From: a candidate division WS6 bacterium GW2011_GWF2_39_15
GTDB taxonomy: Bacteria; Patescibacteriota; Dojkabacteria; SC72
Assembly (NCBI GenBank): GCA_000993565.1
Contig: LBWK01000002.1
Coordinates: 160,620 to 224,619 of the forward strand
Direction: 5' to 3'
Length of the DNA: 64,000 nucleotides
Numbering within the stretch: position 1 is the first letter of the stretch; every line of letters starts with the position of its first letter. Made by a program: the position numbers and the translations under genes. Shown here in pieces: positions 1 through 64,000 of the stretch. A model generated the notes under the pieces. The model was given only the letters and a program-made list of their open reading frames with translations, had not been told where the DNA came from and searched no databases.

Positions 1-1
1 A

Positions 2-235
2 CATCAGCATGTACTTGTTAACGGAAAGAAATTGAATATTCCTTCTGTAAAATTGAATATTGGTGATGAGATTGAGCTCAAAAATCCTAAGCTTGCACCT
101 GAAAAGACAGAGTTAAAAACTCCTCTTTGGATGGAAAGGGATAAGAACAAGGGAAAGATTGTAAGAGAGCCTGTTAGAGATGATATTGACGAAGGAATTA
201 AAGAGAACTTGATAATCGAGTTCTATTCTAGATAA
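2..235 (+). CDS. rpsD: 30S ribosomal protein S4, C-terminal part (5' end lies outside window)
   Basis: In-frame translation from position 2 reads HQHVLVNGKKLNIPSVKLNIGDEIEL..., which matches the S4 RNA-binding domain. The gene sits immediately upstream of rpoA, as in the canonical alpha operon. Confidence 0.8.
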   Translation, partial: HQHVLVNGKKLNIPSVKLNIGDEIELKNPKLAPEKTELKTPLWMERDKNKGKIVREPVRDDIDEGIKENLIIEFYSR

Positions 236-255
236 ATTTTATAATCTTAATTAAG

Positions 256-1221
256 ATGCTTAGTTTTGAAGATATAACAGTAAAGGTTGTAGAAGAAGAG
301 GGAAATGCAGGGAAGTATGAGATTTCTCCTTTACCAAAAGGATACGGTCATACTCTAGTAAACTCACTTCGAAGAATTCTTCTCTCCAGTCTTGGAGGAA
401 GTGCTATTACAAGTGTCAGAATAAAGGGTGTTGAACACGAATATTCTGCTGTTAAAGGTATAAAAGAGGATGTTGTTGAGATTGTTTTGAATCTTAAACA
501 GATTAGGTTCAAGGTTAGCGCTGATGAGCCTCAGATCTGCAAGCTTCAGGCATCAGGAAAAGGAATTGTTACAGCTAAGGATATTTCAGTTGCTGCAGGT
601 GTTGAAGTAACGAACCCTGAAATTGTAATTGCCAATCTTACAGATGACAAGGCATCTTTGGTTATGGAAATTGTTGTAGAGAAGGGAGTAGGATATAGAG
701 AAGCTGATGATGAGAGCAGGTCGGAAGTAGGAAGAATTCCTGTTGATGCAGACTTCTCACCTATCAAAAGTGTTAACTTTGAAGTTACAGACGCTAGAAA
801 AGGCCAGATGACCAACTTGGATGCAGTAAAGATTTCTATTGAAACAGATGGAAGTATTGCTCCTAAACAGGCTCTTCTTGATAGTGCAAAGATTTTGCAG
901 GACTTCTCAGGAAAAGTTATGGTTGCACTTGGAGTATCAAAGAAAGAAGTTGAGCAAAGAGCTGAAGAACTAAATACAATACCGGAAGTTACTCCGGAAA
1001 CCGCAGTAGTTGAGGATGAGGTTAGCAGTTGGAAAGTCGAAGATCTTCCAATATCAAAGAGATCTAAATCAGGACTTCTTGCAGGGGGATTCCAGACAGT
1101 TGGAGATCTCTCCCATGCTAAAGTTGCTGACCTCCTTGAACTTCCAGGGTTTGGCAACAAATCTCTAAATGAGGTTGTTGAGCTAATGAAGCAGTATGGT
1201 ATTGAAATTAAGAGTGAATAA
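256..1221 (+). CDS. rpoA: DNA-directed RNA polymerase alpha subunit
   Basis: The 321-aa product has the N-terminal motif GYGHTLVNSLRRILLSS typical of RpoA, and lies between rpsD and rplQ. Confidence 0.93.
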   Translation: MLSFEDITVKVVEEEGNAGKYEISPLPKGYGHTLVNSLRRILLSSLGGSAITSVRIKGVEHEYSAVKGIKEDVVEIVLNLKQIRFKVSADEPQICKLQASGKGIVTAKDISVAAGVEVTNPEIVIANLTDDKASLVMEIVVEKGVGYREADDESRSEVGRIPVDADFSPIKSVNFEVTDARKGQMTNLDAVKISIETDGSIAPKQALLDSAKILQDFSGKVMVALGVSKKEVEQRAEELNTIPEVTPETAVVEDEVSSWKVEDLPISKRSKSGLLAGGFQTVGDLSHAKVADLLELPGFGNKSLNEVVELMKQYGIEIKSE

Positions 1222-1226
1222 TAAAA

Positions 1227-1742
1227 ATGTTTAAGAGACAGAGTTTTAAAAAATTGGGTAGAAAGGCTTCTCACAGAAGTGCTTTGAAGAAGAATCTTTT
1301 AAGATCGATATTTCAAAGCGGGCATGTTACGACAACTACTCCTAAAGCTAAGATGCTTAGAGGTGAAGTCCAAAGTCTTTTGAATAAGGTTGTAAAAAGT
1401 GAAAAGAGCTTGAACCTATTTAGAGACTTAGAAAGCATTCTGGGGACTAGAAAACTTGTAGACGCAGTTATTGCCTATACAGGGGTGTCTAAAATGGGAG
1501 TTAAGGTTCTTAAGGTTGGATTTAGACCTGGTGATAATGCTGAAAAGAGTAAGGTTGAATTGGTCGGATTCAAAGTTGAGAAGAAAACCGTGGTAAAGAA
1601 GGAAACCAAGAAAGCGGAAGAGACAAAAGAAGTTGAACAGCCTGAGAGAAAGGGTCTAAAGAGTATATTAGGAACCGGCAAGAGTGTTGGTAAAAGAATG
1701 ACTGTTAAAAGAGAAAGAGCTCGAACAAGATCAGGACTTTAA
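1227..1742 (+). CDS. rplQ: 50S ribosomal protein L17 with a lysine-rich C-terminal extension
   Basis: The N-terminus (KLGRKASHRSALKKNLLRSIFQSGHVTTTTPKAKMLRGEVQSLL) matches L17. The gene follows rpoA. Confidence 0.88.
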   Translation: MFKRQSFKKLGRKASHRSALKKNLLRSIFQSGHVTTTTPKAKMLRGEVQSLLNKVVKSEKSLNLFRDLESILGTRKLVDAVIAYTGVSKMGVKVLKVGFRPGDNAEKSKVELVGFKVEKKTVVKKETKKAEETKEVEQPERKGLKSILGTGKSVGKRMTVKRERARTRSGL

Positions 1743-1760
1743 TTATAAGTATATTTAGAA

Positions 1761-2192
1761 GTGCAGAATACTAAGTGGACAAAAAAAGAAGATATTAAGA
1801 GAGAGTGGTATATTATTGATGCTAAAGATAGAATTCTTGGGCATGTAGCCACTAAAGTAGCTTCCCTGCTTATTGGTAAGGGCAAGGTAAACCAATCTCC
1901 AAATATGGATTGCGGAGACCATGTTGTGATTATCAACAGTGCTCATATTAAGCTCACCAGAAATAAGGAAGTTAAGAAGATGTATTACAGCCACACAACG
2001 TATCCGGGAGGATTTAAAGAGATCCGATTTGATAAGCTTCTTGCGAAAGATCCAACCGCGCCTATTCGAAAGGCTATTGATAAGATGCTTCCAAAGAACA
2101 AACTTAGAGATGGAATGTTAAAAAGATTGTATGTATACTCTGATGCTAATCATGGACATGAGGCTCAGACACCAAAACCTATTAATTTATAA
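1761..2192 (+). CDS. rplM: 50S ribosomal protein L13
   Basis: The 143-aa product has the L13-like motifs REWYIIDAKDRILGHVATKVASLL and GDHVVIINSAHIKLTRNK. It is followed by rpsI, the conserved rplM-rpsI pair. Confidence 0.9.
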   Translation: MQNTKWTKKEDIKREWYIIDAKDRILGHVATKVASLLIGKGKVNQSPNMDCGDHVVIINSAHIKLTRNKEVKKMYYSHTTYPGGFKEIRFDKLLAKDPTAPIRKAIDKMLPKNKLRDGMLKRLYVYSDANHGHEAQTPKPINL

Positions 2193-2203
2193 TTTAGTGA
2201 ACT

Positions 2204-2599
2204 GTGAGTAAGAACGAATTTTTTGAAGGAGTTGGAAGAAGAAAAACATCTATAGCTAGAGTCAGAGTTTATACCGGTAAGGCTGTATCTACTATTAACG
2301 GTATGCCATATAATGAATATTTCAAAGTTGATGCAGATGCCCAATCCACTCTTAAACCATTGAATACAGTAGGTTTAGATGGAAAAGCATATTTCACAGC
2401 AAAGGTTGCCGGAGGCGGAACCACAGGTCAGGTTGAAGCTATTCAATTAGGTATAGGAAGAGCTCTTTACCTTATGACTCCGGAGCTTAAATCTGAACTT
2501 AGAAAAGCAGGATTTGTTACAAGAGATCCTCGAATGGTAGAGAGAAAGAAATATCACCAGCTTAAGGCTAGAAAGAAACCTCAGTTCTCAAAGAGATAG
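2204..2599 (+). CDS. rpsI: 30S ribosomal protein S9
   Basis: 131-aa product. The basic C-terminus ...RDPRMVERKKYHQLKARKKPQFSKR is an S9 hallmark, and the gene follows rplM. Confidence 0.9.
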   Translation: MSKNEFFEGVGRRKTSIARVRVYTGKAVSTINGMPYNEYFKVDADAQSTLKPLNTVGLDGKAYFTAKVAGGGTTGQVEAIQLGIGRALYLMTPELKSELRKAGFVTRDPRMVERKKYHQLKARKKPQFSKR

Positions 2600-2746
2600 T
2601 TGTCTTGATAAAGTATAACTTCTCTAGATTCAATCCTGTTAAATATCACGATAGTAGGAGTGTGATAGAACTTCATTGTCACTATCTATATTGCATCCTT
2701 TTGGTTTTCGATACATAATGGAGAAGTAAGTTTATCTGCTTTATAA

Positions 2747-3667
2747 ATGACTGACAAAAAGTTTACCCCAAAGAACTTCACCTTTATTATTACAGTTGCC
2801 TCTTTGGGCTTAATACTCCTTTCAATACTAGTATTTTTGTATCAAGCTTTTGTAACAGATTGGAGTGAATCATCGGTAAATCCAACAGATAGTGTTGTCG
2901 GTTCTACAGAAGAAGGAAGCGGGGAAGGTGTCGTAGCTGATTACGATAAGGGTATGCCGGATGTACTGCCTGCTCCTGACGACTCTACCGCAACAAGTGA
3001 GAAAGATCAGAAAGTAGTAAAAACTGGAACACTTAATATTGCCGTTGATGATTTTGATGATGTTGATGCAAAAGTTAGGAGTGATGTTAAGAAGGTTGGC
3101 GGGTTTGTAGCTTCTACAAATGATACGGGTGTAGAGAAGGATCGAACGCTAGTAATGACTGTTAAAATTCCGGCATCATCCTTTGATGGCTTTATAGATA
3201 AAGTCAAAGGATATGCTTCTGTTGTAAATTCATATACTGAGAGTGCAACGGATGTAACTAAAGCATACCAGGATCTGCAAGCAAGACTTAAGAATGAGAA
3301 ATCTTTGGAAACGGCTCTTGTAGGTATTTTAGATAAAGCAACTAAGGTATCTGATATTCTTGAAGTTCAAAGACAGCTGTCATCAGTTCGTCAGAATATT
3401 GAAGTATATGAATCACAGATTAAGTACTATGATTCTCAAATCGATATGTCCACAATCACTATTTCTATGAGTTTAAGTTCTGAGTCACTTGATGTGACAG
3501 GGGATGAGTGGCAGCCTGGAGGTATCTTCAGAGAGGCTGTAAAGGCCTTGGTTGCACTCGGAAAGGATTTGGGTACCCTTGGTATCTGGATGGTAGTATT
3601 CTCACCTGTCATATTGCTCTTGTACCTGCTTGCTAAATGGATTGTACGCAAGTTGAAAGTTAGTTAA
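2747..3667 (+). CDS. DUF4349-like membrane-anchored protein (N-terminal TM, coiled-coil middle, C-terminal TM)
   Basis: Hydrophobic N-terminal segment (FTFIITVASLGLILLSILVFLY) and hydrophobic C-terminal segment. The central part (LQARLKNEKSLETALVGILDKATKVSDILEVQRQLSSVRQNIEVYESQIKYYDSQIDMSTITISM) resembles DUF4349. Confidence 0.55.
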   Translation: MTDKKFTPKNFTFIITVASLGLILLSILVFLYQAFVTDWSESSVNPTDSVVGSTEEGSGEGVVADYDKGMPDVLPAPDDSTATSEKDQKVVKTGTLNIAVDDFDDVDAKVRSDVKKVGGFVASTNDTGVEKDRTLVMTVKIPASSFDGFIDKVKGYASVVNSYTESATDVTKAYQDLQARLKNEKSLETALVGILDKATKVSDILEVQRQLSSVRQNIEVYESQIKYYDSQIDMSTITISMSLSSESLDVTGDEWQPGGIFREAVKALVALGKDLGTLGIWMVVFSPVILLLYLLAKWIVRKLKVS

Positions 3668-3676
3668 TGGTATAAT
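3668..3676 (+). promoter_or_regulatory. Extended -10 promoter element (TGgTATAAT) for rnpB
   Basis: TGnTATAAT sits 6-14 nt upstream of the predicted 5' end of the RNase P RNA. Confidence 0.4.
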
Positions 3677-3681
3677 ATAGA

Positions 3682-4008
3682 GCACAAGTATCCTATGCAA
3701 CTGCTGCAGGGGTAAAATATCCCTGTAGAGGAAAGTCCGGACTTCATGTCGGTCACGAACATATTTCGTGATAGGCGCCGATGAAAGTCGGGAGGGAGTG
3801 ATCTCTCGGAGAAAAGGGCAACAGAAAATATACCGCCCCACTAACTTATAGTTAGAGGAGTAAGGGTGAAAAGGCAGTGTAAGAGACTACCAGTATATGT
3901 AGTAATGCATATAGCTTTGTAACCCCCGTTTGAAGCAAGGTGATATTAACACACCGCATAGATAGATAGTTGCATATAACAGAATTCGGCTTATGGGATG
4001 CTTGTGCA
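3682..4008 (+). ncRNA. rnpB: RNase P RNA (bacterial type A-like)
   Basis: Non-coding gap containing the universally conserved RNase P RNA motifs: GGAAAGUCCGGAC near 3730, AGGGUGAAAAGGCAGUGUAAGAGACUACCAG near 3862, and ACAGAAUUCGGCUUAU near 3979. The 5' GCACAAG (3683-3689) is complementary to the 3' CUUGUGC (4001-4007), giving the P1 helix. Confidence 0.85.
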
Positions 4009-4070
4009 AATATTGTAAGATATCTTTTGGGATTGAAAAGTAAAAGGTTTAAAGGGCAATTCCCGTGATA

Positions 4071-4436
4071 CTATCCTTTTATCTCACCACTCATTGCTTT
4101 AACTTCAGGATTGGTGGAGTGAAGGCATGAGAGTATGTATTCACTGGCCGTCTCTGGATTCATATCTGCACCGAGTGCACAATAGATGTTCTTGCCTTCA
4201 CTGGTAATAGACCTTCTATCGTCAGAAGGAGTGTATACAAGGACTCGCCTATAGAACGTCTCTGGTAAACTACGAACCGTTTCGTCTCGGCTTAGCATAA
4301 GCTCTATAACAGTATCTTCAGACTTTATTTTCCAATCTTGTCCTATGTAGGTTATTTCCTCTTTGGAGTTATTAAGAAGTTGATGACCAATTGTTTCATT
4401 CAAAGAGTGGTTTCCGTTAAATCTTAAGAGTAGCAT
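4071..4436 (-). CDS. hypothetical protein (121 aa)
   Basis: Uninterrupted 121-aa ORF in an AT-rich genome where random ORFs are short. No motif recognised. Confidence 0.4.
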   Translation of the reverse strand: MLLLRFNGNHSLNETIGHQLLNNSKEEITYIGQDWKIKSEDTVIELMLSRDETVRSLPETFYRRVLVYTPSDDRRSITSEGKNIYCALGADMNPETASEYILSCLHSTNPEVKAMSGEIKG

Positions 4437-4550
4437 GGTGTTAGTATTTAAATATGAGTTATACGTATATTATACTACAGGATAATGTGGATATAAATAC
4501 CGTAGGGTATTTTTAATATGATTATCAGTTTCTCAGAAGGTTAAACCGGC

Positions 4551-5483
4551 TTATCTTCCGACTAAATACTGACCCACATTCATAAGATTTTTGCCTTCAG
4601 GTTGTAATTCCAGTATTTCTATCTGTTTATACTTAGTACCTATTACTAATCTCTTTCTGTCCTCCAACCGTTCTCCAGCTTTAAGTTCATTAAACACATC
4701 TAATACTCTAACCTTGAATATTTTCACTCTCTGCTCATCTAAAATTGTCCATGCAACAGGCCAGGGTATAAATGCACGAACCATATGATCAATATCTTCC
4801 GCTGTATGAGTTTTAAAATCAACCTGTGCATTCTCTTTTGCTATGTCAGCCTTGTAGCAATACGTTGCTAAAGTATCATCCTGCTCAACCTCTTTTATTT
4901 TTCCCTTTGTCCATTTATCAAGAATGTCCGGAAGAATCTGTGCACTTATAGCAACTAACCTTTCTCTAAGTGATTGATTTGTATCATCATCCTTTATCTG
5001 CTCCTTAAAGATAGATAGTATAGGACCTGCATCCATTTTATCTATCATCTTAGTTACAGTTATACCGGTCTCCGTCTCTCCTTTCAGAATTGCCATTTGA
5101 ATTGGGACTGCTCCTCTATACTTCGGAAGAATTGAAAAATGGATGTTTATAGCCCCGAACTTTGGATACTCAAGAAAAAATTCTGGAATAATTTCGCCAA
5201 AGGCAATGCATACAACGAGCTCTGGTTTAAATAGTTCAATAGCGTCTTTGTATTTTTCCTCATTTGCTTCTGTAATGAATACAGGAATATTATTATCCAG
5301 CCCGTATTTCTTAACTTCGGTGGGCGTTAATATTTGTTTTCTCCCAACAGGTTTATCCCCTTGAGTTATTAATCCTACAATTTCAAACCTATTGTTCTTG
5401 TTTAGAGTTTTAAGTACGTCAAGTGATTCCCAGTTTGAACCTATAAAGACAGTTTTTATTCTTTCCATGGGATATTCTATCAT
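4551..5483 (-). CDS. fmt: methionyl-tRNA formyltransferase
   Basis: 310 aa. The formyltransferase N-domain (VFIGSNWESLDVLKTL...) and the HFSILPKYRGAVPIQMAILKGETETGITV motif match the Fmt/PurN fold, followed by the C-terminal Fmt domain. Confidence 0.88.
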   Translation of the reverse strand: MIEYPMERIKTVFIGSNWESLDVLKTLNKNNRFEIVGLITQGDKPVGRKQILTPTEVKKYGLDNNIPVFITEANEEKYKDAIELFKPELVVCIAFGEIIPEFFLEYPKFGAINIHFSILPKYRGAVPIQMAILKGETETGITVTKMIDKMDAGPILSIFKEQIKDDDTNQSLRERLVAISAQILPDILDKWTKGKIKEVEQDDTLATYCYKADIAKENAQVDFKTHTAEDIDHMVRAFIPWPVAWTILDEQRVKIFKVRVLDVFNELKAGERLEDRKRLVIGTKYKQIEILELQPEGKNLMNVGQYLVGR

Positions 5484-6172
5484 TAAAAGCCTGATGTAGT
5501 GTATTCATTTTCTGTGAATACCAGTTCTTTTGTATCAACTATATCAAAGATCTCTTTGACCTCAGGAACTGGCTTTTTAAGATAATCCCATACTTTATCC
5601 TCTTGTACCCATGAATATCTACCCTCAGGGGTAGGGACAAGATCACCCTGTGGATTCAAAAATCTGCAGGCAAAGAATATTTTATCCTCAACCAACTCTT
5701 TACTCTCATTGTATATTTTGTAATGTCTAATACTAAATAGTTCCGGTTCCCCAGTGAGTCCTGTCTCTTCTTTAAGTTCCCTTTTAGCTGCTTCAAGGAT
5801 ATTTTCCCCGCGTTTAACTTTTCCTGTAGGAAAACCCTGATAGCTATAGAAAGGGGATTTCAGCCTTGTATATAAAAGAAACTCTCTTTGTGAACCTAAG
5901 TTTCTAATACATACCATTAAAGCTGATATTTTCGCCTGTACATTAACTTTCTCATCTCCAAGATCCATGCGGTTTGCCATCTCTTTACCTAGATCGGTTA
6001 AGTAGTATAGCGATTCTTGCTTCTTTACATACCCACTTTTGATTAACTGGTCTAAATGAAAGGTAAACTTGCTGCCTTCCATGTTAAGGGTTTTGATATG
6101 TGAATATTTTAGGCCGTTAGAGTATAGAAGTTTTTGTAGAATTGAGAGCTGTTCAGGATGGAAATCTTTCAT
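5483..6172 (-). CDS. Nudix hydrolase with N-terminal winged-helix-like domain
   Basis: The Nudix box is GKVKRGENILEAAKRELKEETGL (GX5EX7REUXEEXGU). About 65 aa of helix-turn-helix-like sequence precede it. The start overlaps the fmt stop by 1 nt. Confidence 0.8.
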   Translation of the reverse strand: MKDFHPEQLSILQKLLYSNGLKYSHIKTLNMEGSKFTFHLDQLIKSGYVKKQESLYYLTDLGKEMANRMDLGDEKVNVQAKISALMVCIRNLGSQREFLLYTRLKSPFYSYQGFPTGKVKRGENILEAAKRELKEETGLTGEPELFSIRHYKIYNESKELVEDKIFFACRFLNPQGDLVPTPEGRYSWVQEDKVWDYLKKPVPEVKEIFDIVDTKELVFTENEYTTSGF

Positions 6173-6888
6173 CTTTTGATAAATTTCATGTTTAATCTAT
6201 ATGGCTTGTGCTGAAATTCCAAGTATTGAGGGTATTTTATCACGAAAAAGTCCGGTACACCCGTTTCTATTACCTGTTCAAGGACAAATCCATGTTTGGT
6301 AAAGGTGTTAGTATATGTTTGTATTGTCCTGTTTAAAAATGTCAGCTCCAATTCTTTCTCTTTGGCTATATTCCCTTTCACTCCTACCTCGCTTAAATAC
6401 CCTTTGTATCCCTGGCTTTTAATTGTGCCCTTCTGTTGGTCTACAATCCATTTAAGCGGGTGAGTTACCGAAATTACTAGCGCCCCGTTATCTGTCATTA
6501 TTGCTGAAACCTCTTTTGCTATATTGTCTAAATCATTTATGTACATAAGAAGCAGTTTGCAAGTTATTAAATTGAATTTATTCTTAAATCTTGGGAAAGG
6601 TTGTTCGAGGTCAGAGTGTATAAAATTGGTTTTTGTACATATGTTTTTTGCGGCAGAAATCATTTTCATGGAGTAGTCGATTGCGTATATGTGATTAGAG
6701 ATCACTTCGAGTCTTCGGGTAAAGCGGCCGTCTCCGCTTCCTAGATCCAATGTATAATCATTGTTTTCGTCACACAAACAGAGGAGAGAAGGCGTATTAA
6801 CAAGGTTTTCATAGGCAAAGTCAGCATTGTGATCCTCTTTTGCGTTCTTAATATACTTTGGTTGTATTCTATCCCAGATGTTTGTCAT
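6169..6888 (-). CDS. class I SAM-dependent methyltransferase
   Basis: Motif I is LDLGSGDGRFT and there is an acidic post-I residue in AIDYS. Overlaps the downstream Nudix gene by 4 nt, consistent with an operon. Confidence 0.75.
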   Translation of the reverse strand: MTNIWDRIQPKYIKNAKEDHNADFAYENLVNTPSLLCLCDENNDYTLDLGSGDGRFTRRLEVISNHIYAIDYSMKMISAAKNICTKTNFIHSDLEQPFPRFKNKFNLITCKLLLMYINDLDNIAKEVSAIMTDNGALVISVTHPLKWIVDQQKGTIKSQGYKGYLSEVGVKGNIAKEKELELTFLNRTIQTYTNTFTKHGFVLEQVIETGVPDFFVIKYPQYLEFQHKPYRLNMKFIKR

Positions 6889-7045
6889 GGCTATTGTTTC
6901 TGATTATCTGGGCAGTATCTATGTGATTATAGATTTGATTAAGGATATATTCTAGTAAAGTGGGCTTTACCAAATTGGACTTTACTAAACCGTACTTAAC
7001 TATATAATTTGTAGTAACTGCCGATATTTTATGATCAGATCTTAG

Positions 7046-7987
7046 ATGGATAGAAGAGATCGGCTGGAGTTCCTCGAAACAACATTAAAAAATTATAGGG
7101 AGCTTGATATAGGTAATGACATTGTTTTTGAGGAAGCGGTCTATCTTGCCAAGCGATGTGATAATCCTTTCTGTATAAACCGTTTTGGCCTTGCAATCCC
7201 GGAACCTGATATTGAAAGTCGAGCTAATTTTCTTGCACTTCGGATTACCCAGCTGGATGAATTAATGGCTCTGGAAAGTAAGGATGATTTTGCTTTGGAT
7301 TTGGGGGCAACTATCCTTTTGGTAATTAGGGAGATGTATAGCCTGGATTCTGTTTTAAGTTTCAGGACCGCAGTATGGTCAAAATATCTGAGTAATGAAA
7401 CCAGATATTCTTTCGTTGTACAAAGGGTTCGTATGGCGGGATTTTTTACAGATGAAGAAATGTGGAATGCTGCTATGAGAGAGAGCAAGCACATTATTGA
7501 GAGCTCATATAGGAAGGAAAGTCTTGAATTAGAAGAATATCTCGAACTTATGCAGGGCAATAAGTTAACTTCTCCATTTGGTGCAGATAGTTTGCGGTTA
7601 TTCCAAATTGCTTCGGAGTATTGGATGCTTTCATTGGGTAAACCAACTCCTTTTACAAGAGGTGATTTATATAATCTCCTCATAAGCGAGGTTAGTGAAC
7701 TTCTTGAGGCGGCCTCAAATATTAAGAAAGGTTCTCCGGATAATCGAGAAGCACGGATGAAGGAATATTCTTTTGAACTTGCAGATGTTTTCAATTATCT
7801 AATGCAAATGCTCACTGTAATGGGATATGACTTGTCGGCTACAATTCGCAAGGCGTCGGGTAAAAGGTACAGGGAAACTTTAGGAATAGGAAGAGAACTT
7901 GCATTAGGAAGAAAGATACTTTGGAATAGAAGGTTTAAGTGGTGGAGGGAGAAACGGTATGAGATTTTATTAAAGTCTTTAAAATAA
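7046..7987 (+). CDS. MazG-like nucleoside triphosphate pyrophosphohydrolase domain protein (C-terminal MazG-like, N-terminal uncharacterised, possibly a second degenerate MazG repeat)
   Basis: The C-terminal segment LISEVSELLEAASNIKKG...EYSFELADVFNYLMQMLTVMGYDL follows the MazG/NTP-PPase all-alpha pattern (E-x-x-E-L/E ... E-L-x-D-V). Confidence 0.55.
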   Translation: MDRRDRLEFLETTLKNYRELDIGNDIVFEEAVYLAKRCDNPFCINRFGLAIPEPDIESRANFLALRITQLDELMALESKDDFALDLGATILLVIREMYSLDSVLSFRTAVWSKYLSNETRYSFVVQRVRMAGFFTDEEMWNAAMRESKHIIESSYRKESLELEEYLELMQGNKLTSPFGADSLRLFQIASEYWMLSLGKPTPFTRGDLYNLLISEVSELLEAASNIKKGSPDNREARMKEYSFELADVFNYLMQMLTVMGYDLSATIRKASGKRYRETLGIGRELALGRKILWNRRFKWWREKRYEILLKSLK

Positions 7988-8014
7988 TCTTGTATTAGTG
8001 ATATAATACAAGGC

Positions 8015-8905
8015 ATGATAAATACGAGCAATATGTTTACTACAACTGCATCTGAAGTAAGAGTTGACGATGCTCAGATAAGAGGGGATTTAGACGAACT
8101 GATGCTATTAAGGGATAGTGTTGATCTTCTGCCTCATAATCTTTTTTTGGGCATAGAAGTAATACTTTACGAACCTGGGTCAAGTAAGATAATAGTCATA
8201 TCACCTATCTCCAGAATTGAGATTGATGGAGTTTGTAGACGGATAGAATATCCCGATTGGGAGGGAAATGTATATGAAATAACTCTCCAAGATTCTTCCG
8301 CAGTAAATCATGCAGTCGGGAAATTTGGTACAATTTGGCTTTTTGACCAATCTTTAATTGAGACTCGTGAACCGGAGGCTACTGCTTTGCCTTATCCATA
8401 TAGGAATAAAACATTTGGATTCCCAAACATTGCTGTGATTGCACCTCACTCAATGAGAACACGGGATAAAGATCACAGATATGATAAGGGAGGAATGATC
8501 GATCAACTTGTTAGAAATGCATCATTACTTGGAGAGGTATCTCGAAGAGGATGGCAGAATGGTAATTCTATGGACCCTGCTTTTAAAAATGATGCTTCAT
8601 ATGTGGAATTCCAGAATTTGATTAATGAGACGCTTGGACTTCTTATCCCAACAGAGTATCTTAAACAATTCTTTACTAGAAGTACTCTTGCTGAGGCATA
8701 TGCATTATTAGTTGTAAATGAATGTAAAGCAAAAAGAGGGCTTGAAGTTGAGTATGAAGATATGGAGGTAAATGTCGCGGATCCGATTGCTCTTGCTGCG
8801 ATAAGCCCAAGAGTTGGTGCCGCAATTATTGTTAAAGCCATTAAGAAGGAGTTGGGCTCTTTAGGCCATAAAAGTATGAAAGATTACCTATTACAGTGGG
8901 AATAG
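8015..8905 (+). CDS. hypothetical protein (296 aa)
   Basis: Long ORF with no recognised motif. Confidence 0.45.
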   Translation: MINTSNMFTTTASEVRVDDAQIRGDLDELMLLRDSVDLLPHNLFLGIEVILYEPGSSKIIVISPISRIEIDGVCRRIEYPDWEGNVYEITLQDSSAVNHAVGKFGTIWLFDQSLIETREPEATALPYPYRNKTFGFPNIAVIAPHSMRTRDKDHRYDKGGMIDQLVRNASLLGEVSRRGWQNGNSMDPAFKNDASYVEFQNLINETLGLLIPTEYLKQFFTRSTLAEAYALLVVNECKAKRGLEVEYEDMEVNVADPIALAAISPRVGAAIIVKAIKKELGSLGHKSMKDYLLQWE

Positions 8906-8920
8906 CATATAATCACTCTC

Positions 8921-9985
8921 ATGAAATTATCTCAGTTTGAGTACAATCTTCCGGAGGATCGTATTGCCAAATTCCCTCCAAAAGTGAGGGGCACAACTAA
9001 TCTGATGGTATTAAATAGGGACAGTCAGAGTATTGATCATAAGAAATATGCAGATATTCCCGATTATATTAAACCAGGAGATGTCCTTGTACTTAATAAT
9101 ACCAAGGTAGAAAGGGTTAGGGTGTTTCTCTTTAATCCCAGAAATGAGAAAAGAGTAGAAGCGATATTTCTAAACAAAGTATGTAGAGGAACAGATGAGG
9201 CTATCGAATACTGGGAGTGTATATTGGGCAGAGCAAAGCATGTAACGGAAGGTGATAAACTTAAATCATTTTTAAACGACGATAACTACATAGAAGTGGA
9301 GGGTAAAATATCTGACGGTATCTTCCTTGTTTCATCAAGGAAAGGAAAGATAGATTCTTTTTTTCAAAGTGAGGGGCACATACCACTGCCACCATATTTA
9401 CACAGAGAAGACAGTGAAGAAGATCGTGTCAGATATAATACCGTATTTGCCAAATATATAGGTTCTGCAGCTGCCCCTACAGCAGGTTTAAACGTTACAG
9501 AAGATCTTTTAAACAAACTTACGAATAAAGGGGTGAAAGTAGTTGAAGTTAAGCTTAATGTAGGGTGGGGAACATTTGCTCCAATAAGAACTGAGAATAT
9601 TGAAGATCACAAAATACATTCTGAAAGAATTGAAGTTACAAAACAAGCGGCAGATGAAATAAATGAGGTTATAAAAAGTGGTGGAGACATTTGGGTGTTA
9701 GGAACTACTGCCGCAAGGACGCTTGAGAGTGTTGCGTATAAGGATAAAGAGAGCGACAGATACTTTGTTAAGGAATATGAAGGTGATACAAATATTTATA
9801 TCTATCCGGGATATGAATGGAAAGTTGTTAATCATATGATTACGAATTTTCATGCTCCAAAGAGCAGCTTGGTAGTTATGATTAGTGCATTTGCGGGATA
9901 TGATTTTATTATGAAAGGGTATAATACTGCAATTGAGAAAAAGTATAACTTTCTAAGTTATGGAGATAGCATGCTAATAATATGA
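8921..9985 (+). CDS. queA: S-adenosylmethionine:tRNA ribosyltransferase-isomerase
   Basis: The N-terminus (MKLSQFEYNLPEDRIAKFP...GDVLVLNNTKV) and the C-terminal NFHAPKSSLVVMISAF motif match QueA. Translationally coupled to tgt. Confidence 0.88.
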   Translation: MKLSQFEYNLPEDRIAKFPPKVRGTTNLMVLNRDSQSIDHKKYADIPDYIKPGDVLVLNNTKVERVRVFLFNPRNEKRVEAIFLNKVCRGTDEAIEYWECILGRAKHVTEGDKLKSFLNDDNYIEVEGKISDGIFLVSSRKGKIDSFFQSEGHIPLPPYLHREDSEEDRVRYNTVFAKYIGSAAAPTAGLNVTEDLLNKLTNKGVKVVEVKLNVGWGTFAPIRTENIEDHKIHSERIEVTKQAADEINEVIKSGGDIWVLGTTAARTLESVAYKDKESDRYFVKEYEGDTNIYIYPGYEWKVVNHMITNFHAPKSSLVVMISAFAGYDFIMKGYNTAIEKKYNFLSYGDSMLII

Positions 9986-11010
9986 CAAAAGAAAAGTTCG
10001 GTGAAAAAATAACCTTCATGCCAGATGCCACAAGAGGAGCTGTCCGTTTCCTGACATCAAATCAGCTTAAAGAAACGGGTACTAAAAATGTGGTGGTAAA
10101 TACCCTTCACCTTTTAATCAGTCCAGGACCGGATAAAATTGAAGAACTTGGAGGAATTCATGAGTTTATGAACTGGCACGAAGGATATATGTTAAGTGAC
10201 TCAGGCGGTTTTCAAGTTTTCTCACTTCTCCACTCAAAAGAATGGGAGGGGAAAATAGATAGGGACGGAGCAACCTTTAAATCTCCTAGAGAAGGGAAAA
10301 TATATACGTTAACTCCGGAGTCATCAATTGAGATACAAATGAAGTTGGGAACAGATATTCTAGTTGCTCTTGATGACTGCAGAGATGCACAAATAGAAAG
10401 GAAAGAGGCCGAAGAGTCTGTACATAGGACTCTAGAATGGGCACAGAGAGCATTAGCACATTTTGAAAAACTTGGAGGTAGGAAGCAAGGTAAATTAATA
10501 TCATGTGTAGTTCAGGGAGCTAACTACCTTGATTTAAGAGAATACTGTGCAAAAGAACTCTCTAAGATGAACTTCGATGGTTATAATTTTGGGGGATATG
10601 TTGTAAATGATAAAGGGAAATTGGTTTTAGAAGAAATGAAAGTTGTTATTCAAAATACTCCTAAAGGAAAGTTTAAATATGCAATGGGAGTTGGTAAACC
10701 ACAGGATATTATAGAAGCGGCCAAACTTGGCTATACTGTATTCGATACCGTTCTTGTAACTAGAAATGCCAGACATGGCACATTGTATTCTTTTGATAAG
10801 GAGGACTATATGCTTAGAATAAAAAATGCGAGATACTCTAGTGACCTTGCTCCAATAGATTCCAGCTGTGATTGTGAAGCATGTAAAAATCATTCCAGAG
10901 CTTATATTCATCATATGATAAGAATTGGAGAAGCAACGGGGATGACATTGGCAACAATACATAATCTCATGTTTTATCAGAGGCTTGTAGAGAAGCTAAA
11001 CAGAGTGTAG
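9982..11010 (+). CDS. tgt: queuine tRNA-ribosyltransferase (tRNA-guanine transglycosylase)
   Basis: Carries the catalytic-region motifs LSDSGGFQ, ALDDC and GVGKPQD, and the zinc site CDCEACKNHSRAYIHH (CxCxxC...H). Confidence 0.88.
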   Translation: MTKEKFGEKITFMPDATRGAVRFLTSNQLKETGTKNVVVNTLHLLISPGPDKIEELGGIHEFMNWHEGYMLSDSGGFQVFSLLHSKEWEGKIDRDGATFKSPREGKIYTLTPESSIEIQMKLGTDILVALDDCRDAQIERKEAEESVHRTLEWAQRALAHFEKLGGRKQGKLISCVVQGANYLDLREYCAKELSKMNFDGYNFGGYVVNDKGKLVLEEMKVVIQNTPKGKFKYAMGVGKPQDIIEAAKLGYTVFDTVLVTRNARHGTLYSFDKEDYMLRIKNARYSSDLAPIDSSCDCEACKNHSRAYIHHMIRIGEATGMTLATIHNLMFYQRLVEKLNRV

Positions 11011-11769
11011 TGTGCCTTTGTATTTACGGTACTTAGATATGGTACTAACAATAGGGATATTCCCATGCTTTTTATAAAGCATTTTCATATTCTTCAGATA
11101 CGTTCTAAAAAATGGTAAAGCAACGGTCATCGCATCATTATGCGCTCTCCATACACCAAGCTTTATATCAGCAAAATCTATATTAACCTTCCCAAATAAA
11201 CGAATCATGAGTTCTGTGTCCATGTGTGTAATGTGATTTTCATCAAACCCTCCGTATTTTCTGTAAACATCTCTGTGTACAACAGCAGCTTGGTGGTTTA
11301 CAGGGCAGTGGCAACTTACGATTAAAGGATAAAAGGGTTTAAGAAGTCTCCGGTTGCTAAAAAAGTGCTCTTTATCTTTAATATTGAAACAAGTTAACCC
11401 TTGTAGCCACATAATTTCCGGATTTTCTTTTAAGATATTATAGGCGCTTTCTAAGCTATGCTCATTGTAAAGATAATCATCACTGTTTATCAGAATTAAA
11501 TATTGTCCTTTGGAATGGTTAATTCCGATATTAAAAGCATTAGAGATCCCTTTTGGTGGACTCTGTATGATTCTCACCGGGTAAGTTTTTTTCTTTTCTT
11601 TGTAACTGAGAACCATATCATAGGTTCCATCTGTAGAGAAACCATCAATAATCACATGTTCAAAGTTTTTAAAACTTTGTTTCTCAATTGATTTGAGACA
11701 CTCATCCAAAAATCTTGTACGATTATAGCAGCAGGTTACAAGAGTAAAAAAAGGAGTCTGGTTTTTCAT
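10996..11769 (-). CDS. family 2 glycosyltransferase
   Basis: GT-A fold signatures: FTLVTCCYNRTRFLDECLKSIEKQSF, HVIIDGFSTDGT, and the DxD-like INSDD. Confidence 0.8.
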   Translation of the reverse strand: MKNQTPFFTLVTCCYNRTRFLDECLKSIEKQSFKNFEHVIIDGFSTDGTYDMVLSYKEKKKTYPVRIIQSPPKGISNAFNIGINHSKGQYLILINSDDYLYNEHSLESAYNILKENPEIMWLQGLTCFNIKDKEHFFSNRRLLKPFYPLIVSCHCPVNHQAAVVHRDVYRKYGGFDENHITHMDTELMIRLFGKVNIDFADIKLGVWRAHNDAMTVALPFFRTYLKNMKMLYKKHGNIPIVSTISKYRKYKGTLHSV

Positions 11770-11978
11770 TGTAGCTATTATAACTCCTCATAGGGTGTTT
11801 GTGCACCTATAATAATAAGTTCTCCATTTGCTCCTTATTATTAAAAATGATATGATAAATGCGTAAATATGTTCTTTTTACATATATTTGCTGTAAGTAT
11901 TAATAATTGATAAAACAACAGAATTTAGAATAAGTATGCTTAGATTGCACGAAAATAAAAATCTAAAACATCCTCAAG

Positions 11979-12003
11979 AGCCAATAAGATAATTGGCTTT
12001 TTT
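11979..12003 (+). terminator. intrinsic-terminator-like hairpin (7-bp stem AGCCAAT/ATTGGCT, 6-nt loop, then TTTTT) in the 287-nt rny leader region
   Basis: Perfect inverted repeat followed by a 5-T run on the + strand, about 55 nt upstream of the rny start. Confidence 0.35.
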
Positions 12004-12056
12004 GCGTATATACTTTCTGTTTTTCTTCATAATATTTTCAGCAGACATTAGTTTAA

Positions 12057-13595
12057 TTGAGTAGTTTAAATACTATGGAAGCCGTTATTGCATTGATAGC
12101 AGCATTGACTGCAGCAGGAGGTACATTTGCAGTACTTAAGTTTGGAATGAAATGGGTAAATGTTAAGAATATCCCTGAAGAGGTTATTCTTGAGACTGCA
12201 AATAAGAAGTTTGCAGACAGAATTTCAAAAGTAAATGAGGAAGAAGAAGCTCTCAGGCGTGATACAGATGAGAGGATTAAAAAGGCCAGGAAAGAGTTTA
12301 TGGAACAGGAAGCTCTTCTCATTGAGAGGGAGAAGAAGCTGAATGGAAGAGCTAAGATGCTCGATGAAAAGAGCGAGGAATTAGTAAAAGAGTCAGAAGA
12401 AGTTAAAAATATGCAGAAAGGTCTTGAGATAAGCAGAGCTAAACTTAAGACTGAACTAGAAAAGATTTCAGGGTTGACTAGAGATGAGGCAACCAAGAAG
12501 CTCATGAAGGAAGTAGAGTCTGATATGGCTGATTATGAAGCCCAGCTCATTAGAAAGGCAGAGAAGAAAGCCGAAGAGGTTTCAGAAGAGAAGGCAAAAG
12601 AGATATTGGTAGAAGCAATGCAGAAGGTTGAGACCGATTATGTAGGAGAGACAACAACAACTTCTGTAAAGATTGAAGATGATAAAGTTAAAGGAAGAAT
12701 TATCGGAAAAGAAGGGAGAAATATCAGAGCTTTTGAAAAGGCCACAGGCGTAGATGTTATCGTTGATGACTCTCCAACTACAATTGGTCTTTCATCCTTT
12801 GATCCTTTAAGAAGAGAGATTGCACGAGTTTCATTAACGAAGCTTGTCGGTGATGGAAGAATTCATCCCGGATCAATAGAAGAGGCTATCAGGAAAGCAA
12901 AGAACGAGATAGCTGTTGAGATCAAAAAGAACGGTCAGGTACTTGCGGAAGAAGCAGGGTGGCCTGGAATTGATATAGGTCTTCTCAAACTAATTGGAAA
13001 GATGAAATATAGAACTTCATACGGTCAAACTCTTATGTCTCATGTGATTGAGGTGATAAGAATTGGTGCAGCTCTTGCTACAGAGATGAAGGCAGATGTT
13101 GATCTTGTTAAAAAGGCTTGTCTTTTACATGATGTCGGTAAAGTACTAAGTCACAAACTTGATATACCGCATCACCATATCTCTGGACAGATTGCCAGAA
13201 AGTATGGGTTAGATGATAAGTTGGTAAATGCAATTGAAGCACACCACCTTGATATTGAGCCTACCTCAGTTGAGGCCATGATTGTTCACATTGCTGATGC
13301 AATCTCAGGGGCTAGACCTGGTGCTAGAAAAGATAGCTACGAGCAGTATGTGAAGAGGATTGAAGGCATTGAAAACGCTGCAAAGGAAGTTGGCGGAGAT
13401 AAGATTCATGAGGTATTTGCAATTAGAGCCGGTAGAGAGCTCAGAGTTATTGTTGATCCAAACACAACTAACGATAGCGAGATCAAAGTACTGGCTAAGA
13501 AGATTGCAGAGAATATTCAAAAAACTCAGAACTACCCTGGTAATGTAGAAGTCTCTGTTATTAGAGAAAGCAGGGCGGTTGAGGTCGCCAGATAA
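12057..13595 (+). CDS. rny: ribonuclease Y
   Basis: N-terminal TM helix (AVIALIAALTAAGGTFAVLKF), long coiled coil, KH domain (KGRIIGKEGRNIRAFEKATGVDVIVDD) and HD domain (LLHDVGKV...HH). The start may instead be the internal Met at 12075. Confidence 0.92.
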   Translation: MSSLNTMEAVIALIAALTAAGGTFAVLKFGMKWVNVKNIPEEVILETANKKFADRISKVNEEEEALRRDTDERIKKARKEFMEQEALLIEREKKLNGRAKMLDEKSEELVKESEEVKNMQKGLEISRAKLKTELEKISGLTRDEATKKLMKEVESDMADYEAQLIRKAEKKAEEVSEEKAKEILVEAMQKVETDYVGETTTTSVKIEDDKVKGRIIGKEGRNIRAFEKATGVDVIVDDSPTTIGLSSFDPLRREIARVSLTKLVGDGRIHPGSIEEAIRKAKNEIAVEIKKNGQVLAEEAGWPGIDIGLLKLIGKMKYRTSYGQTLMSHVIEVIRIGAALATEMKADVDLVKKACLLHDVGKVLSHKLDIPHHHISGQIARKYGLDDKLVNAIEAHHLDIEPTSVEAMIVHIADAISGARPGARKDSYEQYVKRIEGIENAAKEVGGDKIHEVFAIRAGRELRVIVDPNTTNDSEIKVLAKKIAENIQKTQNYPGNVEVSVIRESRAVEVAR

Positions 13596-13604
13596 TATTA
13601 GATA

Positions 13605-14405
13605 GTGCAAAGTATGATTAAAGTCCTCTTTATAGGAGATGTATGTGGTAAGCCCGGACGTGAGGCTGTGAGAAAGATAGTTCCTGATCTTAAGAAGAAA
13701 GAGGGAATAGATGTTGTCGTTACTAACGTGGAGAATAGTGCACACGGTCGTGGAGCTACTGTAGAAACCGTTAATGAGCTCATGGGCTATGGAGTTGATT
13801 TTATGACTGCGGGCAATCATATCTGGAGAAGAGATGACTTCAATGAACTTCTTTCAGGTGACTATCCGGTGATTCGAGGTCTCAATTACCCTGATGACTT
13901 GCCGGGAAAAGGTTTTGGAGAGGTCGATCTAGGTAAAAAGGGGAAACTTCTAGTAATCACTATTATAGGCTGGGCCTTCATGAATGAGCGTACTTTGACC
14001 GAGCCGTTCAGGCGTATGGAACAGCTTATGAAACAGATAAAACGCGATGATTATGCAGGAATCCTTGTCGATTTTCATGGTGAATCTACCTCCGAAAAGG
14101 TCTCTTTCGGTTTGTACTTTGACGGTCAGGTAAGTACGGTATTGGGTACACATACACACATCCCGACAGCCGATGAAAGGCTTCTACCAAAGCATTCTTC
14201 ATATATCACTGATGTCGGCATGGTCGGACCATTGGACTCTTCTTTGTGGGTGAAGAAAGAAATAGTGTTCCAACAGAATATGTATCCGTTTTCTCCAAGA
14301 TATGACATTGAAGAAGAAGGGCCGGTGAGGTTCGATGCGGTGATTGTAGAGATAGATGGTCCGTCATCCTCAAAAAGTATAAAGCGTATAAACAAAACCC
14401 TATAA
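13605..14405 (+). CDS. ymdB: YmdB-like metallophosphoesterase (2',3'-cyclic-nucleotide 2'-phosphodiesterase family, TIGR00282)
   Basis: MIKVLFIGDVCGKPGREAV...NVENSAHGRG...GNHIW... matches the calcineurin-like YmdB family. Sits immediately downstream of rny, as in Firmicutes. Confidence 0.82.
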   Translation: MQSMIKVLFIGDVCGKPGREAVRKIVPDLKKKEGIDVVVTNVENSAHGRGATVETVNELMGYGVDFMTAGNHIWRRDDFNELLSGDYPVIRGLNYPDDLPGKGFGEVDLGKKGKLLVITIIGWAFMNERTLTEPFRRMEQLMKQIKRDDYAGILVDFHGESTSEKVSFGLYFDGQVSTVLGTHTHIPTADERLLPKHSSYITDVGMVGPLDSSLWVKKEIVFQQNMYPFSPRYDIEEEGPVRFDAVIVEIDGPSSSKSIKRINKTL

Positions 14406-14417
14406 TTACACGCAATA

Positions 14418-14446
14418 TTGACAATTTCCTCTAATTCCAATATTTT
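14418..14446 (+). promoter_or_regulatory. putative sigma-70-type promoter for hup (TTGACA, 17 nt, TATTTT)
   Basis: Consensus -35 hexamer at 14418-14423 with a 17-nt spacer and a -10-like hexamer. A strong Shine-Dalgarno AAGGAGGT lies at about 14505-14512. Confidence 0.4.
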
Positions 14447-14523
14447 AAGAGTAGATAGAATAATTATTGTTGTTATGACAAGAATTATCTATCTATCTCT
14501 TTAAGAAAGGAGGTATACACGTT

Positions 14524-14796
14524 ATGTTAAAACAACAAGTAGTTGAGGCCGTTGCAGCAGCAGCTGGACTCACAAAGAAGCAAGCAACTATGGCTGTAGA
14601 TGCTATGCTCGATGCAGTTACTGATGCTCTTAAGAAAGGGGACTCTGTTCTTCTCACAGGCTTCGGTAAGTTCGAAGTTCGAACCAGAGCAGCAAGAGTA
14701 GGAATCAATCCTAAGACTTTGTCTAAGATTAATCTTCCTGCTTCTAAAGTTCCTGCTTTCAAAGCTGGAAAAGCTCTTAAGATGGCTGTTAAGTAA
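14524..14796 (+). CDS. hup: DNA-binding protein HU
   Basis: 90 aa. The motifs GFGKFEVRTRAARVGINPKT and PAFKAGKALK are diagnostic of the HU/IHF family. Confidence 0.93.
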   Translation: MLKQQVVEAVAAAAGLTKKQATMAVDAMLDAVTDALKKGDSVLLTGFGKFEVRTRAARVGINPKTLSKINLPASKVPAFKAGKALKMAVK

Positions 14797-14843
14797 TAGC
14801 TGCCGGTATTTCTCTGTATATAATGTACAGTAGAAATATTACT

Positions 14844-14897
14844 GGGGCCCTGATTCTTGTAGATGTATGTCTATAAGATGCAGGGCCCCTTTTATTT
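14844..14897 (+). terminator. rho-independent terminator downstream of hup
   Basis: GGGGCCCTG (14844-14852) pairs with CAGGGCCCC (14881-14889), followed by TTTTATTTT. Confidence 0.7.
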
Positions 14898-15041
14898 TCA
14901 GCGATTTATCTTCTCTCCTTATATCGCTAATTTAAAAGTTGGGGATGATTTACTTGGAATATATTTGATGAACCAAAGTGACTAGTTGAACATTGTTGTT
15001 TCGTAAATTAGTTTTGGCCGTCTGAGATTAAAAGTCCTCTT

Positions 15042-15551
15042 TTAAAGCCCGAGATCTCTCATCATTTCTGCATCCGGATTAAAATGATACCACGTCCCTT
15101 CGTTATAACGTATTTCTTCACTAACACGATGTCCGGTATCTCTTAGAAGCAATTCTCTTTGTGTTGGACTTAATTTACAATTACGAATAAAAGTGACAAA
15201 GAAATTGAGTCCGGATCTTGAAGAAATATGAAAGTTAACCTCCTTTATGTATCTAGTCAGTACACCGCTGCAGAACCCCATGATAGTTCCCTCATCGGAA
15301 TATGCTGTCATACTGTCTAGAAAACGGTCGTAGTCAGGTCTTTTAAACATATTTAACTCTTCAGAAACCTGTTTCCAAGTCCTCACAAATTCGTCTAATG
15401 TCTCTTGAGCATTTGGGTCGGTCTCTAGTATTTCTAACAGGTCATCAGATGTTCGGGCGAATTCCACGGCATCTGCTTTTCTTTGTTCAAAAATTGCAGC
15501 TAAAATAGTTTCAGGAGTGTTGGGAAATTCGGTATCTAATTTCTGTGACAT
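15042..15551 (-). CDS. hypothetical protein (169 aa)
   Basis: ORF only. Isolated on the minus strand between the hup terminator and a divergent gene. Confidence 0.45.
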   Translation of the reverse strand: MSQKLDTEFPNTPETILAAIFEQRKADAVEFARTSDDLLEILETDPNAQETLDEFVRTWKQVSEELNMFKRPDYDRFLDSMTAYSDEGTIMGFCSGVLTRYIKEVNFHISSRSGLNFFVTFIRNCKLSPTQRELLLRDTGHRVSEEIRYNEGTWYHFNPDAEMMRDLGL

Positions 15552-15679
15552 TGATTTACTTGGTAATATTACTACTCTAATTATATCTCATAGTGTATGT
15601 ATTGTTAATAGATTTAATCAAATTGCTAATTCCTCCTTTATCCTTTAATATAGTAAATAGTTAGTTATGTACTGCCAAT

Positions 15680-17038
15680 GTGTTAAACTGGTTTGTTCCA
15701 AATACAAGTAATAAGTTTAAGCCGTATCTCCTCAGGAATACTGCTTTGTGTTTATACACCTTGATACTTTTCTCCTTTAATACCCTTTCCGGATTTCTAG
15801 GAATCTCTCAGGCACAGGCAAGCAGTATAACGGCCAAGAATATTATCCAGATGACAAATCAGGAACGTGAGAAATATAATCTGGGGGTATTAAAAGAAAA
15901 TGCCAAACTCAATGCTGCAGCCCTTGCTAAAGCTAATAATATGTTCAAAGAACAATACTGGGATCACTTTGGTCCAAACGGAGAGTCCCCGTGGCAGTTT
16001 ATCAAAGCATCCGGCTACGTATACATATATGCCGGGGAAAACCTTGCAAAGGGTTTTAAGAGCTCTGAGGGGGTTGTACAGGCGTGGATGGCAAGCCCCA
16101 CGCATAGGGATAATATTCTAAGTGGTAATTACAAAGAAATAGGGATTGCTACGGTTAACGGAAATCTCTTGGGTGAAGAAATAATGCTAGTCGTGCAGAT
16201 GTTTGGAAATACAACAACTCTGACAACGCCATCGGGTCAGTATGTAAAAGGCGATGAAGAAGAACCGTCTCAGCCAGCTGAGAACGGTGAGACCAAGAGC
16301 ATTAAAATAACATACCCGACGGAAGATTCTACCGTAAACGACCCTGATTTTGATGTCAACGGAACCGTCTCCAACCAATCAGGTGATTATTCTGTTGAAC
16401 TTTATGAGAAGGAGAAAGTTTTAGGCAAACTCTCAACCAACGCTTCTTTGTGGGAATTTGATAAGAATGGGGACTGGAGTGAAGGCAATCACTCAGTGAG
16501 TGCATATCTAGGGGTCAAAAAAGACGGTATATCAGATAGTGTAGACTTTTTTGTTGACAGTACACCGCCTCAGATTGCACAATCTGACATTGATGTAACC
16601 AAATCGGGGGGAGGCTGGAAAGTGTCTATTGATTGCGATGAAAACAATCCAGACATTACTCTTGTGGTTGGTACTAAAACATATGCTACAACGCTAGATA
16701 ATGGACGATACTCTTCTCAGATCGATGGTGTCGGCAGTGACAAAGTGATAGTTGTTGCCAGTGATGAAAATGGCAATACTTTGGAATTTGAAATAACGGA
16801 TATGTTTCAGGAAAAGGGGGGAAATGTTCTCTCCTCTTTCATGAACAGCGTAAATATTAAAGATACAGTTAATGTTATCTTTGTTGCCTTTATATTCATC
16901 CTCCTTTTGATTGAGATTACTGTATTTGCAAGAAAAGGAATGTTAAAACAACATAAAGGTAATCTCTTTACGATGTCTATCTGGTGGGTACTTCTCCTAG
17001 TCGGAGCATTAAATGGATTTGGAGGTGTAATAAACTAG
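15680..17038 (+). CDS. secreted/membrane-anchored CAP (SCP/PR-1/YkwD-like) domain protein with Ig-like middle region and C-terminal TM helices
   Basis: N-terminal hydrophobic signal/anchor. CAP-domain motifs YWDHFGPNGESPWQFIKASGYVYIYAGENLAKGF and AWMASPTHRDNILSGNYKEIGIA. Hydrophobic C-terminus (VNVIFVAFIFILLLIEITVFA). Confidence 0.7.
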   Translation: MLNWFVPNTSNKFKPYLLRNTALCLYTLILFSFNTLSGFLGISQAQASSITAKNIIQMTNQEREKYNLGVLKENAKLNAAALAKANNMFKEQYWDHFGPNGESPWQFIKASGYVYIYAGENLAKGFKSSEGVVQAWMASPTHRDNILSGNYKEIGIATVNGNLLGEEIMLVVQMFGNTTTLTTPSGQYVKGDEEEPSQPAENGETKSIKITYPTEDSTVNDPDFDVNGTVSNQSGDYSVELYEKEKVLGKLSTNASLWEFDKNGDWSEGNHSVSAYLGVKKDGISDSVDFFVDSTPPQIAQSDIDVTKSGGGWKVSIDCDENNPDITLVVGTKTYATTLDNGRYSSQIDGVGSDKVIVVASDENGNTLEFEITDMFQEKGGNVLSSFMNSVNIKDTVNVIFVAFIFILLLIEITVFARKGMLKQHKGNLFTMSIWWVLLLVGALNGFGGVIN

Positions 17039-17039
17039 T

Positions 17040-17837
17040 ATGTATGGACTTATAAAACAATTTAAAAGAGAGTTTGTGTATAGTTCGTACCTGTTCTTAG
17101 TTTTAGAACTGCTTGTTACCCGCCAGTTTGTGGTTAATATTTATGTTTATATTACTACTGCATTAGTAGGATTATTGCTTATCTCATCATGGTTTGTCAC
17201 CTCTTTTGGGCTGTTTGGCAGAAAGAGGGTATCCAAAAAGAGCAGGGCAGTAATAACGGTGAATCTTAAGTATAGGGTGTTCACTTATGTCGTAATGCCA
17301 GTAATTTTATGGGTTTCATTATGTCTGTACTTATTCTTTACCCAGAATGTTTATATTACTCAAACTGTGATAGTTGCTTCAGTAGCCCTTTACTTTGCTT
17401 TTATGTTGCAGGTAAGGTCTTCGTTGGAAAAAATCTATCATGTTGATACAATGACCCGGTTTGTCTACGATTTTATTAATATTGTTGTATTCTTTCTCCT
17501 TCTTTCAGTTCTGTGCCGCTTAGGTTTGGATATTTACCTTATGACCGGAGTTGTAATCCTCTTTACACTGCTTTCTCTGCACAATACGTTATATGTGCAT
17601 AGGAAACTTGAGGTTGAGTCAACACTTGTGGCTCTCTTCGCGAGTGCTATGGTAGGGTTAGCTACATGGGCGACACAGGGAATGAACATCTATACTCAGC
17701 CGTCATTAATAACCCTGTTATATTACTTAATTGTGTCACTATGGAATATAAGATTCTCGGGAGCAAGGAAGTTAGAGGACTACATTCCTCCGATTATGTA
17801 TACTTTAATGGCAGTTATATTAGTATTGAGTCTATGA
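17040..17837 (+). CDS. polytopic membrane protein, function unknown
   Basis: About 7 hydrophobic segments. Its stop overlaps the next start (ATGA). Confidence 0.55.
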   Translation: MYGLIKQFKREFVYSSYLFLVLELLVTRQFVVNIYVYITTALVGLLLISSWFVTSFGLFGRKRVSKKSRAVITVNLKYRVFTYVVMPVILWVSLCLYLFFTQNVYITQTVIVASVALYFAFMLQVRSSLEKIYHVDTMTRFVYDFINIVVFFLLLSVLCRLGLDIYLMTGVVILFTLLSLHNTLYVHRKLEVESTLVALFASAMVGLATWATQGMNIYTQPSLITLLYYLIVSLWNIRFSGARKLEDYIPPIMYTLMAVILVLSL

Positions 17838-18541
17838 TATCTAGAAAGATAGTTCTAAAACTGGGAGGGTCGTTGATGTATAAAGGAGGATTGGACTTGA
17901 ATACTGAGGTCTTAAATATGTTTAAGGATTGGTATAAGAGGGAAAAGCACAACTACGAGTTGATCGTTATTGTTGTAGGAGGTGGCAGGTTGTCTCGGGA
18001 GGTTGGTAGTGTTATTAAACCATATGTGAAAAATGACTCAGACCTCCACTCAGTTGGAATGGAACTGACACAGACCAATGCTCATATACTCAAGGGGTAC
18101 CTTGGAGACAAAGATGTATATAATCCCCAAACATTGGGAGAAGCTTATGAGTTCCTCATGACTGGGAAAGGAATACTAATCTCCGGGGGGCTAAGGCACG
18201 GTTGGAGTACTGATATGGATGCGGCTGTTTTCGCCGATGTTCTCGGTCTTAAAAAAGTGTATAAACTCTCAGATGTGGAAGGTTTATATACAGCAGATCC
18301 TAAGATTGATGATAAAGCCAAGCTTATTAAGGATATTACATGGGCTAGATATCGAAAGATGTTTGGTCTTGAAAGGAAACATGATGAACACTCTCCGAAT
18401 CTGCATATACCTATTAGTGCAGAATGTGCAGTCTTTGCTCAGAATAAAGGGTTATCCTTCTTTGTATCAGGGGGAAAGTTGCTTTTGACAAAAAAGAAGC
18501 TGGAAAACGTTTTTGAGTCAGGAAGCCTGATTCACGCTTAA
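17834..18541 (+). CDS. amino-acid-kinase-family protein, probably UMP kinase-like (or isopentenyl phosphate kinase-like)
   Basis: KIVLKLGGSL... and IVIVVGGGRLSR... match the carbamate/amino-acid kinase fold. The track ORF starts at 17666, but the likely start is the Met at 17834, which overlaps the upstream stop. Confidence 0.6.
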   Translation: MISRKIVLKLGGSLMYKGGLDLNTEVLNMFKDWYKREKHNYELIVIVVGGGRLSREVGSVIKPYVKNDSDLHSVGMELTQTNAHILKGYLGDKDVYNPQTLGEAYEFLMTGKGILISGGLRHGWSTDMDAAVFADVLGLKKVYKLSDVEGLYTADPKIDDKAKLIKDITWARYRKMFGLERKHDEHSPNLHIPISAECAVFAQNKGLSFFVSGGKLLLTKKKLENVFESGSLIHA

Positions 18542-18545
18542 GAAA

Positions 18546-19013
18546 CTACTCTCCCTCTTTGAGAATAGTATATACTTTCTTTCCTCGAGGTGTCTCAACA
18601 GTTACTTTTGTATTGATTTTCTTTCCGACTAATGCCTTACCAAGAGGTGAATTGTGTGATACTTTGTTTTCAATCGGGTTGCTTTCGCTTTCACCGACTA
18701 TCGAAACAACCATCTTCTTGCCTTCATCATCAACAATTGTAACTGTATCACCAATCTCAACAGTGTTCTTTTTGTCGTTTTTTACGGTTTTAGCATTAGC
18801 AATCATGTTCTTAAGCTTCATTATTTCCGCTTCATTTGTTTTGCTGTCTTCAACGGCAAGAGAATATCCGTCGTTTTCACTTAGGTCACCCTGTGCACGC
18901 ATTTCTTCAAGAGTTTTTTGAATAAGGGATCTTTTTTCTGTCTCTCTATACTTTAATTCTTCTTTTAATTTCTTTAGCCCATCAGAGGTCACTAAATATT
19001 CATTTTTCATCAC
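18546..19013 (-). CDS. greA: transcription elongation factor GreA
   Basis: 155 aa. Has the coiled-coil tip RAQGDLSENDGY and a C-terminal FKBP-like domain (SHNSPLGKALVGKKINTKVTVETPRG). Confidence 0.9.
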   Translation of the reverse strand: MMKNEYLVTSDGLKKLKEELKYRETEKRSLIQKTLEEMRAQGDLSENDGYSLAVEDSKTNEAEIMKLKNMIANAKTVKNDKKNTVEIGDTVTIVDDEGKKMVVSIVGESESNPIENKVSHNSPLGKALVGKKINTKVTVETPRGKKVYTILKEGE

Positions 19014-19118
19014 ACTAATTGACTTAATAAATAAGCTTGGGGAGATAAATACAATGCTATAATCATATATCTTCTGGATTCTGATGTCAATTTCTGTTAA
19101 AATGGCCGTTGTTATTAA

Positions 19119-19193
19119 GCCGCTATCGTCTAACGGTTAGGACGTATGATTCTCAATCATGCAACCAGGGTTCGATTCCCTGTAGCGGCACCA
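19119..19193 (+). tRNA. tRNA-Glu (anticodon CUC), CCA encoded
   Basis: Manual fold. Acceptor GCCGCTA/TAGCGGC; D-arm CGTCTAACGGTTAGGACG; anticodon stem TATGA/TCATG with loop TTCTCAA; T-arm CAGGGTTCGATTCCCTG; then ACCA. Confidence 0.75.
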
Positions 19194-19203
19194 GCCCTCT
19201 AAG

Positions 19204-19869
19204 TTATAGTACTTGTGTATCAGGAATTTCTAGTACTCTTGCGATTCTATTTATAGCTTTAGGCATATTTCTTTTTCCCTGTCCCACTGGATAGTATGTC
19301 GGAAAAACCTGGTAATCGGATTTTATCTTTAGAAATTCATATTCGTCGTTTGGGTAGAGGCTTACACTTATTTGCTTTTTTAATAGGATAGAAGAGACTT
19401 GATTACCAAATGAAACTATTTTTTGAGGGGTTACCGCTTCGATCTCCTCGTAGACTAAATCCAAATAGTCTTTAAATACTTTGTTGTTTAAAGGTCTAGC
19501 ATTGCTTAAAGTGCATTTTGCAAGATTGGTTATATAAACCGAGTGCTCTGCAATACTTGTATAAACCTGATGTGCGAATTCCTTGTCCCATTGAGTTGGC
19601 TTTAATGCACTGATTTTGAAATAAAGAGAGGTATCCAGTAAATTAAGATCGTGGAAAATTTTCCATACTGGTTTTGTCCCGAGCCATGGAGCCCTTAATC
19701 CCTGCCAATTAGGGCTGCTTGCTATGTTTTTCCCTGTAGGATTCATAAATATAAACATGAGTTTGGGATGATTTGTCTCCCCCGCTCCATAAATTGATTT
19801 CAAATCCTGATCTCCGTACGTTACCTGCAGGTCATCAAATCTATCGTGCAAATTTAAGACTTGCTTCAT
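19204..19869 (-). CDS. uracil-DNA glycosylase superfamily protein (MUG/SMUG-like motif FMNPTG)
   Basis: LMFIFMNPTGKN resembles motif A of UDG families 2 and 3 (GINPG/GMNPG). Its size of 221 aa is appropriate. Confidence 0.5.
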   Translation of the reverse strand: MKQVLNLHDRFDDLQVTYGDQDLKSIYGAGETNHPKLMFIFMNPTGKNIASSPNWQGLRAPWLGTKPVWKIFHDLNLLDTSLYFKISALKPTQWDKEFAHQVYTSIAEHSVYITNLAKCTLSNARPLNNKVFKDYLDLVYEEIEAVTPQKIVSFGNQVSSILLKKQISVSLYPNDEYEFLKIKSDYQVFPTYYPVGQGKRNMPKAINRIARVLEIPDTQVL

Positions 19870-19923
19870 GCTTTATTTAATCTTTGATGTAATATTAAGC
19901 TGTTCTTTAGTATAATACTATTT

Positions 19924-20601
19924 ATGAAAATTGATATTATCACAATCTTCCCTCAACAAATAGAACAATATACAGAGTTTGGTATATTTCGTATTGCTAA
20001 AGAGAAGAAAGCTGTTGATATCAATGTCCACGACCTAAGGAAGTGGACAGATGATAATCACAAAACTATAGACGATAGGCCTTTTGGCGGGGGTGCAGGT
20101 ATGGTTATGAAAGTAGAGCCAGTCTATAAAGCGATTAATGAGCTTAAAAAGAAAGGCAGTATTGTAATTGCGACTACGCCACAGGGCAAGCCCCTAAAGC
20201 AGAAGATGCTTAGGGATTTATCTAAGGAGGTAGATTGTCACTACATATTCTTGTGCGGCCACTATGAGGGATTTGATCAGCGTATAATTGATAACCTTGT
20301 TGATATAGAAATCTCAATAGGTGACTATGTGCTTTCAGGTGGCGAGCTCCCGGTACTCACTATTATTGATGGTATATTAAGGCTTCTGCCTAATGTTCTT
20401 GGGAATGAACAGTCCTCAATAAACGAATCTTTCACTGAAAATACTCTGGAATATCCTCAATATACCCGTCCAGAAGAGTTTATGGGATGGAAAGTTCCTC
20501 CTGTTCTTCTCAAAGGCAATCACAGTCAGATAGCACTTTGGCGGGATCAAAAGGCTAAAGAGATCACTTTAAAAAAGAGACCGGATATTGTAAAATCATA
20601 G
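19924..20601 (+). CDS. trmD: tRNA (guanine37-N1)-methyltransferase
   Basis: KIDIITIFP...DDRPFGGGAGMVMK...GHYEGFDQR...SIGDYVLSGGE matches the SPOUT knot of TrmD. Confidence 0.9.
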   Translation: MKIDIITIFPQQIEQYTEFGIFRIAKEKKAVDINVHDLRKWTDDNHKTIDDRPFGGGAGMVMKVEPVYKAINELKKKGSIVIATTPQGKPLKQKMLRDLSKEVDCHYIFLCGHYEGFDQRIIDNLVDIEISIGDYVLSGGELPVLTIIDGILRLLPNVLGNEQSSINESFTENTLEYPQYTRPEEFMGWKVPPVLLKGNHSQIALWRDQKAKEITLKKRPDIVKS

Positions 20602-20681
20602 AAGTTATGATTTAATCCATCAGCTGATATCTGATCCTTAGCCCGACTTCAGGTATAAGGCTAAATTTATTATTTAGTCAC

Positions 20682-21149
20682 ATGATATTTGGCAGAAAAT
20701 ACAAGATCACTTCCCAAAAGAAGAAAGATCTGGAGAAGGAGCTGAACAAGCTTGAAACCAAGGGGAGAAGCGAAATTGCAGACAGACTTGATTTCATAAG
20801 GCAACAGCCTTCCGACGAAGATGATTATCCATTTGCAGACGTTTTAGATGATAAGGAATATCTTGAGAAAAGAATCTCTGAAATAAGAAGTATTTTGAGC
20901 AACTCACAAATAATAGATGATTTAAGCAAGCACTCTGTTGTTGAGGTAGGCTCAAAAGTGAAAGTCGGTTTTGAAGGTTTTGAGGAGGAGTATTTAATAG
21001 TTTCCTCTGTAGAAGCGGATCCTCTTTCTAAGAAGATTTCCGATGAATCCCCTGTTGGTAAGTCTCTTTTGGGGGCAAAGGTAGGTGATACTATTGAGGT
21101 ACAGCTTGGTCATTTACAAAAACAATTCAGAATCCTAAATATAAGTTAA
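20682..21149 (+). CDS. GreA/GreB-family paralog (divergent N-terminal coiled coil, conserved C-terminal FKBP-like domain)
   Basis: The C-terminus (ISDESPVGKSLLGAKVGDTIEV) matches the Gre C-domain. The N-terminal tip is acidic (DEDDY) but diverges from the GreA consensus. Confidence 0.7.
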   Translation: MIFGRKYKITSQKKKDLEKELNKLETKGRSEIADRLDFIRQQPSDEDDYPFADVLDDKEYLEKRISEIRSILSNSQIIDDLSKHSVVEVGSKVKVGFEGFEEEYLIVSSVEADPLSKKISDESPVGKSLLGAKVGDTIEVQLGHLQKQFRILNIS

Positions 21150-21170
21150 TTTATATATCATTAAAACAGA

Positions 21171-22511
21171 ATGGCAGAGATAACTATGTTTCCTTTTGAC
21201 TCAAGCTATCTTCCCAAAAGTGAGAGAGATACGTTGAAGATACTTGAAAAAGTAGGGGAACAAGTGCATAAGATATGGGAGAAACAGGTAAACCCTAAGA
21301 CAGGAGCAGTTTCTTTCTATCCTGATGATCTCAGCCGTGAAGAACTGATGGTAGCTGCCAAGAAGAACGCTAAGCTGCTCTCTCCTTATACAGTTGTCAA
21401 AAGAGACAAAAACAGGCATCTTCATGCCGTTAATTATAGAGAGGAGTATAAAAAGGAGCACGATAGAATCTGCGAACTTCTAACCCTTGCTACAAAGACT
21501 ACAAAAGAGAAGCGTCTATCCTGGTATCTGGGTCGAGTAAGCAGCCAGCTGGACAAAGGAGATTTTGATGGAGCTCTTAAAACATTCCTGACAATTCAAA
21601 ATACAAATATAGACGTTTTAATAGGTCCAATTGAATCATACAATGACAGCTTTATGGGGATAAAAAGGAGCTATCAGTACTCTCTTAGGGTACTTAGGAA
21701 CTACGAGACTCAGGAGGTTGAAGAGATGACTAAGATTGTGGGTAAACTCGGTATTCTTAAGCCTTCGAAATCTGTTGCTGCCAAACTTAAATCGGATAAG
21801 ATAAAGATAAGAGTCGATGATGTTTTAATGTTTGCAGGCAGGCAGGCAGGCAGCAGGCCGTCCAGTACAAACCTGCCTAATAATCCTGAATGGGTTGAGA
21901 AGTACGGAACTAAAATAGTTGTATATCACAACTCCCTCTTCTGGAAGTTTGAGACTCAGTTGAAGCAGTACTTGAAAACCGTTAAAAAGTTTGATGCAAA
22001 CAGAACGAAAGAGGCAATGTCACAGGCCAATTATAGATTGATTGTACTACACGAAATTGCAGAAGGAGTTGTAAAGTTTAGAGGTATGGAAAGAAGACTT
22101 GGAGAGTATATTGACGTTATTAGAGAGCTTAATGCTGACCTGTTTGGCGTCAGGAGTGCTAAATACCATGTTCTTAATGGTTTAATTTCATTAGAGCAGT
22201 ATAATGAGCTTTTGGTTGCCTTCCTGGTGTTTGCAATAAATGTCTGTCACAAAGCTAAGAAAGAAGCTTCTATTATGGTATATGCCAGAGGATTTTACCT
22301 GGCTTTTAATTACTTTGTTAAATCAAAAGCCATACTTCTTAAGAACGGCTTTATAACTATAGATTTTGCAAAACTCTCAGCAGATATTGATGTCGTTTCC
22401 AATATTATTGTAGGTCTTATGGAAAACGGTAACTCAGATGACGCCAGGAAACTGTTTGAGAGATGGGAAGATCCCACTATTGTGAATAAGCTTCCAAAGG
22501 TAGGGAAATAA
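21171..22511 (+). CDS. hypothetical protein (446 aa)
   Basis: Long ORF with no confident motif. Contains the GC-rich (GCAG)n tract. Confidence 0.45.
   Translation: MAEITMFPFDSSYLPKSERDTLKILEKVGEQVHKIWEKQVNPKTGAVSFYPDDLSREELMVAAKKNAKLLSPYTVVKRDKNRHLHAVNYREEYKKEHDRICELLTLATKTTKEKRLSWYLGRVSSQLDKGDFDGALKTFLTIQNTNIDVLIGPIESYNDSFMGIKRSYQYSLRVLRNYETQEVEEMTKIVGKLGILKPSKSVAAKLKSDKIKIRVDDVLMFAGRQAGSRPSSTNLPNNPEWVEKYGTKIVVYHNSLFWKFETQLKQYLKTVKKFDANRTKEAMSQANYRLIVLHEIAEGVVKFRGMERRLGEYIDVIRELNADLFGVRSAKYHVLNGLISLEQYNELLVAFLVFAINVCHKAKKEASIMVYARGFYLAFNYFVKSKAILLKNGFITIDFAKLSADIDVVSNIIVGLMENGNSDDARKLFERWEDPTIVNKLPKVGK
21834..21858. repeat. (GCAG)4-5 tetranucleotide microsatellite inside a CDS
   Basis: The sequence reads gcaggcaggcaggcaggcagcaggc. 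It is GC-rich, which is unusual for this genome. Confidence 0.8.
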
Positions 22512-22543
22512 TTATAAGGGAGTCACTTCCCTTTCTTATTCTA

Positions 22544-22879
22544 ATGAAAAGACTAATCTGGAAAACTTTTCTAACAGTCGTTTTCCTTCTTGTCGGAATT
22601 CATTTTGTCAAAGATATTACTCAAGACATACTTTCTCTTGATACATTTCTAAATAAATTTGGGGATATCAACGAAAATATTACAAAGTTTCCTGAGTGGT
22701 TGGTTTGGTTTTATCATTGGGCAATGGTGAATACGTTTTTTGGGGAGATACTGATTCTTCTTTGTATACCTAAGTCATATATGAGAAAGAAGTTCGAATG
22801 GAAAAGAGAAGAGAAAATTATTGTGGGTACTCTTCTTTATATTGTTGTGATGTTTACGGTAGCTTATTTCTTAAGCTGA
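22544..22879 (+). CDS. small membrane protein (111 aa), function unknown
   Basis: Three hydrophobic segments. Confidence 0.45.
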   Translation: MKRLIWKTFLTVVFLLVGIHFVKDITQDILSLDTFLNKFGDINENITKFPEWLVWFYHWAMVNTFFGEILILLCIPKSYMRKKFEWKREEKIIVGTLLYIVVMFTVAYFLS

Positions 22880-24159
22880 GATTCTAATTCTTCAATCCTG
22901 ACTCGTATTTGTTCCATAGTATCTCTATCTCGAACCGTTACGGTATTGTCTTCCAGTGTTTGGTAATCAATAGTGATACACTTAGGTGTTCCAATTTCGT
23001 CTTGGTATCTATACCTTTTACCAATATTACCTCTATCGTCCCACATAACCTTCATGTTCTTTCTGAGACTTTCGTAAACCTCTCGTGCCTTTCCTGTCAA
23101 CTCTTCTTTGTTTCCGACCAGTGGGAACACAGCTGCTTTGTATGCCGCTATTTCAGGCTTTATCTTCAAAACAGTTCTGACCTCTCCGTTCTCTAACTTT
23201 TCTTCTTCATAAGCATCAAAGAGCATAAAAAGGAAGGTTCGGTCTACACCACCTGAAGTCTCTACTATCCATGGGATATATTTCTCATTGGTTATTGGGT
23301 CTGTATAGGAAAGATCTTTTCCTGAGAACTTACTATGTTGCGTTAGATCATAATCGCTTCTCCAGTGTATTCCTTCGTTTTCTGCCCATCCCCAAGGAGC
23401 GAGATATTCAATATCGTAGGCATCTTTTGCATAGAAAATGAGCTTCTCCTTAGGGTGCTGATAGAATCTCAAGTTCTCTGATTTCCTGTAGAGATCTTTA
23501 AAGAAAGACATCCTTTGCTCCTTCCAATACTCAAACCATTTTGCCATATCATCCGGATGTACAAAGAACTGAAGGTCCCACTGCTCAAACTCCCTTGTCC
23601 TAAATGTGAATTTATTAGGAGTGATTTCATTTCTAAATGCTTTACCTATCTGAGCTATACCAAAGGGAACCTTAACTCTTGAAGAATCAACAACATTTTT
23701 AAAATCTAGGTAGATAGTCTGACAGGCTTCACCTCTTAAATATGCCTGCACCTTATCACCTTCAATCACACCTATCTCAGTTTTGAAGAGCATGTTGTAT
23801 TTTCTTGACTCTGTGAAATCTATACTCCCGCATTTAGGACACTTCCCTTCAATATCCTCCGGTCTAAATCGCTGATGGCACTTTTTGCATTCGATTACTT
23901 CATCGGCAAATCCTGTCACATGGCCTGACGCTTCCCATACCTTTGGATGAGTGATAATAGTTCCATCGATACCTACGACGTCATCTCTGTCATCAACCAT
24001 AAACTTCCACCAATGTCTTTTGAGATTGTTCTTCATCTCAACACCTATAGGTCCGTAATCATAGAATCCTCCTATACCCCCGTAGATTTCAGAGTTTGGG
24101 AAAAGTATTCCTCTCCTTTTAGAGAGAGATGTAACTTTAGATAGAAGGTCTTGTTCCAT
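22864..24159 (-). CDS. glyQS: glycine--tRNA ligase, alpha2 (GlyQS/archaeal-eukaryal) type
   Basis: N-terminus RRGILFPNSEIYGGIGGFYDYGPIG. The KAFRNE motif (FRTREFEQ) marks class II. There is a C-terminal anticodon-binding domain. The size of 431 aa fits the GlyQS type. Confidence 0.88.
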   Translation of the reverse strand: MEQDLLSKVTSLSKRRGILFPNSEIYGGIGGFYDYGPIGVEMKNNLKRHWWKFMVDDRDDVVGIDGTIITHPKVWEASGHVTGFADEVIECKKCHQRFRPEDIEGKCPKCGSIDFTESRKYNMLFKTEIGVIEGDKVQAYLRGEACQTIYLDFKNVVDSSRVKVPFGIAQIGKAFRNEITPNKFTFRTREFEQWDLQFFVHPDDMAKWFEYWKEQRMSFFKDLYRKSENLRFYQHPKEKLIFYAKDAYDIEYLAPWGWAENEGIHWRSDYDLTQHSKFSGKDLSYTDPITNEKYIPWIVETSGGVDRTFLFMLFDAYEEEKLENGEVRTVLKIKPEIAAYKAAVFPLVGNKEELTGKAREVYESLRKNMKVMWDDRGNIGKRYRYQDEIGTPKCITIDYQTLEDNTVTVRDRDTMEQIRVRIEELESQLKK

Positions 24160-24298
24160 ATAAAAAATCCTAATATAACTGGGAAAGTATAACTAAAATT
24201 ACATCTGTTTTCAAATTAATTCCCTTAATTTGACATCTTCCTTTACCTTTTTACGCTCGGGGAGTACAAATAAATAGCTAATATCAAGAAAGGAGGTA

Positions 24299-24850
24299 AT
24301 GACGCAGAAACCGTTAAATATACAACGGGAAATACCTACTACCACTGCTCGATTCCAAGACTTCCTGTTCCAACTCCAGGCAATGCAGGACTATATTTTT
24401 AATGATTCGGCAATCACGAACTTTGTTGAGCACGGGGTTATAGATCATTCCGGACGGTTAAGAAGAATGTTTGAAATAATATCTGATTTGCGCTGGAGGG
24501 AAGGACAAAGAATAGATCGTGTAATGTATTGTTTCTGTGAAGACGGGGACAATAATATTTTTATTATTAAAGGCAGGAAAGACACAAGATGCTATGCTTT
24601 TTATACCGATAAAGATAAGATTTTCAACATGGCGATTGCAAATACACTTCCGGATTTCTGCTTTGAAGACTTTGCTATTGCTTTACAGCAGGCTGAGCGA
24701 AAAGAAAGAGTCTTGGCAGATTACCAGGGGCAAAGAATTGAGGCATTCAAACTCGTTAGGTTAAGTGAGAGCGGTATTATTAGTGCGGTTGACAGTGAAA
24801 GCCTCTCGGAGGTAATCATCCCGCGTTACCTAACTGCGGTCGCCGACTAA
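24299..24850 (+). CDS. hypothetical protein (183 aa)
   Basis: ORF with a strong RBS (AAGGAGGT). No motif recognised. Confidence 0.45.
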   Translation: MTQKPLNIQREIPTTTARFQDFLFQLQAMQDYIFNDSAITNFVEHGVIDHSGRLRRMFEIISDLRWREGQRIDRVMYCFCEDGDNNIFIIKGRKDTRCYAFYTDKDKIFNMAIANTLPDFCFEDFAIALQQAERKERVLADYQGQRIEAFKLVRLSESGIISAVDSESLSEVIIPRYLTAVAD

Positions 24851-24912
24851 GATATTTTCCTTACTTTTGGGAAGTAGTATACTTGTAGTATATAACTTAC
24901 TTTTTAATTCCT

Positions 24913-25431
24913 ATGCCACAAAAGAAAAAGGCTGAGAAACAGCAGACGGATACAGGACACACAGCGTCATCGAAGAGACTTTACAGATCGAGAACGGATA
25001 AAATGATTGGAGGCGTGTGCGGTGGACTTGGAGAGTATTTTAATATAGATTCAACGCTCATCAGGATTATATTTGCACTTCTGCTTGTTACAGGTGGCTC
25101 GGGTTTTTTAATATACGTAGTTTTGTGGGTTGTAATTCCGGAAGAAGGGAGTACCCAGAAGAATTCAGAAGAGGTTATTAAAGATAATAGCCGGGAGATA
25201 GAAGAAAAGGTAAAATCGGTTGCACAGGGTTTTGAAGGATTTACCAAAGAAAGAAACACTAAAGTATGGATCGGCATAGTAATTATATTTGTAGGCATAT
25301 ATCTCACGCTTGGGAGTTTAGGACTTTCTCGATTTTTTGATTTGGGTTGGTACATATCAAAATTATGGCCGCTATTTATCATCCTCTTAGGAGTACTAAT
25401 TTTAGTAAGGAATTCAGATGGAAAAAAGTAA
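24913..25431 (+). CDS. pspC: PspC-domain membrane protein
   Basis: RLYRSRTDKMIGGVCGGLGEYFNIDSTLIRIIFALLLVTGGSGFLIYVVLWVVIP matches the PspC domain. Confidence 0.85.
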   Translation: MPQKKKAEKQQTDTGHTASSKRLYRSRTDKMIGGVCGGLGEYFNIDSTLIRIIFALLLVTGGSGFLIYVVLWVVIPEEGSTQKNSEEVIKDNSREIEEKVKSVAQGFEGFTKERNTKVWIGIVIIFVGIYLTLGSLGLSRFFDLGWYISKLWPLFIILLGVLILVRNSDGKK

Positions 25432-26395
25432 AACTACGGAAAGAATCTCCGGAGCTATTTTCTTGATCTTTATTGGGTTTCTCTTCTTGATGATTAATCT
25501 GGGCTATTTTTCATTTAGCGATCTCTTTACCTTTTTCTTTGCTATCTGGCCGATTTTTATTGTAATTATTGGTATTAAAATAATACTGAGCATTTTACCT
25601 TTTGGCCGGTGGATCAATATAGTAATTGATGTGGTTGTTGATATCGCTATAATAATGGCTTTAATACTCGGATATAATGCGAAAATCAACTGGAAGATTC
25701 CCGATGTAGTTGTTATCGGGAATGCGGCAGACCAGAAAGATATTAATGGGACGTTAGATGTAAAAAAGAGTGAGTATTCTGAAGTGGAAAGAGTCAATTA
25801 TGTATTTGAAATAGGAGTGGCGGAGTTTTCAATTCATGAATCGAATCAGGATGACTACCTTCTAACCACCGGTGAATATAACAAAAGAATTTTCTCTCCT
25901 GAAGTTAAATCCGAGAAGTCAGGTAATAACCTAGATATTGAGTTTACTCAGAAAAGTACAAGAGGAACAGTGATTCACCCTTGGAGAATAATTACAGACT
26001 TCAAATTCAAGACAGCGTCTCTGTTGCCGTTTACATACGATATTAAAGTTGGTGCTGGAAAAGGTGAAGTAGATATCAACTCTGACAATGTTGAGGAGAT
26101 GAAGATGGATGTTGGTGCTGGTGAAATGGTTGTTAATATAAACGAGAAGGTAGGAAGTGATCTGGATCTGAATGTTGGAGCAGGGAAAGTTAAAATCTTT
26201 CTTCCGAAAGGATCGGGTTATATTATTGACTACAATGTAGGTGTCGGTGATCTCTCGGTATTTAGAAATAAGGAGAAGAAGTCGGTAGGAGGATTAGGAA
26301 ATAAAGGAACGATTAAGGTTAATGACAACGCAGAAAAACTTCTAAAAATGGATATAAATATTGGTGCAGGAAGTGTTGAGATTGAAGAGAGATAG
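25418..26395 (+). CDS. LiaF/YvqF-like protein (N-terminal TM helices, C-terminal DUF4097-like beta-repeat 'putative adhesin' domain)
   Basis: Four TM segments, then repeated VGAG(K)xxV/I motifs (VGAGKGEVDIN, VGAGEMVVNIN, VGAGKVKIFLP, NIGAGSVEIEE). Overlaps pspC by 14 nt. Confidence 0.65.
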   Translation: MEKSKTTERISGAIFLIFIGFLFLMINLGYFSFSDLFTFFFAIWPIFIVIIGIKIILSILPFGRWINIVIDVVVDIAIIMALILGYNAKINWKIPDVVVIGNAADQKDINGTLDVKKSEYSEVERVNYVFEIGVAEFSIHESNQDDYLLTTGEYNKRIFSPEVKSEKSGNNLDIEFTQKSTRGTVIHPWRIITDFKFKTASLLPFTYDIKVGAGKGEVDINSDNVEEMKMDVGAGEMVVNINEKVGSDLDLNVGAGKVKIFLPKGSGYIIDYNVGVGDLSVFRNKEKKSVGGLGNKGTIKVNDNAEKLLKMDINIGAGSVEIEER

Positions 26396-26470
26396 CCGGA
26401 TAGAAGTGTCCCTAATACCTGATATTTACTAAAGGCCTTTTATCTTGCCTAGTTAGGATCGTATCTATCT

Positions 26471-26812
26471 TTGTTGGAGCCTCTGTCTGAATTGTGTTCA
26501 TCTGCATTTAATCTCGATGGTTTACAATATAAAATATCTAACTTATCATCTACCTATATGTTAACCAAAAAAGATATTCAAATTCTAAGAGAGGTGTTTT
26601 TTGAGCCGATAGATAAACAGTTTCAAGAAATTCGGGATATATTAAGAGATCATAACCAAAGAATAATGAGCCTTCAGGATACCATTGTAGGAATTGATCA
26701 GTATTTAAACGGTGAACTCAAACTACTGCTTCGATCTATTGAAAACAATTTGAATAGACATGAACTTATGATTCAGAATCATGAGAAAAGACTGAAGGCT
26801 ATTAATGCTTAA
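26471..26812 (+). CDS. hypothetical coiled-coil protein (113 aa)
   Basis: ORF only. Confidence 0.4.
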   Translation: MLEPLSELCSSAFNLDGLQYKISNLSSTYMLTKKDIQILREVFFEPIDKQFQEIRDILRDHNQRIMSLQDTIVGIDQYLNGELKLLLRSIENNLNRHELMIQNHEKRLKAINA

Positions 26813-26835
26813 ATATTTTCATTCCTTCTTCTTAG

Positions 26836-26844
26836 TGCTATAAT
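26836..26844 (+). promoter_or_regulatory. extended -10 promoter (TGcTATAAT) for the lysS T-box leader
   Basis: TGnTATAAT consensus immediately upstream of the leader. Confidence 0.5.
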
Positions 26845-26845
26845 C

Positions 26846-27105
26846 CCGTTTAATACGCTGAAGAGGAAAGGTACTTCGAGAGTATTTAAGTGAACCCTGT
26901 TAAGTGTAAAAGGGTAATACTAAGAAGAGATCTCAAGACCTCTGAGTATCAGGAAGATCCCGCTAGTCTATAGAAATAGAGGGGGTAGAACCTGACGTGT
27001 CACTTACGATACAGAGTAGGAATGAGAGCAAAAGAAGGTGGTACCGTGTTATATACACCCTTCATAAGTATTCTTGACTGAATATTTATGAGGGGTGTTT
27101 TTGTA
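26846..27105 (+). promoter_or_regulatory. T-box riboswitch leader upstream of lysS
   Basis: The conserved T-box sequence AAGAAGGUGGUACCGUG (27034-27048) matches the AAnnnGGGUGGNACCGCG consensus. It overlaps a terminator hairpin ACACCCTTCATAA...TTATGAGGGGTG+TTTTT at 27055-27102, an antiterminator/terminator arrangement. The upstream stem-I region has an AGAGA-type motif, and a possible Lys specifier lies in ...GUAAAAGGG... Confidence 0.7.
27055..27102 (+). terminator. T-box leader terminator hairpin with T-run
   Basis: 12-nt inverted repeat followed by TTTTT, about 27 nt upstream of the lysS start. Confidence 0.65.
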
Positions 27106-27128
27106 TTTAACATATTATATAAATAACT

Positions 27129-29144
27129 ATGGATGCATCACAAAGAAGTGACCTGATTGGGCAGAGAAAAGTCAGACTGGAGAAAATCGAAAAGTTGAAA
27201 AACATGGGTATTGATCCATATCCTTCAACCAGCCTAAGGAACATCTCTAACCAGGAGATTATTGAAAACTACGGCAAGTATGAGAATAAAATGGTTACTG
27301 TTGCCGGTCGGCTTATGTCGTTTAGGGAACACGGTCAGCTTGTTTTTGGACATATTCAGGACCCTACAACTAGGATTCAGTTATACATAAAATCAGATAC
27401 TCTTCAGAAAACAGATGCCCGAAACCAAACATTAGGTTTTGAAGATCTTGAGCTTTTAGACGTTGGAGATATTGTTGAAGCAACGGGAATTGTAACGAAG
27501 ACTCAGAGAGGAGAGATTTCTATACTTCCGAGTACAGTAAGGCTTTTGACCAAAGCAATCCGACCCCTCCCTGACAAATGGGCGGGATTACAGGATAAAG
27601 AGGCTAAGTTCAGGCAAAGATACCTGGATCTAATAATGGATCCAACCAAGAAAGATAAGTTTGTTTCAGCCGCAAAAATCCTCTTTGCTATTAGATCCTT
27701 CTTGAACGATAGAGGGTTTCTGGAGATTAAGGTGCCGGTACTCCAACCTTTATACGGCGGTACTAACGCAAGACCGTTCAGCACGTATATGAACGCTTTA
27801 GGTACAGACTTCTACCTTGCCATTGCCCATGAGCTGTATCTTAAAAGGCTCATAACAGCAGGATTTGAGAATGTATATAACATGACAGGGTACTTTCGAA
27901 ATGAAGGTATAGACCGTACTCATAACCCTGAGTTTCAAATGCTTGAGACTATGACTGCGTATAAAAACTATGAGTATAACATGGAGCTTCTTGAAAGCCT
28001 GTATAAACATGTCGCCAAGAATGTAATGAACAAAAATGTATATAAAGTAGCGGGACAGGAAATAGATCTAATGGGCAAATGGAATAAGATCATGATGATC
28101 GATGCTATCAAGAAGTATGCTGGAGTTGATTTTGACAGAATAAAAACTGTTCAGGATGCCCACAAAACTCTTGATGAGCTGGGATACCAGGGAACAAAAC
28201 CAGATACAATTGGAGAGTGCATGAAAGAGGTCTTTGAGCTGAAAGTTGAGCACCAGCTTATACAGCCGACTATTGTTTACGGCCATCCAGTTGAGATATC
28301 TCCTCTTGCGAAGAGGATGACAACCGACCCTCGATTTGTAGAAAGATTTGAGGTGTTTATTGGCGGTGTTGAACAGGGAGATAACTGGAGTGAGCTTAAT
28401 AATCCTGTTGAGCTTTTTGAGAGGTTCAAAGAGCAGAGTCTCTCCAAAAAGATGAAGGAGAGTGATTCTGCACACCCTATGGACATAGAGTTTATCGAAA
28501 CTATGGAATACGGTATGCCTCCGACAACAGGCTTAGGACCAGGCATTGAAAGATTCCAGATGCTGTTTACAGAGTCAGAATATATAGACGATGTAATATT
28601 CTTCCCGTTAATGAAACCTGCTCCGGTTACAAGGCTTCAAAAAGAAATTTATGGTGAAGAGGCCTTAGAAGGGAATGAAAAACTTCTAGGAAAAGGGTCA
28701 GGGAAGAAGAAAGACATTGAACAGGATATGTCAAAAAAAATGGTTGTAGTGCTTAATAACTCGCTGGAAGGTTGGAAGATTACAAATACGGTGGGGCATC
28801 TATGCGCATATCTTGGAAACAACATAGAAAAGAATAGATTTGCAAGTGTTGACTCATTTGAGTTTGCTGACGGTAACACGATACCATCCAATTCACAGTA
28901 TCCGGTAGTTGCACTTGGTGCTACAGACTCTCAGCTCCATAACCTTTATGAGAGGGTAAAAGAGAAGGGAGATGTTATCCACTTAGTCTATACCAAGGAG
29001 ATGCTGGATTTTAAAGAGGATAAAGATCTTTCCAAAGCCATTTCCAAAATGAGTATGAAAGATGGTGAGATATATGGAATAGGTATATTTGCTGATGTTG
29101 ATACCATTAAGGAGCTCACTGGAAAATTCAGCCTGTATAAATAG
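27129..29144 (+). CDS. lysS: lysine--tRNA ligase (class II) fused to a C-terminal PTH2/DUF2000-like domain
   Basis: N-terminal OB anticodon-binding domain. Class II motifs: FLEIKVPVLQ, FRNEGIDRTHNPEFQMLE and GLGPGIERFQML. About 170 extra C-terminal residues end in ...GEIYGIGIFADVDTIKELTGKFSLYK, which parallels the PTH2 C-terminus (...GP...IDKVTGHLKLY). Confidence 0.85.
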   Translation: MDASQRSDLIGQRKVRLEKIEKLKNMGIDPYPSTSLRNISNQEIIENYGKYENKMVTVAGRLMSFREHGQLVFGHIQDPTTRIQLYIKSDTLQKTDARNQTLGFEDLELLDVGDIVEATGIVTKTQRGEISILPSTVRLLTKAIRPLPDKWAGLQDKEAKFRQRYLDLIMDPTKKDKFVSAAKILFAIRSFLNDRGFLEIKVPVLQPLYGGTNARPFSTYMNALGTDFYLAIAHELYLKRLITAGFENVYNMTGYFRNEGIDRTHNPEFQMLETMTAYKNYEYNMELLESLYKHVAKNVMNKNVYKVAGQEIDLMGKWNKIMMIDAIKKYAGVDFDRIKTVQDAHKTLDELGYQGTKPDTIGECMKEVFELKVEHQLIQPTIVYGHPVEISPLAKRMTTDPRFVERFEVFIGGVEQGDNWSELNNPVELFERFKEQSLSKKMKESDSAHPMDIEFIETMEYGMPPTTGLGPGIERFQMLFTESEYIDDVIFFPLMKPAPVTRLQKEIYGEEALEGNEKLLGKGSGKKKDIEQDMSKKMVVVLNNSLEGWKITNTVGHLCAYLGNNIEKNRFASVDSFEFADGNTIPSNSQYPVVALGATDSQLHNLYERVKEKGDVIHLVYTKEMLDFKEDKDLSKAISKMSMKDGEIYGIGIFADVDTIKELTGKFSLYK

Positions 29145-29244
29145 GTTCTTAGGAGTTGTTTATAACGTCTATAAGCCTCTTTTATATTGCTTTATCTATC
29201 ATCATTATATATATTATTATGACTAGATATACCAATTCTGTATA

Positions 29245-32200
29245 GTGAAAAGATCTGTCCAAATCAATTTAAGAAGCTTCTTTACAAGGAAAATCACCAT
29301 ATTTAAGTGGCAGTTCAATCTTTTTGCATTCGTATGTATTTCGATAGGTGTTGTTTTAGGCCTTTATGCGGGAGCAGTAAATATTTTCAAATCATATGCT
29401 GTTAACGATACTTTTCAGACTTGGACATTCAACATAGCCAATGCAAATAACTATACTTATGATAGTGAATTTATAGCCGTTAATAATAGCGGTGCACATT
29501 TGGGAGTGAACAAATTAACAAATGGGAGTTTGGATACTGATTTAGCAGGATGGAGTGATGCCCAAAGCTATATTATTAAGGATGAGTTCACAGATACAAG
29601 AGCTGGTGGTAGTGTTAACGGAACAAGTGCGACACCAACAGGAGGGCTGAGAAGTGTAACAGATACAAATAGTAAATTGAGTATAGGTGGAGGGTCTTTA
29701 ATATTTACAACCGGTGGGGTTGCTGCCGGTGACCCAGGATTACGATATAGTTCTATGAGTAGAACACCGGGAAGAATTATCTATGGGAAAATTACGCTTG
29801 ATAATGTTGGTAATAGCGGTTATACAACTTTTGGTTTTGATGATAACACAGTGACAAGGATTGAAGATGGTGCCCTGTTCTATGACGGACGGGTATATCA
29901 CTTTGGAGCTGGGGCAAATGTCGGGGAAGATGTGTCAAAAGGGGTGGAGTATGATACCGCAGTTATTCAACGAAGCTCCGGGTCATACCTGTTTCTTAAA
30001 GGTGGGATATATACAAGCTGGACTTTGATAAGTATCAGTAACACAGGATCATTTGCAACGACATATCCTGGTTTCGGGGTTTATACTAGCACGATCAGTG
30101 CATTGGCTGCGGGTTTGATCCGCGTCCCTACTACAACATGGATACCAACGCCTTTAGCGTACGATACTTTTACCAGATCTGATGGGAGTGCAGGAAGTAC
30201 AGAAGCAGCTGGCCCGGATAGTCAAACCACTGAAAGGCTTTCATGGAGTACCGGTACTATTTCGAGTAATGGCATGAAAATAACTCCTTCTGTGGGTAGT
30301 GAACTTGTAACAGATGGTGGAATGGAAAACTGGACAAGTGCAACCAATCTAACAAGCTGGACTGAATACTTAGCTGGAACCTCAACTCTAAATCAAGAAT
30401 CATCGATCACTCACAGTGGAAGTTACTCCTCGCGATCAGACATTGATGCTTCTGGTAGTTATGCACAGGCAGTGCAATCCCTTTCCGGGAGTATTGGTGA
30501 TTGGGTAGCTTCATCTGTATGGGGAAGAGCTTCAGCTAGTGGTAAGACATTTTACTCGATGTCTACGGGTTCACGAATTCTTACTGAAGCAGGGTCTGAA
30601 AATCCTGGAACTACATGGACTCGATATTATAACAGTTGGAGGGTGCTGTCCTCTGGAGATCTTAGTATTTGGCCGGTATACAGATCTAGTGCCTCTTCAT
30701 CTTCTTTATACCGTGATGATATCTCGGTTAAAAAACTCAGTCTTCCTTCTCTCTTCTCGGTATTATCTACCTCAGATTCAGATGTTCTTGCAGAGGTTAA
30801 TGTCACTATGGAACCTGGAAATCCTGCTGGACTAGTCCTAAATCTTGATTCAACAAGCAATCCACAGAATTTTGTAATAGCTTATCACGATGGTGGTAAT
30901 GTGAAACTGGAAAAATCTGTTGGTGGAGTATATACCTCTGTTCAAAGTACAGCTGTTACATATGTTGCTGGCGCTCCTTTGAAGGTAACAAAGACGGGTA
31001 CAAAGTATAAAATTTATTATAATAATGCTTTGGTAGGATCTGAACAGACAATTTCGGATGCAGGCATCATTAGTAATACAAATCACGGTGTATTTTCTAC
31101 ATATTCCGAAAACACATTTGATAATTTTGCCCTTTGGGCAAGAGGTTCCGGAGGTGAGTATAATGACATTCCTGCAGAGGATTTAACGGCGACATATGAG
31201 ACTACAACTAAGTATAGCGGAGCAGGTAGTGCAAAACTTATTACTTCCGGAAACAATGCTAACTTCCTTCAGAGTATTAATACCGGCGATACCAATGTTT
31301 ACTCTTTAGTTACCTACGCCTATACAGACGGTAGTGCTGTAACAAGTTCTGATCTTGTTCTGTATCACGACGGTTCAGTTGTACCAACTCAATTTACATC
31401 TGTAGGTGGAGGCTGGTACAGGTTAACAGGAACTATAACCGGTGCAGCATCGAGTAAAGATGTTGGAATCAGAGTTAAGGCAGGGAAAACTGTGTATGTT
31501 GATGAATTTCTTCTTTATAAACTCGGGGAAGTAACATTAACAAACTCCAAATTTGAAAGTGATGTTAGTGGATGGAGTGGAACACAATCATACCTGCTTC
31601 AAGATGAGTTTACAGATACAAGAGCAGCTGGGAGCGTTAATGGAACTAGTGCGACACCGACTGGAGGAGTCCGAACAGTTGCGGATACAAGTAGTCAGTT
31701 AAGTATTGGAGGAGGAAGAGTGCAAATCGGAGATGCACCGGCAAGTTACACAAATATTTCCTATCCCCAAATTACAAGGCAGTCTGGACGAGCATTAATA
31801 GGAAATCTTAAGAATAATTTTTCGTATAGTGCTCCAATGTTTGGTTTCGATGATACAGTTGGAGGGCAAATTGCTGATGGAGTCCGTTTTGCAAGCGGAG
31901 GAGGTTTTAGCATCTATGACGGTGCTCTGACTGCAGGTGTCGGAACATATGTAGCGGGAACTGATTATACGCTAGCGGTAATACAGAGAGCTGCAGGTAA
32001 CTATTATTTCATAAAGGGAGGGGCATACTCAAATTGGTCTCTTCTATACATGACTAACAATTCGACAGGAAACAGATATCCTAGTTTAAGTGCTCAAACC
32101 CCTATTACAAGTGTTTCCTCTGATTATATTAGAGTTCCCTCATTATCATGGCTTCCTACACCTCTTGCATATGATACCTTTACAAGAGCAGACGGAGTAA

Positions 32201-35200
32201 TAGGAAATTCTGAAACGACTGGACCTGATTCCCAAACTACACCTTCACTAGTATGGACAGGAGGAACAATATCGGGAAATAAAATTACTATTACGCCTGA
32301 AATAGGCTCAGAATTAGTTACAAATGGAAATATGGAAATAGGTGACCCTCCTAGCAGTTGGAGTAGTACGTCAACTTTTGATGGTGTGGCAGATGAAAGA
32401 ACAGGTGGTAGTGGTGCTCAATCAGTAGATATTACTGGAGTATCTGGTGGCGTCTTTCAGGACCTTTTATCCACAAATGGAACCTGGGTTTCAATATCAA
32501 ACTGGCAAAAAAATATTACTGGTGGGTTTCCAAAGGTTTTTGTCTATGGAGGTCCTGGTTATACAAACCCGATTTATGACAAATACGGAAGTAGCGATGG
32601 TTCTTGGCACAATTATATAGGCTCAGGGAGGGTTACTTCAACTGCACCAAGAGTTTATTTATATTTAACCACTACTGGGCATGAGTATCGTTATGATGAT
32701 ATCTCAGTCAAACCTTTAACCCTTTCATCCCTTTTCTCCACTGTCTCCACTTCGGATTCTGATGTTATGGCAGATGCTAATGTAACTCTAACTTCCGGTA
32801 CTCAAGCTGGACTAGTTTTAAATCTTGATTCAACGAGTAATCCTCAGAACTTTGTAATTGCATATCACGACGGAACAAATGTAAAACTCGAAAAATCAGT
32901 AGCAGGAGTATATACAACAGTACAGACAACTGCTGTAACATACTCAGCGGGTGCACAGCTCAGAGTTATTAAAGATGGTACTAAGTATCGTGTATATTAC
33001 AACAACACCCTTGTAGGAGCAGAACTTACAATCTCTGATGCGGGTATTATAAGTAATACAAAACACGGCCTTTTCTCAACATACTCTGGTAATACCTTTG
33101 ACAATTTCTCACTCTTTGCAAGGGGAACCGGTGGTGAATACACTGATATTCCTGCAGAAGATGTGACTGCTACATACAGTACTGTTCATAAATATACAGG
33201 TAATGGAAGTGCCTTGCTTTCAACAGGAGGTAATGACTCGAACTTTGTACAGAGTATAAACGTAGGTGATACATCTCAATACTCTCTGGTTGCATATGCA
33301 TATACTGATGGAAGTGCCGTAACGGCAAACGATTTGGAGCTATATTATAATGACTCAGTTCTTTCAACAACCTTTACGGATATGGGAGGTGGCTGGTACA
33401 AACTTAGTGGTGTGTTCACCGGTATTGCATCAAGCAAGGATCTTGGGGTGAGAGTAAAAGCAAGCAAAACAGTTTATGTCGATGATATATCACTATACCA
33501 GCAGTCTGCATACTCAATATTTAATACCGACGGATACTATAACCAGTTGGTCACATCATGGGATTCATTCTCTTCAGATGTAACCACCCCGGGAAGCAGC
33601 AGTATTAAATATCAAGTATGTACTAACGATGGAGACGTCTGTGAAAGCGGAGTGGGAGCAAACTGGAAATATTGGAACGGCAGTGTATGGTCTGCTGCCT
33701 CGAACCTTACAACACATACTAATACCGCAGCTCAACTTACCCAGTCAGTTATGCAGGAGCTGGACACGTTGACTCAGAAGATCTCAGTAAAAGTGATACT
33801 AAACCCTGATGGAATTAACTTCCCGAATATTGCAAATATGATTGTGGGTATGACTACAGATACAACTGACCCAGTCAATGCGACCCTATCCAGGTTTATG
33901 AAAACACCAACACTATCATGTGACTATACTGATAACTGCTGGACTGGGGTATCCACGCCTATTTTTGAGTGGGAAGGCGGAGATGATAATGAAAGCGGAT
34001 TGAAAGGATATTGTTTGTATTTTGGAACCGATGAAGCAGGAGACCCTGCTCATAACAAAGGGAAACTTGGAACATCCCCTGTTCCTGTTTCAGGAACATC
34101 ATGCCAATTCATTATCTCAGGTGAACAGCTGGATCTCTCGACAGCAGGATACCTTGGCACTGCTTTATCTAACGATGATACTTTCATAACATCAGCAAAT
34201 ACGTACTACCTCAATATTAAGAGTGTTGATAATGCAGGGAATGTCGTAAATGTAAGCGAAACAATTAGATTCCGATATGATGAAACTGCTCCTACGAATG
34301 TAAGTTATATATCTACACCTTCGGGTAACTTCTCTAATGTAGTTGATATGAGCTTCTCATGGCCGGTCTCCGGAGCAGGAATTTCACATGATGACGAATC
34401 TGATGTCTTAGGATGGCAGTATCAAATAAACTCTATGAGTGGAGAGTGGCAGGGTACTCAACATTCCGACCTTTATGATATTGATTATATTCCTTTAGGA
34501 GAATCGTCATATACATTAGCTGAAGTGAGGGACGGATCTTTTATAGTTTCAGGCGATAACATTATTTACTTCAGAACTGTAGATAATGTAGGTAATTTCT
34601 CCGGGACTTCGACTATAAGAACCGGAAATATATCCTATGGAGGCGAGGCACCTGATTTTGCTCCTACAGATATTGTCACGGTTACACCTACAACCAGCGA
34701 AACAAACAGCTATGCACTCTCGTGGCCGGCTGCGACGCCTTCCGTGGGTACAGAAGTGGCTCATTACTACTACATGATTAATACCCCGCCTCCTTCTACA
34801 CTTAATACGCTTCAGAGTAATACGGCAGCCTATCTGGATAACGGTACCTCATTAACGGTTTCTGCCAGAGCAATGTCAAATGTGAACAAGGGTTCAAACA
34901 CCGTTTATGTGGTTGCGGTTGATGATGCAGATGTGCCAAACTACTCTCCAAGCAACTACATAACGGGGACGTTTACTTTGGACTCTACAAATCCCGATAA
35001 TGTTGGAAATCTGGTGGTCTCAGACTCTTCAATTAAATCCCAATCCCAATGGAATGTTACCCTTACATGGACTGCTCCAGAGTATCAGGGGGCAGGTAAC
35101 CTATCATATCTTGTATACAGGTCGGAAGATGGAATTAGTTTTATTCAGGTAGGGTCAAGCTCAGGTTTTTCGTATGTAGATAGTGCTCCTGAATCAAGGC

Positions 35201-36528
35201 AGTATTTCTATAAAATTGTTACAAAGGACGGTGCTGATGCACTATCATCAGGTACAAATACCGTTACTATAATTCCGACAGGAAAATGGACTGCACCGGC
35301 AGACCTTGAGTCAGCTCCTTTTGTGAGTAGTATAACAACCAAGAAAGCACAGATAACCTGGAGTACATCTAGAGCCTCGGATTCAAAAATTGCATTTGGG
35401 ACAAAATCCGGACTGTATTTCGAAGAGGAACCGAGCAATTCAGATCAAGTAACGAGTCATTCAATTAATCTCTCAGGTCTCAACCCCAATACCACATACT
35501 TTTATGTTGCTAAGTGGACAGATGAGGATGGTAACACGGGGATCTCTGAAGAGAAATCGTTTAAGACGCAGGCCGCTCCGGTTATAAAAAATGTGTTGGC
35601 AAAAAATATAGGTTTAAGTTCTGCAATCATACAGTTTACCTCCAAGGGATCCAGCAAGGTGAAGATATATTATGGTGAAAGCTCAAACTTCGGAGGAGTC
35701 AAAGAAGTTCCGACGTCACCTATTGAGACTACATATACAGTTGAGTTAACTGGTCTTAAAGATGGCACCAAGTACTTCTATAAATTGAATGCTTTTGATG
35801 TTGAGACCAGTGAGTATGACGGGACTATTTTAGACTTCATCACCCTTCCTAAGCCGAGAATATCCGAGATAGTGCTCCAAGAGGTCTCCGGTACTTCACA
35901 GACAACAATCCTTGTTACATGGCAGACAAATACTGAGGTCTCCTCTATTATCACATACTATCCTGAGGGCAGGATTGATCAGGCAAGAGATGAGGTGATT
36001 GTTACCTTAAAGAAAGGGGAACATAAGATGATTATACGGGGATTACTTCCTCAAACGAGTTATTATCTTGTTGTTAAAGGTAGGGATAGGATCGGAAATG
36101 AAGCTGTCTCTGATTCGTATAAGTTTGCGACATCAACAGACAGTCGTGCACCGCAGATTTCCGGGATGCTGGTCGAAGGATCTACGATTCCCGCTGTATC
36201 GTCAACCGCTGAAGAGACAAAAGCTCAGCTTATCGTCTCATGGAATACGGATGAACCTGCAACATCACAAATTGAATATGGAGAAGGGACTGGTACATCG
36301 TACCCGCAGAAGACACAACTTGATAATAATCTGACTTTAAATCATATCGTAATTATTTCGGGTTTGAGTCCTTCAAAGGTATATCATTTAAGAGTCCTTT
36401 CAAAAGATAAGGCCGGTAATGAGGGTAAATCAATAGATACTGTCACTATTACGCCTAAATCAACAGATAATGCACTTAATTTGGTTATAACTAATTTACA
36501 GGAAATATTTGGTGTTCTTGGAAGGTAA
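29245..36528 (+). CDS. giant cell-surface protein (2427 aa): N-terminal anchor, two ~670-aa tandem repeat modules (lectin/LamG-like, inferred), C-terminal fibronectin-III-like domains
   Basis: Single uninterrupted ORF. N-terminal hydrophobic segment (LFAFVCISIGVVLGLYAGAV). Internal duplication visible at both protein and DNA level. Four FN3-like units near the C-terminus (for example KAQITWSTSRASDSKIAFGT...TTYFYVAKWTDEDGNTG). Confidence 0.8.
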   Translation: MKRSVQINLRSFFTRKITIFKWQFNLFAFVCISIGVVLGLYAGAVNIFKSYAVNDTFQTWTFNIANANNYTYDSEFIAVNNSGAHLGVNKLTNGSLDTDLAGWSDAQSYIIKDEFTDTRAGGSVNGTSATPTGGLRSVTDTNSKLSIGGGSLIFTTGGVAAGDPGLRYSSMSRTPGRIIYGKITLDNVGNSGYTTFGFDDNTVTRIEDGALFYDGRVYHFGAGANVGEDVSKGVEYDTAVIQRSSGSYLFLKGGIYTSWTLISISNTGSFATTYPGFGVYTSTISALAAGLIRVPTTTWIPTPLAYDTFTRSDGSAGSTEAAGPDSQTTERLSWSTGTISSNGMKITPSVGSELVTDGGMENWTSATNLTSWTEYLAGTSTLNQESSITHSGSYSSRSDIDASGSYAQAVQSLSGSIGDWVASSVWGRASASGKTFYSMSTGSRILTEAGSENPGTTWTRYYNSWRVLSSGDLSIWPVYRSSASSSSLYRDDISVKKLSLPSLFSVLSTSDSDVLAEVNVTMEPGNPAGLVLNLDSTSNPQNFVIAYHDGGNVKLEKSVGGVYTSVQSTAVTYVAGAPLKVTKTGTKYKIYYNNALVGSEQTISDAGIISNTNHGVFSTYSENTFDNFALWARGSGGEYNDIPAEDLTATYETTTKYSGAGSAKLITSGNNANFLQSINTGDTNVYSLVTYAYTDGSAVTSSDLVLYHDGSVVPTQFTSVGGGWYRLTGTITGAASSKDVGIRVKAGKTVYVDEFLLYKLGEVTLTNSKFESDVSGWSGTQSYLLQDEFTDTRAAGSVNGTSATPTGGVRTVADTSSQLSIGGGRVQIGDAPASYTNISYPQITRQSGRALIGNLKNNFSYSAPMFGFDDTVGGQIADGVRFASGGGFSIYDGALTAGVGTYVAGTDYTLAVIQRAAGNYYFIKGGAYSNWSLLYMTNNSTGNRYPSLSAQTPITSVSSDYIRVPSLSWLPTPLAYDTFTRADGVIGNSETTGPDSQTTPSLVWTGGTISGNKITITPEIGSELVTNGNMEIGDPPSSWSSTSTFDGVADERTGGSGAQSVDITGVSGGVFQDLLSTNGTWVSISNWQKNITGGFPKVFVYGGPGYTNPIYDKYGSSDGSWHNYIGSGRVTSTAPRVYLYLTTTGHEYRYDDISVKPLTLSSLFSTVSTSDSDVMADANVTLTSGTQAGLVLNLDSTSNPQNFVIAYHDGTNVKLEKSVAGVYTTVQTTAVTYSAGAQLRVIKDGTKYRVYYNNTLVGAELTISDAGIISNTKHGLFSTYSGNTFDNFSLFARGTGGEYTDIPAEDVTATYSTVHKYTGNGSALLSTGGNDSNFVQSINVGDTSQYSLVAYAYTDGSAVTANDLELYYNDSVLSTTFTDMGGGWYKLSGVFTGIASSKDLGVRVKASKTVYVDDISLYQQSAYSIFNTDGYYNQLVTSWDSFSSDVTTPGSSSIKYQVCTNDGDVCESGVGANWKYWNGSVWSAASNLTTHTNTAAQLTQSVMQELDTLTQKISVKVILNPDGINFPNIANMIVGMTTDTTDPVNATLSRFMKTPTLSCDYTDNCWTGVSTPIFEWEGGDDNESGLKGYCLYFGTDEAGDPAHNKGKLGTSPVPVSGTSCQFIISGEQLDLSTAGYLGTALSNDDTFITSANTYYLNIKSVDNAGNVVNVSETIRFRYDETAPTNVSYISTPSGNFSNVVDMSFSWPVSGAGISHDDESDVLGWQYQINSMSGEWQGTQHSDLYDIDYIPLGESSYTLAEVRDGSFIVSGDNIIYFRTVDNVGNFSGTSTIRTGNISYGGEAPDFAPTDIVTVTPTTSETNSYALSWPAATPSVGTEVAHYYYMINTPPPSTLNTLQSNTAAYLDNGTSLTVSARAMSNVNKGSNTVYVVAVDDADVPNYSPSNYITGTFTLDSTNPDNVGNLVVSDSSIKSQSQWNVTLTWTAPEYQGAGNLSYLVYRSEDGISFIQVGSSSGFSYVDSAPESRQYFYKIVTKDGADALSSGTNTVTIIPTGKWTAPADLESAPFVSSITTKKAQITWSTSRASDSKIAFGTKSGLYFEEEPSNSDQVTSHSINLSGLNPNTTYFYVAKWTDEDGNTGISEEKSFKTQAAPVIKNVLAKNIGLSSAIIQFTSKGSSKVKIYYGESSNFGGVKEVPTSPIETTYTVELTGLKDGTKYFYKLNAFDVETSEYDGTILDFITLPKPRISEIVLQEVSGTSQTTILVTWQTNTEVSSIITYYPEGRIDQARDEVIVTLKKGEHKMIIRGLLPQTSYYLVVKGRDRIGNEAVSDSYKFATSTDSRAPQISGMLVEGSTIPAVSSTAEETKAQLIVSWNTDEPATSQIEYGEGTGTSYPQKTQLDNNLTLNHIVIISGLSPSKVYHLRVLSKDKAGNEGKSIDTVTITPKSTDNALNLVITNLQEIFGVLGR
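29515..33510 (+). repeat. tandem duplication of a ~2.0-kb coding module within the giant gene
   Basis: Unit 1 (about 29515-31530) and unit 2 (about 31531-33510) share long conserved blocks, for example DEFTDTRAGGSVNGTSATPTGG and PQNFVIAYHDG.NVKLEKSV.GVYT...TAVTY.AGA...GTKY..YYNN.LVG...ISDAGIISNT.HG.FSTYS.NTFDNF...ARG.GGEY.DIPAED.TATY. Confidence 0.85.
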
Positions 36529-37261
36529 CATGAATAAACAAACTGTTATAAAAATTGAAAGCCTGTCAAAATCCTTTCATGTAGGAATTCAGGACGTTCC
36601 TGTGTTAAGAGGTATTACACTTGATATTAGCTCCAGTGACTTTACCATTATTTACGGACCATCAGGTTGCGGTAAATCAACCCTTCTTCACACTATTCTT
36701 GGACTTGAAAAGCCTACATCAGGATCAATTAAATTTTTTGGTGTAGATCTATACTCCGCGGATTTAAATGAGGATGACAGATCGGAACTTCGAAAGAAAA
36801 GTATAGGAATGGTATATCAGCAGCCTAACTGGATCAAATCCCTGACCGTTATTGAAAACGTGGCTTTTCCTCTTTCTCTGATTGGCGTACCCAAGGTGAC
36901 TAGATTAGAAGCCGCAAAAAAGGAACTTGAGAAACTGGGAATGATATCGTGGAGTAATTATAAACCGTCGGAATTATCAAGCGGACAGCAACAAAAGGTA
37001 GCTCTTGCCCGTGCCCTAATCACTGATCCTCAGATAATAATAGCCGACGAGCCAACCGGTAACCTTGATTACGAATCCGGCCTTGAACTTATGAATGTCC
37101 TCGCTGAGCTTAATCTTGTTGATAGAAAAACTATTCTCATGGTAACACACGATCTTGAATATCTTAGATATACGAAGTCTTCAATTCACATGCTAAACGG
37201 GGAGATTGTTAAAGACGATAACAGTGTCATGTCGTATAAACGTAAATATATTGAGAAGTAA
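36509..37261 (+). CDS. ABC transporter ATP-binding protein (MacB/LolD/FtsE-like)
   Basis: Walker A GPSGCGKST, signature LSGGQQQKVALARAL, Walker B IIIADEPTGNLD. Overlaps the end of the giant gene by 20 nt. Confidence 0.88.
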   Translation: MVFLEGNMNKQTVIKIESLSKSFHVGIQDVPVLRGITLDISSSDFTIIYGPSGCGKSTLLHTILGLEKPTSGSIKFFGVDLYSADLNEDDRSELRKKSIGMVYQQPNWIKSLTVIENVAFPLSLIGVPKVTRLEAAKKELEKLGMISWSNYKPSELSSGQQQKVALARALITDPQIIIADEPTGNLDYESGLELMNVLAELNLVDRKTILMVTHDLEYLRYTKSSIHMLNGEIVKDDNSVMSYKRKYIEK

Positions 37262-37262
37262 A

Positions 37263-39206
37263 ATGGAGAAACAACCTAAAAAACCTATAATCCAGAGAGT
37301 TCTAGAACCTATTTTCTTTCTTGCACTTCTCTTTATCTACTTTCTAGGTAGTATTGTCTTGTGGGTTGTGAATATAAAAGTATTGCCATTATCGTTCAAG
37401 AAAAATGCTAGTCAGAAGGTAGAGGTATTTTTTGACAATATATATAAGACCTTGGATCCGAAGCATGAGGATTCGATATCAAAGCGAGATCTTATTGAAC
37501 TTGCCGTTAGAAATATGAGAGCCAAGAAGTCGAGAACCAATGTTACTATTGGTGGGATGACCATTGGTATCGCTGCTATTGTTTTTCTCGTTTCAATCGG
37601 TTACGGGGTTCAGGAGATGGTTATTTCAAGAGTTGCAAGACTTGAAGAGATGAAACAGGCGGATATTACTACTCAGGTGGGAGGAAGATTAAAAATAAAT
37701 GATAAAACGATCAGTGATTTTGAGGACATTCCGGAAGTTGTTAAATCTCTGCCTTTAATTTCTGTAGTCGGAAAGATTAGCTATAAGTCTTCAGTCTCCG
37801 ATATGGCTGTTTATGGAGTTACCTCAGAATATCTAAAACAGTCTGCTATTCAGCCGACCAGCGGAAAGATTTTTGAAAGTGACGACCTAATAATTAATAG
37901 TATGATTGAAAACGGTAAGGTTGCCGGTGTGGCAAAAGAGAGCGGATTGGTTGGGAAGGAGATCCGGGCTGTTTCCTTTACGATTAACCCGACTGTCTGG
38001 CTTGAAGTTCATGAGACTCCAGATCTAGGTTCAAAGATTCTGGGATATACTAAACGAGTTGAGGGCTTGTACGAGGGTGTTGAAATTTGGGGCGGCAGTT
38101 ACGGAGCTAAAAAAGGTATTGGAATGGTAGGTGAGGATGTTTCAGGCAAGGTCTTAGGCAAATGGATAGGTTCAGAGTTTCTCCTATGGAAAAAAGGAGG
38201 ATATTCAGATGAAGGTTATCAGGTGCTCAAGGGAGATGAGGATTTTCAGCTTCAGTCAAAAGGTTACATAATACAGGAGGGAGTAAAAGTTGAGCAATCA
38301 TTATTCTCTTCAGTCAAAGTGCTTGGAGTTTCTGATACCTTACCAAAAGTGGAGATCCCATCCGAATCGGGAAGCGGATCAGATATAAATATAAAGAAAA
38401 TCAATCTGGGAGACCAGGCTATAAAAGAAGCCGTTATTAACCGGGCAGCACTTCGAGTGTTAGGTCTCGAAGAGAGTGAGGCAATTGGAAAGGTCTTTAG
38501 TGCCTCATTTGTTGTAGTAGGTGATTTACTTGAAAACCCTGACGAAAAGATAGAATCTAACGAAACTGAGTATACAATTGTCGGAGTAATTCCGGATGAT
38601 AAAACGCCGGTGATATATGTACCATTTATAGATATCCGTTCTTTAGGTGTTGTGAACTACTCGCAGCTCAAATTGGTTGTGAAAGATAAGTCTGATCTTG
38701 TAAAAGTAAGATATCAGGTAGAAGCAATGGGTTATGTTACTAGATCAGTAGCTGATACTGTAAATCAGATTAATAATATCTTTTCTACGGCAAAGCTATT
38801 ATTAGCTCTTTTTGGGTCGATTGCACTTATCGTTGCTTCACTCGGGATGTTTAATACCCTGACCGTTTCTCTCCTTGAACGAACTAGGGAGGTTGGGCTT
38901 ATGAAAGCAATGGGAATGAAGTCTTCAGAGGTAAAAGAGCTCTTTCTCACGGAATCGGTCATTATGGGGGTACTGGGCGGGGTCTTTGGTATTCTGTTAG
39001 GAGTTGTATCCGGAACTATGCTTGGTATCGGTCTTTCTATCTTTGCCGCATTCAAGGGAGGGGGGACAATTGATATATCTGCATTGCCTCTTGCATTTGT
39101 TGTATTTATAATAGCCCTTTCGTTAGCAGTTGGTATCCTTACAGGTTTGTATCCTGCAAAACGTGCCACTAAGATATCCGTATTGGATGCGTTAAGGTAT
39201 GAGTAA
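37263..39206 (+). CDS. ABC transporter permease, FtsX/MacB-like with large extracytoplasmic domain
   Basis: N-terminal TM helix, an extracellular domain of about 420 aa, and the C-terminal FtsX motif region LGMFNTLTVSLLERTREVGLMKAMGMK plus 3 TM helices. The likely start is the ATG at 37263; the track ORF starts upstream at 37206. Confidence 0.8.
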   Translation: MEKQPKKPIIQRVLEPIFFLALLFIYFLGSIVLWVVNIKVLPLSFKKNASQKVEVFFDNIYKTLDPKHEDSISKRDLIELAVRNMRAKKSRTNVTIGGMTIGIAAIVFLVSIGYGVQEMVISRVARLEEMKQADITTQVGGRLKINDKTISDFEDIPEVVKSLPLISVVGKISYKSSVSDMAVYGVTSEYLKQSAIQPTSGKIFESDDLIINSMIENGKVAGVAKESGLVGKEIRAVSFTINPTVWLEVHETPDLGSKILGYTKRVEGLYEGVEIWGGSYGAKKGIGMVGEDVSGKVLGKWIGSEFLLWKKGGYSDEGYQVLKGDEDFQLQSKGYIIQEGVKVEQSLFSSVKVLGVSDTLPKVEIPSESGSGSDINIKKINLGDQAIKEAVINRAALRVLGLEESEAIGKVFSASFVVVGDLLENPDEKIESNETEYTIVGVIPDDKTPVIYVPFIDIRSLGVVNYSQLKLVVKDKSDLVKVRYQVEAMGYVTRSVADTVNQINNIFSTAKLLLALFGSIALIVASLGMFNTLTVSLLERTREVGLMKAMGMKSSEVKELFLTESVIMGVLGGVFGILLGVVSGTMLGIGLSIFAAFKGGGTIDISALPLAFVVFIIALSLAVGILTGLYPAKRATKISVLDALRYE

Positions 39207-39290
39207 AAGTTGATAAGAGCTGGTTTATAGGCTAAAAGAGGGCTTTCATGCTATAATGACGGCACTAAATTAGCCGAGAGTTAATATTGA

Positions 39291-39578
39291 ATGGTCAGAC
39301 ATGGATTTGCCTTAACAGACGAAAAAAGGCCCAATCCTTTCATGGATGAGAAAATAGAAAGAATCTCTGATACTGAGATACAGTTGAATTCTGTGATTAC
39401 AATTGGAGAGGGTGAGCTTACAAGAGCGGACTACATAAATCCTGGGCTGTATTTAGTAAGCCAACTAAGCAAGGTCGAAACCGAATTGACATCTTTATCT
39501 TCTGAAGATCAACCTTTCATTGTTAAAACTTTTGCATTAAAAACTGCTTGGGGACGTGAGGAAGTTTTTGTTGCCTAA
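39291..39578 (+). CDS. hypothetical small protein (95 aa)
   Basis: ORF only. Confidence 0.35.
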   Translation: MVRHGFALTDEKRPNPFMDEKIERISDTEIQLNSVITIGEGELTRADYINPGLYLVSQLSKVETELTSLSSEDQPFIVKTFALKTAWGREEVFVA

Positions 39579-39633
39579 CAGTAGGTTACTCTCTAAAGAT
39601 ACCTAAATCTAGTATTATCCTGTAAAATTAGGT

Positions 39634-40530
39634 ATGCAAAGCATACAGGACATACTTCAAGATAAAGAGAAGTTTAAGAAAGAGGTTCTCTCTAAACACA
39701 AATATGTAACAAAAGAATTTCAGGATTTTGGTTACAGAGTTGCACTTAAACTAGGAGCACTCAATCAAGTTTCAATGTACATAAGGATGGCAAAGGAGAA
39801 ACCCCGTGTCCACATGGAACAGGCCTTGAGCTTCGCTATTGACTATCCGAATGCAAAGGACAAAGGGAGAATATTCATGTGGAAATTAAAGGAACTCGAG
39901 AAGGAAAGAAACGAAACCCTCAAGACAAGAAATAAATACCTGAGGATTATCCTCTTAGACATAGATGAAGTTCTTATCTTAAATGAACGTTTTAGCAAAA
40001 GGTATTCCAGGGAGTTTAATGTTGATATTGAGATGCTTCGTCCTTTTTTTGAGGAGGCCTTTAACGATTGTCTTACAGGTAAAAAGGATTTGAAAAAGGT
40101 TCTTAAGAAATACCTGAAGGAGTGGAGGTGGCAGGGAACTGCAGATGAGCTTGTGAAATATTGGATTGAAGAGGATCTTAAATATAATCAGGAGATGATA
40201 GACAAGATAAGTGGGCTCAATAAAGATATATATAAAGTGTATATATGTACTAACCAGGAGAAATATAGGACGGAGTATTTAGCAGAGGCTTTAAAAACGA
40301 AAGTTAAACCTGTGAAGGTATTTTCATCTTGTGAGTTGAAAGTTAAAAAGAAAGATCCAAAATTTTTCAAGAAAGTCTTAAAGGAGGTTATTGTTGAACC
40401 CGATCAGGTATACTATATTGATAATGACGATAATAATTTAAATGCTGCTAAAAAGGTTGGGATTAATATTTACAAGTATCCGGACCAAAGCATAAATCAA
40501 TTAATAAAAGATGCTGGTAACAAACCCTAA
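39634..40530 (+). CDS. HAD-superfamily hydrolase with ~110-aa N-terminal extension
   Basis: HAD motif I LLDIDEVL, motif II ICTNQ, motif III Lys in KVKKKD, motif IV IDNDDNN. Confidence 0.65.
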   Translation: MQSIQDILQDKEKFKKEVLSKHKYVTKEFQDFGYRVALKLGALNQVSMYIRMAKEKPRVHMEQALSFAIDYPNAKDKGRIFMWKLKELEKERNETLKTRNKYLRIILLDIDEVLILNERFSKRYSREFNVDIEMLRPFFEEAFNDCLTGKKDLKKVLKKYLKEWRWQGTADELVKYWIEEDLKYNQEMIDKISGLNKDIYKVYICTNQEKYRTEYLAEALKTKVKPVKVFSSCELKVKKKDPKFFKKVLKEVIVEPDQVYYIDNDDNNLNAAKKVGINIYKYPDQSINQLIKDAGNKP

Positions 40531-41326
40531 GAAATTTGCAAAAATTGCATATAAAACCTCACAGCTCTTCTTGAGCATGGAACTTACGCATAGAGCTCAG
40601 ATTGCGGCTTGGGTAATTGCGGATTTGTTTCAACCGTTTGTTCTGGCCGTGCTTTGGTCCACAGTTGCCAGAAATGGAGGGGGAGGGTTTACCGGAGATC
40701 AAATGGTTACATACTTTTTTATGGTCGCAGTTGTGAGCAAACTCACCAAAGACTATTCTGACCAGTATATGACTAACAAAATAATGTATGGCGAGTTTTC
40801 AAAATACCTAGTAAAACCCTTCCATTATCTTTCTGAAGTGTTTGGTATAAGTATGGGTTTCAGATTCCTGAGGCTTATCATACTTCTTCCTTTTCTTCTT
40901 ATTACATACCTGTATTTTAAGGACCAGATAATGATTTCCCTTTCCCTTTTACATATAGGGCTATTCTTTCTGGCTGCGATTTTAGGTTTCCTAATTAACT
41001 TTATGCTTGGTAACACTTTTGCACTTGTAGCTTTCTTTATTAAGCAGATATTAGGTATCAGATCATTGTATGAAAACGTAATAACATTTCTTTCCGGTGA
41101 AGTCATTCCGATTCTTGCAATGCCGTTATGGGCTGTATTTATAGTTAAAGGGTTGCCTTTTAGATACACACTCTCGTTTCCGATTGAGATCATAACAAAA
41201 CAGCTCATGGATTTTGAAATTTACAAAGGATTTTTGATTGGAGTACTATGGCTGGTTTTACTGGTTATTTTATATAAAGTTCTATATAGATTTGCTATAA
41301 AAAAATATGAAGCGGAAGGTATCTAG
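40511..41326 (+). CDS. ABC-2-family transporter permease-like membrane protein
   Basis: Six predicted TM helices. Topology and size match ABC-2 type permeases. No adjacent ATPase. Confidence 0.55.
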   Translation: MLVTNPKKFAKIAYKTSQLFLSMELTHRAQIAAWVIADLFQPFVLAVLWSTVARNGGGGFTGDQMVTYFFMVAVVSKLTKDYSDQYMTNKIMYGEFSKYLVKPFHYLSEVFGISMGFRFLRLIILLPFLLITYLYFKDQIMISLSLLHIGLFFLAAILGFLINFMLGNTFALVAFFIKQILGIRSLYENVITFLSGEVIPILAMPLWAVFIVKGLPFRYTLSFPIEIITKQLMDFEIYKGFLIGVLWLVLLVILYKVLYRFAIKKYEAEGI

Positions 41327-42116
41327 CAAAATTAAGTACTATTTGAATGTGTGGCTGGCTGTACTCAGGCATAGTCTGAGTAAGGCGGGTACATACCGAA
41401 TCGAGGTCCTTGTCCGGTCCCTTAGGGGAATATTTCTTGTGGTTATACAGGTAATTTTTATTAATGCAGTAATGGGTAACCAGGACCATTTTGCCGGATG
41501 GACATTAGACGAGATGTATTTGCTGGCAGGTATCTTTAATGCTGTTAACTATGTTAGTTGGTCACTTTTCTCAATAAATCTTTGGAGGCTTGAAGAGAAG
41601 GTCATGAAAGGAGAGTTTGATTTCCTGCTTCTAAAACCGTTTTCTTCGATTTTCGGAGCTTCCTTTACTGAATTCTTTGTTGATGATGCAATGTCAGCAA
41701 TTTCCGGTTTATTACTCGTAGGATACTATGTAATCAAACACTTTGCAGAGTTAACAATTCTTAATGTAGGAGCCTCTTTAATAATGATCATATGTGCCTT
41801 TTTCATATGGTTTAGCTTTGAGCTTATCTTTGCAAGTTTTGATTTTATCGCGATTAAGAATGGTACGAGAGAAATTAAAAAACAGATTGTGGGAATAGGT
41901 AAGTTTCCTGTTGATATATGGGAAGGGAATTTTAAGATTCTTTTCTATACACTTCTTCCTATAGCATTTGTCGGTACCGTTCCGGCTCAGGCTCTTTTGG
42001 GAAATCTCGACTGGAAGTACATAGTAATGGGTATAGCGATTTCGGTATTATTTCTTTTCATCGCAAAAGTGATTTGGAACCAATGCCTTAAGAGGTATAC
42101 AGGGGCAGGGGGGTAA
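41307..42116 (+). CDS. ABC-2-family transporter permease-like membrane protein (paralog)
   Basis: Six TM helices. Overlaps the upstream paralog by 20 nt. Confidence 0.55.
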   Translation: MKRKVSSKIKYYLNVWLAVLRHSLSKAGTYRIEVLVRSLRGIFLVVIQVIFINAVMGNQDHFAGWTLDEMYLLAGIFNAVNYVSWSLFSINLWRLEEKVMKGEFDFLLLKPFSSIFGASFTEFFVDDAMSAISGLLLVGYYVIKHFAELTILNVGASLIMIICAFFIWFSFELIFASFDFIAIKNGTREIKKQIVGIGKFPVDIWEGNFKILFYTLLPIAFVGTVPAQALLGNLDWKYIVMGIAISVLFLFIAKVIWNQCLKRYTGAGG

Positions 42117-42148
42117 ATCATCTTAAATTAATTTGTTATCATAATCGC

Positions 42149-42700
42149 ATGACAAGAGAAAGAGCTTGGGAGTTAGTAAAAGAGTATACAAAAAATAATA
42201 ACTTAGTTAAGCATATGCTGGCGGTTGAAGCTGCCATGAGGGCATATGCTAAAAAGTTTGGACAGGACGAAGAGAAATGGGGTGTTGTTGGGTTAATACA
42301 TGATTTCGATTACGAGAAAATGGGTGATCAGCACCCATCAGAATGGGGGTACGAGATACTAAGACAGGAGGGTGTGACAGAAGACATGATTGATGCGATC
42401 AAAGGCCATGGGCTTCGGGATGATTCAGCTTCAAGAAAAGATAATATGGCTCGAGCTCTGTTTGCTTCAGATGAGCTTACAGGTTTTATCGTTGCCGTTG
42501 CACTGGTTAAGCCTGATCAGTTATCAGGAGTGGACGTTAAATCTGTTACGAAAAGGTTTAAGGACAAAGGCTTTGCAAGAGGGGTTGTAAGGGAGGATAT
42601 TATAAACGGAGCAAAGGAACTTAATATTGATCTTGATGAACATATACAGTTAGTCATCGATGCAATGAAAGAGATCAAGGAGGACTTAGGATTGAAGTAA
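42149..42700 (+). CDS. HD-domain phosphohydrolase (HDIG-type)
   Basis: H...HD motif: HMLAVEAAMRAYA...VGLIHDFDYEK and, further downstream, AIKGH. Confidence 0.7.
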   Translation: MTRERAWELVKEYTKNNNLVKHMLAVEAAMRAYAKKFGQDEEKWGVVGLIHDFDYEKMGDQHPSEWGYEILRQEGVTEDMIDAIKGHGLRDDSASRKDNMARALFASDELTGFIVAVALVKPDQLSGVDVKSVTKRFKDKGFARGVVREDIINGAKELNIDLDEHIQLVIDAMKEIKEDLGLK

Positions 42701-42774
42701 ATGGCTCTATAGGGATATAATTTACGCATGTTCCCGCTGAGTATAATTCGCTATAAACTTATTATAGATTAAAG

Positions 42775-43230
42775 ATGCCAAGCCAATCTTTTGCAGATTT
42801 TCTAATGAGTAATGCCTCAGGTTTTGTGGATGAAAGAGCAATGCTCGATGACCATGAACGAAGAGTCCTTGACTTCAAAAATAGATTGTTTGAGATAACA
42901 GGCCTCTCTGTTTATGAACTTGAAGGTATCGAAGCAAATGTTTTGATTGCATGTGTTGCGGAGAATTCGAAACACGATTACGAGGTTCAACTTCATGTGA
43001 TATTTGGAGATAGGACGACTCTTGTGACAAATGGGGGATTCTCAGGTAGGAAAAATGAACTTAAATTTCTTGAAGGGACCCAGCTTTCCGATGCTGATGG
43101 TCTTAAGAAAGCTGTTGTAGGATTGTATATGGCATCCAAAAGCTTGTTAAGTGAAGATAACCAGATAACAAGGGAATTTGTTAAGGATGCTTTGAAACAG
43201 TTGGGAGTTGCAACCAAGTCTTTGAGATAA
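42775..43230 (+). CDS. hypothetical protein (151 aa)
   Basis: ORF only. Confidence 0.4.
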   Translation: MPSQSFADFLMSNASGFVDERAMLDDHERRVLDFKNRLFEITGLSVYELEGIEANVLIACVAENSKHDYEVQLHVIFGDRTTLVTNGGFSGRKNELKFLEGTQLSDADGLKKAVVGLYMASKSLLSEDNQITREFVKDALKQLGVATKSLR

Positions 43231-43414
43231 TAGGATCATACAGAACTTTCTCCGTGAATTAGTCACAGAGGACTTGAAGGAACGCTAGTCAAATATAATA
43301 GAGCAAGTGATTAGAGAATCCACAATACTATATTGTGGGATGTCCTGTATCTACTCTTGTTGTACAAGCCTATAATATGATACAATTATGCATTGAATTT
43401 ATATCTAGATAAGA

Positions 43415-43912
43415 ATGACTATACTAAATAATACTGACCATATTAACATTCCAGGTTTTAATTCAGAAGTACCTTTTAATGATTTAATGGAAGCCCTTGT
43501 TAATGGGGAAAAAGATGAAACCCCTCTAGGTTTTGGTAAATTCATATTTGATACAATCGGAAATGGTTCCTTGTTTGTGCTTAAGTTTGTGAGGGAATAT
43601 GGATTAGGAAATGCCCGTAAAGCTTACTATTTGTATGAAAAAGATGGTAACGGACAAAAAGGTCATTTAGCTCACGTCGTTATTGCAGATAGTTGTACCT
43701 GTGACAAAGCAATCATAACATTAACTGATCTGGAACCGGCGCTCGGCGGTGATCTTATCCAGTACTATGGCAGGCCGTTTCCTATTGAGGAAGGATGCAC
43801 ACAAAGTTCTGACTTAGGATTTATCTTTTATGTAGAGAGTATGGGTAATAAATTCCGTGCTCCAATGGTAAAGGAAGATGATTTCGAAAAGAAAATGGCT
43901 CGATTTTGCTAA
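43415..43912 (+). CDS. hypothetical protein (165 aa)
   Basis: ORF only. Confidence 0.4.
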   Translation: MTILNNTDHINIPGFNSEVPFNDLMEALVNGEKDETPLGFGKFIFDTIGNGSLFVLKFVREYGLGNARKAYYLYEKDGNGQKGHLAHVVIADSCTCDKAIITLTDLEPALGGDLIQYYGRPFPIEEGCTQSSDLGFIFYVESMGNKFRAPMVKEDDFEKKMARFC

Positions 43913-44130
43913 TAAGAGGCCTTAAACAGTCCTCAGCTCTTGTGCTGTTCAAGATATCACTTTCTTGATGAGAATATATCTCTTCTCATTTCTTCTTACA
44001 TCCCATATAATATCTTCAGTGAGATATTCATATACAATAATATCTAGTTCCTTCTCATCAGGTCTGTAAAACAGACCTATTAATCATGAAATAAAACTTC
44101 AGACCGATTTTAAATTAATTAGAAAGAAAC

Positions 44131-45402
44131 ATGTTAGATATTAAAAGAATAGTAGAAGATAAAGAAGTGGTGAAGAAAGCCCTTCTTAAGAGAATGGAGG
44201 AGAAAGATTTTAACTTAGATGAGATTACCGATGCATATGATGAAAGAAAGGAGAAGCAGCAGGAGTATGATAACCTGAGAGCCAAGCAGAAAGGATTCAA
44301 TGATCAGATGTCTAAGGTTGAAAAAGGAAGTGACGAATTCAAGAAGTTAATAGTTGAGCTTAAAAATCTCTCAGAAGAAGTAAAAGAAGCCGAAGAGGAA
44401 TTGAGGGAAGCAGAGGAGGAGCTCAAAAAGAAGCTTGAGGTACTACCTAACCTTCCTGATGATGATGTCGTAGGTGGTGGGAAAGAAAACAACAGAGTGA
44501 TAAGGGAGATAGGGGAAAAACCTGAATTTGGTTTCAAAATTAAGGATCATTTGGAGATTGGTGAGGGTCTGGGAATGATAGATATGGATCGTGCAACTAA
44601 GATGGCTGGTTCCAATTTTGCAATGTATACAGGTCTAGGAGCACAGCTAGAGTGGGCGATGATTAACTATTTTATATCTGAACATATAAAAGACGGATAT
44701 AAAATGATTCTTCCACCTCATCTTCTTGTTGAGGAATCCGGATATACAGCAGGACAGCTTCCGAAGTTCAAGGACGATGTTTACTGGGTCCAGGATGGAA
44801 GTATGCTTCTTCCCACTGCTGAGACAGCACTTGCGAATATATATAGAAATGAGCTACTCAATGAAGCAGATCTTCCCATTAAGTTATTTGGTTATACACC
44901 GTGCTATAGGAGAGAAGCAGGGGGATATAGAGCAAATGAAAGAGGATTGCTTCGAATGCACCAGTTTAATAAGGTTGAGATGTTCCAGTATACTACACCT
45001 GAACAGTCAGAAGCTGCCTTGGAAGAGTTACTGAACAAAGCAACAAACCTTGTTGACGGTTTAGGACTTCATTACAGAGTCAGTCAGCTTGCGGCCGCAG
45101 ATTGTTCTGCCGGGGCAGCTAAGACATATGATGTTGAAGTTTGGTTACCATACCTTCAAACATACTATGAAGTGAGTTCAATCTCCAATGTCCGTGATTA
45201 TCAGGCGAGAAGGGGAAACATAAAGTATAAGACTGGTGAAGGAGATAATAAGTATGTTCACATGCTTAATGCTTCAGGACTTGCTACTAGCCGCTTAATG
45301 GTGGCTGTGCTTGAAACTTATCAGAATGAGGACGGCTCACTCACTGTTCCAAAGGCTCTTCAGCAGTTTGTCGGAAAGGAAAAAATAGAGAAGGGTAAAT
45401 AA
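44131..45402 (+). CDS. serS: serine--tRNA ligase
   Basis: N-terminal coiled-coil arm, then class II motifs (YTPCYRREAGGYRANERGLLRMHQFNKVEMF; motif 3 region NASGLATSRLMVAVLE). Confidence 0.9.
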   Translation: MLDIKRIVEDKEVVKKALLKRMEEKDFNLDEITDAYDERKEKQQEYDNLRAKQKGFNDQMSKVEKGSDEFKKLIVELKNLSEEVKEAEEELREAEEELKKKLEVLPNLPDDDVVGGGKENNRVIREIGEKPEFGFKIKDHLEIGEGLGMIDMDRATKMAGSNFAMYTGLGAQLEWAMINYFISEHIKDGYKMILPPHLLVEESGYTAGQLPKFKDDVYWVQDGSMLLPTAETALANIYRNELLNEADLPIKLFGYTPCYRREAGGYRANERGLLRMHQFNKVEMFQYTTPEQSEAALEELLNKATNLVDGLGLHYRVSQLAAADCSAGAAKTYDVEVWLPYLQTYYEVSSISNVRDYQARRGNIKYKTGEGDNKYVHMLNASGLATSRLMVAVLETYQNEDGSLTVPKALQQFVGKEKIEKGK

Positions 45403-45418
45403 TATAATCAGGCACTAA

Positions 45419-45982
45419 ATGGGCTTTTTTCTAGGGTTTATACCTAATGAACAGAGTAATTATGAGGTTAGAAAGGTTGTCGGCAATTTAGGTAGGGTCT
45501 TTGACGGCCAGAATGTAAATGTCCGTTGGGTAAAACCTGAAACGTACCATATAACTCTCGTTTATTTAGGTGAAAGATTAGGCATCATTAAAAAAATGCT
45601 TTTGGATCTTAAACTTAAGAAAATTGTACTTAAAAAGTTCTCCGTTCGGCTTGATAAGGCCAACTTGGGAATACAGAGAAGTTATAAGGAACTTGTATAT
45701 CTTTCATTACTAAGCGGTGGAGATGAGATCAGAGACATGTTATATCAATTGGGCCTTTACGGAATTCGGACAAAGGATTATGAGATATTCATTCCCCATG
45801 TGACATTGGGTCGTGTTAATAAAGTAGTTAGTGATGAAGAGTACAAGAATCTCTCTCTTGATGTAAGGAACGTAAATAAAGACCTGAAAGTAAATGATAT
45901 ACGATTTGATGTAAAAGAAATTCATCTAATTGAATCAAGTGAGGGTAGTATATCTGTAATTAAGAGTTACCCTTTAGTCTAG
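45419..45982 (+). CDS. 2H phosphoesterase family protein (RNA 2',3'-cyclic phosphodiesterase LigT/ThpR-like)
   Basis: Two H-x-T-x motifs (HITLVYLG and PHVTLGRV) with the appropriate spacing. Confidence 0.75.
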   Translation: MGFFLGFIPNEQSNYEVRKVVGNLGRVFDGQNVNVRWVKPETYHITLVYLGERLGIIKKMLLDLKLKKIVLKKFSVRLDKANLGIQRSYKELVYLSLLSGGDEIRDMLYQLGLYGIRTKDYEIFIPHVTLGRVNKVVSDEEYKNLSLDVRNVNKDLKVNDIRFDVKEIHLIESSEGSISVIKSYPLV

Positions 45983-46853
45983 AATCGACTACTTTGATTG
46001 CATCTTTGTCTGTATTGACCTTTATTGCTATTGTATTTCTTTTGAACCAGGTCTTTTGACGTTTGGCGTATTGTCTTGTGTGAAAGTAAATCTGAGACTT
46101 TACTTCCTCAATAGAGCCTTCACCTTTAATATAGGGAACAAACTCTTTCATTCCAATAGTATTAAGACCCTTGAGGTTCTTCCTATCATACTTTGTTAGT
46201 ACCCCCAAAGCCTCTTGTTCAAGACCACTTTTGATCATTATATCAATTCTTTTCTTTATTCTTACCTCCAAAAGTTCCATAGGAAGGTCTTTCAATAGGT
46301 AAATATGTTTAATAGGGGCTCCTTTTAAATCGTTCTTTTGCCCTTTTTCAATTAGCCTTATAATTCGGACACGGTTTTTACTATCACTTTCGTTTAGAGT
46401 ATCAAGATTACTGCCGGCGATCTTTTGCAGAGATTCTAAAGGAAGGGTGTTTAAATATGATCGAGTGTAGATGGACCTTTGGTTATGTTTTAAATCATAC
46501 GAATTTATAAAACTGTCTATATATAATCCGCTGCCTCCTACAAGGATAGGTAATTTATTGGATAGATCTTTTGATGCTAGTAATTTTTTAACATCTCTGT
46601 TAAAAGTCTTTATGTTGTATTCCTTTGACAGAGGAACAAAACCAAATAAGTAGTGTTTTATACCTTGTATTGTCCAAGATCCGTCACTATTTACATGATC
46701 AGGTTTCGGTTGTGCAGTGGCAACCGGAATATCTTTGTATACCTGTCTGGAGTCCGCGTTAATGATAAACCCGTTAAAAGCCTTTGCGAGCTTAATTGCC
46801 AGATCCGTTTTTCCTGAACAGGTCGGACCCGCTACTACAACAATAGGTAACAT
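45960..46853 (-). CDS. miaA: tRNA dimethylallyltransferase
   Basis: P-loop GPTCSGKT, then NADSRQVYK and the LVGGSGLY motif. Confidence 0.88.
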   Translation of the reverse strand: MLPIVVVAGPTCSGKTDLAIKLAKAFNGFIINADSRQVYKDIPVATAQPKPDHVNSDGSWTIQGIKHYLFGFVPLSKEYNIKTFNRDVKKLLASKDLSNKLPILVGGSGLYIDSFINSYDLKHNQRSIYTRSYLNTLPLESLQKIAGSNLDTLNESDSKNRVRIIRLIEKGQKNDLKGAPIKHIYLLKDLPMELLEVRIKKRIDIMIKSGLEQEALGVLTKYDRKNLKGLNTIGMKEFVPYIKGEGSIEEVKSQIYFHTRQYAKRQKTWFKRNTIAIKVNTDKDAIKVVDSRLKGNS

Positions 46854-47362
46854 TATAGCCTTTTGTTAATTATAACGGTATTAATTTCTACGGATATGGC
46901 AGAGATAACAAGACCTAAGATAAAAGGAATTAAATTACTCTGAGGGAAAAGAACGTAGCATGATGCGGTCACAATTATGCCAGCAATTATGAAGTAGATA
47001 GTTTCCCTTACAATCTTTTTAGGAAATTCAAAAGTAGGGTTGGCAGTATCTGTTTTTGTCTTCTTGAGCATATCAATGAAGTATTCCGTGTGTAAAAGTG
47101 TAAGAAGTACAGGCATCCATAAGACAGGTACTACATTTATACCCTTGATACTCACTCCGATTAGTGGGGAAACTATGTATGCAAGAAGCGAAAGGAGTAT
47201 TGGAGGGAGAACTATTATGAGGAGGAACCTTCCCGGTCGTCTTTTTATAATATAAGTATTATATCCGAACATTATGGCTGTAAATAGGGTAATTGTGAGT
47301 ATAAAAGAAAATATTTCAAGCAGTGTATGCATTTGTAAGAGCTCTATTGGATTGTTTATCAT
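46853..47362 (-). CDS. membrane protein (4 TM), function unknown
   Basis: Hydrophobicity pattern. Overlaps miaA by 1 nt. Confidence 0.45.
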   Translation of the reverse strand: MINNPIELLQMHTLLEIFSFILTITLFTAIMFGYNTYIIKRRPGRFLLIIVLPPILLSLLAYIVSPLIGVSIKGINVVPVLWMPVLLTLLHTEYFIDMLKKTKTDTANPTFEFPKKIVRETIYFIIAGIIVTASCYVLFPQSNLIPFILGLVISAISVEINTVIINKRL

Positions 47363-48600
47363 CTTAAAACGGTATGAATTAATTTTCTCAAATAGTTAGT
47401 GATGTGTGTTATGACAATGAAAAGGAGAATCACAGAAATAATATATGATGCGATCCCGCGGATATAATCAGTTGATACTAATCTGAGAACGGAAGCAAGA
47501 AGGAATAATATTATTGATATTCTGGGAGAGTTTATGAAGAAAGGCATAAGAAAAGTGAGAATGATGGCTGTATAAATTAGTGAGATTGGTTGCAACGGTA
47601 TCTGGAGTAATTTAGAGAGTGTTATGAATGTTGCGGCAGCGAGTCCGTAAGAAACGAAAGTAAGCAGGTCTCCCTTTTTGGTTAGAAGTGATAACATCAG
47701 ATAAATGATTGCGTTGATAATAATCAGGAGTAGTGCTGCCCGGGAATAGTCGTAAGTAAAGCTTACGACCTTTAATTCTTTTGAATTTTTGACAGTATAG
47801 TTAACCGGAATTACGCCTGAGTTTAGAAGAATAGAGCTGGCTTTGGCTTCAATCGGATCAGAGGTTATTCCTAGTGCGAAGGGATTTCTGGCAGTTACCC
47901 CGCTTGTTTTGTTTCCCGCTGTTACAGGTACTACTATTGGAGAAACGAATCCATCGATAGCTATCCCTGCGTATTGTCCGGCTAATTTGTCAAAGGATTT
48001 ATAAAACTTTTCGGCCTTATACTCCCATGGCTTATAGATCGTAAAATATGAGTATTCTCCGGTAGAGGCCTTTAATTTGGTGACATACACTTCTCTGAAG
48101 TCATGGAGCGTGTAGGGAGTATTTTCGTAGTTATTAATATCATATATTGCGAATTGATTGCTTGTGTCATCGAAATTGACCCCGTCTTTTCTTGTTACAA
48201 AACGTAAGAAATATCTTTGTGAGATTAATTGGTCAACAATCTTCTGATCTTCGTCACTTTCAACTTCAATTTTAATCGTTGCCTTGTTCTTGTCCTTATG
48301 CCTTATCTCTTTTACCTCAGAGTTCTCAATGCCAAACTTTCTAAGTCTACTCTCAATAATCTGTTTAGTCTCCTCTATCTTTTTATCTTTCTTGTTCAGA
48401 TCTCGGGCTTTAAACTCAAGTTCAAGAGTATATTCTTTTCTCCATATTTTAGGGGATAGTGTGAGATCATAGCGGGCTTTTTTGAAATATCGTTCCGTTT
48501 GAGGAAGTGCAATTAAAATTGAGGAAATAAAGACTGAAGTGATGAGCGATGCTGCAAGTATTTTGAAGATGTTTTGAACTTTTGGTAGTTTGACTCTCAT
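47359..48600 (-). CDS. membrane protein with N-terminal anchor, ~250-aa extracytoplasmic domain and C-terminal TM bundle, function unknown
   Basis: Hydrophobicity pattern. Overlaps the downstream gene by 4 nt. Confidence 0.5.
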   Translation of the reverse strand: MRVKLPKVQNIFKILAASLITSVFISSILIALPQTERYFKKARYDLTLSPKIWRKEYTLELEFKARDLNKKDKKIEETKQIIESRLRKFGIENSEVKEIRHKDKNKATIKIEVESDEDQKIVDQLISQRYFLRFVTRKDGVNFDDTSNQFAIYDINNYENTPYTLHDFREVYVTKLKASTGEYSYFTIYKPWEYKAEKFYKSFDKLAGQYAGIAIDGFVSPIVVPVTAGNKTSGVTARNPFALGITSDPIEAKASSILLNSGVIPVNYTVKNSKELKVVSFTYDYSRAALLLIIINAIIYLMLSLLTKKGDLLTFVSYGLAAATFITLSKLLQIPLQPISLIYTAIILTFLMPFFINSPRISIILFLLASVLRLVSTDYIRGIASYIISVILLFIVITHITNYLRKLIHTVLR

Positions 48601-48608
48601 GAGGTTTA

Positions 48609-49184
48609 TTATACTGCCAATGCCTTCTCACTGCCAAGCAATACTATTTTATCCTTTTCCAATATATTAATTAAGAAGGGTTCTCTCTTTTTCTTCGCAA
48701 ATTCGAAATCCTTCATGGTCACTACACTATAACGGATTTCTTTCTCTAATGTTTTTTCAATCTCCTTCATTTCAGGGGTTAGTTTTCTTATATCGATATC
48801 ACCTACGAATAGGACATCAACGTCGATATTACTCTCATACTTATTGTTTAAATATGAGTGAGTTAAGATGATGAGCTCTGCATTTACAATTTTCGTCCCA
48901 ATTCTGTATAGGTTTTGACCGAACTCCGAGTCCTTATACATCATCGAGCGAAGTTCTGGGAGAACAGGGCACTTAGGGTTCAATGTATAGACTACCTTGT
49001 TGCCTTTATTTTCTACTTTAAGTAATCCTGCGGCTTTGAGGTTGAGTAGTTCTCTGCGTATTGCATTAATCTCTTCGTCAATTATTCTCACAAGTCCACG
49101 CACATGGTACTCTTCTGCGGGATTGAAAAGAAACTGCTCAAGTAGCTCAATCCTTACTTTTGAGATAAAAAGATTTTTGAGCAC
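48609..49184 (-). CDS. winged-helix DNA-binding domain protein with C-terminal nucleotidyltransferase-like region (putative regulator)
   Basis: The N-terminus (RIELLEQFLFNPAEEYHVRGLVRIIDEEINAIRRELLNLKAAGLL) resembles an ArsR/MarR-like winged helix. The C-terminus has a VDVLFVGDID segment. Confidence 0.45.
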   Translation of the reverse strand: MLKNLFISKVRIELLEQFLFNPAEEYHVRGLVRIIDEEINAIRRELLNLKAAGLLKVENKGNKVVYTLNPKCPVLPELRSMMYKDSEFGQNLYRIGTKIVNAELIILTHSYLNNKYESNIDVDVLFVGDIDIRKLTPEMKEIEKTLEKEIRYSVVTMKDFEFAKKKREPFLINILEKDKIVLLGSEKALAV

Positions 49185-49201
49185 TAATCTTATAGATTAA
49201 C

Positions 49202-50491
49202 TTATTGTTCTATTATATCAAATTTGCCTTGATCTTTAGGAACAGCAGTTATCCAAAGTCGTCCGCGGTTTAACAGCAGCTCTTTACCTGTGCTGTCATA
49301 ATATCTTTCACGTTCCGTCCTTGAGGTTTTCTTCCATTTTCCAATTGTTACTTTCCCATCCTGAAGCACAACAGCTTTCCCTTCTCCTATAGTTGTGATG
49401 ATGATTCTTCCATATGCATCACCCGAACTTTGCATAATTACTTCTTGGATAACGACTACCTTTGCAGAAACCTGCTTGCCAGTCTCGAGATCCAAATCTG
49501 CCTGCCCTCCTATTTTATGTAAATACGAGTTGCTTTTAACATCGTAAGACCATTCGCTATCATACAGGCCGTTATTGGGCAGATCCTGTCTAAATCTAAC
49601 CTTTACTTTTGTTCTGCTTCCTCTCGCGTTAGGTTCTGCATCACGTTTGAATTGGAGCGTATCTATTTCAGGAAATCCACCCCATCCATTTTTAGAAGCA
49701 TAATCCCATGCTGTAACTGTTGAGTTATATTCATTATGCGGGGCAACTCTGTCAGTGACTCTCCAGTATCCATGCGTCCTGAGATCCTTAATTCCGTAAC
49801 TATATATATTTCCACAGGCATTTGTGCGTGGATCACTGGATGATGCACATCCATCATGAATATATAACGGGTCATATGGACTTAGCCATTCCAGGAAGTA
49901 CTGTCGTGCACTTCTTACAGGTCCCACTTTACTTGTGCCTTGACTCCAGAATATTCCCATATATCGGGTTATTCCCGATTCTGCGAGGCTTTCGTAAACA
50001 ATATCGGCACTGTTTAAAGCTGATTGAGGGCGGGCATGATAGTGGTTATTAATCATTATTGCAATTGGTCGATTCTTTTCTAGCTTCTCAATCTCTGTTT
50101 TGGTAAACAAAAGTCCATTCAGCGGGCTCTGTTCTGTTCTTGGTAAATCAGGTGTGGTGAGGGCTGTAGTTATAAACTTTACTTTGTCACTCCAGTTTAT
50201 AATTTGCAGATCTTGTTCCAGGTAGTCTCTATTTATTGTAATTATTTCTGAGGGAGAAATAGGTTTTGTGAAAATATAGAAGTACATTGAGACGGCTAAC
50301 GCACCTAAGAGAATGGTTCCTACGAGAATAGACAGGGTTATTTTTTGCCAGGGCTTTAATTCCCCCTTCTTTTTAAGTGGTTCTATAAGGGTGGTAGGAG
50401 CTTGTTTCACTTCTGACTCGATCTTCGGAGAAACGTTGGTTTCCTGATCTAAAGTGATTACTTTTGTCTTGGCAGTACTCATACATTCCAT
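49202..50491 (-). CDS. DUF3048 (YerB-like) membrane-anchored protein
   Basis: N-terminal TM helix. Core motif ...RPIAIMINNHYHARPQSALNSADIVYE...GITRYMGIFWSQG...PVRSARQYFLEW.. is typical of DUF3048. Confidence 0.65.
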   Translation of the reverse strand: MECMSTAKTKVITLDQETNVSPKIESEVKQAPTTLIEPLKKKGELKPWQKITLSILVGTILLGALAVSMYFYIFTKPISPSEIITINRDYLEQDLQIINWSDKVKFITTALTTPDLPRTEQSPLNGLLFTKTEIEKLEKNRPIAIMINNHYHARPQSALNSADIVYESLAESGITRYMGIFWSQGTSKVGPVRSARQYFLEWLSPYDPLYIHDGCASSSDPRTNACGNIYSYGIKDLRTHGYWRVTDRVAPHNEYNSTVTAWDYASKNGWGGFPEIDTLQFKRDAEPNARGSRTKVKVRFRQDLPNNGLYDSEWSYDVKSNSYLHKIGGQADLDLETGKQVSAKVVVIQEVIMQSSGDAYGRIIITTIGEGKAVVLQDGKVTIGKWKKTSRTERERYYDSTGKELLLNRGRLWITAVPKDQGKFDIIEQ

Positions 50492-50550
50492 ACTATCACA
50501 GAGTTACGATATATGGTAGACTGGAATAATAAGTTGGCTGTTCTATTTAT

Positions 50551-51669
50551 ATGGAACCAAACGTCGCCCCGAAGAAGCGATCTTCATCACTTCTTTATAT
50601 TCTCCTTCTTGTTATACTCGCTTTAATTGGTTACGGTGCTTATGTCCTTGTAAATAAGGAATCTAATACAGATAAACAGAATAACGATACTAATAACGAG
50701 TCCGTAGACGAGAATACTGAAAGTGAAACAGAAACCGATACTGATACTAATACAAACACAGATACAGACTCTGAGACCACTGATAGTGATACAAATGCGG
50801 AACCGGAGCCGGATACTAACACTGATACCACCGTTGTAGATTTTACTAGCTACAAAACGACCAAGCAGACCGTTGGAAGTAGTGATGAGACTGATGGTCA
50901 GTATACTTTGAGTAGTTTAACTGACACGGCAAATACTGGATTCCACAGATTTGAATTTACCTTAACAAGGAAAACGGATAGCGATGTAAACCCTTATGTT
51001 ACAGCTACTTATATCGCATCTTTGGGGGCAATCAGAATTGATTTTGCTGGGGTTACTACAGATAATAGCGGAATCGGGTACCAAAAGAGCAGGATGATAA
51101 ATAAGGAAGGTGTGATTAAGATTTATCATAATGTTAGTGCAGACCAGACTGAAGAGCTTTATGATATTGGAGTGTCTAAGGAGACGCCATTTCTTTTCAG
51201 TATGACAGGTATTGATGCTTCCTCCTGGCTTATAACCCTTGATGTTAAATATCCCGGGGTTGTTGATACTGCTGATGTAGATCTGGGAAGTGAGGAGTTT
51301 TCAAAGGATGCTCAGACTATAACTGGAGCAGGAAAAGCTGACGGAGCGAAGGTATCCTCATATTCTTACAGTGCTTCCGGCGGGATACTCAGGATTGTCT
51401 TTGAGGTGAAAGGGAGTACCGCAAAGCCTATTCCTTCTGCCAGCGCAGGTTATGATGGAGATAATCTTCTAACATTGCGGTTTACCGATATTTCTGAAGA
51501 TGTTATTGCTAAGATGCCGGCCGCATTAGATATGCCGGGCGGTATTACTATGGTATGGGAAATGGAGGGAAGTAGTGCGAGTAAGTATACTTTTGACGGT
51601 GCTGCTAAGGAATTCAAGCTTTCAGCAGGTACCAGTCCAAATCAGGTAATTCTTGAAATAAAACTTTAA
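50551..51669 (+). CDS. exported protein with Thr/Asp/Asn-rich low-complexity acidic linker
   Basis: N-terminal TM/signal (LLYILLLVILALIGYGAYVLV), then ...TESETETDTDTNTNTDTDSETTDSDTNAEPEPDTNTDTT..., then a beta-rich domain. Confidence 0.55.
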   Translation: MEPNVAPKKRSSSLLYILLLVILALIGYGAYVLVNKESNTDKQNNDTNNESVDENTESETETDTDTNTNTDTDSETTDSDTNAEPEPDTNTDTTVVDFTSYKTTKQTVGSSDETDGQYTLSSLTDTANTGFHRFEFTLTRKTDSDVNPYVTATYIASLGAIRIDFAGVTTDNSGIGYQKSRMINKEGVIKIYHNVSADQTEELYDIGVSKETPFLFSMTGIDASSWLITLDVKYPGVVDTADVDLGSEEFSKDAQTITGAGKADGAKVSSYSYSASGGILRIVFEVKGSTAKPIPSASAGYDGDNLLTLRFTDISEDVIAKMPAALDMPGGITMVWEMEGSSASKYTFDGAAKEFKLSAGTSPNQVILEIKL

Positions 51670-51751
51670 TTAGATGATTGTTTGGGGAGATAAATAAAAA
51701 CTGACCCGATAGAAACTGTCTATCTTTTGTAATATAATCCGTTTGATACTA

Positions 51752-51825
51752 CGGGGTGTAGTTCAGATGGCTAGAACGCTTGCATGGGGTGCAAGAGGCC
51801 GCTCGTTCAAGTCGAGTCACCCCGA
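51752..51825 (+). tRNA. tRNA-Pro (anticodon GGG), CCA not encoded
   Basis: Manual fold. Acceptor CGGGGTG/CACCCCG; D-stem GTTC/GAAC; anticodon stem CTTGC/GCAAG with loop ATGGGGT; T-arm GCTCG-TTCAAGT-CGAGT. A TATAAT box lies at 51733-51738 upstream. Confidence 0.75.
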
Positions 51826-51896
51826 TTTTCTTAATCTTCTCTTAATCTATCATTTTGTAATATGTAAACATAATATTAAATTATGTCCTATACAAA

Positions 51897-52775
51897 ATGA
51901 AAACTGGATTCTTAATGTTCATATCTAAAACTATTCTTCCTAATCTTGCCCTTATTGCTTCTGTATTTGCAGTGGGAGGGGTAAGCGGGGTGGCGGCACT
52001 TAAGGTCTCACAGGTAATCCCGGTGCCCGATAAATTGGTAGACCAGGTTAGTGAGCTTAAGGATAAAGTGGATACGGCGATACAAGGTGTTGATGATACA
52101 TCGGCTGTCTCTGCTTCAGGAAGCAAATCTCGAGGAAAGGCTTTAGGATGTATTGTTACAATAGACGGTAATAAATATGACGTCACTAATTTAAAAAAGA
52201 CTCATTCAGGAGGTGATATATTCGTCTGTAATACGGACATGAGTAACTCATACCATAATCAACATGGAACAAACCTTGCAAGAATGGAGCGGTATTTGGT
52301 TAATGAAACCCAGAATGCTGGTACTTCGGGCAGTAGTACCGGCAATATTAAAGCTAGAGCGGCAGTGAACTCTTCGGCGGTTTTCACTGCTGTCTCTTTA
52401 GCTTCGCACAACACAAGTAGCAGTTGTTATATAGCATACTCAGGTAAAGTATATGACGTCTCAAGTCACCCGTCGTGGGGAGGTTGCAGTCACCATGGTG
52501 TATCAGGAGGGCAGGATATAACATCTATCTTTCCCCATCCGATAAGTTATTTGAGTTCTGTTCCAAATGTAGGAACGTTTGGAGGTAGTGCGGCTAATAA
52601 TGGCAACGGTAACACAACTATTGTACGAAAGGATGATGACGATGATGAGAGAGAGGAAGAGGAGATAGAATACGAGTACGAAGATGAGAAAGAGGAGGAA
52701 AAAGAAAAGGAGGATGAGTCGGAACATTCAAGTATGTGGAATCTTATTATTTCTACCTTGCAAAGATACATATAA
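51897..52775 (+). CDS. exported protein with two cytochrome-b5-like heme/steroid-binding-fold domains and an acidic C-terminal tail
   Basis: N-terminal anchor (ILPNLALIASVFAVGGV). Domain 1 ...DGNKYDVTNLKKTHSGGDIF..., domain 2 ...GKVYDVSSHPSWGG... (H-x-GG-like motifs). C-terminus DDDDDEREEEEIEYEYEDEKEEEKEKEDE. Confidence 0.6.
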   Translation: MKTGFLMFISKTILPNLALIASVFAVGGVSGVAALKVSQVIPVPDKLVDQVSELKDKVDTAIQGVDDTSAVSASGSKSRGKALGCIVTIDGNKYDVTNLKKTHSGGDIFVCNTDMSNSYHNQHGTNLARMERYLVNETQNAGTSGSSTGNIKARAAVNSSAVFTAVSLASHNTSSSCYIAYSGKVYDVSSHPSWGGCSHHGVSGGQDITSIFPHPISYLSSVPNVGTFGGSAANNGNGNTTIVRKDDDDDEREEEEIEYEYEDEKEEEKEKEDESEHSSMWNLIISTLQRYI

Positions 52776-53141
52776 ATGAAAAAGAAAATAGTTATACTAC
52801 TGATTCTTGCTCTTGTTGTTTTTGTAGTTATGCTTGGTGGAACCTATGTTACTAGGATGATTCAAGTGGGGAAAACAAGGCAGGTAGCAGGGATTAAGAA
52901 GGAAGGATTAAGTGTGTACAAAAGATCGGATCTGTCCAAATATAATGGGGCAATTAAAGGGCGTCCAATACTCATCGGCTTAAACGGTTATGTTTATGAT
53001 GTGACAGAAGGAAAGAAGTTTTATGAACCCGGTGGTACTTATCACTACCTGGCAGGGAAGGATTCCTCCTCAGAGCTCAACCTGATAGGAGGTGATATTA
53101 TCAGAAGGAAGTATCCAATAGTTGGTGTTATAGTTGACTAA
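52776..53141 (+). CDS. membrane-anchored cytochrome-b5-like domain protein (lacks canonical His ligands)
   Basis: LSKYNGAIKGRPILIGLNGYVYDVTEGKKFYEPGGTYHYLAGKDSSSEL parallels cyt b5 (...KVYDVT.F...HPGG....AGKDAT..F) but reads EPGG in place of HPGG. N-terminal TM helix. Confidence 0.65.
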   Translation: MKKKIVILLILALVVFVVMLGGTYVTRMIQVGKTRQVAGIKKEGLSVYKRSDLSKYNGAIKGRPILIGLNGYVYDVTEGKKFYEPGGTYHYLAGKDSSSELNLIGGDIIRRKYPIVGVIVD

Positions 53142-54441
53142 GATGAAGAGGTTATTCAGTACTTTTTTAATATTTGTTTTTTTGGTGGTTACAGTTATCC
53201 TTTGGGTTTGGGCAAAAAAGTATATAGGAGAACCTACTCCGTTAATTCTTGGAGGGGCACAGATCAGCGCCCTTCTTGCAGTTACTTTGCTTTCGTTGGA
53301 GTATATCATTGCGACTAGACTGAGGATTGTTGAGGTAATCTTTGATGGCTTAGATAATGCATATATCGCTCATCATATTATTGGCGGGTTTGCCTTTGTC
53401 CTTATTCTTACTCACCCTTTGCTTTTAATTATCAACTCAATTCCCTCAATACAAGGTTTTTATACCTACCTTCTACCATCTTCCAATCTGGCCTATACAT
53501 TCGGTATTCTAGCCTTGTATTGCTATACGATAATCCTACTTGTCACTTTTTATGCAAAAATCCCTTACAGTATCTGGGCTACAATCCACAAGTTTATAGG
53601 CATACCTATGCTGTTAGTCATGATACATGTTTTGCTTATTTCGAGTGACATTTCTGTGTACCCGCCTTTGGCCATATGGATATTTTCACTTGTTGGGATA
53701 GCTTTGATTTCCGCAGTATACAAGAGATTCTTGTACAGGCTTTTGAGCGTCAAATATAGGTATAGAGTTTCGCATACACGGATTTTGGGTGAGGTTATAG
53801 AGATATATATGCTTCCTGTGAAAGAGAAAGTCTCCTTTTTACCCGGCCAGTTTATCTACGTCAGGTTTTTTAGAAGAGAAATAGGTAGCGAGCAGCATCC
53901 CTTCTCTATCTCTTCGGGGATTAATACTGATGAGTTAAGAATATCGGTTAAAATGGATGGAGATTCTACCTGGAAGTATATGCGTCTAGAGTCTGGGGAT
54001 GAAGTAGAGTTGCAGGGACCTCACGGCAAGTTTGGAGAAAGTCTTCTATCTGATCAGAAAGATGCAATATGGGTAGCAGGGGGAATCGGTATTACCCCTT
54101 TTTTATCATTGTTGGATTACGAAAGTGTCTCTACAAGTCATCGGAAAGTATCTCTATACTACACCGTTAAGAATCATAACGAAGCTGTATATATTACAGA
54201 GCTGGCTCAAAAAGCGTTAAGAAAAAATACCTTAAGAGTATACCCAAACTTTTCTGAAAGTTCAGGGAGGTTGGAGCCTTTGAAAGTAGTTCAGAACGAG
54301 GGACTGGATAGAAGAAGTCTTGGAAAAATGAAAGTCTTTCTCTGCGGTCCAAGTTCTATGATGGAGAGCATGACAATAGGGTTTATTAACCTTGGTATAA
54401 AGCCCTGGAATATAATTAAAGAGGACTTCTATATTAAATGA
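53134..54441 (+). CDS. ferric-reductase-domain / NADPH-oxidase-family flavocytochrome (TM bis-heme domain + FAD- and NAD(P)H-binding domains)
   Basis: Paired His in TM helices (HHIIGGFAFVLILTHPLLL and HKFIGIPMLLVMIHVLL). FAD-binding motif HPFSISS. NAD(P)H-binding motifs IWVAGGIGITPFLSLL and FLCGPSSMM. Confidence 0.85.
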   Translation: MTKMKRLFSTFLIFVFLVVTVILWVWAKKYIGEPTPLILGGAQISALLAVTLLSLEYIIATRLRIVEVIFDGLDNAYIAHHIIGGFAFVLILTHPLLLIINSIPSIQGFYTYLLPSSNLAYTFGILALYCYTIILLVTFYAKIPYSIWATIHKFIGIPMLLVMIHVLLISSDISVYPPLAIWIFSLVGIALISAVYKRFLYRLLSVKYRYRVSHTRILGEVIEIYMLPVKEKVSFLPGQFIYVRFFRREIGSEQHPFSISSGINTDELRISVKMDGDSTWKYMRLESGDEVELQGPHGKFGESLLSDQKDAIWVAGGIGITPFLSLLDYESVSTSHRKVSLYYTVKNHNEAVYITELAQKALRKNTLRVYPNFSESSGRLEPLKVVQNEGLDRRSLGKMKVFLCGPSSMMESMTIGFINLGIKPWNIIKEDFYIK

Positions 54442-54546
54442 GAAAAGTTATTAAACAGATTGTAACAATTGTCCTGATTAATTATCTCTTGATACTTATT
54501 GGTATTTTTATAGTAGAATATGTCCTAAATAGGTAACCAATATATT

Positions 54547-55224
54547 TTGATGAGAATACTGATAGTTGAAGATGATTTAACGATTTCAAAAAACTTAAGA
54601 ACTTTTCTGGAGCGGTCCTCTTATGTTGTTGATGTGGCAAGACATGGAAATGAAGGGTTAGAAAGGGCTTTGAATGAGGAGTATGATCTGGTAATTTTGG
54701 ACTGGATGCTTCCGGGTAAAAACGGAATTGAAATTTGTCATGAGATAAGAAAAAGTGGAAAAACCGTCCCTGTAATTATGCTGACAGCAAAGTCACAGGT
54801 CGAGGATAAAGTGGAAGGTTTGGATGTCGGAGCAGATGACTACCTAACAAAACCGTTTGAAATGTCTGAACTGCTAGCAAGAGTTAGGGCACTACTCAGA
54901 AGAAAGTATACACAGCACAGGTCAGGAGTTATTGAAGCGGCTAATCTGATTATTGATACTAATAGTCATATTGTAAAAAGAGGTGACAAGATACTAGAAT
55001 TATCCGTGAGAGAATATGCGCTCCTTGAGTACCTTGCGAGTAATATGGGAATTGCTATGTCACGGGAGGATATTCTGACTCACGTTTGGGATGAAAACAT
55101 TGATCTATTTACCAACACGGTTGATGTACATATTAGATATTTACGAAAGAAGATTGATGTCGGTTCTAAAAAGAAATTAATTAAAACAGTTAAAGGGGTG
55201 GGTTATATGCTATGCAAAGATTAA
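54547..55224 (+). CDS. OmpR-family two-component response regulator
   Basis: Receiver domain (ILIVEDD...DLVILDWMLPGKNG...) plus C-terminal winged-helix trans_reg_C domain (...TVKGVGYML). Confidence 0.9.
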   Translation: MMRILIVEDDLTISKNLRTFLERSSYVVDVARHGNEGLERALNEEYDLVILDWMLPGKNGIEICHEIRKSGKTVPVIMLTAKSQVEDKVEGLDVGADDYLTKPFEMSELLARVRALLRRKYTQHRSGVIEAANLIIDTNSHIVKRGDKILELSVREYALLEYLASNMGIAMSREDILTHVWDENIDLFTNTVDVHIRYLRKKIDVGSKKKLIKTVKGVGYMLCKD

Positions 55225-56621
55225 CGACTAGAGCAAAAATGACTTTCCAGTTTAGTCTGGTTACAATTTTAACCTTGCTTATTACCGGGGTCATCTTCTC
55301 AATTGGCTATTACATCAGTTCCCGAATAGAGATTAGAAAGAATCTCCTTCATGAGATTAATGAGGTTATAAGTCAACATCTTTATGTCGAAAAAGGTCGT
55401 TTAATACTCAAGAGGGGAGAAGAAAATGAACTCCTATCTGAGCATCTGAGAAATGATGGAACCTCAGCAGTCATTTATAACTCGGAATTTGAACCATTAG
55501 CGACTTATGGAATGTTCAAAAAGTATGATAGTGAGGATTACAATAAAAAGAATAAGATAGCACTTGAGAATGTTTTTAAGACAGGCGAGTATTTTATATA
55601 CACAGACGGTAAGAGTTATGGAAACCGTCCTTACGAACTGGTTATTTACCCGGTATCTTCAAATGGAGGGGTTGTCGGACTTGTACAGTTGGCGATTGAG
55701 GTGCAGTTGGCTAACGACATAGTTAAATTGAGTGTCATGATACTTCTTGGAGCTCTCCTTATAGGTGCCACCATTAGCTTTATAGCCTCATACTTCATTT
55801 CAAAACAAGCTTTGAGCCCTTTGACAGTTCTATCACAGCAGATGAATGATATCTCTACTAGCAATTTGGATCTCAAGATAGATACTTCTGGGAACGAGAA
55901 AGATGAGATGGTTGTCCTCTCAAGAACATTCAACAGAATGCTGGAAAGGATAAATGAAGGGGTATTAAAACAGAAAGAGTTTATTTCTACGGCTTCGCAC
56001 GAGTTGAGAACCCCGCTTACAAGAGCGGTAAGTAATCTAGAAGTTATTCTGTTGGATTTGAAAGAGCAATCGGCTCGGAAATCTATTCGCCGGACAAAAG
56101 AGGAGTTGTTAAATCTGAATAGTATCCTTGAGAGTTTGCTGGCTCTTTCAAATATTAAGGAACTGAAGAAAGTAAGTGAGGAGGTTCAGGTCAGGGAGGA
56201 AATAGATATTATGCTAAAAAACTTTGCCCTTGATATTAAAAGAAAGAGACTTAGAATTGAAAATAAAGTTAAGGACACTACTATTAATATACCTAAAAAC
56301 TACTTCTATGTAATATTTAACAATCTGCTTTCAAACGCAATTAAATATAGTAGAAAGGAAGGGATTATTAATATCTCATGTGAAGTTAAAAAGGATAGAT
56401 GCGGTATCAAAATCTCTGATAGCGGTGTTGGCATTAGGTCCAGGGATTTAGGCCAGATATTTGAAAGATTTTATAGGGGCAGGAACGCAAAAGGTAATGG
56501 GTATGGCGTTGGTTTGGCTCTTGTTAAGGAGGTGTGCAACAAGTTAGGACTAGATATCAGTGTCATATCTGGAGAGGGTAAAGGATCGGAGTTTATTGTA
56601 AGTGGTTTGGAAACCGTTTAG
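55212..56621 (+). CDS. sensor histidine kinase
   Basis: Two TM helices flanking an extracytoplasmic loop of about 130 aa. HAMP-like segment, H-box STASHELRTPLT, and HATPase_c region (...SDSGVGI...GNGYGVGLALVKEV). Overlaps the regulator by 13 nt. Confidence 0.88.
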   Translation: MQRLTTRAKMTFQFSLVTILTLLITGVIFSIGYYISSRIEIRKNLLHEINEVISQHLYVEKGRLILKRGEENELLSEHLRNDGTSAVIYNSEFEPLATYGMFKKYDSEDYNKKNKIALENVFKTGEYFIYTDGKSYGNRPYELVIYPVSSNGGVVGLVQLAIEVQLANDIVKLSVMILLGALLIGATISFIASYFISKQALSPLTVLSQQMNDISTSNLDLKIDTSGNEKDEMVVLSRTFNRMLERINEGVLKQKEFISTASHELRTPLTRAVSNLEVILLDLKEQSARKSIRRTKEELLNLNSILESLLALSNIKELKKVSEEVQVREEIDIMLKNFALDIKRKRLRIENKVKDTTINIPKNYFYVIFNNLLSNAIKYSRKEGIINISCEVKKDRCGIKISDSGVGIRSRDLGQIFERFYRGRNAKGNGYGVGLALVKEVCNKLGLDISVISGEGKGSEFIVSGLETV

Positions 56622-57604
56622 TTTCTATTCAGATACTTCTCAATCTCGAGTTCTGCAGCTATTCCCATTCCTATTGCAGTGCCTGCCTGTCTGTATTCAT
56701 AATCCGTGCAGTCACCTGCAGCAAATAGGCCTTTTATGTTTGTTGCGTATCTGAACCCAAAATCAAACTGGTCAGAGATATCAGTATGCTTCTCAAGGGC
56801 GACTCTGTCCGAATTGTATATATATCCTTTCTCATCAAGAAGCACTCCGGTATCCTTCAGGAAGGAAGTGGTCGGGATATGTCCTATTGCCAGGAATAAA
56901 CCCTGAACATTTAGGACCTTTTCATCTTTCATTCCATCTCCGCTGACAACCTCAAGTCTTAATCCCTCTACACTGTTTTCCCCTAAAACTTCTACTACCT
57001 GAGCATTTACTATGAACTCAATCTTCGGATTGTTTTTTGCTTTCTCAATCATGAACTTTGAGGCTCTAAACTCATTTCTTCTGTGTATAATTGTGACCTT
57101 TGATGCAAATCTAGTTAGAAATGTTGCTTCCTCCATGGCAGAGTCTCCTCCTCCTACAACCGCTATTTCCTTATCCTTGAAGAAAAAACCGTCACATGTG
57201 GCACAGGCACTAACACCCTTTCCCCTTAATCTCTGTTCGGATTCCAATCCAAGCCATTTGGCATCAGCACCAGTAGCAACAAGTACCGCTCGGGATTGAA
57301 GAGTCTGTCCGTTTGATATTGTGACTGTAAAAAGTTCATCCTTTTTAACGGATACAACATTTTCCGTAATGTATCTGGTCCCGAATTTTTGAGCTTGGTC
57401 TCTGAATCTTTTTATGAGGTCAGGTCCTAATACCCCCTCGGGAAAACCTGGATAGTTTTCGACTTCTGAAGTTAGTGTCAACTGTCCACCTGCGGGTAAT
57501 CCTTCGATTACTAAAGGGTTCAGCATTGCTCTGGAAGCATAAAGAGCTGCTGCTAGTCCGGCAGGTCCTCCTCCGATTATGATAAGCTTTTCTGTCTGAT
57601 TCAT
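56618..57604 (-). CDS. trxB: thioredoxin-disulfide reductase
   Basis: FAD motif IIGGGPAGLAAA, redox-active CATCDG, and NAD(P)H motif AVVGGGDSAMEEA. Confidence 0.9.
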   Translation of the reverse strand: MNQTEKLIIIGGGPAGLAAALYASRAMLNPLVIEGLPAGGQLTLTSEVENYPGFPEGVLGPDLIKRFRDQAQKFGTRYITENVVSVKKDELFTVTISNGQTLQSRAVLVATGADAKWLGLESEQRLRGKGVSACATCDGFFFKDKEIAVVGGGDSAMEEATFLTRFASKVTIIHRRNEFRASKFMIEKAKNNPKIEFIVNAQVVEVLGENSVEGLRLEVVSGDGMKDEKVLNVQGLFLAIGHIPTTSFLKDTGVLLDEKGYIYNSDRVALEKHTDISDQFDFGFRYATNIKGLFAAGDCTDYEYRQAGTAIGMGIAAELEIEKYLNRN

Positions 57605-57634
57605 ATATTTATAATATCATATGAGTCAATAGCT

Positions 57635-59800
57635 TTATAACCCCCATGAGAGGGCTTTCTTGAATGACGCCATATCGCCAAAGGCATGTATTCTGGCAAG
57701 TGAGAGCCTTCTGTAAAAGGTATGGTCAATTGAATTGCCGCATGATACACCTATTTTATATCCACTTCCTGCGACCACACCAAAAGATTCTGTATCAGCA
57801 ACACAACCCGGGTATGCTATACCATTAACAAGCCGGCCTGTTAAACTTTGCAGTCCGTACTTGCTTGAAGTTATTTCAAAAGCCAGCTTTACAGGATCAT
57901 CAGTGGTTTTAAGGTTTGCATGCGTTGCTGAATGTGAATCAATGGACATGCCGTTATTTGCCATTTCTTTGAGCTCATTTCCTTTTATTGAGGATCTATG
58001 TGAGACAACGAAAAACACTCCGGTTAAACCATATTTCTTAAGTAGCGGGTAGGCGGTAGTATAGTGATTACGTACGCCATCATCAAATGTTATCATTATA
58101 GATTTCTGCTTAGGATTTTCTCCGGTTGCCAGTATATCGTGAAGTTCCTGAGGAGTGAGGGCTTTGTAATTGTGTGCTACAAGATAAGCCAACTGAGTTT
58201 CGAATTCCTTTGGAGAAACATATAACCCTTTGACAAATTGAGAACCTGATGTCGGGACTGCCGCGATTTGGTGATACATAAGTATAGGAACCCTGACAGT
58301 TCCTTTCGCTTGCGGTTTGATTTTAAAATCATACTTCTCATTAAAGTTGTTATTTGGCGGAGTTATATCATATTGGCTTAGGACGCTCCATGTATTGCTT
58401 TCGGCATCTCTTTTTTCAATGATAGAGACGGGAGATGTTGCGAGAATGACCTTGCCCTGTTGGTCTTTGACTGCGGTCAGTCTCAGTTTTATTACTACCC
58501 GTGTGTTCTCTTCTGGAGCACCTAAGTTGTTTGACATACTTAGTATTCTCGCCACATGTTCTGGGTTCGGATTTATAGTACTGGAATCCGCAAGATATGA
58601 AAATGTTTCGCTCAACTCATCTAGGGATTCATTAGTTGTTTGATCCAGCATCCCCGAACTCTCGAGCTCATTCTTAACTACTGAACAGACCTTTGTGTAA
58701 AGCGTGTATAGCTCTGGAGCTACTTCCAAGTATGCTTCATTAGAGGTTGCCGGGACAGATTTCTCAGAAGGTTCATTATCAAATGTAAATCGTGACTGGT
58801 TTATTATTTCAAGAGACTGTTGTTCAAGAACTTTTTCTACACTATTTGAAAGGCTGTAAACCGGATAGATATCACTTTGCATAAGTTGCCAAGAGTGTAT
58901 AGTGTTTTGTGGTTCATTGTCAGCACTTATTTTGAAATTTTTCAGAGTCTTTTCAATCACTTCCCCTTCTAAATCCTTTGTATATTTAAATTCCTTGTCA
59001 AAGTTAAGAGCTTGGGGGCTTATATCAAAGATATTATTTATCCTGTTAAGACGTGCGATATCTTCTATGTGATCGGTTGAGGCAAGTGCATAGAAGATAT
59101 ATAACTTGGTTTTAGTGTTAATATCAAAGAAATCATTCAACTGTATGAGTGCATCTTCATATTTTTTGTTTGATAGAAGTGCAGATGTATTATCCATCTG
59201 CATTTTCATTATTATTGACTGTTGCTGTATATAGCGGGATTGAGAAGTTGTAGAAGCTTTCCTGAAGTACCTACTAAGATCTTTAGCGGTCTCGTGAAGT
59301 AGCGGGTTTAAAGAAGACTCAATAATTCTCTGCTTTATTTCGGTCATCGAATAATTAAATAGATTTGCGAGAGATTCTCTAGTCATTAGAATAGGAAGAT
59401 CTTTTTGCATTAGGTCCGAGTAATATGAAGAGTAGCTCTCTTGTAGTGCCACACCTGGATTAGAAGTTGTAATTGTCACACCATTTGCAAGTAGGTTTAC
59501 CTTTTGTGTGTATGTTAATGAGATGTTTAACTTTTTTAAAGTGTCGTCATAGTTTGAGGGGAAACCTGTTAGAGGGTATGATGTGGTACTGAGGCTCTCC
59601 TTGTTACTTGGAGTATCAATTTGGCCTGCGAAATCAATTAATTCTGCCTGATGTTGTGAATATTCTGTAATTTGAGGAATTTGTTCATATCTAGCTTCCT
59701 GCACTTTCTGAAATAGCAAGGCTCCAAGGTAGGTTAGTGATACAACAATGATTGTAAACAGAAGTATGATAAGAACTTTTGCGGTAATCTTTTTTATCAC
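57635..59800 (-). CDS. membrane-anchored protein with C-terminal polysaccharide deacetylase (NodB/CE4) domain
   Basis: N-terminal TM helix. C-terminal region has IMITFDDGVRNHYTTAYPLLKKYGLTGVFFVV (TFDDG motif) and later His motifs (SHSATH). Confidence 0.7.
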   Translation of the reverse strand: MIKKITAKVLIILLFTIIVVSLTYLGALLFQKVQEARYEQIPQITEYSQHQAELIDFAGQIDTPSNKESLSTTSYPLTGFPSNYDDTLKKLNISLTYTQKVNLLANGVTITTSNPGVALQESYSSYYSDLMQKDLPILMTRESLANLFNYSMTEIKQRIIESSLNPLLHETAKDLSRYFRKASTTSQSRYIQQQSIIMKMQMDNTSALLSNKKYEDALIQLNDFFDINTKTKLYIFYALASTDHIEDIARLNRINNIFDISPQALNFDKEFKYTKDLEGEVIEKTLKNFKISADNEPQNTIHSWQLMQSDIYPVYSLSNSVEKVLEQQSLEIINQSRFTFDNEPSEKSVPATSNEAYLEVAPELYTLYTKVCSVVKNELESSGMLDQTTNESLDELSETFSYLADSSTINPNPEHVARILSMSNNLGAPEENTRVVIKLRLTAVKDQQGKVILATSPVSIIEKRDAESNTWSVLSQYDITPPNNNFNEKYDFKIKPQAKGTVRVPILMYHQIAAVPTSGSQFVKGLYVSPKEFETQLAYLVAHNYKALTPQELHDILATGENPKQKSIMITFDDGVRNHYTTAYPLLKKYGLTGVFFVVSHRSSIKGNELKEMANNGMSIDSHSATHANLKTTDDPVKLAFEITSSKYGLQSLTGRLVNGIAYPGCVADTESFGVVAGSGYKIGVSCGNSIDHTFYRRLSLARIHAFGDMASFKKALSWGL

Positions 59801-59940
59801 GGGTATGAATGTAACCTAGTTACTCTATAGTAAAGTAATAAGCGTGAAATAACAACTGGACATCTTTAGTCTTCTACAGGTCTTGCAAATCACTGTGGTA
59901 TAGGCTAATAATAAGTATATTAATATTTAATATTGTAAAT

Positions 59941-60660
59941 ATGAAGAGACCTTCTAAGAATCCTCTTTTAATCGTGTCACTCTCGCTTGTCGCACTTTTA
60001 CTTTTAGGTACAGGTGTTACTTACGCCTCTGACGGAGCAAAGCCCGGAGACCTTTTATACAGTGTTGATCGTTTGAGTGAAAATGTTCAGCTTGCCCTTA
60101 CCCTTGACGATAGTACAAATGCTGAACTGGAGATGAAATTTCTAGAAGAAAGGGTGGAGGAGCTGGAAGAATTTGAGAACGAAATGGAAGATTCAGCAGA
60201 AGATAAGGATGCTGACGGGAGTGTGGATGGTCTTAATCAAGCTATTGAAAATGTCGCAAAACAGGAAGTCCGACTAAGGTCTAGGTATGAGGAACTTAAA
60301 CAGGCTTTTGAAAATGGCGAAATTACTCAGGAAAAGTGGATGGAAATAGAAGAGAAATACACTGAATTGCTAGGGAAAAAGGAAGACAAGTTAGATCAAC
60401 TTCAGGAATTAGATAGTGAGCTCGAGGAGAAGATGGAGGAAAGAAAGCAGGAAGCAGAGAAGGAGCAGGCTGAGGAAGAAGCTGAAGAGCAGGAAAAGAT
60501 AAAGGAACAGGAAAGAGAGAAGGAGAACAAGCAAAATTCAAAATCAGACAACGGGGATGATGAGAGTAAAGATAGCGAAGAAAATGAAGTAGAGAATGAG
60601 GAAGAGGACGAGCCTGAGTCTGAGGATGATAATAGTGATAGCGGAAAAAATGAAGACTAA
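59941..60660 (+). CDS. secreted acidic coiled-coil protein, function unknown
   Basis: Signal-like N-terminus (LLIVSLSLVALLLLGTGVTYA), followed by Glu/Lys-rich coiled-coil and acidic low-complexity sequence. Confidence 0.5.
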   Translation: MKRPSKNPLLIVSLSLVALLLLGTGVTYASDGAKPGDLLYSVDRLSENVQLALTLDDSTNAELEMKFLEERVEELEEFENEMEDSAEDKDADGSVDGLNQAIENVAKQEVRLRSRYEELKQAFENGEITQEKWMEIEEKYTELLGKKEDKLDQLQELDSELEEKMEERKQEAEKEQAEEEAEEQEKIKEQEREKENKQNSKSDNGDDESKDSEENEVENEEEDEPESEDDNSDSGKNED

Positions 60661-61352
60661 TTCTTCAGGCAAGTATTAAGACCGCTTAGATCTCCTACAC
60701 AGTCACCATTCTTATTTAGTACTATGACCTTTTTTATCGTGGAGAATTGCAGAAGGGTCGTCTTAACCTCTGTTAGAAGCCGCGAGTCACTCATTACGCC
60801 CGGTTGGTTTAGATCTTTACAAAAGGTAACGGTTGCAGTATCAGAGCTATCTTCAATAACAAGTTTGAAGTCTTTTCCGCAGTTGGACTCTCCCGTGAGT
60901 TTAATCTGAGTAAATATTCCCTGAGACTGTTCAGCTGTACTAGGTCCTTTAATTAGCTCTTCCAGTGCAAATGTCCCGACATCTTTTCTGTCCGTTGTCC
61001 TTTTAGCTTCTACAGTATATGTAGGATCATCATTACTCTCCGGATCTTTAGAAAAGTAGATCTTCACTGTCGTTTGATTAGGTTCTTCGGTATCAGGTGT
61101 CTCGTTGTCAATCTGTTTTCTCTCAAGTGGATTTTCAAAACTTTTCCCATCAGGAGTAGTGCATCTTGAGGGATAACTTTCCTGTACAGGATACCCCGCT
61201 TTTACACAGTCGTCATAGTTCTTTATGTCTTTATATTTTGTACTTTGGTAGAGGAGAAAGGCGACAACGCCCAGAAGGCCAATAATAATTATCATAAGGA
61301 CAATGTTGATAATTCCTTGGGCATCATTTCTGTTTGTAGAAGTTGAGTCCAT
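60657..61352 (-). CDS. membrane-anchored GerMN-like domain protein
   Basis: N-terminal TM helix. ...VKIYFSKD...YTVEAKR...ALEELIKGPSTAEQSQGIFTQI resembles the GerMN (sporulation/germination) domain. Confidence 0.5.
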   Translation of the reverse strand: MDSTSTNRNDAQGIINIVLMIIIIGLLGVVAFLLYQSTKYKDIKNYDDCVKAGYPVQESYPSRCTTPDGKSFENPLERKQIDNETPDTEEPNQTTVKIYFSKDPESNDDPTYTVEAKRTTDRKDVGTFALEELIKGPSTAEQSQGIFTQIKLTGESNCGKDFKLVIEDSSDTATVTFCKDLNQPGVMSDSRLLTEVKTTLLQFSTIKKVIVLNKNGDCVGDLSGLNTCLKN

Positions 61353-61424
61353 TATAATGAAATAACAGCTTAGATGTACTACTAGATTAGTACTTTTAGG
61401 AAATTTATCAAGAGGGGAGATAAT

Positions 61425-62396
61425 TTACAGAATTGTTCCGTCTCCCTTCTCTTCCTCGTAGCCAATTATATAGATATCCCTTTTATCAATCTGATTGACC
61501 AATTCGCCTTCCCCGTTAATAATTCTTTCAAACGGTCTGCATTCTCGGCATCCTGCTTCCCCGTTCGGGCATTTAAAGCTTTCTAGCTGTCTGGCAAGTT
61601 TAATTTTACGTGCAAGACTAAGGACTTTATTGAATGATTCGTTATAATCGGGAAGCTCTTTTTCTGAGGGCAAGTCATCCTGCTCCAGATACCAGTAACT
61701 GGCCTTTGTAACCTCTCTCTTTTGCGTGTTTTTCACTAGCAGCTGGTAGATAGGGAGCTGGAGTGATTCTCCATCCTCTTTGTTATCAAGACTGGTTTTG
61801 AAATCGATTATGTGGACAGAATCAGAATCTTCAAAGTATTCCAGCCAGTCGATTTTTCCGCAGAGGATAATATTTTCATCCTCTGAAAGCCAGAAATGAG
61901 GAAAGTCCATATCAATTTTCACAGCTTTATTCTTGAGCGGTCCCGGGTTGTTACGCACTCTCTCTAACATTTTTCTTCCTCTTTCCTTGTATTCATTTTC
62001 TGAGGAGCTGTTAGCAAAGCCCCCCTTCTTTCCCGAAACTTTTTTCCAGGCCTCTTCATATCTGTCAATTAAAGGAGTTTCAAACCTTCGTTCAGTTGGT
62101 ATTACAGATAGCGATTCTATTACTTCATGAACAGCCTGCCCAAGGGACATGTAGGGATTCGCAGTCTGAATCTTGTGTCCAGTCTTTTTGTCTTTGTATA
62201 TGTTTTTCAAGTAATATGCACGGGGACATTTGAGAAAATCGCTAATTGAAGAGTGTGACACCCAGACTGCTGTATATTTGTCTTTCATTAAAGTTTTGTA
62301 GTATAAACTTATGTTATCGTTATATTGCATTTCCTGAAAAGAAAAGCTATATAATCTAGCATAAATTGGTATATGGAGTATATGAGACCGAAACAA
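61425..62396 (-). CDS. PD-(D/E)xK nuclease superfamily protein, Cas4/RecB-like with 4-Cys cluster
   Basis: N-terminal ...SISDFLKCPRAYYL (RecB-nuclease motif I with Cys), core motif D...IIDFKTS (D/ExK), and C-terminal CPNGEAGCRECRPF. Together these give the four Cys typical of Cas4/AddB Fe-S nucleases. Confidence 0.65.
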   Translation of the reverse strand: MFRSHILHIPIYARLYSFSFQEMQYNDNISLYYKTLMKDKYTAVWVSHSSISDFLKCPRAYYLKNIYKDKKTGHKIQTANPYMSLGQAVHEVIESLSVIPTERRFETPLIDRYEEAWKKVSGKKGGFANSSSENEYKERGRKMLERVRNNPGPLKNKAVKIDMDFPHFWLSEDENIILCGKIDWLEYFEDSDSVHIIDFKTSLDNKEDGESLQLPIYQLLVKNTQKREVTKASYWYLEQDDLPSEKELPDYNESFNKVLSLARKIKLARQLESFKCPNGEAGCRECRPFERIINGEGELVNQIDKRDIYIIGYEEEKGDGTIL

Positions 62397-62762
62397 ACAT
62401 TAGTAAATAGCTTTAGAATTGCTTTCAGCGGGCTATTTCATGGACTATTAAAAGAAAGGAATTCCAAAATACAGCTTACAGTTGCGGCAGTTACTTTAAC
62501 AGTGTCAATTATATTAGGCGTCTCAAAATTAGAAATGCTTGTGATAGTTACTGCCTGTTTCTTTGTGATAATCCTTGAACTTATCAATACAAGTATTGAG
62601 AAGCTTCTTGATGTTCTTTATCCTAACCATCATCCAGAAATAGGATTAGTTAAAGATATTATGTCCGGAGTAGTGCTACTTGGTGCACTTCTCTCAGTTG
62701 TTATCGGAGTGATTGTTTTGTATCAACCAGCGATAGAGTTTATTCAAAGAGTGTTAAAATAG
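62373..62762 (+). CDS. dgkA: diacylglycerol/undecaprenol kinase (DgkA family)
   Basis: 129 aa with 3 TM helices. Contains ...ELINTSIEKLLD..., matching the DgkA catalytic motif (E-x-x-N-T/S-A-I-E). Confidence 0.8.
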   Translation: MEYMRPKQTLVNSFRIAFSGLFHGLLKERNSKIQLTVAAVTLTVSIILGVSKLEMLVIVTACFFVIILELINTSIEKLLDVLYPNHHPEIGLVKDIMSGVVLLGALLSVVIGVIVLYQPAIEFIQRVLK

Positions 62763-62797
62763 AGAAGAGTAATTGTTATAGATAATCTTTAAAGTAT

Positions 62798-63124
62798 ATG
62801 AAACCGAGAGCGAGAATTTATAAAGATGAGAGGGAAGGATGTACACTGGTTCATTTCGAATCCGACCTGGGAATCCAGATCTTCGAAGCGTCTACACTTA
62901 AAAGAATGGGGATACTCTATGCAGGAGGAAATAGTAGAGATATGCATCCTAACTCACAATTTGAGTTTAAAGTTGGAGATACATTTGAGAAAGTAATTAG
63001 CAGGTTGGAGGAAAACGGTGATTTTGCTCTTTTTAGTAAAGTCTTTTTTGCTGAGTTGCCATCTGAATATTCACGGTTAGCACCATTGCACGTTCCTACC
63101 GAGGAAAGAGCTAATATGATTTAA
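62798..63124 (+). CDS. hypothetical protein (108 aa)
   Basis: ORF only. Confidence 0.4.
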   Translation: MKPRARIYKDEREGCTLVHFESDLGIQIFEASTLKRMGILYAGGNSRDMHPNSQFEFKVGDTFEKVISRLEENGDFALFSKVFFAELPSEYSRLAPLHVPTEERANMI

Positions 63125-63127
63125 GCA

Positions 63128-64000
63128 TTATCTATTAAAGAACCAGAATTCGATATTATTTCCCTGAGCCTTTTTAATGAACTTTGCTAGTACTTGGGTG
63201 TGGCGATCAATATCATCTTGATTTGTACCCCAATATGACCAGTCTGTAGCTTCAGCGGCTTCTGATTTATTCTCTGCAAATATATTTATTGAAACCTGAA
63301 AGCCTTTATCTCTCAGGCCTTTCATCTCGTTTAATATACTATTCAAAATCTCCTCTCTCTTTTTATATGTCTCTGTGACCCTTAAACTTTCATCATTGGC
63401 ATATTTTGTTTTGAATGTACCTGTGTTTACCCAGATCTTCTTTACCTTAAGATAACTGGCAGCTTCTGCAGCAAGATCAGGATTAATAAATTCCCGAGGA
63501 TTATCTATAAGAAGTGGATCTTCAGAGTTGTTTGGAGACCTCCAAGGGAATCCTTGAATTCCAAAACTGTCAACTAACCCCGGTTTTAATGTCTTAAGGT
63601 AGGGTATCAGGCTGGTATACGTTCCGTTTTCCCAGTTGTAGTCTTCGTTCGCATATGAAACTGAATTAAGCATTATAGAGGTTTCGGTTTTAGGAAAGTA
63701 TTTTCTGAGCACGCTAAGATAAATCGTTACATTCGTGCCGAATTGTTCAGGTAGAGCCTCTCCACGATTCCACGATGGAAGGTTAGCTTCAGGAAAGGGA
63801 ACCCAGATCCCCATTTGCTGGTCAGAGATTTTTTGATCTTTAATGGTCTTAAAGAATACGTCTATCCAGCCGGTATAAAAACCGGATCCGAACTCTTCAA
63901 AATCGATAAGTCCCCAGGATGTAATGGGTTCAACAATAACCACGGGTATAATACCGTATCTACTGTATTCCTTAAGGGTTGTACTTAGCCCTTCTGCAAG
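63128..64000 (-). CDS. hypothetical protein, 5' end beyond window (partial)
   Basis: The frame stays open through the window edge (...LAEGLSTTLKEYSRYGIIPVVIVEPITSW...). No confident motif. Confidence 0.45.
   Translation of the reverse strand, partial: LAEGLSTTLKEYSRYGIIPVVIVEPITSWGLIDFEEFGSGFYTGWIDVFFKTIKDQKISDQQMGIWVPFPEANLPSWNRGEALPEQFGTNVTIYLSVLRKYFPKTETSIMLNSVSYANEDYNWENGTYTSLIPYLKTLKPGLVDSFGIQGFPWRSPNNSEDPLLIDNPREFINPDLAAEAASYLKVKKIWVNTGTFKTKYANDESLRVTETYKKREEILNSILNEMKGLRDKGFQVSINIFAENKSEAAEATDWSYWGTNQDDIDRHTQVLAKFIKKAQGNNIEFWFFNR

Follow-up and report, generated by a model that had tools for sequence, protein, structure and literature searches.

A probable lysine-specific T-box riboswitch in the leader of lysS in Candidatus Dojkabacteria

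The leader of the lysS gene described here is, very probably, a transcriptional T-box riboswitch of the full stem I, stem II and stem IIA/B type, which would be specific for tRNA-Lys and control lysS in Candidatus Dojkabacteria, members of the Candidate Phyla Radiation (CPR). The window, meaning the whole 64-kb stretch of DNA that was analysed, had a G+C content of 38.6%. Positions 26836-27128 comprised, in front of lysS, an extended -10 promoter, a leader of about 250 nt and an intrinsic terminator. The presence of a T-box in front of lysS had been proposed in a preliminary description of this DNA and was supported by the analysis, as stem I, a lysine specifier, the GA/K-turn motif, the T-box bulge and the antiterminator/terminator arrangement were all found. 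By nearly all defining features, the leader belongs to class I transcriptional T-boxes, and the mechanism is not of a new kind: it is a known type of switch with a rare specificity.

The leader was located between two open reading frames, and the features of the locus were as follows.

26813-27128: region flanked by a 113-aa open reading frame with no assigned function (26471-26812) and by lysS, of 671 aa (27129-29144)
26816-26821, plus strand: -35-like hexamer TTTTCA, 17 nt upstream of the -10 sequence (promoter scan)
26836-26844, plus strand: extended -10 sequence TGcTATAAT (TGCTATAAT) (sequence reading and promoter scan)
27129-29144, plus strand: lysS encoding a class II lysyl-tRNA synthetase (LysRS) of 671 aa with a C-terminal DUF2000 domain (Pfam)

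The extended -10 sequence claimed beforehand was present at 26836-26844, and the promoter scan gave a match of 10/12 with the TG preceding the -10 box. In those orthologous leaders that were read, a TGnTATAAT-like or TATAAT -10 sequence was placed from a few to about 15 nt 5' of the first conserved leader residue. No open reading frame of at least 60 aa crossed the leader on either strand, the longest open stretch being 42 codons. The product of lysS comprised three Pfam domains, namely tRNA_anti-codon (OB anticodon-binding), the tRNA-synt_2 core and DUF2000, and its closest homologues were lysine-tRNA ligases of Candidatus Dojkabacteria (60-80% identity). The C-terminal fusion had been called hydrolase-like, for which no support was obtained: the domain is DUF2000, and the comparison of DUF2000 with the PDB returned a sole match, the hypothetical protein 2GAX (E 0.016), its only solved relative, which gave no functional lead.

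The Rfam T-box model RF00230, applied in a permissive mode, aligned over its full length (model positions 1-219) with positions 26849-27065, with a score of 55.3 bits and an E-value of 2.2e-11 locally and 2.5e-9 over the whole 64-kb window. It was the only T-box match in the window. The score was lower than the curated gathering score of the family (93 bits), and the Rfam search of the window at the gathering threshold detected RNase P RNA and one tRNA only, with no T-box. In the preliminary description a score below threshold was to count against a T-box, and formally such a score was obtained; the full-length match and its E-value of 2.5e-9 spoke in favor of it. The threshold was judged too strict in this case because of that match, because leaders of orthologous genes also scored below 93 bits and because the helices were backed by compensatory changes.

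The first part of the leader folded into stem I, which contained the following elements.

26855-26947, plus strand: stem I (RF00230 alignment and pair counts in eight leaders)
26888-26894, plus strand: AG bulge AAGUGAA
26895-26898, plus strand: 5' strand of the distal helix, CCCU
26899-26910, plus strand: distal loop GUUAAGUGUAAA
26935-26938, plus strand: specifier AAG (Lys, 26935-26937) followed by the purine A (26938), directly 5' of CCUCU in the RF00230 alignment and preceded by C

The base of stem I was formed by a two-pair stem (26855-56 with 26946-47), and its pair 26855/26947 covaried, being GC in five leaders and AU in three. The trinucleotides UGA (26859-26861) and GAG (26944-26946) flanked the closing helix AGAGG/CCUCU (26862-26866 with 26939-26943), which was 92.5% paired. 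Such an arrangement corresponds to the GA/K-turn motif, with the K-turn geometry predicted from the sequence. This motif around the closing helix had been foreseen, as had a purine behind a lysine specifier of either AAA or AAG, and both were found, the latter as AAG-A. The specifier position was occupied by AAG followed by A or G in all 11 leaders with a readable stem I (window included), and the base preceding AAG varied among the leaders between C and U. The amino acid of the specifier thus matches the regulated gene, with AAG coding for lysine and the gene for LysRS. The lysine codons of five genes in the window were AAA in 142 and AAG in 87 cases, and the invariance of AAG in the leaders points to monitoring of the CUU isoacceptor.

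In the distal part of stem I, the AGUGA of the AG bulge and the AGUG..AA of the distal loop were invariant (8/8 leaders) and aligned with the AGAGA and GGUG.aA of the model, respectively, the whole distal loop of the window (GUUAAGUGUAAA) being aligned with GGUUGGUGAAA of RF00230. The distal helix (26895-26898 with 26911-26914) was paired in 100% of cases, with one compensatory pair. The AG bulge and the distal loop (26888-26910), with their predicted fold, presumably serve as the interdigitated T-loop platform that receives the tRNA elbow. Closer to the specifier, the leader departed from the standard structure. A Watson-Crick helix (26868-26872 with 26930-26934) adjoined the specifier on its distal side, and where the usual S-turn (AGUA/GAA) is placed the window had GGUA/AGA. 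The alignment columns concerned (16-20/78-82) covaried as a Watson-Crick helix, with four of the five pairs changed on both sides, which suggests that the specifier S-turn may have been replaced by a helix. The resulting specifier loop was very asymmetric, with 1-2 nt on its 5' side and (N)AAGR on its 3' side.

Stem I was followed by stem II and the IIA/B element.

26949-26995, plus strand: stem II with the internal-loop motif GAAGA...GUAGAA
26996-27008, plus strand: stem IIA hairpin CGUGUCACUUACG, the CG/CG stem of which was invariant in nine leaders
27014-27017, plus strand: GAGU, the candidate IIB pseudoknot partner of the loop sequence ACUU (27002-27005), 4 bp in the window

The lower helix of stem II was formed by 26949-26953 and 26991-26995, and the AAGA and TAGA of its internal loop corresponded to invariant alignment columns. 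The complementarity between the IIA loop and the downstream strand amounted to 4-5 bp in every leader and was found at the same relative place, and the pairs themselves differed among the leaders (ACUU/GAGU, GCUAA/UUAGC, AUGCU/AGUAU, ACUUC/GAAGU and AUGC/GCAU). In the comparison with shuffled sequences the pairing was significant in no single leader. The sequence is compatible with a IIA/B pseudoknot, for which the above strands are candidate partners.

Stem III is included in the solved T-box discriminator domains. In the window, no such hairpin can form between 27018 and 27033, and the 24 nt that separate the T-box sequence from the candidate IIB strand (GAAUGAGAGCAAAA...) contained none. 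It was also missing from the leaders of L003, L005 and L016 and was present in those of L001, L002, L004, L010 and L023 (these labels denote orthologous loci). The departures in stem III and in the S-turn remove no part that contacts the tRNA anticodon or 3' end. The absence of stem III and of an evident S-turn probably explains the sub-threshold Rfam scores.

The 3' part of the leader encompassed two helices competing for the same strand.

27032-27048, plus strand: T-box motif AAGAAGGTGGTACCGTG
27034-27063, plus strand: antiterminator with the 7-nt bulge UGGUACC (27039-27045), the UGGU of which would be the pairing partner of a 3'-terminal ACCA
27055-27098, plus strand: 19-bp hairpin of the intrinsic terminator, followed by the U-tract TTTTT at 27099-27103 (terminator scan)

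The antiterminator consisted of helix A1 (GAAGG, 27034-27038, with CCUUC, 27059-27063) and helix A2 (GUGU, 27046-27049, with ACAC, 27055-27058) on the two sides of the bulge, and the sequence 27034-27063 folded alone adopted exactly this shape (-5.8 kcal/mol). The compatibility of the UGGU bulge with an ACCA end was as predicted. The folding energy of the terminator was -27.5 kcal/mol compared with -5.8 kcal/mol for the antiterminator; terminator-like sites numbered three in 1 kb, with 0.3 expected from shuffles. The sequence ACACCCUUC (27055-27063) was common to both structures, pairing either with the T-box motif or with 27090-27098. The mutual exclusivity of the two helices had been recognized in the preliminary description, which had also placed the overlap within the T-box motif; this second part needed correction, as the motif itself lies outside the terminator, and what the two structures share is ACACCCUUC, which makes up the antiterminator's 3' strand. 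The U-tract ended 26 nt before the ATG of lysS.

To extend the comparison beyond the window, 174 loci were gathered by exact-protein look-ups and by profile scans of genome and metagenome collections. The search of contigs with a single LysRS protein returned nothing; the profile of 16 LysRS sequences did find loci. With RF00230, six orthologous lysS leaders were detected, L002 (83.9 bits), L004 (69.8), L003 (59.9), L001 (47.4), L005 (43.8) and L173 (40.5), all of them below 93 bits. The leaders of L010, L015, L016 and L023 and the truncated leader of L013 were added by sequence reading. Ten further distinct Dojkabacteria lysS leaders had the architecture seen in the window. In one of them, L005, most of stem I was lost, leaving the K-turn and a 7-nt terminal loop CUAAGGA carrying the codon.

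The sequence GGUGGUACC was invariant in 11/11 leaders of alignment A4, and the diverged leader of L173 carried GGUGGUAAC in its place. The U-tract was likewise kept in all 11 leaders of this alignment, L005 included. The helices were evaluated by counting paired alignment cells and compensatory changes, with shuffle counts giving the number of shuffles, out of 500, that reached the covariation score, and with slid controls.

Terminator: 11 leaders, 98.6% of cells paired, 9/19 pairs compensatory, shuffles 0/500, slid controls 37-59%
Antiterminator: 11 leaders, 99% paired, 2/9 pairs compensatory (both among the four pairs of A2), shuffles 2/500, slid controls 35-62%
Stem I: 8 leaders, 87.5% paired, 9/19 pairs compensatory, shuffles 0/500, slid controls 34-53%
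Lower stem II: 9 leaders, 97.8% paired, 5/5 pairs compensatory, shuffles 0/500, slid controls 14-32% (both controls including the IIA stem)

The five pairs of antiterminator helix A1 never varied, which is expected for the T-box sequence. Since stem I of L010 was misaligned by MAFFT when whole leaders were used, the sub-regions were aligned separately, and the pair counts of stem I exclude L010 and L005. The middle helices of stem I were shifted by one column between rows (L004 and L015 in columns 16-20/78-82), and this lowered the pair counts. RNAalifold applied to stem I returned the closing and distal helices only, plus a spurious short helix.

A clade-specific covariance model was built from the 3' domains of the leaders. 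It recovered 11 full-length leaders (the window, L001-L005, L010, L013, L015, L016 and L023) with scores of 68-91 bits and gave weaker matches for the diverged L173, which is L011 with a larger flank (31 bits), and for a copy in L098 lacking its 5' part (27 bits). Beyond these, the plus strand of the LysRS loci (797 kb) gave a single match, which was insignificant (E 0.55) and common to L096/L097, and the minus-strand matches corresponded to the palindromic terminators. In L173, the T-box (3805-4075, plus the terminator) preceded a cluster composed of a 268-aa gene, a homocitrate-synthase-like gene, a gene for an EgtC-like amidohydrolase and lysS. A looser motif search covering 700 nt upstream of other CPR LysRS genes (L019-L022, L025-L027, L048 and L093-L106) revealed no T-box core; the LysRS of these loci showed 59-67% identity. 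The clade model confirmed this absence, and the T-box is therefore, among the loci searched, confined to a part of the class. The sequence GGTGGCACC encountered upstream of the high-G+C LysRS genes of L121, L128 and L145 was rejected, as it belonged to CCGAAG-type repeats with no T-box architecture.

The tRNA partner was sought in the window and in a relative. No tRNA-Lys gene was present in the 64-kb window, which contained only tRNA-Glu(CUC) and tRNA-Pro(GGG). The related CPR locus L022, itself with no T-box, encodes a tRNA-Lys(CUU) that scored 48 bits against the tRNA model of Rfam and ends in ...GGGCCC-A-CCA, i.e., with the discriminator A73 and an encoded CCA. A tRNA-Lys(CUU) of this type would be compatible with the leader, pairing perfectly with both AAG and UGGU; for the organism of the window, a matching anticodon and discriminator may be expected on the grounds of this relative and of general knowledge.

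Binding of the tRNA, discrimination between its charged and uncharged forms and the regulatory output can be proposed from the sequence in the following way. Transcription would start a few bases downstream of TGcTATAAT, and the anticodon of tRNA-Lys would pair with AAG at 26935-26937, the CUU isoacceptor being the best fit and the UUU one being accommodated by wobble. The tRNA elbow would be expected to stack on the platform formed by the AG bulge and distal loop (26888-26910). In the case of uncharged tRNA, the free 3' ACCA would pair with the UGGU portion of the 7-nt bulge (27039-27042), and such pairing would stabilize the weak antiterminator (27034-27063), allowing RNA polymerase to read into lysS. 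With charged tRNA the ACCA-UGGU pairing would not take place, the stronger terminator (27055-27098 followed by five U residues) would form and transcription would stop 26 nt before the start codon.

Three other readings of the leader were weighed against tRNA-Lys sensing. The purine following AAG was A or G in all leaders, and the triplet in the +1 frame is therefore always an arginine codon, AGA or AGG, so that the T-box could sense tRNA-Arg instead of tRNA-Lys, or both. Alternative specifier frames occur in at least one studied system (TBDB, PMC7778990), and the lysK T-box of Bacillus cereus responds also to tRNA-Asn (PMC2916919). However, a purine after the codon is the canonical rule and accounts for the A/G pattern with no recourse to arginine, whereas in the +1 frame the next base would be a pyrimidine (C or U) already paired within the closing helix and not a conserved unpaired purine. 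The regulated gene was LysRS in every locus, and the operon of L173 also contained the homocitrate-synthase-like gene, which points to lysine; sensing of tRNA-Arg is accordingly regarded as highly improbable. The translational version, in which a sequestrator would hide the ribosome-binding site, is likewise highly improbable. Actinobacteria possess translational T-boxes in which stem I is reduced (PMC7778990, PMC11297988), and stem I of L005 was reduced likewise, but the alternative helix in the window is a 19-bp G+C-based hairpin with five U residues behind it, ending 26 nt before the ATG and leaving the start region outside, and the U-tract was kept in every leader of alignment A4, including that of L005.

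The departures from the standard structure could also be taken as signs of a decayed or co-opted T-box, the terminator of which would act as a constitutive or protein-controlled attenuator in a leader that no longer senses tRNA. The Rfam score below threshold, the absence of stem III, the specifier loop with no evident S-turn and the loss of most of stem I in L005 would all fit such a remnant. Against it, AAG with its purine, AGUGA, AGUG..AA and GGUGGUACC were the most conserved elements although the LysRS proteins were only 57-80% identical to that of the window, and the helices changed by compensatory substitution, which indicates selection on the tRNA-binding function. Elements contacting tRNA that are frozen, combined with helices that drift by compensation, are what a functioning T-box predicts and argue against a relic, a reading that we consider very unlikely. 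The functional tRNA-Lys-specific T-box remains the preferred reading of the leader.

T-boxes count as a characteristic feature of Gram-positive bacteria. The order of domains in the leader was the same as in class I T-boxes of aminoacyl-tRNA synthetase genes in Firmicutes, such as that of Bacillus subtilis tyrS (RF00230), with which it shared the GA/K-turn, the specifier loop ending on its 3' side in the codon and a purine, the AG bulge and the distal loop, as well as the GAA/AGUA motif of stem II, the IIA hairpin, the UGGNACC bulge and the overlapping terminator with its U-tract. It differed from them in its low score (55 bits, below 93), in its CPR host instead of a Gram-positive one, in the absence of stem III, shared with L003, L005 and L016, and in the S-turn bases, which covaried as a regular helix. 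In comparison with the translational ileS T-boxes of Actinobacteria, characterized by an ultrashort stem I (TBDB class II), the reduced stem I of L005 showed a resemblance, whereas stem I of the window was full-length with the distal platform, and L005 possessed an intrinsic terminator and was therefore of the transcriptional type.

CPR genomes are small and usually carry one copy of each synthetase, and on that basis lysS of the window may be the sole LysRS gene of the cell. Control of LysRS by a T-box is rare, as had been stated beforehand: it was reported for four species among 891 genomes (Foy et al. 2010, PMC2916919), and lysine is among the least common T-box specifiers in TBDB (PMC7778990). 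The known cases are lysK of Bacillus cereus and B. thuringiensis, lysS2 of Clostridium beijerinckii and lysS of Symbiobacterium thermophilum, and in these species the T-box-controlled LysRS was always accompanied by a second LysRS with no T-box (PMC2916919). The leader of the window resembles them in having a lysine specifier before a LysRS gene, which is of class II also in S. thermophilum and C. beijerinckii. In contrast to them, as far as they can be compared by description, lysS of the window is most likely the only LysRS gene of its cell, as judged from CPR genomes in general. The lysine T-boxes in TBDB use AAA in 87% and AAG in 13% of cases (PMC7778990), and the AAG of the present clade is thus the minority choice.

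Full-text searches for T-boxes in combination with CPR, Patescibacteria or Dojkabacteria found no paper, and publication elsewhere is possible. New here is the rare lysine specificity in a lineage for which no published T-box was found, together with some structural reduction. A further-reaching proposal, put forward tentatively and with more doubt than confidence, is that the T-boxes of Dojkabacteria form a structurally reduced subclass specific to this lineage, with stem III missing from some of the clade, a helix instead of the S-turn, an invariant AAG reading the CUU isoacceptor and, in one member, an ultrashort stem I. Such a subclass would control the sole LysRS of the cell and, in certain members, an entire operon of lysine biosynthesis and lysS. 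If true, it would bring the Candidate Phyla Radiation within the range of T-box regulation and contradict the generalization that a T-box controls LysRS only beside a second, unregulated one. If lysS is indeed the sole LysRS gene, this organism would provide a natural counter-example to the unregulated backup observed by Foy et al. 2010 (PMC2916919).

The entire group, with scores of 40-84 bits against the required 93, escapes scans run at the Rfam gathering threshold. Leaders with and without stem III, with a full or an ultrashort stem I and with no evident S-turn represent natural variants bearing on the question of which modules charge sensing needs. A conserved lysine T-box in a CPR class would mean, judging from these sequences, that reduced, episymbiotic bacteria may sense tRNA charging directly via RNA.

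The window's lysS encodes a 671-aa class II lysyl-tRNA synthetase (LysRS), and the following features of its surroundings and of the wider window were recorded.

Window 3685-4008: class A bacterial RNase P RNA, scoring 175.8 bits
Window 26471-26812: 113-aa ORF with a TTG start and without a Pfam match
Window 28713-29144: DUF2000 part of LysRS, its C-terminal 143 residues
Window 29245-36528: 2427-aa ORF with internally repeated segments
Window 51752-51825: tRNA-Pro(GGG), detected by ARAGORN

The 113-aa ORF is located between a LiaF-like gene and the lysS promoter, whereas in the syntenic LysRS loci L001 and L004 the lysS leader directly follows the LiaF-like gene. Downstream, the 2427-aa ORF starts 100 nt past lysS and occupies the place where relatives carry HAD hydrolase and ABC-2 transporter genes instead. 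The peripheral elements of the RNase P RNA were shorter than in the class A model. The Rfam tRNA model listed the tRNA-Pro(GGG) neither at the gathering threshold nor with E <= 0.01, yet its sequence resembles an ordinary cloverleaf.

The LysRS-DUF2000 fusion was common to dozens of Dojkabacteria LysRS proteins (P0001-P0046), with additional B3_4 and HD domains present in some of them (e.g., the 1107-aa P0037). The sole solved relative of DUF2000 was the hypothetical protein 2GAX (E 0.016).

In relatives lacking the T-box, the gap 5' of lysS carries a minus-strand tRNA-Gly(GCC) gene (L007 2810-2884, L008, L020, L021 and L093) or, in L022, a tRNA-Lys(CUU) gene (1283-1361), with the anticodon loop UUCUUUA having U rather than a purine at position 37.

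A reduced form of the switch was identified in a locus encoding a LysRS of 65% identity.

L005 2811-2841: lysS T-box with an ultrashort stem I (Logan SRR28740823 contig)

Stem I of this T-box consists of a K-turn and GAG/CUC around the 7-nt loop CUAAGGA and nothing more, with AAG placed centrally in the loop, in an anticodon-like manner. The strong terminator and its U-tract are retained. The promoter TGGTATAAT lies immediately 5' of the T-box and therefore leaves no space for a long stem I.

In two further loci, L173 (L011 with a larger flank) and L174, lysS was found in a gene cluster.

L173 3805-4122: Lys(AAG) T-box and terminator
L173 4158-9049: cluster genes behind the Lys(AAG) T-box
L174 5209-11983: gene cluster ended by lysS (GCA_020429465.1)

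The L173 cluster comprises a 268-aa gene, a gene resembling homocitrate synthase (sub-cutoff TIGR02146 match of 213 bits), a 230-aa EgtC-like gene and lysS-DUF2000, the last preceded by a gap of only 33 nt. The switch stands at the head of the cluster and probably controls a lysine-related operon, lysS included, in this Dojkabacterium. The L174 cluster, for which no T-box was found, contains lysW-like, LysX, LysY, LysZ, LysJ-type and EgtC-like (GATase_4) genes with lysS as the last one; these are genes of the LysW-carrier lysine/arginine pathway. In both L173 and L174, the EgtC-like amidohydrolase gene is located directly 5' of lysS. Speculatively, this amidohydrolase might act as a LysK substitute, freeing lysine from the carrier.

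Follow-up and report, generated by a model that had tools for sequence, protein, structure and literature searches.

A DUF2000 domain of PTH2-like fold fused to the C terminus of lysyl-tRNA synthetase in Patescibacteria and its possible role in tRNA proofreading

We found that, in the 64-kb stretch of DNA analyzed here (termed the window), a single gene joins what is by sequence a complete lysyl-tRNA synthetase (LysRS) of class II to a C-terminal DUF2000 domain (PF09391), a family that diverges as a separate branch within the superfamily of peptidyl-tRNA hydrolase 2 (PTH2). This LysRS fusion is widespread across many bacteria with tiny genomes, often beside known tRNA-proofreading modules, and DUF2000 may be a proofreading domain for LysRS.

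A LysRS-linker-DUF2000 fusion protein

The fusion is encoded on the plus strand at positions 27129..29144 by one open reading frame of 671 aa plus a stop codon (29142-29144, plus strand), and its sequence is exactly as quoted in the original prediction, which was made by eye. The OB-fold anticodon-binding domain of LysRS (residues 56-139; 27294..27545, plus strand) matches PF01336 (tRNA_anti-codon) with an E value of 6.4e-13, and the class II (subclass IIb) catalytic core (residues 157-495; 27597..28613, plus strand), which ends in ...FFPLM, matches PF00152 (tRNA-synt_2) with an E value of 1.9e-69. The protein scores well above the cut-offs of two NCBIfam models, with 513.6 bits for lysS_bact (TIGR00499; equivalog cut-off, 427.6) and 557.3 for NF001756 (cut-off, 468). 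Residues 8-496 align collinearly with residues 4-491, from a total of 493, of Geobacillus stearothermophilus LysRS (3a74). In this alignment, motif 2 (FRNEGIDRTHNPEF) and motif 3 (GLGPGIER) are intact, and the patterns FRNEGI..HNPEF and GLG.G..R are common to both proteins. Pfam, the lysS_bact score, and the 3a74 alignment all agree with the canonical core ending in ...FFPLMK that had been recognized by eye, and the gene would encode an active class II LysRS.

The core is followed by a linker of 40 residues (496-535; 28614..28733, plus strand), delimited by direct reading and by comparison with fused relatives. Lys, Glu, and Gly abound in its sequence, KPAPVTRLQKEIYGEEALEGNEKLLGKGSGKKKDIEQDMS, which has a net charge of 0. 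The length of about 40 residues given in the original prediction holds, while the Gly/Lys-rich composition given there has to be revised. Position 28614, where that prediction started its feature, corresponds to residue 496, the first of the linker, and the domain proper spans 28734-29141. Linkers of fused relatives range from 11 to 48 aa, and two motifs are conserved in the clade, T.xQKEIYGEE right after the core and QDxS right before the domain. The IYGEEY motif is also present in HD-fused LysRS relatives. An internal translation start at the MSKKM boundary was considered and rejected, as a stretch rich in purines, located about 20 nt upstream of the ATG, is too distant and too weak to support separate translation.

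The C-terminal part (residues 536-671; 28734..29141, plus strand) is a DUF2000 domain with a PTH2-like alpha/beta fold. It matches PF09391 over the full length of the profile (positions 1-133 of 133, E=7e-23, 81.5 bits versus a cut-off of 25), which bears out the PTH2/DUF2000-like domain proposed from the sequence; the extension has clear similarity to this group and is not an unrelated domain. Two Pfam families had been named as candidates, and while DUF2000 was recovered, PF01981 (PTH2) gave no match in the window protein even at E<=10. A word-index homology search with the domain alone as the query returned no matches.

An artifact, be it a misassembly, a sequencing frameshift, or two neighboring genes read through as one, is effectively refuted. 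Many database entries of the family are fragments of 180 to 240 aa, and one protein (P0016) has a chimeric-looking domain match, both of which could suggest such an origin. However, the identical 671-aa protein was called on 8 independent contigs, the longest of 721 kb (groundwater metagenome ERZ909592), and one open frame runs uninterrupted across the junction in more than 40 diverged orthologues with 26-83% identity. The short proteins probably derive from contig ends or, in a UGA-recoded lineage, from gene calls made with the standard code. We rejected "LysRS C terminus plus DUF2000" as a genuine short form for a case from this lineage (L043), in which 7 in-frame TGA codons were found; UGA is a sense codon there, and calling with the standard code splits the gene. 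The other forms of 180 to 240 aa, mostly on short contigs, are probably contig-end fragments.

Relation to PTH2 and conserved residues

We then analyzed the fold and the conserved residues of the domain. An AlphaFold model built from a 31-sequence alignment was confident (the single-sequence model had a pLDDT of 43), and a fold search with it gave 2GAX and PTH2 enzymes as the only strong structural neighbors. The predicted fold is that of 2GAX, the solved representative of DUF2000. Profile-profile comparison of DUF2000 and PTH2 by hhalign yielded a probability of 92% and an E value of 6e-7 over 109 aligned columns and reproduced the PTH2-like N- and C-terminal motifs that had been spotted by eye. 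We conclude that the two families are homologous at the superfamily level. The DUF2000 profile reaches the PTH2 structure 1q7s only at an E value of about 1.

Conservation was evaluated in 47 fused and 67 standalone DUF2000 domains (domain numbering in what follows). The most conserved polar residues of the family are N18 (100% of the fused and 97% of the standalone domains) and H22 (94% and 97%), which in the window protein form the helix alpha-1 segment N553-x3-H557 (28785..28799, plus strand). A second motif follows strand beta-3 (E624-M625...D631; 28998..29021, plus strand) and comprises E89 (81% and 52%), M90 (100% and 90%), and D96 (96% and 70%). The third, T664-G-K-F-S-L669 at the C terminus (29118..29135, plus strand), contains T129 (100% and 94%) and L134 (98% and 88%). 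In the hhalign alignment, H22 pairs with the invariant His of PTH2, and LTGKFSL pairs with the PTH2 motif ITGxLKL, in which T129 and L134 are aligned to the invariant T and L. N18/H22 and E89/M90 occupy positions equivalent to the helix alpha-1 and the post-beta-3 loop that bear K18 and D86 in PTH2. The window protein retains the near-invariant residues of the family (N553, H557, M625, T664, and L669), with the exception of G120, which is A655. Ala is found at this position in 10/47 fused domains and in none of the 67 standalone ones, all of which have Gly. Constraint on the site is about equal in fused domains to that in standalone domains, or above it, which indicates that the site is under selection.

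In Sulfolobus solfataricus PTH2, we take K18 (GKGK loop) and D86 and T90 (DAGxT motif) to be the catalytic residues; K18 and D86 are said to have been found essential by Fromant et al. in 2005. K18, D86, and T90 fall in invariant columns of the PTH2 alignment. In DUF2000, the counterpart of K18 is K15, a position that varies (K, Q, E, R, S, and others), that of D86 is K88, which is variable as well, and the DAGxT motif is replaced by TxEM, after which a 12-residue helical insertion is found. Since K18 and D86 are not conserved and PF01981 does not match, the chemistry of PTH2 cannot be transferred to DUF2000.

Loss of the canonical PTH2 catalytic residues would suit a noncatalytic accessory that has given up hydrolase chemistry and handles the acceptor end or the tRNA, or docks proteins, for instance to pass Lys-tRNA-Lys on to EF-Tu or to retain other factors. 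The Ala of the window copy at G120 would suit it as well. Nevertheless, we consider this explanation quite unlikely. Asn, His, Asp, and Thr, the near-invariant residues, are polar, and several are adjacent in hhalign to active-site residues of PTH2; such a pattern is expected more typically of a site for catalysis or for a specific ligand than of a surface contacting the RNA backbone. Furthermore, the domain is slightly acidic (net charge of -2 in the window and of -1.6 on average among fused domains) and the linker has no net charge, in contrast to the basic appendages known to bind tRNA, and the modules that replace or accompany the domain (B3/4, AlaX-like, and HD; see below) are enzymes.

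Our searches for DUF2000, PF09391, Atu0240, and 2GAX retrieved no published function or activity from the searchable literature, and a literature search for a PTH2-like domain on an aminoacyl-tRNA synthetase (aaRS) found none.

Distribution of the fusion

An exhaustive HMMER search, complemented by a profile query, gave 108 matches to the domain, and every aaRS-sized protein among them contains a LysRS core. The eight most divergent hosts had their best scores against LysRS models; that the low-scoring hosts could be AspRS or AsnRS was ruled out, as the LysRS models score better. In total, we recovered about 46 diverged proteins with the fusion, which come from Dojkabacteria, from other Patescibacteria, and from the UGA-recoded lineage. 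The survey of LysRS architectures in relatives thus revealed a recurrent fusion, with LysRS as the only aaRS host. We also scanned species-representative genomes with a 7-sequence alignment, in which about 20 of the 34 loci were fusions, among loci whose recovery is biased toward the subfamily of the window. Clustering at 40% identity divided the fused domains into at least 7 groups, and most of these groups also contain standalone domains, which points to repeated fusion or fission.

Standalone DUF2000 genes lie mostly among nontranslation genes, with an ACT-like protein as the recurring neighbor, and none of 14 such loci had a LysRS within 4 kb. In one other lineage, a standalone copy is located two genes from an unfused lysS and directly upstream of cysS. 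The tail of about 135 aa in Blastocatellia-type LysRS was evaluated as a cryptic DUF2000 and gave no match.

Partner modules and the HD protein of the window

Evaluation of the domain architectures revealed that DUF2000 shares its chain with known editing modules in several proteins. We found a LysRS-B3/4-DUF2000 architecture (P0003), a B3/4-DUF2000 architecture (P0054), and a LysRS-DUF2000-AlaX-like architecture with a tRNA_SAD domain (P0072). In the closest LysRS cores, B3/4 or HD occupies the C-terminal position instead of DUF2000.

The window also encodes a standalone HD-domain protein of 183 aa (42149..42700, plus strand), identified with Pfam HD, NCBIfam HDIG, and blastp. Over its full length, it is homologous to HD modules that are fused to LysRS or to LysRS-DUF2000 in close relatives, and blastp against the tails of P0145, P0170, P0173, P0193, P0105, P0076, and P0194 gave 30-39% identity, with E values of 1e-35 to 1e-43. 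On the basis of these fusions, we tentatively associate the HD protein with LysRS-DUF2000.

In close relatives, LysRS or LysRS-DUF2000 carries a particular HD family that is a separate gene in the window, which raises another explanation, namely, that the target of DUF2000, and perhaps of the HD module with it, is a non-tRNA by-product of LysRS, such as Ap4A or related dinucleotides, lysyl-adenylate analogues, or misactivated amino acid derivatives. LysRS is a classic Ap4A producer, and the best PDB sequence matches of the HD protein are Ap4A hydrolases of the YqeK type. In addition, the neighbor that recurs beside standalone DUF2000 is an ACT-like gene, and proteins of this family usually bind amino acids. 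Yet we regard such small-molecule housekeeping as improbable: the YqeK similarity is weak (E value of about 0.003) and confined to the generic H...HD motif, all characterized proteins with the PTH2 fold have acyl-tRNA as their substrate, the B3/4 and AlaX-like partners point to tRNA substrates, and binding of nucleotides or amino acids by DUF2000 is purely putative.

A possible role in post-transfer editing

Class II LysRS is a textbook mischarger that attaches several amino acids to its tRNA and is devoid of a domain for post-transfer editing (PMC4173786). LysRS from Streptococcus pneumoniae makes Ala-, Thr-, and Ser-tRNA-Lys, and the Escherichia coli enzyme was reported to lack post-transfer editing (PMC4173786); LysRS-II is listed without any editing domain in the domain table of AARS Online (PMC11580382). 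This mischarging creates a need for an editing module. From the fold and the context, we propose, as the most likely role of DUF2000, quality control by hydrolysis at the acylated 3' end of tRNA-Lys, i.e., post-transfer editing, and we give this proposal slightly less than an even chance.

In such a mechanism, LysRS would hold the tRNA body via its OB domain and core, and the flexible 40-residue linker would tether DUF2000 to the LysRS C terminus, with a reach that we expect to be sufficient. The CCA-acyl end would move out of the synthetic site and enter a pocket of the tethered domain, where the conserved residues are predicted to cluster. The pocket would be lined by helix alpha-1 (N553 and H557) and by the post-beta-3 loop (E624, M625, and D631), and the ester bond of wrongly acylated tRNA-Lys would be cleaved there. 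The result would be a post-transfer editing domain on a synthetase that is normally without one. Binding of the 3' end, catalysis, the residues performing the chemistry, and the acyl groups removed are all predictions of this model.

Several observations agree with this proposal. The slightly acidic character of the domain is more in keeping with a pocket that receives the acyl-adenosine end than with a generic appendage of basic character that binds RNA. A hydrolytic function is strengthened by LysRS being the sole aaRS host, by the co-occurrence with, or replacement by, B3/4 and AlaX-like modules, and by repeated fusion and fission. In layout, the window DUF2000 resembles editing modules in its cis tether to the synthetase and in its association with such modules. 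The cis-acting aminoacyl- or peptidyl-tRNA hydrolase function put forward in the original prediction is, in our analysis, plausible.

The second half of that pair deserves attention, as the only characterized relatives of the fold are peptidyl-tRNA hydrolases. DUF2000 could be a PTH-type hydrolase for N-blocked or dropped-off peptidyl-tRNA-Lys, whose tether to LysRS would allow the immediate recharging of the freed tRNA-Lys. The presence of DUF2000 in one chain with B3/4 or AlaX-like modules suggests that these are nonredundant, which fits another substrate class (N-blocked or peptidyl-tRNA) equally well and agrees with a split of labor between free aminoacyl and N-blocked substrates. In addition, the lethality of E. 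coli pth(Ts) is suppressed by overproduction of tRNA-Lys, which has been read as starvation for Lys-tRNA-Lys (PMC9973355, citing Heurgue-Hamard 1996), but this reading has itself been questioned (PMC9973355). The original prediction saw no bacterial pth, and indeed neither Pth1 nor canonical PTH2 was found in any of the six frames of the window; however, the window covers just 64 kb of a contig of about 721 kb. To our knowledge, pth is near-universal in bacteria. Against peptidyl-tRNA recycling, the catalytic Lys and Asp of PTH2 are not conserved in DUF2000, and a standalone DUF2000 exists in Agrobacterium (Atu0240, 2GAX). Bacteria such as Agrobacterium possess an essential Pth1, and as Agrobacterium-type bacteria thus have both, DUF2000 is unlikely to be a general substitute for Pth. 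Overall, we consider peptidyl-tRNA-Lys recycling unlikely.

Extending the editing proposal, DUF2000 as a whole might be an unrecognized family of aminoacyl-tRNA proofreading domains, with the PTH2 fold and an Asn/His site of its own, that has been recruited for cis editing by LysRS, and the LysRS C terminus of Patescibacteria might be a dock for swappable DUF2000, B3/4, AlaX-like, and HD modules. We advance this broader view as a possibility on which we are more doubtful. An editing role, if true, would provide the first testable function for DUF2000, which has had a crystal structure (2GAX) since 2006 and no function, and would bring a further fold into the set of domains that proofread tRNA. 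It would also show that bacteria with ultrasmall genomes manage translation fidelity by quality control concentrated on one synthetase, and the fidelity of LysRS could be engineered on a scaffold that is natural and compact.

Comparison with known systems

Other LysRS proteins likewise combine the core with an extra module. The model of LysX (MprF-LysRS; NCBIfam NF002821), which also has a class II LysRS core, matches the window core, with 440 bits for the window protein versus a cut-off of 742. Its extra module is an N-terminal membrane lysyl-phosphatidylglycerol synthase without a PTH2 fold, whereas the window protein has DUF2000 at the C terminus. In eukaryotic LysRS, the addition is again N-terminal and is a basic, noncatalytic tRNA-binding helix, also without a PTH2 fold (PMC3532385).

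Atu0240 from Agrobacterium tumefaciens (PDB 2GAX), the structural-genomics representative of PF09391, is a free-standing protein of 135 aa with no assigned function. It is 20% identical to the window domain, which in contrast is covalently tethered to LysRS. In the alignment of the two, Atu0240 is without the His of helix alpha-1 (NVTAFL versus NTVGHL in the window), whereas the window domain keeps the N-x3-H signature.

Pth2 (PTRH2, Bit1; PF01981; PDB 1WN2, 1XTY, 2ZV3, 1Q7S, 1RLK, and 3ERJ) has in common with DUF2000 the helix alpha-1 His and the C-terminal (L/I)TG...L motif. It is tied to the acylated 3' end of tRNA by its known function and DUF2000 by context. DUF2000 conserves neither the GKGK Lys nor the DAGxT residues Asp and Thr and, besides the insertion after beta-3, has about 8 extra residues before beta-2. 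The charge also differs, with 4/5 PTH2 sequences at +2 to +6 and DUF2000 slightly acidic. Finally, PTH2 stands alone as an enzyme of archaea and eukaryotes and is not carried by a synthetase, unlike the LysRS-fused DUF2000 described here.

None of the known editing families (CP1, INS/YbaK, AlaX/tRNA_SAD, B3/4, and DTD-like) was detected in the window protein with Pfam, and fold searches gave only DUF2000 and PTH2. The layout is nonetheless that of class II editing domains (B3/4 of PheRS-beta, the domains of AlaRS and ThrRS together with AlaX, and INS/YbaK of ProRS), in which a module is tethered by a linker to a class II core. DUF2000, with a fold unrelated to all known editing domains, would be a putative deacylase in this same arrangement.

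Domain architecture of the LysRS fusion

A single ORF of the window (27129..29144, + strand) encodes a 671-aa LysRS-DUF2000 protein. The original prediction described a canonical LysRS core ending near FFPLMKP, and this was borne out by Pfam, which placed an OB anticodon-binding domain at residues 56 to 139 and a class II Asp/Lys/Asn catalytic core at residues 157 to 495; by the lysS equivalog model (NCBIfam), which scored 513.6 bits against a cutoff of 427.6; and by G. stearothermophilus LysRS (3a74), of which residues 4 to 491 of 493 aligned end to end with residues 8 to 496, motifs 2 and 3 being intact. FFPLMK lies where solved bacterial LysRS chains end. The ORF has exactly the C-terminal extension sequence first quoted. 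The linker (28614-28733, +) has the predicted 40 residues; its composition is Lys/Glu/Gly rich and neutral in net charge rather than Gly/Lys rich. The DUF2000 domain (28734-29141, +), followed by the stop codon, covers residues 536 to 671 and matches PF09391 over its full length (Pfam, profile positions 1 to 133 of 133, E = 7e-23). A T.xQKxIYGEEY motif right behind the FPLMKP of the core is common to the DUF2000-fused and HD-fused LysRS of the clade, and a QD[FT][ST] motif immediately precedes DUF2000 in the linkers of the window protein and its relatives. The domain boundary, QDMSKKMVVV in the window, resembles the N terminus of standalone DUF2000 proteins. Eight contigs, one of them a 721-kb groundwater-metagenome contig, carry the identical 671-aa protein, whose nearest named relatives are Candidatus Dojkabacteria (WS6); we consider the chance of an assembly artifact negligible.

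The fusion lies among the housekeeping genes usual for a bacterium with a small genome, including GreA, TrmD, two further aminoacyl-tRNA synthetases, ribosomal proteins, ABC transporters, and a 2,427-aa surface-type protein. The ORF of the latter (29245-36528, +) starts 100 nt downstream of the fusion, has repeated internal blocks with only faint FN3 and PhoD_N-type Pfam matches, probably encodes a giant surface protein, and is followed by ABC-transporter ATPase and permease genes. Two GreA/GreB-family genes (18546-19013, -; 20682-21149, +), within 2.6 kb of each other, flank a tRNA-Glu, a UDG-family gene, and trmD. No appended domain was found on the window's 431-aa class II synthetase (class IIa core and HGTP anticodon domain; 22864-24159, -) or on its SerRS (44131-45402, +). 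In line with the original remark that no bacterial-type pth is visible there, a search of the 64-kb window in every frame found neither Pth1 nor canonical PTH2.

Membership of DUF2000 in the PTH2 superfamily

The sole PDB sequence match of the domain was Atu0240 (2GAX), with E = 0.023 for the single sequence and 4e-17 for a 52-sequence profile. Since this profile reached human PTH2/Bit1 at an E value of only about 1, kinship with PTH2 called for a fold-level test. An AlphaFold model of the domain, built from a 31-sequence alignment, was confident (pLDDT 91.1, pTM 0.83), and with it Foldseek retrieved 2GAX (E = 1.6e-10) and, besides, only the PTH2 structures 2ZV3, 1Q7S, 1RLK, 3ERJ, and 1XTY (probability 1.00), the next match having E = 0.5. 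We then compared DUF2000 by hhalign with a PTH2 profile made of five PTH2 sequences rebuilt from PDB alignments, which aligned 109 columns with 92% probability (E = 6e-7). The two profiles match in their first strand and helix, H22 of DUF2000 falls on the invariant PTH2 His, and the C-terminal LTGKFSL pairs with ITGxLKL of PTH2, as expected from the proposal that the termini of the extension mirror those of PTH2. Of the predicted likeness to DUF2000 and PTH2, the full-length DUF2000 match and the PTH2 fold held, and the PF01981 (PTH2) profile itself found no match on the window protein in a Pfam search. From the Pfam, Foldseek, and hhalign results, we conclude that the window domain is a genuine DUF2000 domain and that the DUF2000 family forms a divergent branch within the PTH2 superfamily; the prediction of a LysRS with a C-terminal PTH2/DUF2000-like domain was right.

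Distribution of fused and free-standing DUF2000

When 1.84 billion cluster representatives were searched exhaustively with HMMER, 108 relatives of the domain were recovered, and every synthetase-sized match among them has a LysRS core; the eight most divergent hosts, considered as possible AspRS or AsnRS, are LysRS by NCBIfam. Among 34 loci recovered from species-representative genomes, about 20 carry the fusion, in genomes named as Dojkabacteria, "Saccharibacteria," Daviesbacteria, and Levyibacteriota, one Limnocylindria, and one "Gammaproteobacteria" MAG, and about 14 carry free-standing genes of ∼140 aa, in Kaiserbacteria, Colwellbacteria, Paceibacterota, and others. One free-standing DUF2000 gene lies directly upstream of cysS, two genes from an unfused lysS; no lysS was found within 4 kb at the other 14 free-standing loci. 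The fused domains fall into at least 7 clusters at 40% identity, most of which contain free-standing members, and the nearest neighbor is free-standing for 10 of 47 fused domains, which implies repeated fusion or fission.

"Partial" database entries of 180 to 240 aa look like fragments. In the one such case examined, L043 (3579-5561; JGI 3300010216, 1.19-Mb contig), the LysRS-DUF2000 gene was called as five pieces and forms one unbroken frame with 7 in-frame TGA codons when UGA is read as Gly. This indicates a code 25 (UGA-recoded) lineage; gene calling with the standard code broke up the gene, hence its 186-aa "PF00152+PF09391" database entry. P0016 (398 aa) joins part of a DEAD/ResIII helicase to the C-terminal portion of a LysRS core and DUF2000; it probably stems from chimeric assembly or a truncated gene call and does not represent a real architecture. 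At L035, a second, N-terminally truncated DUF2000-like ORF (4416-4712, -; 98 aa, ending in LTKKFSLWRS) directly follows the standalone gene, downstream of it and on the opposite strand. Several lineages, only 24 to 43% identical to one another, have an ACT-like gene of ∼220 aa (faint match to Pfam ACT_9) in divergent orientation close upstream of standalone DUF2000, and in one instance it precedes a fused lysS-DUF2000 (L012, 2532-3227; L026, 2719-3588; L033, 3216-3935; L035, 3512-3877; L037, 5225-5875; also L017, 1349-2020, and L010, 899-1564; all -). No homologue of this gene was found in the window.

Accessory modules at the LysRS C terminus

DUF2000 is present on most of the 120 LysRS cores closest to that of the window, interspersed with LysRS-B3/4, LysRS-HD, LysRS-DUF2000-HD, and unfused enzymes, and every module is C-terminal. 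The LysRS C terminus is thus a site of accessory-module exchange in this clade. The survey of relatives recovered LysRS-B3/4-DUF2000 (P0003), B3/4-DUF2000 with no synthetase (P0054), LysRS-DUF2000 with an AlaX-like tRNA_SAD domain (P0072), and LysRS-DUF2000-HD (P0105, P0076, and P0193). B3/4 (the editing domain of PheRS-beta) and AlaX-like domains are established modules of aminoacyl-tRNA editing. Patescibacterial LysRS carry B3/4, B3/4 with DUF2000, or DUF2000 with AlaX-like tRNA_SAD; P0151, P0181, and P0186 are further relatives with such other modules. P0208 and about 30 similar LysRS (620 to 648 aa; Blastocatellia in some sources) have a ∼135-aa C-terminal tail without a match to DUF2000 or any Pfam family, which is another uncharacterized LysRS appendage.

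The HD modules on LysRS form one specific family, of which the window encodes a standalone full-length homologue (HD/HDIG, 183 aa; 42149-42700, +) with 30 to 39% identity (E = 1e-35 to 1e-43) to the modules that the close relatives P0145, P0170, P0173, P0193, P0105, P0076, and P0194 carry C-terminally on LysRS or LysRS-DUF2000. The best PDB sequence matches of this family are YqeK-type Ap4A hydrolases, and DUF2000 together with the HD module might process a small by-product molecule, for example Ap4A; however, the match is weak (E of about 0.003) and covers the generic H...HD motif only, and we regard such a role as improbable.

Proposed function and comparison with PTH2

The architecture is already in databases, where precomputed Pfam shows PF00152+PF09391 and the proteins are named "lysine--tRNA ligase" or "DUF2000 family protein"; our literature search turned up nothing published on DUF2000 or Atu0240, nor on a synthetase of any kind that bears a PTH2-like domain. 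The window protein is a synthetase with an appended module of putative hydrolase type, unusual in its LysRS host, its PTH2-like fold, and the exchange of the module with others at one site. A hydrolytic function, as originally inferred, is plausible, and the only activity of the PTH2 fold known to us is cleavage of the acyl-tRNA ester. Together with the LysRS-only host, a tightly selected polar site, and the B3/4 and AlaX-like modules that accompany or replace DUF2000, this leads us to favor, tentatively, that the tethered domain would serve as hydrolytic quality control of the acylated 3' end of tRNA-Lys, i.e., post-transfer editing. E. coli LysRS is reported to lack post-transfer editing, and Ala-, Thr-, and Ser-tRNA-Lys are formed by the S. 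pneumoniae enzyme (PMC4173786); the AARS Online domain table lists LysRS-II without an editing domain (PMC11580382).

Invariant in the five PTH2 sequences are the GKGK-loop Lys and, in DAGxT, the Asp and Thr residues (K18, D86, and T90, numbering checked by counting), which in the work of Fromant et al. from 2005 were reportedly catalytic in S. solfataricus PTH2. By hhalign, K18 and D86 correspond to the variable K15 and K88 of DUF2000 and are not conserved. This loss speaks against recycling of peptidyl- or N-blocked tRNA-Lys, and so does the finding of DUF2000 in Agrobacterium, which presumably carries Pth1. In favor of recycling, DUF2000 may complement, not duplicate, co-fused editing domains, and E. 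coli pth(Ts) shows a tRNA-Lys starvation phenotype, a reading that is disputed (PMC9973355); overall, we judge recycling unlikely.

DUF2000 has a near-invariant polar set of its own: N18 (100%), H22 (94%), M90 (100%), D96 (96%), T129 (100%), and L134 (98%) in 47 fused domains, and N18 (97%), H22 (97%), M90 (90%), G120 (100%), and T129 (94%) in 67 standalone ones (positions within the domain). A noncatalytic domain for tRNA handling or docking seems to us quite unlikely. Returning to the editing proposal, N18/H22 (helix α1) and E89/M90 (after strand β3) adjoin the K18 and D86 columns of PTH2 in the hhalign alignment, from which we infer their placement in space; this suggests that DUF2000 may use the pocket of PTH2 with different chemistry. 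Where PTH2 has DAGxT, DUF2000 has TxEM and, behind it, a helical insertion of 12 residues. DUF2000 is also slightly acidic (net charge of -2 in the window, mean of -1.6 in fused domains), in contrast to net charges of +2 to +6 in four of the five PTH2 sequences.

Follow-up and report, generated by a model that had tools for sequence, protein, structure and literature searches.

What is the function of a gene module that combines three b5-like domains, a membrane flavocytochrome and a two-component system in a candidate division WS6 (Dojkabacteria) bacterium, GW2011_GWF2_39_15, and do these genes belong together at all? The module lies on the forward strand directly 3' of a tRNA-Pro gene, in a stretch of DNA of 64,000 nucleotides that was analyzed as a whole (the window). 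The gene order and features described by an initial annotation are all present where it placed them (Table 1).

Table 1. Features of the module and its boundaries (positions within the window).
Feature	Position	Strand	Remark	Basis
tRNA-Pro (GGG)	51752..51825	+	upstream boundary of module	ARAGORN
Candidate response-regulator operator, direct repeat	51830..51848	+		repeat conserved at operon head across CPR
Candidate -10 hexamer TAATAT	51858..51863	+		read from sequence
g1 (KKR05717.1)	51897..52775	+	292 aa, two b5-like domains	
g1 domain A	52149..52310	+	short, classical-type b5	family alignment, Pfam, hhalign, fold search
g1 domain B	52374..52592	+	archaeal-cytb5M-like	Pfam, PDB, Foldseek, family alignment
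g2 (KKR05718.1)	52776..53141	+	121 aa, anchored cytb5MY	PDB matches, family alignment
g3	53134 (TTG) or 53143 (ATG) to 54441	+	SpNOX-type flavocytochrome	Pfam, PDB, motifs
32-aa ORF MRKVIKQIVTIVLINYLLILIGIFIVEYVLNR	54438..54536	+	relic of a b5 domain-A gene	translation, HMM
g4	54547..55224	+	OmpR/PhoB-family response regulator	Pfam
g5	55212..56621	+	sensor histidine kinase	Pfam
trxB	56618..57604	-	thioredoxin reductase, convergent	TIGR01292

The g1 product consists of an N-terminal hydrophobic anchor, domain A (approximately residues 85-138), domain B (approximately residues 160-232), and an acidic tail (residues 246-277) in which 23 of 32 residues are D or E; poly-D/E tails recur among g1 homologues. 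Two b5-like domains had been proposed for this protein, and the motifs THSGGD and SHPSWGG are both found in it. For domain B the proposal is borne out by Pfam, with the Cyt-b5 match in g1 limited to residues 167-215 (1.2e-12), as well as by its best PDB matches (6nzx, 1e-7, and 6vz6) and a Foldseek search (TM 0.75-0.79). Domain A alone scores 17.7 bits against Pfam Cyt-b5, under the cutoff. Despite this score, domain A is assigned as a b5 domain because 47 of the 48 members of its family match Cyt-b5 (best 4e-19), its two conserved His align with the axial-ligand His of a rat cytochrome b5 sequence in the HPGG and later GHS motifs (hhalign 84%), and the only PDB structures matched by its AF2 model (pLDDT 84) are classical cytochromes b5 (TMq ~0.70). 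In the family alignments, the Cys pair and HSGG of domain A are invariant and its second His is at least 90% conserved, and domain B keeps an invariant Cys pair, W, C-x-H-H-G and FPH. The axial-His positions are retained in both domains, and domain A appears to be of the classical bis-His type.

The g2 product also matches Cyt-b5 (3.9e-7), and its EPGG motif, previously read as a His to Glu change marking a haem-less copy, is confirmed. A degenerate HPGG-type b5 was nevertheless rejected as an identity for g2, whose PDB matches are 1t0g (7.7e-12) and PGRMC1 (4x8y, 8.8e-8). The EPGG position varies within the family (E, K, Q, V, or A), while Y83, Y89, K112, and Y113, which correspond to the haem-contacting Y107, Y113, K163, and Y164 of PGRMC1, are invariant across 39 sequences. 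Because the variable position is joined by these invariant Tyr and Lys contacts of the cytb5MY clade, the haem-less reading does not hold, and by its sequence g2 can be assigned as a membrane-anchored, MAPR-like cytb5MY with predicted Tyr-type haem contacts. Because haem ligated by Tyr tends to relay electrons poorly, this type of contact speaks against electron transfer through g2 and is more in keeping with haem binding or transfer. In the literature, no demonstration of haem binding by the cytb5MY clade was found, and attempts to crystallize cytb5MY proteins have been unsuccessful (Tamarit et al. 2021, bioRxiv 10.1101/2021.11.17.468889).

The b5 proteins all begin with a short, basic segment that leads into a single hydrophobic helix, and the domain-A proteins encoded after the reductase in related loci carry long linkers rich in Pro, Thr, and Ala. 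We infer that the b5 domains face the outer side of the membrane and are occupied by haem, with the charge distribution around the g1 and g2 anchors giving no decisive orientation signal. The neighboring g3, for which ATG 53143 (also the NCBI start) is the likely start, had been described as a complete ferric-reductase/NADPH-oxidase-family flavocytochrome, and this description stands: Pfam identifies Ferric_reduct, FAD_binding_8, and NAD_binding_1/6 domains, and the protein has six hydrophobic segments, the His pairs H80/H94 (H-x13-H) and H152/H165 (H-x12-H), and the motifs HPFSI, GIGITP, and CGP. Across 154 homologues, conservation of each of these four His is 99% or higher. g3 is closest to SpNOX (8qq7; E 1.1e-37 over residues 48-413) and passes every bacterial NOX sequence filter as defined in PMC5676040.

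Between g3 and g4 we find a 32-aa ORF that encodes an anchor helix only and shares an ATGA overlap with the reductase stop, as in relatives. A domain-A gene lies within 60 nt of the reductase stop in 31 related loci, mostly with the same overlap, and an HMM of the N-termini of 27 post-reductase proteins matches the ORF with an E-value of 4e-5, the sole significant match in a set of 1720 reading-frame segments, where the runner-up has E 0.2. The sequence thus identifies the ORF as a relic of the b5 domain-A gene that trails the reductase elsewhere. Domain A is retained in this genome only as the N-terminal domain of g1, and the module may be partly decayed here because the post-reductase partner, universal elsewhere, has lost its b5 domain.

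Neighborhoods of related loci bear out the proposal of a single conserved unit, comprising the flavocytochrome and two-component system along with the three b5-like domains. Of 52 species-representative loci with a g2 relative, 44 are sequenced for at least 1.5 kb downstream, and the reductase directly follows in 32 of these; 26 loci combine an adjacent reductase with 4.5 kb or more of sequence downstream, and 18 of them also encode the regulator and kinase. The gene order (A/B protein, cytb5MY, FRD, domain A, response regulator, histidine kinase) is conserved in Dojkabacteria, Saccharibacteria, Microgenomates, and Parcubacteria lineages, and the five families of the module are the only ones conserved in these neighborhoods. 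Given these frequencies, the juxtaposition is not due to chance. The convergent trxB, which had been counted as part of the module, fares differently. It encodes a genuine thioredoxin reductase (TIGR01292, 362 bits; cutoff 343) and overlaps the g5 stop by 4 nt, and reductase and trxB are also close together in a syntenic Dojkabacteria locus (L001), as a thiol-redox cluster centered on trxB might predict. However, L001 is the only other locus with an adjacent trxB and lacks both the b5 genes and the two-component system, while trxB is adjacent in 0 of the 52 related loci, making it a syntenic neighbor rather than a module component. With the b5-b5-reductase-regulator-kinase order recurring in dozens of species from several CPR lineages together with a common candidate operator, both chance and a trxB-centered cluster are refuted, and we give them practically no weight.

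The regulator g4 (Response_reg and Trans_reg_C; start probably ATG 54550) is closest to NCBIfam models of the CusR/CopR, PhoB, and HprR types, all below their cutoffs (228 bits against the PhoB equivalog, cutoff 296; 199 bits against HprR). The nearest models for regulator and kinase are CusR/CopR (234 bits) and CusS (159 bits), again sub-cutoff. By Pfam and hydrophobic segments, g5 consists of TM1, a predicted extracytoplasmic loop of ~130 residues, and TM2, followed by HAMP, HisKA, and HATPase_c domains; Pfam and the PDB give no match to the loop, in which no His, Cys, or Met is conserved. A search for a response-regulator site between 51830 and 51900 had been suggested, and in this region we found a conserved OmpR/PhoB-type candidate repeat, CTTAATCT-N3-CTTAATCT (spacer tct), that has a period of 11 bp and a 7-4-7 arrangement like that of a pho box. 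The repeat takes the place of a -35 element, with the candidate -10 hexamer TAATAT 9-10 bp downstream, and is present in a single exact copy in the 64-kb window. Across CPR loci, 19 of 40 matches to the repeat fall at the operon head, which makes up 5.3% of the space searched (binomial p 2.5e-14, for a motif derived from four of the loci scored), and a TAnnAT-like hexamer can be seen by eye, unscored, 8-11 nt 3' of the repeat at most of the 19 sites. PhoB-activated promoters carry a pho box of two 7-bp direct repeats, 4 bp apart and with an 11-bp period; as in the module, the repeat lies ~10 bp upstream of the -10 and replaces the -35, although the pho box reads CTGTCAT and the candidate repeat CTTAATC. 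A conserved candidate operator ahead of the module fits with the two-component system regulating it, and g4 would be the regulator that recognizes this repeat.

What, then, might the module do? The most economical reading, to which we give roughly an even chance, is an inducible NAD(P)H-driven electron-export unit with tethered b5 proteins as acceptors. In this scheme, g3 would move hydride from NAD(P)H in the cytoplasm to FAD and pass single electrons via two stacked b haems (H80/H152 and H94/H165) to the membrane's outer face, where membrane-tethered b5-type haem domains, rather than primarily O2, would accept them. The first acceptor would most likely be the classical bis-His domain A, which in 31 related loci shows translational coupling to the reductase, while domain B (cytb5M type) and the Tyr-type g2 could act as further relay, haem-handling or docking subunits; the electrons could finally pass to Fe(III) or a different metal, to O2, or to a component of the host surface. 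The g5 kinase would sense an extracytoplasmic signal, and the phosphorylated regulator would bind the direct repeat and switch on the whole operon, including its own genes. [quoted passage not shown] The distribution of the reductase speaks against it: the enzyme is far commoner without b5 neighbors than with them, and L001 is a local example.

Alternatively, the module could serve in haem acquisition or handling, with the exported b5-like proteins, chiefly cytb5MY, capturing ferric haem of host or environmental origin, the flavocytochrome reducing it to loosen the Tyr-Fe bond for hand-over, and the two-component system responding to haem. Haem carriers such as NEAT domains and HasA typically ligate haem through Tyr, MAPR proteins serve as haem chaperones, and the PGRMC1-type contacts of g2 would suit this role. 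TspO, which we take to be a tetrapyrrole-binding family, is encoded in six related loci (co-directional and immediately upstream in L033, L035, and L043), and MacB/FtsX-type ABC exporters lie divergently upstream in L013, L029, L030, and L039, presumably resembling the Hss/Hrt haem-efflux arrangement. We consider haem handling unlikely all the same, as these TspO and ABC genes are confined to a minority of related lineages, no haem importer or haem oxygenase is among the five conserved neighborhood families, domains A and B keep the bis-His ligation typical of electron carriers, and a full NAD(P)H-FAD-dihaem reductase would be a heavy tool for haem release.

A true NADPH oxidase, in which O2 is the acceptor, external superoxide serves attack, signaling or O2 scavenging where cell and host meet, and the b5 proteins are accessory or regulatory, seems less probable still. 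It would be consistent with g3 passing all of the NOX filters, with in vitro O2 reduction by SpNOX (PMC11564096), and with the growth of many CPR under oxic conditions (PMC12577380), yet the SpNOX authors doubt O2 as the physiological acceptor and report faster direct reduction of cytochrome c (PMC11564096), and up to three conserved co-transcribed haem-domain genes and the strict coupling of domain A to the reductase would be left unexplained. We see only a slim chance for a metal-responsive assimilatory metalloreductase, a narrower form of electron export directed to one particular acceptor, in which acidic His-containing tails would concentrate Fe(III)/Cu(II), b5 domains would reduce it for uptake, and sensing would be CusRS/CopRS-like. 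[quoted passage not shown]

Several known systems share parts of this architecture. Like g3, SpNOX (PDB 8QQ7, 8QT6; PMC5676040, PMC11564096, PMC11031084) fuses a six-helix dihaem domain to an FAD/NAD(P)H dehydrogenase, and both carry H-x13-H, H-x12-H, HPFS, GIGITP, and a conserved Phe three residues from the C-terminus (F432 in g3, F397 in SpNOX). We found no partner protein reported for SpNOX, whereas g3 comes with as many as three co-transcribed b5-type proteins and has a two-component system of its own. Eukaryotic MAPR proteins (PGRMC1, PDB 4X8Y; Arabidopsis MSBP, PDB 1T0G) have the fold family and Tyr/Tyr/Lys-Tyr haem contacts in common with g2, which differs in lacking the MIHIR insert (~6 residues vs ~30 in 1t0g). 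g2 is also encoded within a redox operon and, unlike cytosolic eukaryotic MAPR, is probably exported. The module further resembles E. coli MsrPQ, in which an FRD-superfamily haem membrane protein feeds an extracytoplasmic partner and the CusRS-like two-component system HprSR (YedVW) is adjacent. MsrQ, however, has no dehydrogenase domain and draws on quinol, its partner MsrP is a molybdoenzyme of a type not encoded at this locus, and its operator is not known to resemble the module's repeat. MsrQ-like (PF01794 + PF00175) flavinylation clusters follow the same logic, placing an NAD(P)H-fed dihaem membrane protein beside an extracytosolic redox-cofactor acceptor, though the cofactor there is covalent FMN installed by ApbE (Meheust et al. 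2021, PMC8238504), where the module would rely on b-type haem within b5 folds. In favor of electron export, FRD and NAD-binding proteins of other phyla are paired genomically with extracytosolic flavinylated acceptors, a system in which CPR are poor (PMC8238504), and neither ApbE nor FMN_bind is found in the scanned window flanks.

Finally, the module is not an unrecognized oddity: it has already been described, as the CPR-specific "cytb5MY / pFre / cytb5-like + two-component system" operon (with CBLA and CBLB), in a preprint by Tamarit, Teakel, ..., Ettema, and Cahill (Tamarit et al. 2021, bioRxiv 10.1101/2021.11.17.468889), matching its section 3.5 in gene content and CPR restriction. KKR05717.1 and KKR05718.1 are both in that dataset, and the genome is one of its sources; the supplements label KKR05718.1 as b5MY and KKR05717.1 as "CPR-b5M?", and in the tree file KKR05717.1 stands beside the leaf "CPR1_BLA_Ga0076328_12230". 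The authors report a Cyt-b5 gene within 10 kb in 185 of 1427 CPR genomes with PF01794, treat pFre as a generic flavin/ferric reductase, and leave the function as "unknown CPR-specific" (bioRxiv 10.1101/2021.11.17.468889). SpNOX, promoters, direct repeats, TspO, and cupin are all absent from their full text. This genome departs from their operon in two ways: g1 fuses the CBLB-like and CBLA-like domains, and only a 32-aa relic is left of the post-reductase b5 gene. To the published operon, our analysis adds the NOX-family/SpNOX affinity of pFre, the PhoB-box-like repeat, and this relic ORF.

As the initial annotation proposed, tRNA-Pro is directly followed by five co-directional genes, and the ORF list and ARAGORN confirm this layout: an anchored protein with two b5-like domains (g1, with N-terminal domain A and second domain B), a small b5-like protein with an EPGG motif (g2), a flavocytochrome (g3), a response regulator (RR, g4) and a histidine kinase (HK, g5). 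All motifs cited at that stage were found in the window proteins, and Pfam searches recovered Cyt-b5 in g1 and g2 and Ferric_reduct, FAD_binding_8 and NAD_binding_6 in g3. Between 51500 and 57800, scans for promoters (19 sites, 17.6 expected) and terminators (3 sites, 4.2 expected) were uninformative, and a gathering-threshold Rfam scan of 50000-58000 returned zero matches, though ARAGORN calls tRNA-Pro there. All three window copies of a 9-mer, TATGTCCTA, lie inside the module region, a number that is not significant, with 15 of 100 shuffles giving at least 3. The 372-aa protein encoded just 5' of tRNA-Pro has a single hydrophobic segment at its N-terminus and an extended acidic repeat region rich in Thr, Asp, Asn and Glu, without a significant Pfam match; the syntenic Dojkabacteria locus L001 has a similar-sized protein at the corresponding place. 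Further upstream, some 15 kb from the module, lies a very large ORF of 2427 aa, with two more of 250 and 666 aa after it.

Features of the locus and its upstream flank (window coordinates)
Feature	Position	Strand	Basis or remark
2427-aa ORF	29245-36528	+	
372-aa ORF	50551-51669	+	
tRNA-Pro(GGG)	51752-51825		ARAGORN
Candidate operator, CTTAATCT-tct-CTTAATCT	51830-51848		five nt after tRNA-Pro
TAATAT, -10-type hexamer	51858-51863		9-10 nt after repeat
9-mer TATGTCCTA	51882-51890, 54519-54527, 56878-56886	+	5' of g1, 5' of g4, antisense in trxB
g1 (KKR05717.1), 292 aa	51897-52775		Pfam Cyt-b5 at aa 167-215, 1.2e-12
g2 (KKR05718.1), 121 aa	52776-53141		Pfam Cyt-b5, 3.9e-7
g3, 435/432 aa	53134/53143-54441		Pfam Ferric_reduct, FAD_binding_8, NAD_binding_1/6
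32-aa ORF, MRKVIKQIVTIVLINYLLILIGIFIVEYVLNR	54438-54536		ATG overlaps g3 stop, ATGA fashion
g4	54547-55224		Pfam Response_reg, Trans_reg_C
g5	55212-56621		Pfam HAMP, HisKA, HATPase_c
trxB, convergent	56618-57604		4-nt overlap with g5 stop; above TIGR01292 equivalog cutoff

The reading of g3 as a complete ferric-reductase/NOX-family enzyme holds, its TM His pairs and FAD and NAD(P)H motifs agreeing with NOX families. The protein scores 34.4 bits for PF01794 (Pfam cutoff 28), matches SpNOX (8qq7) with an E value of 1.1e-37 across aa 48-413, and carries six hydrophobic segments, HPFSI at residue 255, GIGITP at residue 317, and a conserved Phe three residues before its C-terminus, like F397 of SpNOX. 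Its His motifs, H80-x13-H94 and H152-x12-H165, lie in separate helices, and each of the four His is conserved in 99% or more of 154 homologues. The filter for bacterial NOX enzymes devised by Hajjar et al. (2017; PMC5676040) calls for a pair of His-x12/14-His motifs that are separated by 20 residues or more and located in helices 3 and 5 of a six-helix TM domain, and g3 passes every sequence filter of that family. As in other members of the family, g3 might use NAD(P)H to reduce O2 to superoxide.

The small protein g2 had been viewed as a heme-less b5 domain in which HPGG had degenerated to EPGG, a view that the comparisons overturn. Its closest PDB relatives are Arabidopsis MSBP (1t0g, 7.7e-12) and human PGRMC1 (4x8y, 8.8e-8), with 'KKFYEPGGTY' of g2 aligned to 'RKFYGPEGPY' of PGRMC1 and the C-terminal 'RKYPIVG' to 'AKYPVVG' of MSBP. 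Residues Y83, Y89, K112 and Y113, which the alignments to 4x8y and 1t0g put on PGRMC1/MSBP residues, are invariant among 39 homologues while the E of EPGG varies; thus g2 is not an HPGG degenerate, and it belongs to a clade with PGRMC1-type Tyr/Lys contacts. Provided heme is bound at all, this clade would ligate it via Tyr; we found no literature demonstration of heme binding in the cytb5MY clade. Unlike the eukaryotic MAPR (PGRMC/NENF) family, g2 is without the MIHIR insert between helices 3 and 4 (residues 103-108 against 67-96 in 1t0g), and it is therefore cytb5MY rather than a strict MAPR.

Profile searches and fold comparison uphold the b5-like assignment for all three domains, that of domain A through its family profile and not its own Pfam score. 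Domain B (approximately aa 160-232) matches the archaeal cytb5M structures 6nzx and 6vz6 in sequence (1e-7) and in fold (TM 0.75-0.79, for an AF2 model with pLDDT 93-96), and its C...C pair, W, C-x-H-H-G and FPH are invariant (alignment A3). Domain A alone (approximately aa 85-138) reaches 17.7 bits (E 0.0036), below the PF00173 gathering threshold of 23.7, and 47 of the 48 members of its family match Cyt-b5 with E values no higher than 1 and as low as 4e-19. The His of its HSGG is invariant and a second His is at least 90% conserved, both aligning with the axial-ligand His (HPGG and GHS motifs) of a hand-entered rat b5 sequence, and a separate AF2 model (pLDDT 84, alignment A5) has classical cytochromes b5 as its only PDB fold matches. 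Compared with classical cytochrome b5, domain A thus shows the predicted axial His and the fold but falls short of the Pfam score.

A word-indexed search found only 4 homologues of g1, and an exhaustive HMMER scan was required; it returned 1117 proteins with domains A and/or B, single, paired or arrayed. An N-terminal anchor and a poly-D/E tail are common to g1 homologues, and flanking charge does not decide the orientation of the b5-protein anchors. Long tandem arrays occur among these relatives. Two are prokaryotic (P0182, 655 aa, on a 2.45-Mb contig, and P0212, 634 aa), one with six b5 domains and the other with DUF2231 and five b5 domains, and in P0247, a 1777-aa protein from the cercozoan Mataza sp. 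D1, nine Cyt-b5 domains are joined to a NOX core of Ferric_reduct, FAD and NAD domains. As Rosetta-stone evidence we give this fusion little weight: the protein is eukaryotic, and a six-helix topology would leave its b5 array in the cytosol. At four loci, a domain-A protein that has lost both axial His lies between cytb5MY and the reductase (L020:8295-8846, L033:8280-8912, L035:8394-9026, L043:8403-9068). Such axial-His loss is seen in some Microgenomates loci, for example with KTGGSTD and YG replacing THSGGD and HG, and in contrast to g2 these copies look like genuinely heme-less b5 domains.

Scanning one genome per GTDB species yielded 52 loci with a g2 relative, whose called ORFs were searched with the window proteins; they include Dojkabacteria, Saccharibacteria, Yonath-, Jorgensen-, Kaiser-, Nomura-, Shapiro-, Collier-, Davies-, Gottesman- and Wirthbacteria. 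Gene order is kept in these relatives, and chance juxtaposition is excluded. Among the 44 loci with at least 1.5 kb of downstream sequence, a reductase lies directly downstream of the g2 relative in 32 and anywhere in the locus in 38. Where the reductase is adjacent and 4.5 kb or more of downstream sequence is available (26 loci), every locus has a downstream domain-A gene, immediately followed by RR and HK genes in 18, giving a canonical order of an A and/or B protein, cytb5MY, reductase, small anchored domain-A protein, RR and HK. The initial annotation had also drawn in the convergent trxB, wrongly: it occurs at none of the 52 loci, its adjacency being common only to L001, where the flanking synteny is kept (DUF3048 ... 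reductase ... trxB, DUF5667, PDDEXK) without the b5 genes and the two-component system. We therefore rule out trxB as a module member.

Several neighborhoods carry further genes. In three Microgenomates/Shapirobacteria loci, TspO and cupin genes lie co-directionally just 5' of cytb5MY (L033:6843-7866, L035:5908-7980, L043:7123-8013), with DUF2177 and a DUF1295/steroid-reductase-like gene added at L035 and an operator-like repeat in front of TspO at L043; TspO occurs at 6 of the 52 loci. A divergent HlyD - ABC ATPase - MacB/FtsX exporter operon lies upstream of the module at several loci, which may be related lineages (L013:4315-7300, L029:3183-6100, L030:42-1600, L039:3072-6000, L027:8902-13891), and at L027 it adjoins a more distant RR/HK pair. 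At loci whose cytb5MY gene has no reductase right after it, a second and less closely related subfamily of reductases (~450 aa, E ~1e-25 to 1e-30 to g3) is found a few kb downstream (L014:8355-12269, L016:1115-4910, L025:5858-9904, L026:8323-15477, L031:8285-12546). Ahead of this reductase come b5 proteins of its own (~330 aa) and a DUF4352 gene, so the pairing of b5 and reductase recurs in a different reductase lineage.

In 31 loci the start of the post-reductase domain-A gene lies no more than 60 nt from the reductase stop, usually with an ATGA overlap, and its products open with a conserved anchor, 'MK.IKTI..I.L.NF...'. In the window, the gap between g3 and g4 is only 105 nt, and the 32-aa ORF that overlaps the g3 stop matches an HMM of 27 post-reductase N-termini at E 4e-5, the sole significant match among 1720 window reading-frame segments (next best E 0.2). 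This ORF is the relic of the anchor, with the linker and b5 domain deleted. The sole domain A of this genome is the one fused into g1, and the module may be partly decayed in GW2011_GWF2_39_15.

A search for an RR binding site in the 51830-51900 promoter region returned a candidate operator that recurs across relatives. The tandem repeat at 51830-51848 is the sole exact copy within the 64-kb window. Both strands of 53 loci were searched for TTAATCT-N4-TTAATCT, allowing up to 2 mismatches, and of the 40 matches 19 lie on the coding strand from -1000 to +400 of the cytb5MY start, a zone that makes up 5.3% of the search space and in which 2.1 matches are expected (binomial p 2.5e-14). The motif was derived from four of the scored loci, and with these left out, 15 of 36 matches fall in the zone. 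By eye, a TAnnAT-like hexamer stands 8-11 nt downstream at most of the 19 sites. PhoB-activated promoters have a 7-4-7 repeat with an 11-bp period and an adjoining -10 element. The window site and the 19 related sites likewise have a tandem repeat of ~11-bp period by a -10 element, replacing the -35, as in PhoB/OmpR-type activated promoters, and g4 is an OmpR/PhoB-family regulator that would bind and activate via the repeat. In most loci there is no gap between the operon and the RR and HK genes behind it, which makes positive autoregulation likely. A second, degenerate repeat 5' of g4 (~54476-54497) codes for the relic anchor helix, and we do not claim it as an operator. Neither Pfam nor the PDB yielded a relative of the extracytoplasmic loop of g5, in which no metal-type ligand (His, Cys or Met) is conserved.

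The best-supported model from these sequence comparisons is an electron-export unit with tethered b5 acceptors, in which electrons of an inducible unit would pass from NAD(P)H to FAD, to two b hemes and on to the tethered b5 heme domains. Given its strict coupling to the reductase, domain A would be the likely first acceptor. The earlier interpretation of an export module under two-component regulation is thus plausible and now better supported, without its trxB and heme-less g2. Weak points of the export model are that Tyr-ligated heme is usually a poor electron relay, that charge leaves the anchor orientation undecided, and that the module may be partly decayed here. The Tyr-type g2 favors a rival system for heme capture or handling, as do TspO in six loci and MacB-type exporters in some; heme-biosynthesis genes occur in some CPR according to one paper, so we make no claim of auxotrophy.

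The operon might otherwise encode a true O2-reducing NOX, for which g3 has the sequence hallmarks. In the SpNOX cryo-EM paper (PMC11564096), the outer heme is highly exposed and cytochrome c is reduced directly and faster than O2; the authors question the physiological relevance of O2 and ask for the physiological acceptor. SpNOX also has negligible ferric reductase activity in that paper. The acidic tails and a CusRS-like two-component system would suit a metal-responsive metalloreductase, but the CusRS-like scores fall below cutoff. An extension of the export model, which we put forward tentatively and consider rather doubtful, is that the tethered b5 proteins are the physiological acceptors of SpNOX-type NOX enzymes and that the operon is an inducible, all-b-heme extracellular electron conduit, an external NAD(P)H sink. 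The conduit would then have a dedicated two-component switch and a defined operator in fermentative, respiration-less CPR episymbionts, and would discharge to Fe(III), O2 or a host-surface acceptor. CPR are reported without respiratory complexes except ATP synthase (PMC12577380). If the export reading is true, CPR own a regulated route for discarding reducing equivalents outside the cell, and the bacterial NOX family gains a natural protein acceptor. Handles gained here are a defined operator for regulon and signal searches, a predicted first acceptor in domain A, and a natural truncation variant in this genome.

The operon has been described before. Tamarit et al. (2021; bioRxiv 10.1101/2021.11.17.468889) defined cytb5MY as CPR-only MAPR-like b5 domains, with the MIHIR insert absent and including the PGRMC1 heme-contact residues Y107, Y113, K163 and Y164. 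They reported it in 36 CPR genomes, colocalized with a putative ferric reductase of PF01794 (pFre) in 29, with other cytb5-domain genes (CBLA, CBLB) in 28 and with a two-component system in 22, and proposed a putative ancestral operon with 'an unknown CPR-specific function'. The locus studied here agrees throughout: g2 is the cytb5MY gene, the start of the PF01794 gene g3 lies within 8 nt of the g2 stop, the extra atypical cytb5-like genes (CBLA clade-1-like, CBLB clade-2-like) are fused in g1, and g4 and g5 form the two-component system within a CPR host (WS6/Dojkabacteria). From their description and tree labels, we infer that domain B corresponds to CBLA and domain A to CBLB. Their supplementary files list g2 ('b5MY_KKR05718.1 ... 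WS6 bacterium GW2011_GWF2_39_15') and tag g1 as 'CPR-b5M?', beside the leaf 'CPR1_BLA_Ga0076328_12230', making this locus a re-discovery of little value as a stand-alone finding. The kind of system is already known, down to exactly this locus. The present analysis adds that pFre has a SpNOX/NOX identity, that the operon has a conserved candidate operator, that a domain-A partner universally follows the reductase and is left here as a relic, and that trxB is no part of the module. A full-text search of Tamarit et al. finds SpNOX, TspO and cupin all unmentioned. Some operon-typical loci are titled 'uncultured Pseudomonadales', 'Gammaproteobacteria', 'Bdellovibrionales' or the like (L013, L015, L024, L027, L028, L038, L039, L042, L047, L048, L050-L052, L055), and these are either mislabeled CPR bins or exceptions to the published CPR-only claim.

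Finally, Meheust et al. 2021 (PMC8238504) described 1437 clusters of PF01794 and PF00175 proteins with ApbE and an extracytosolic FMN-binding protein, in which CPR are under-represented. Neither partner domain was seen in the window flanks (44-62 kb), and all-against-all clustering of 53 neighborhoods recovers the five module families as the only conserved ones. The CPR operon shares the logic of these flavinylated MsrQ-like clusters but has b5 heme domains where those have flavinylated domains.
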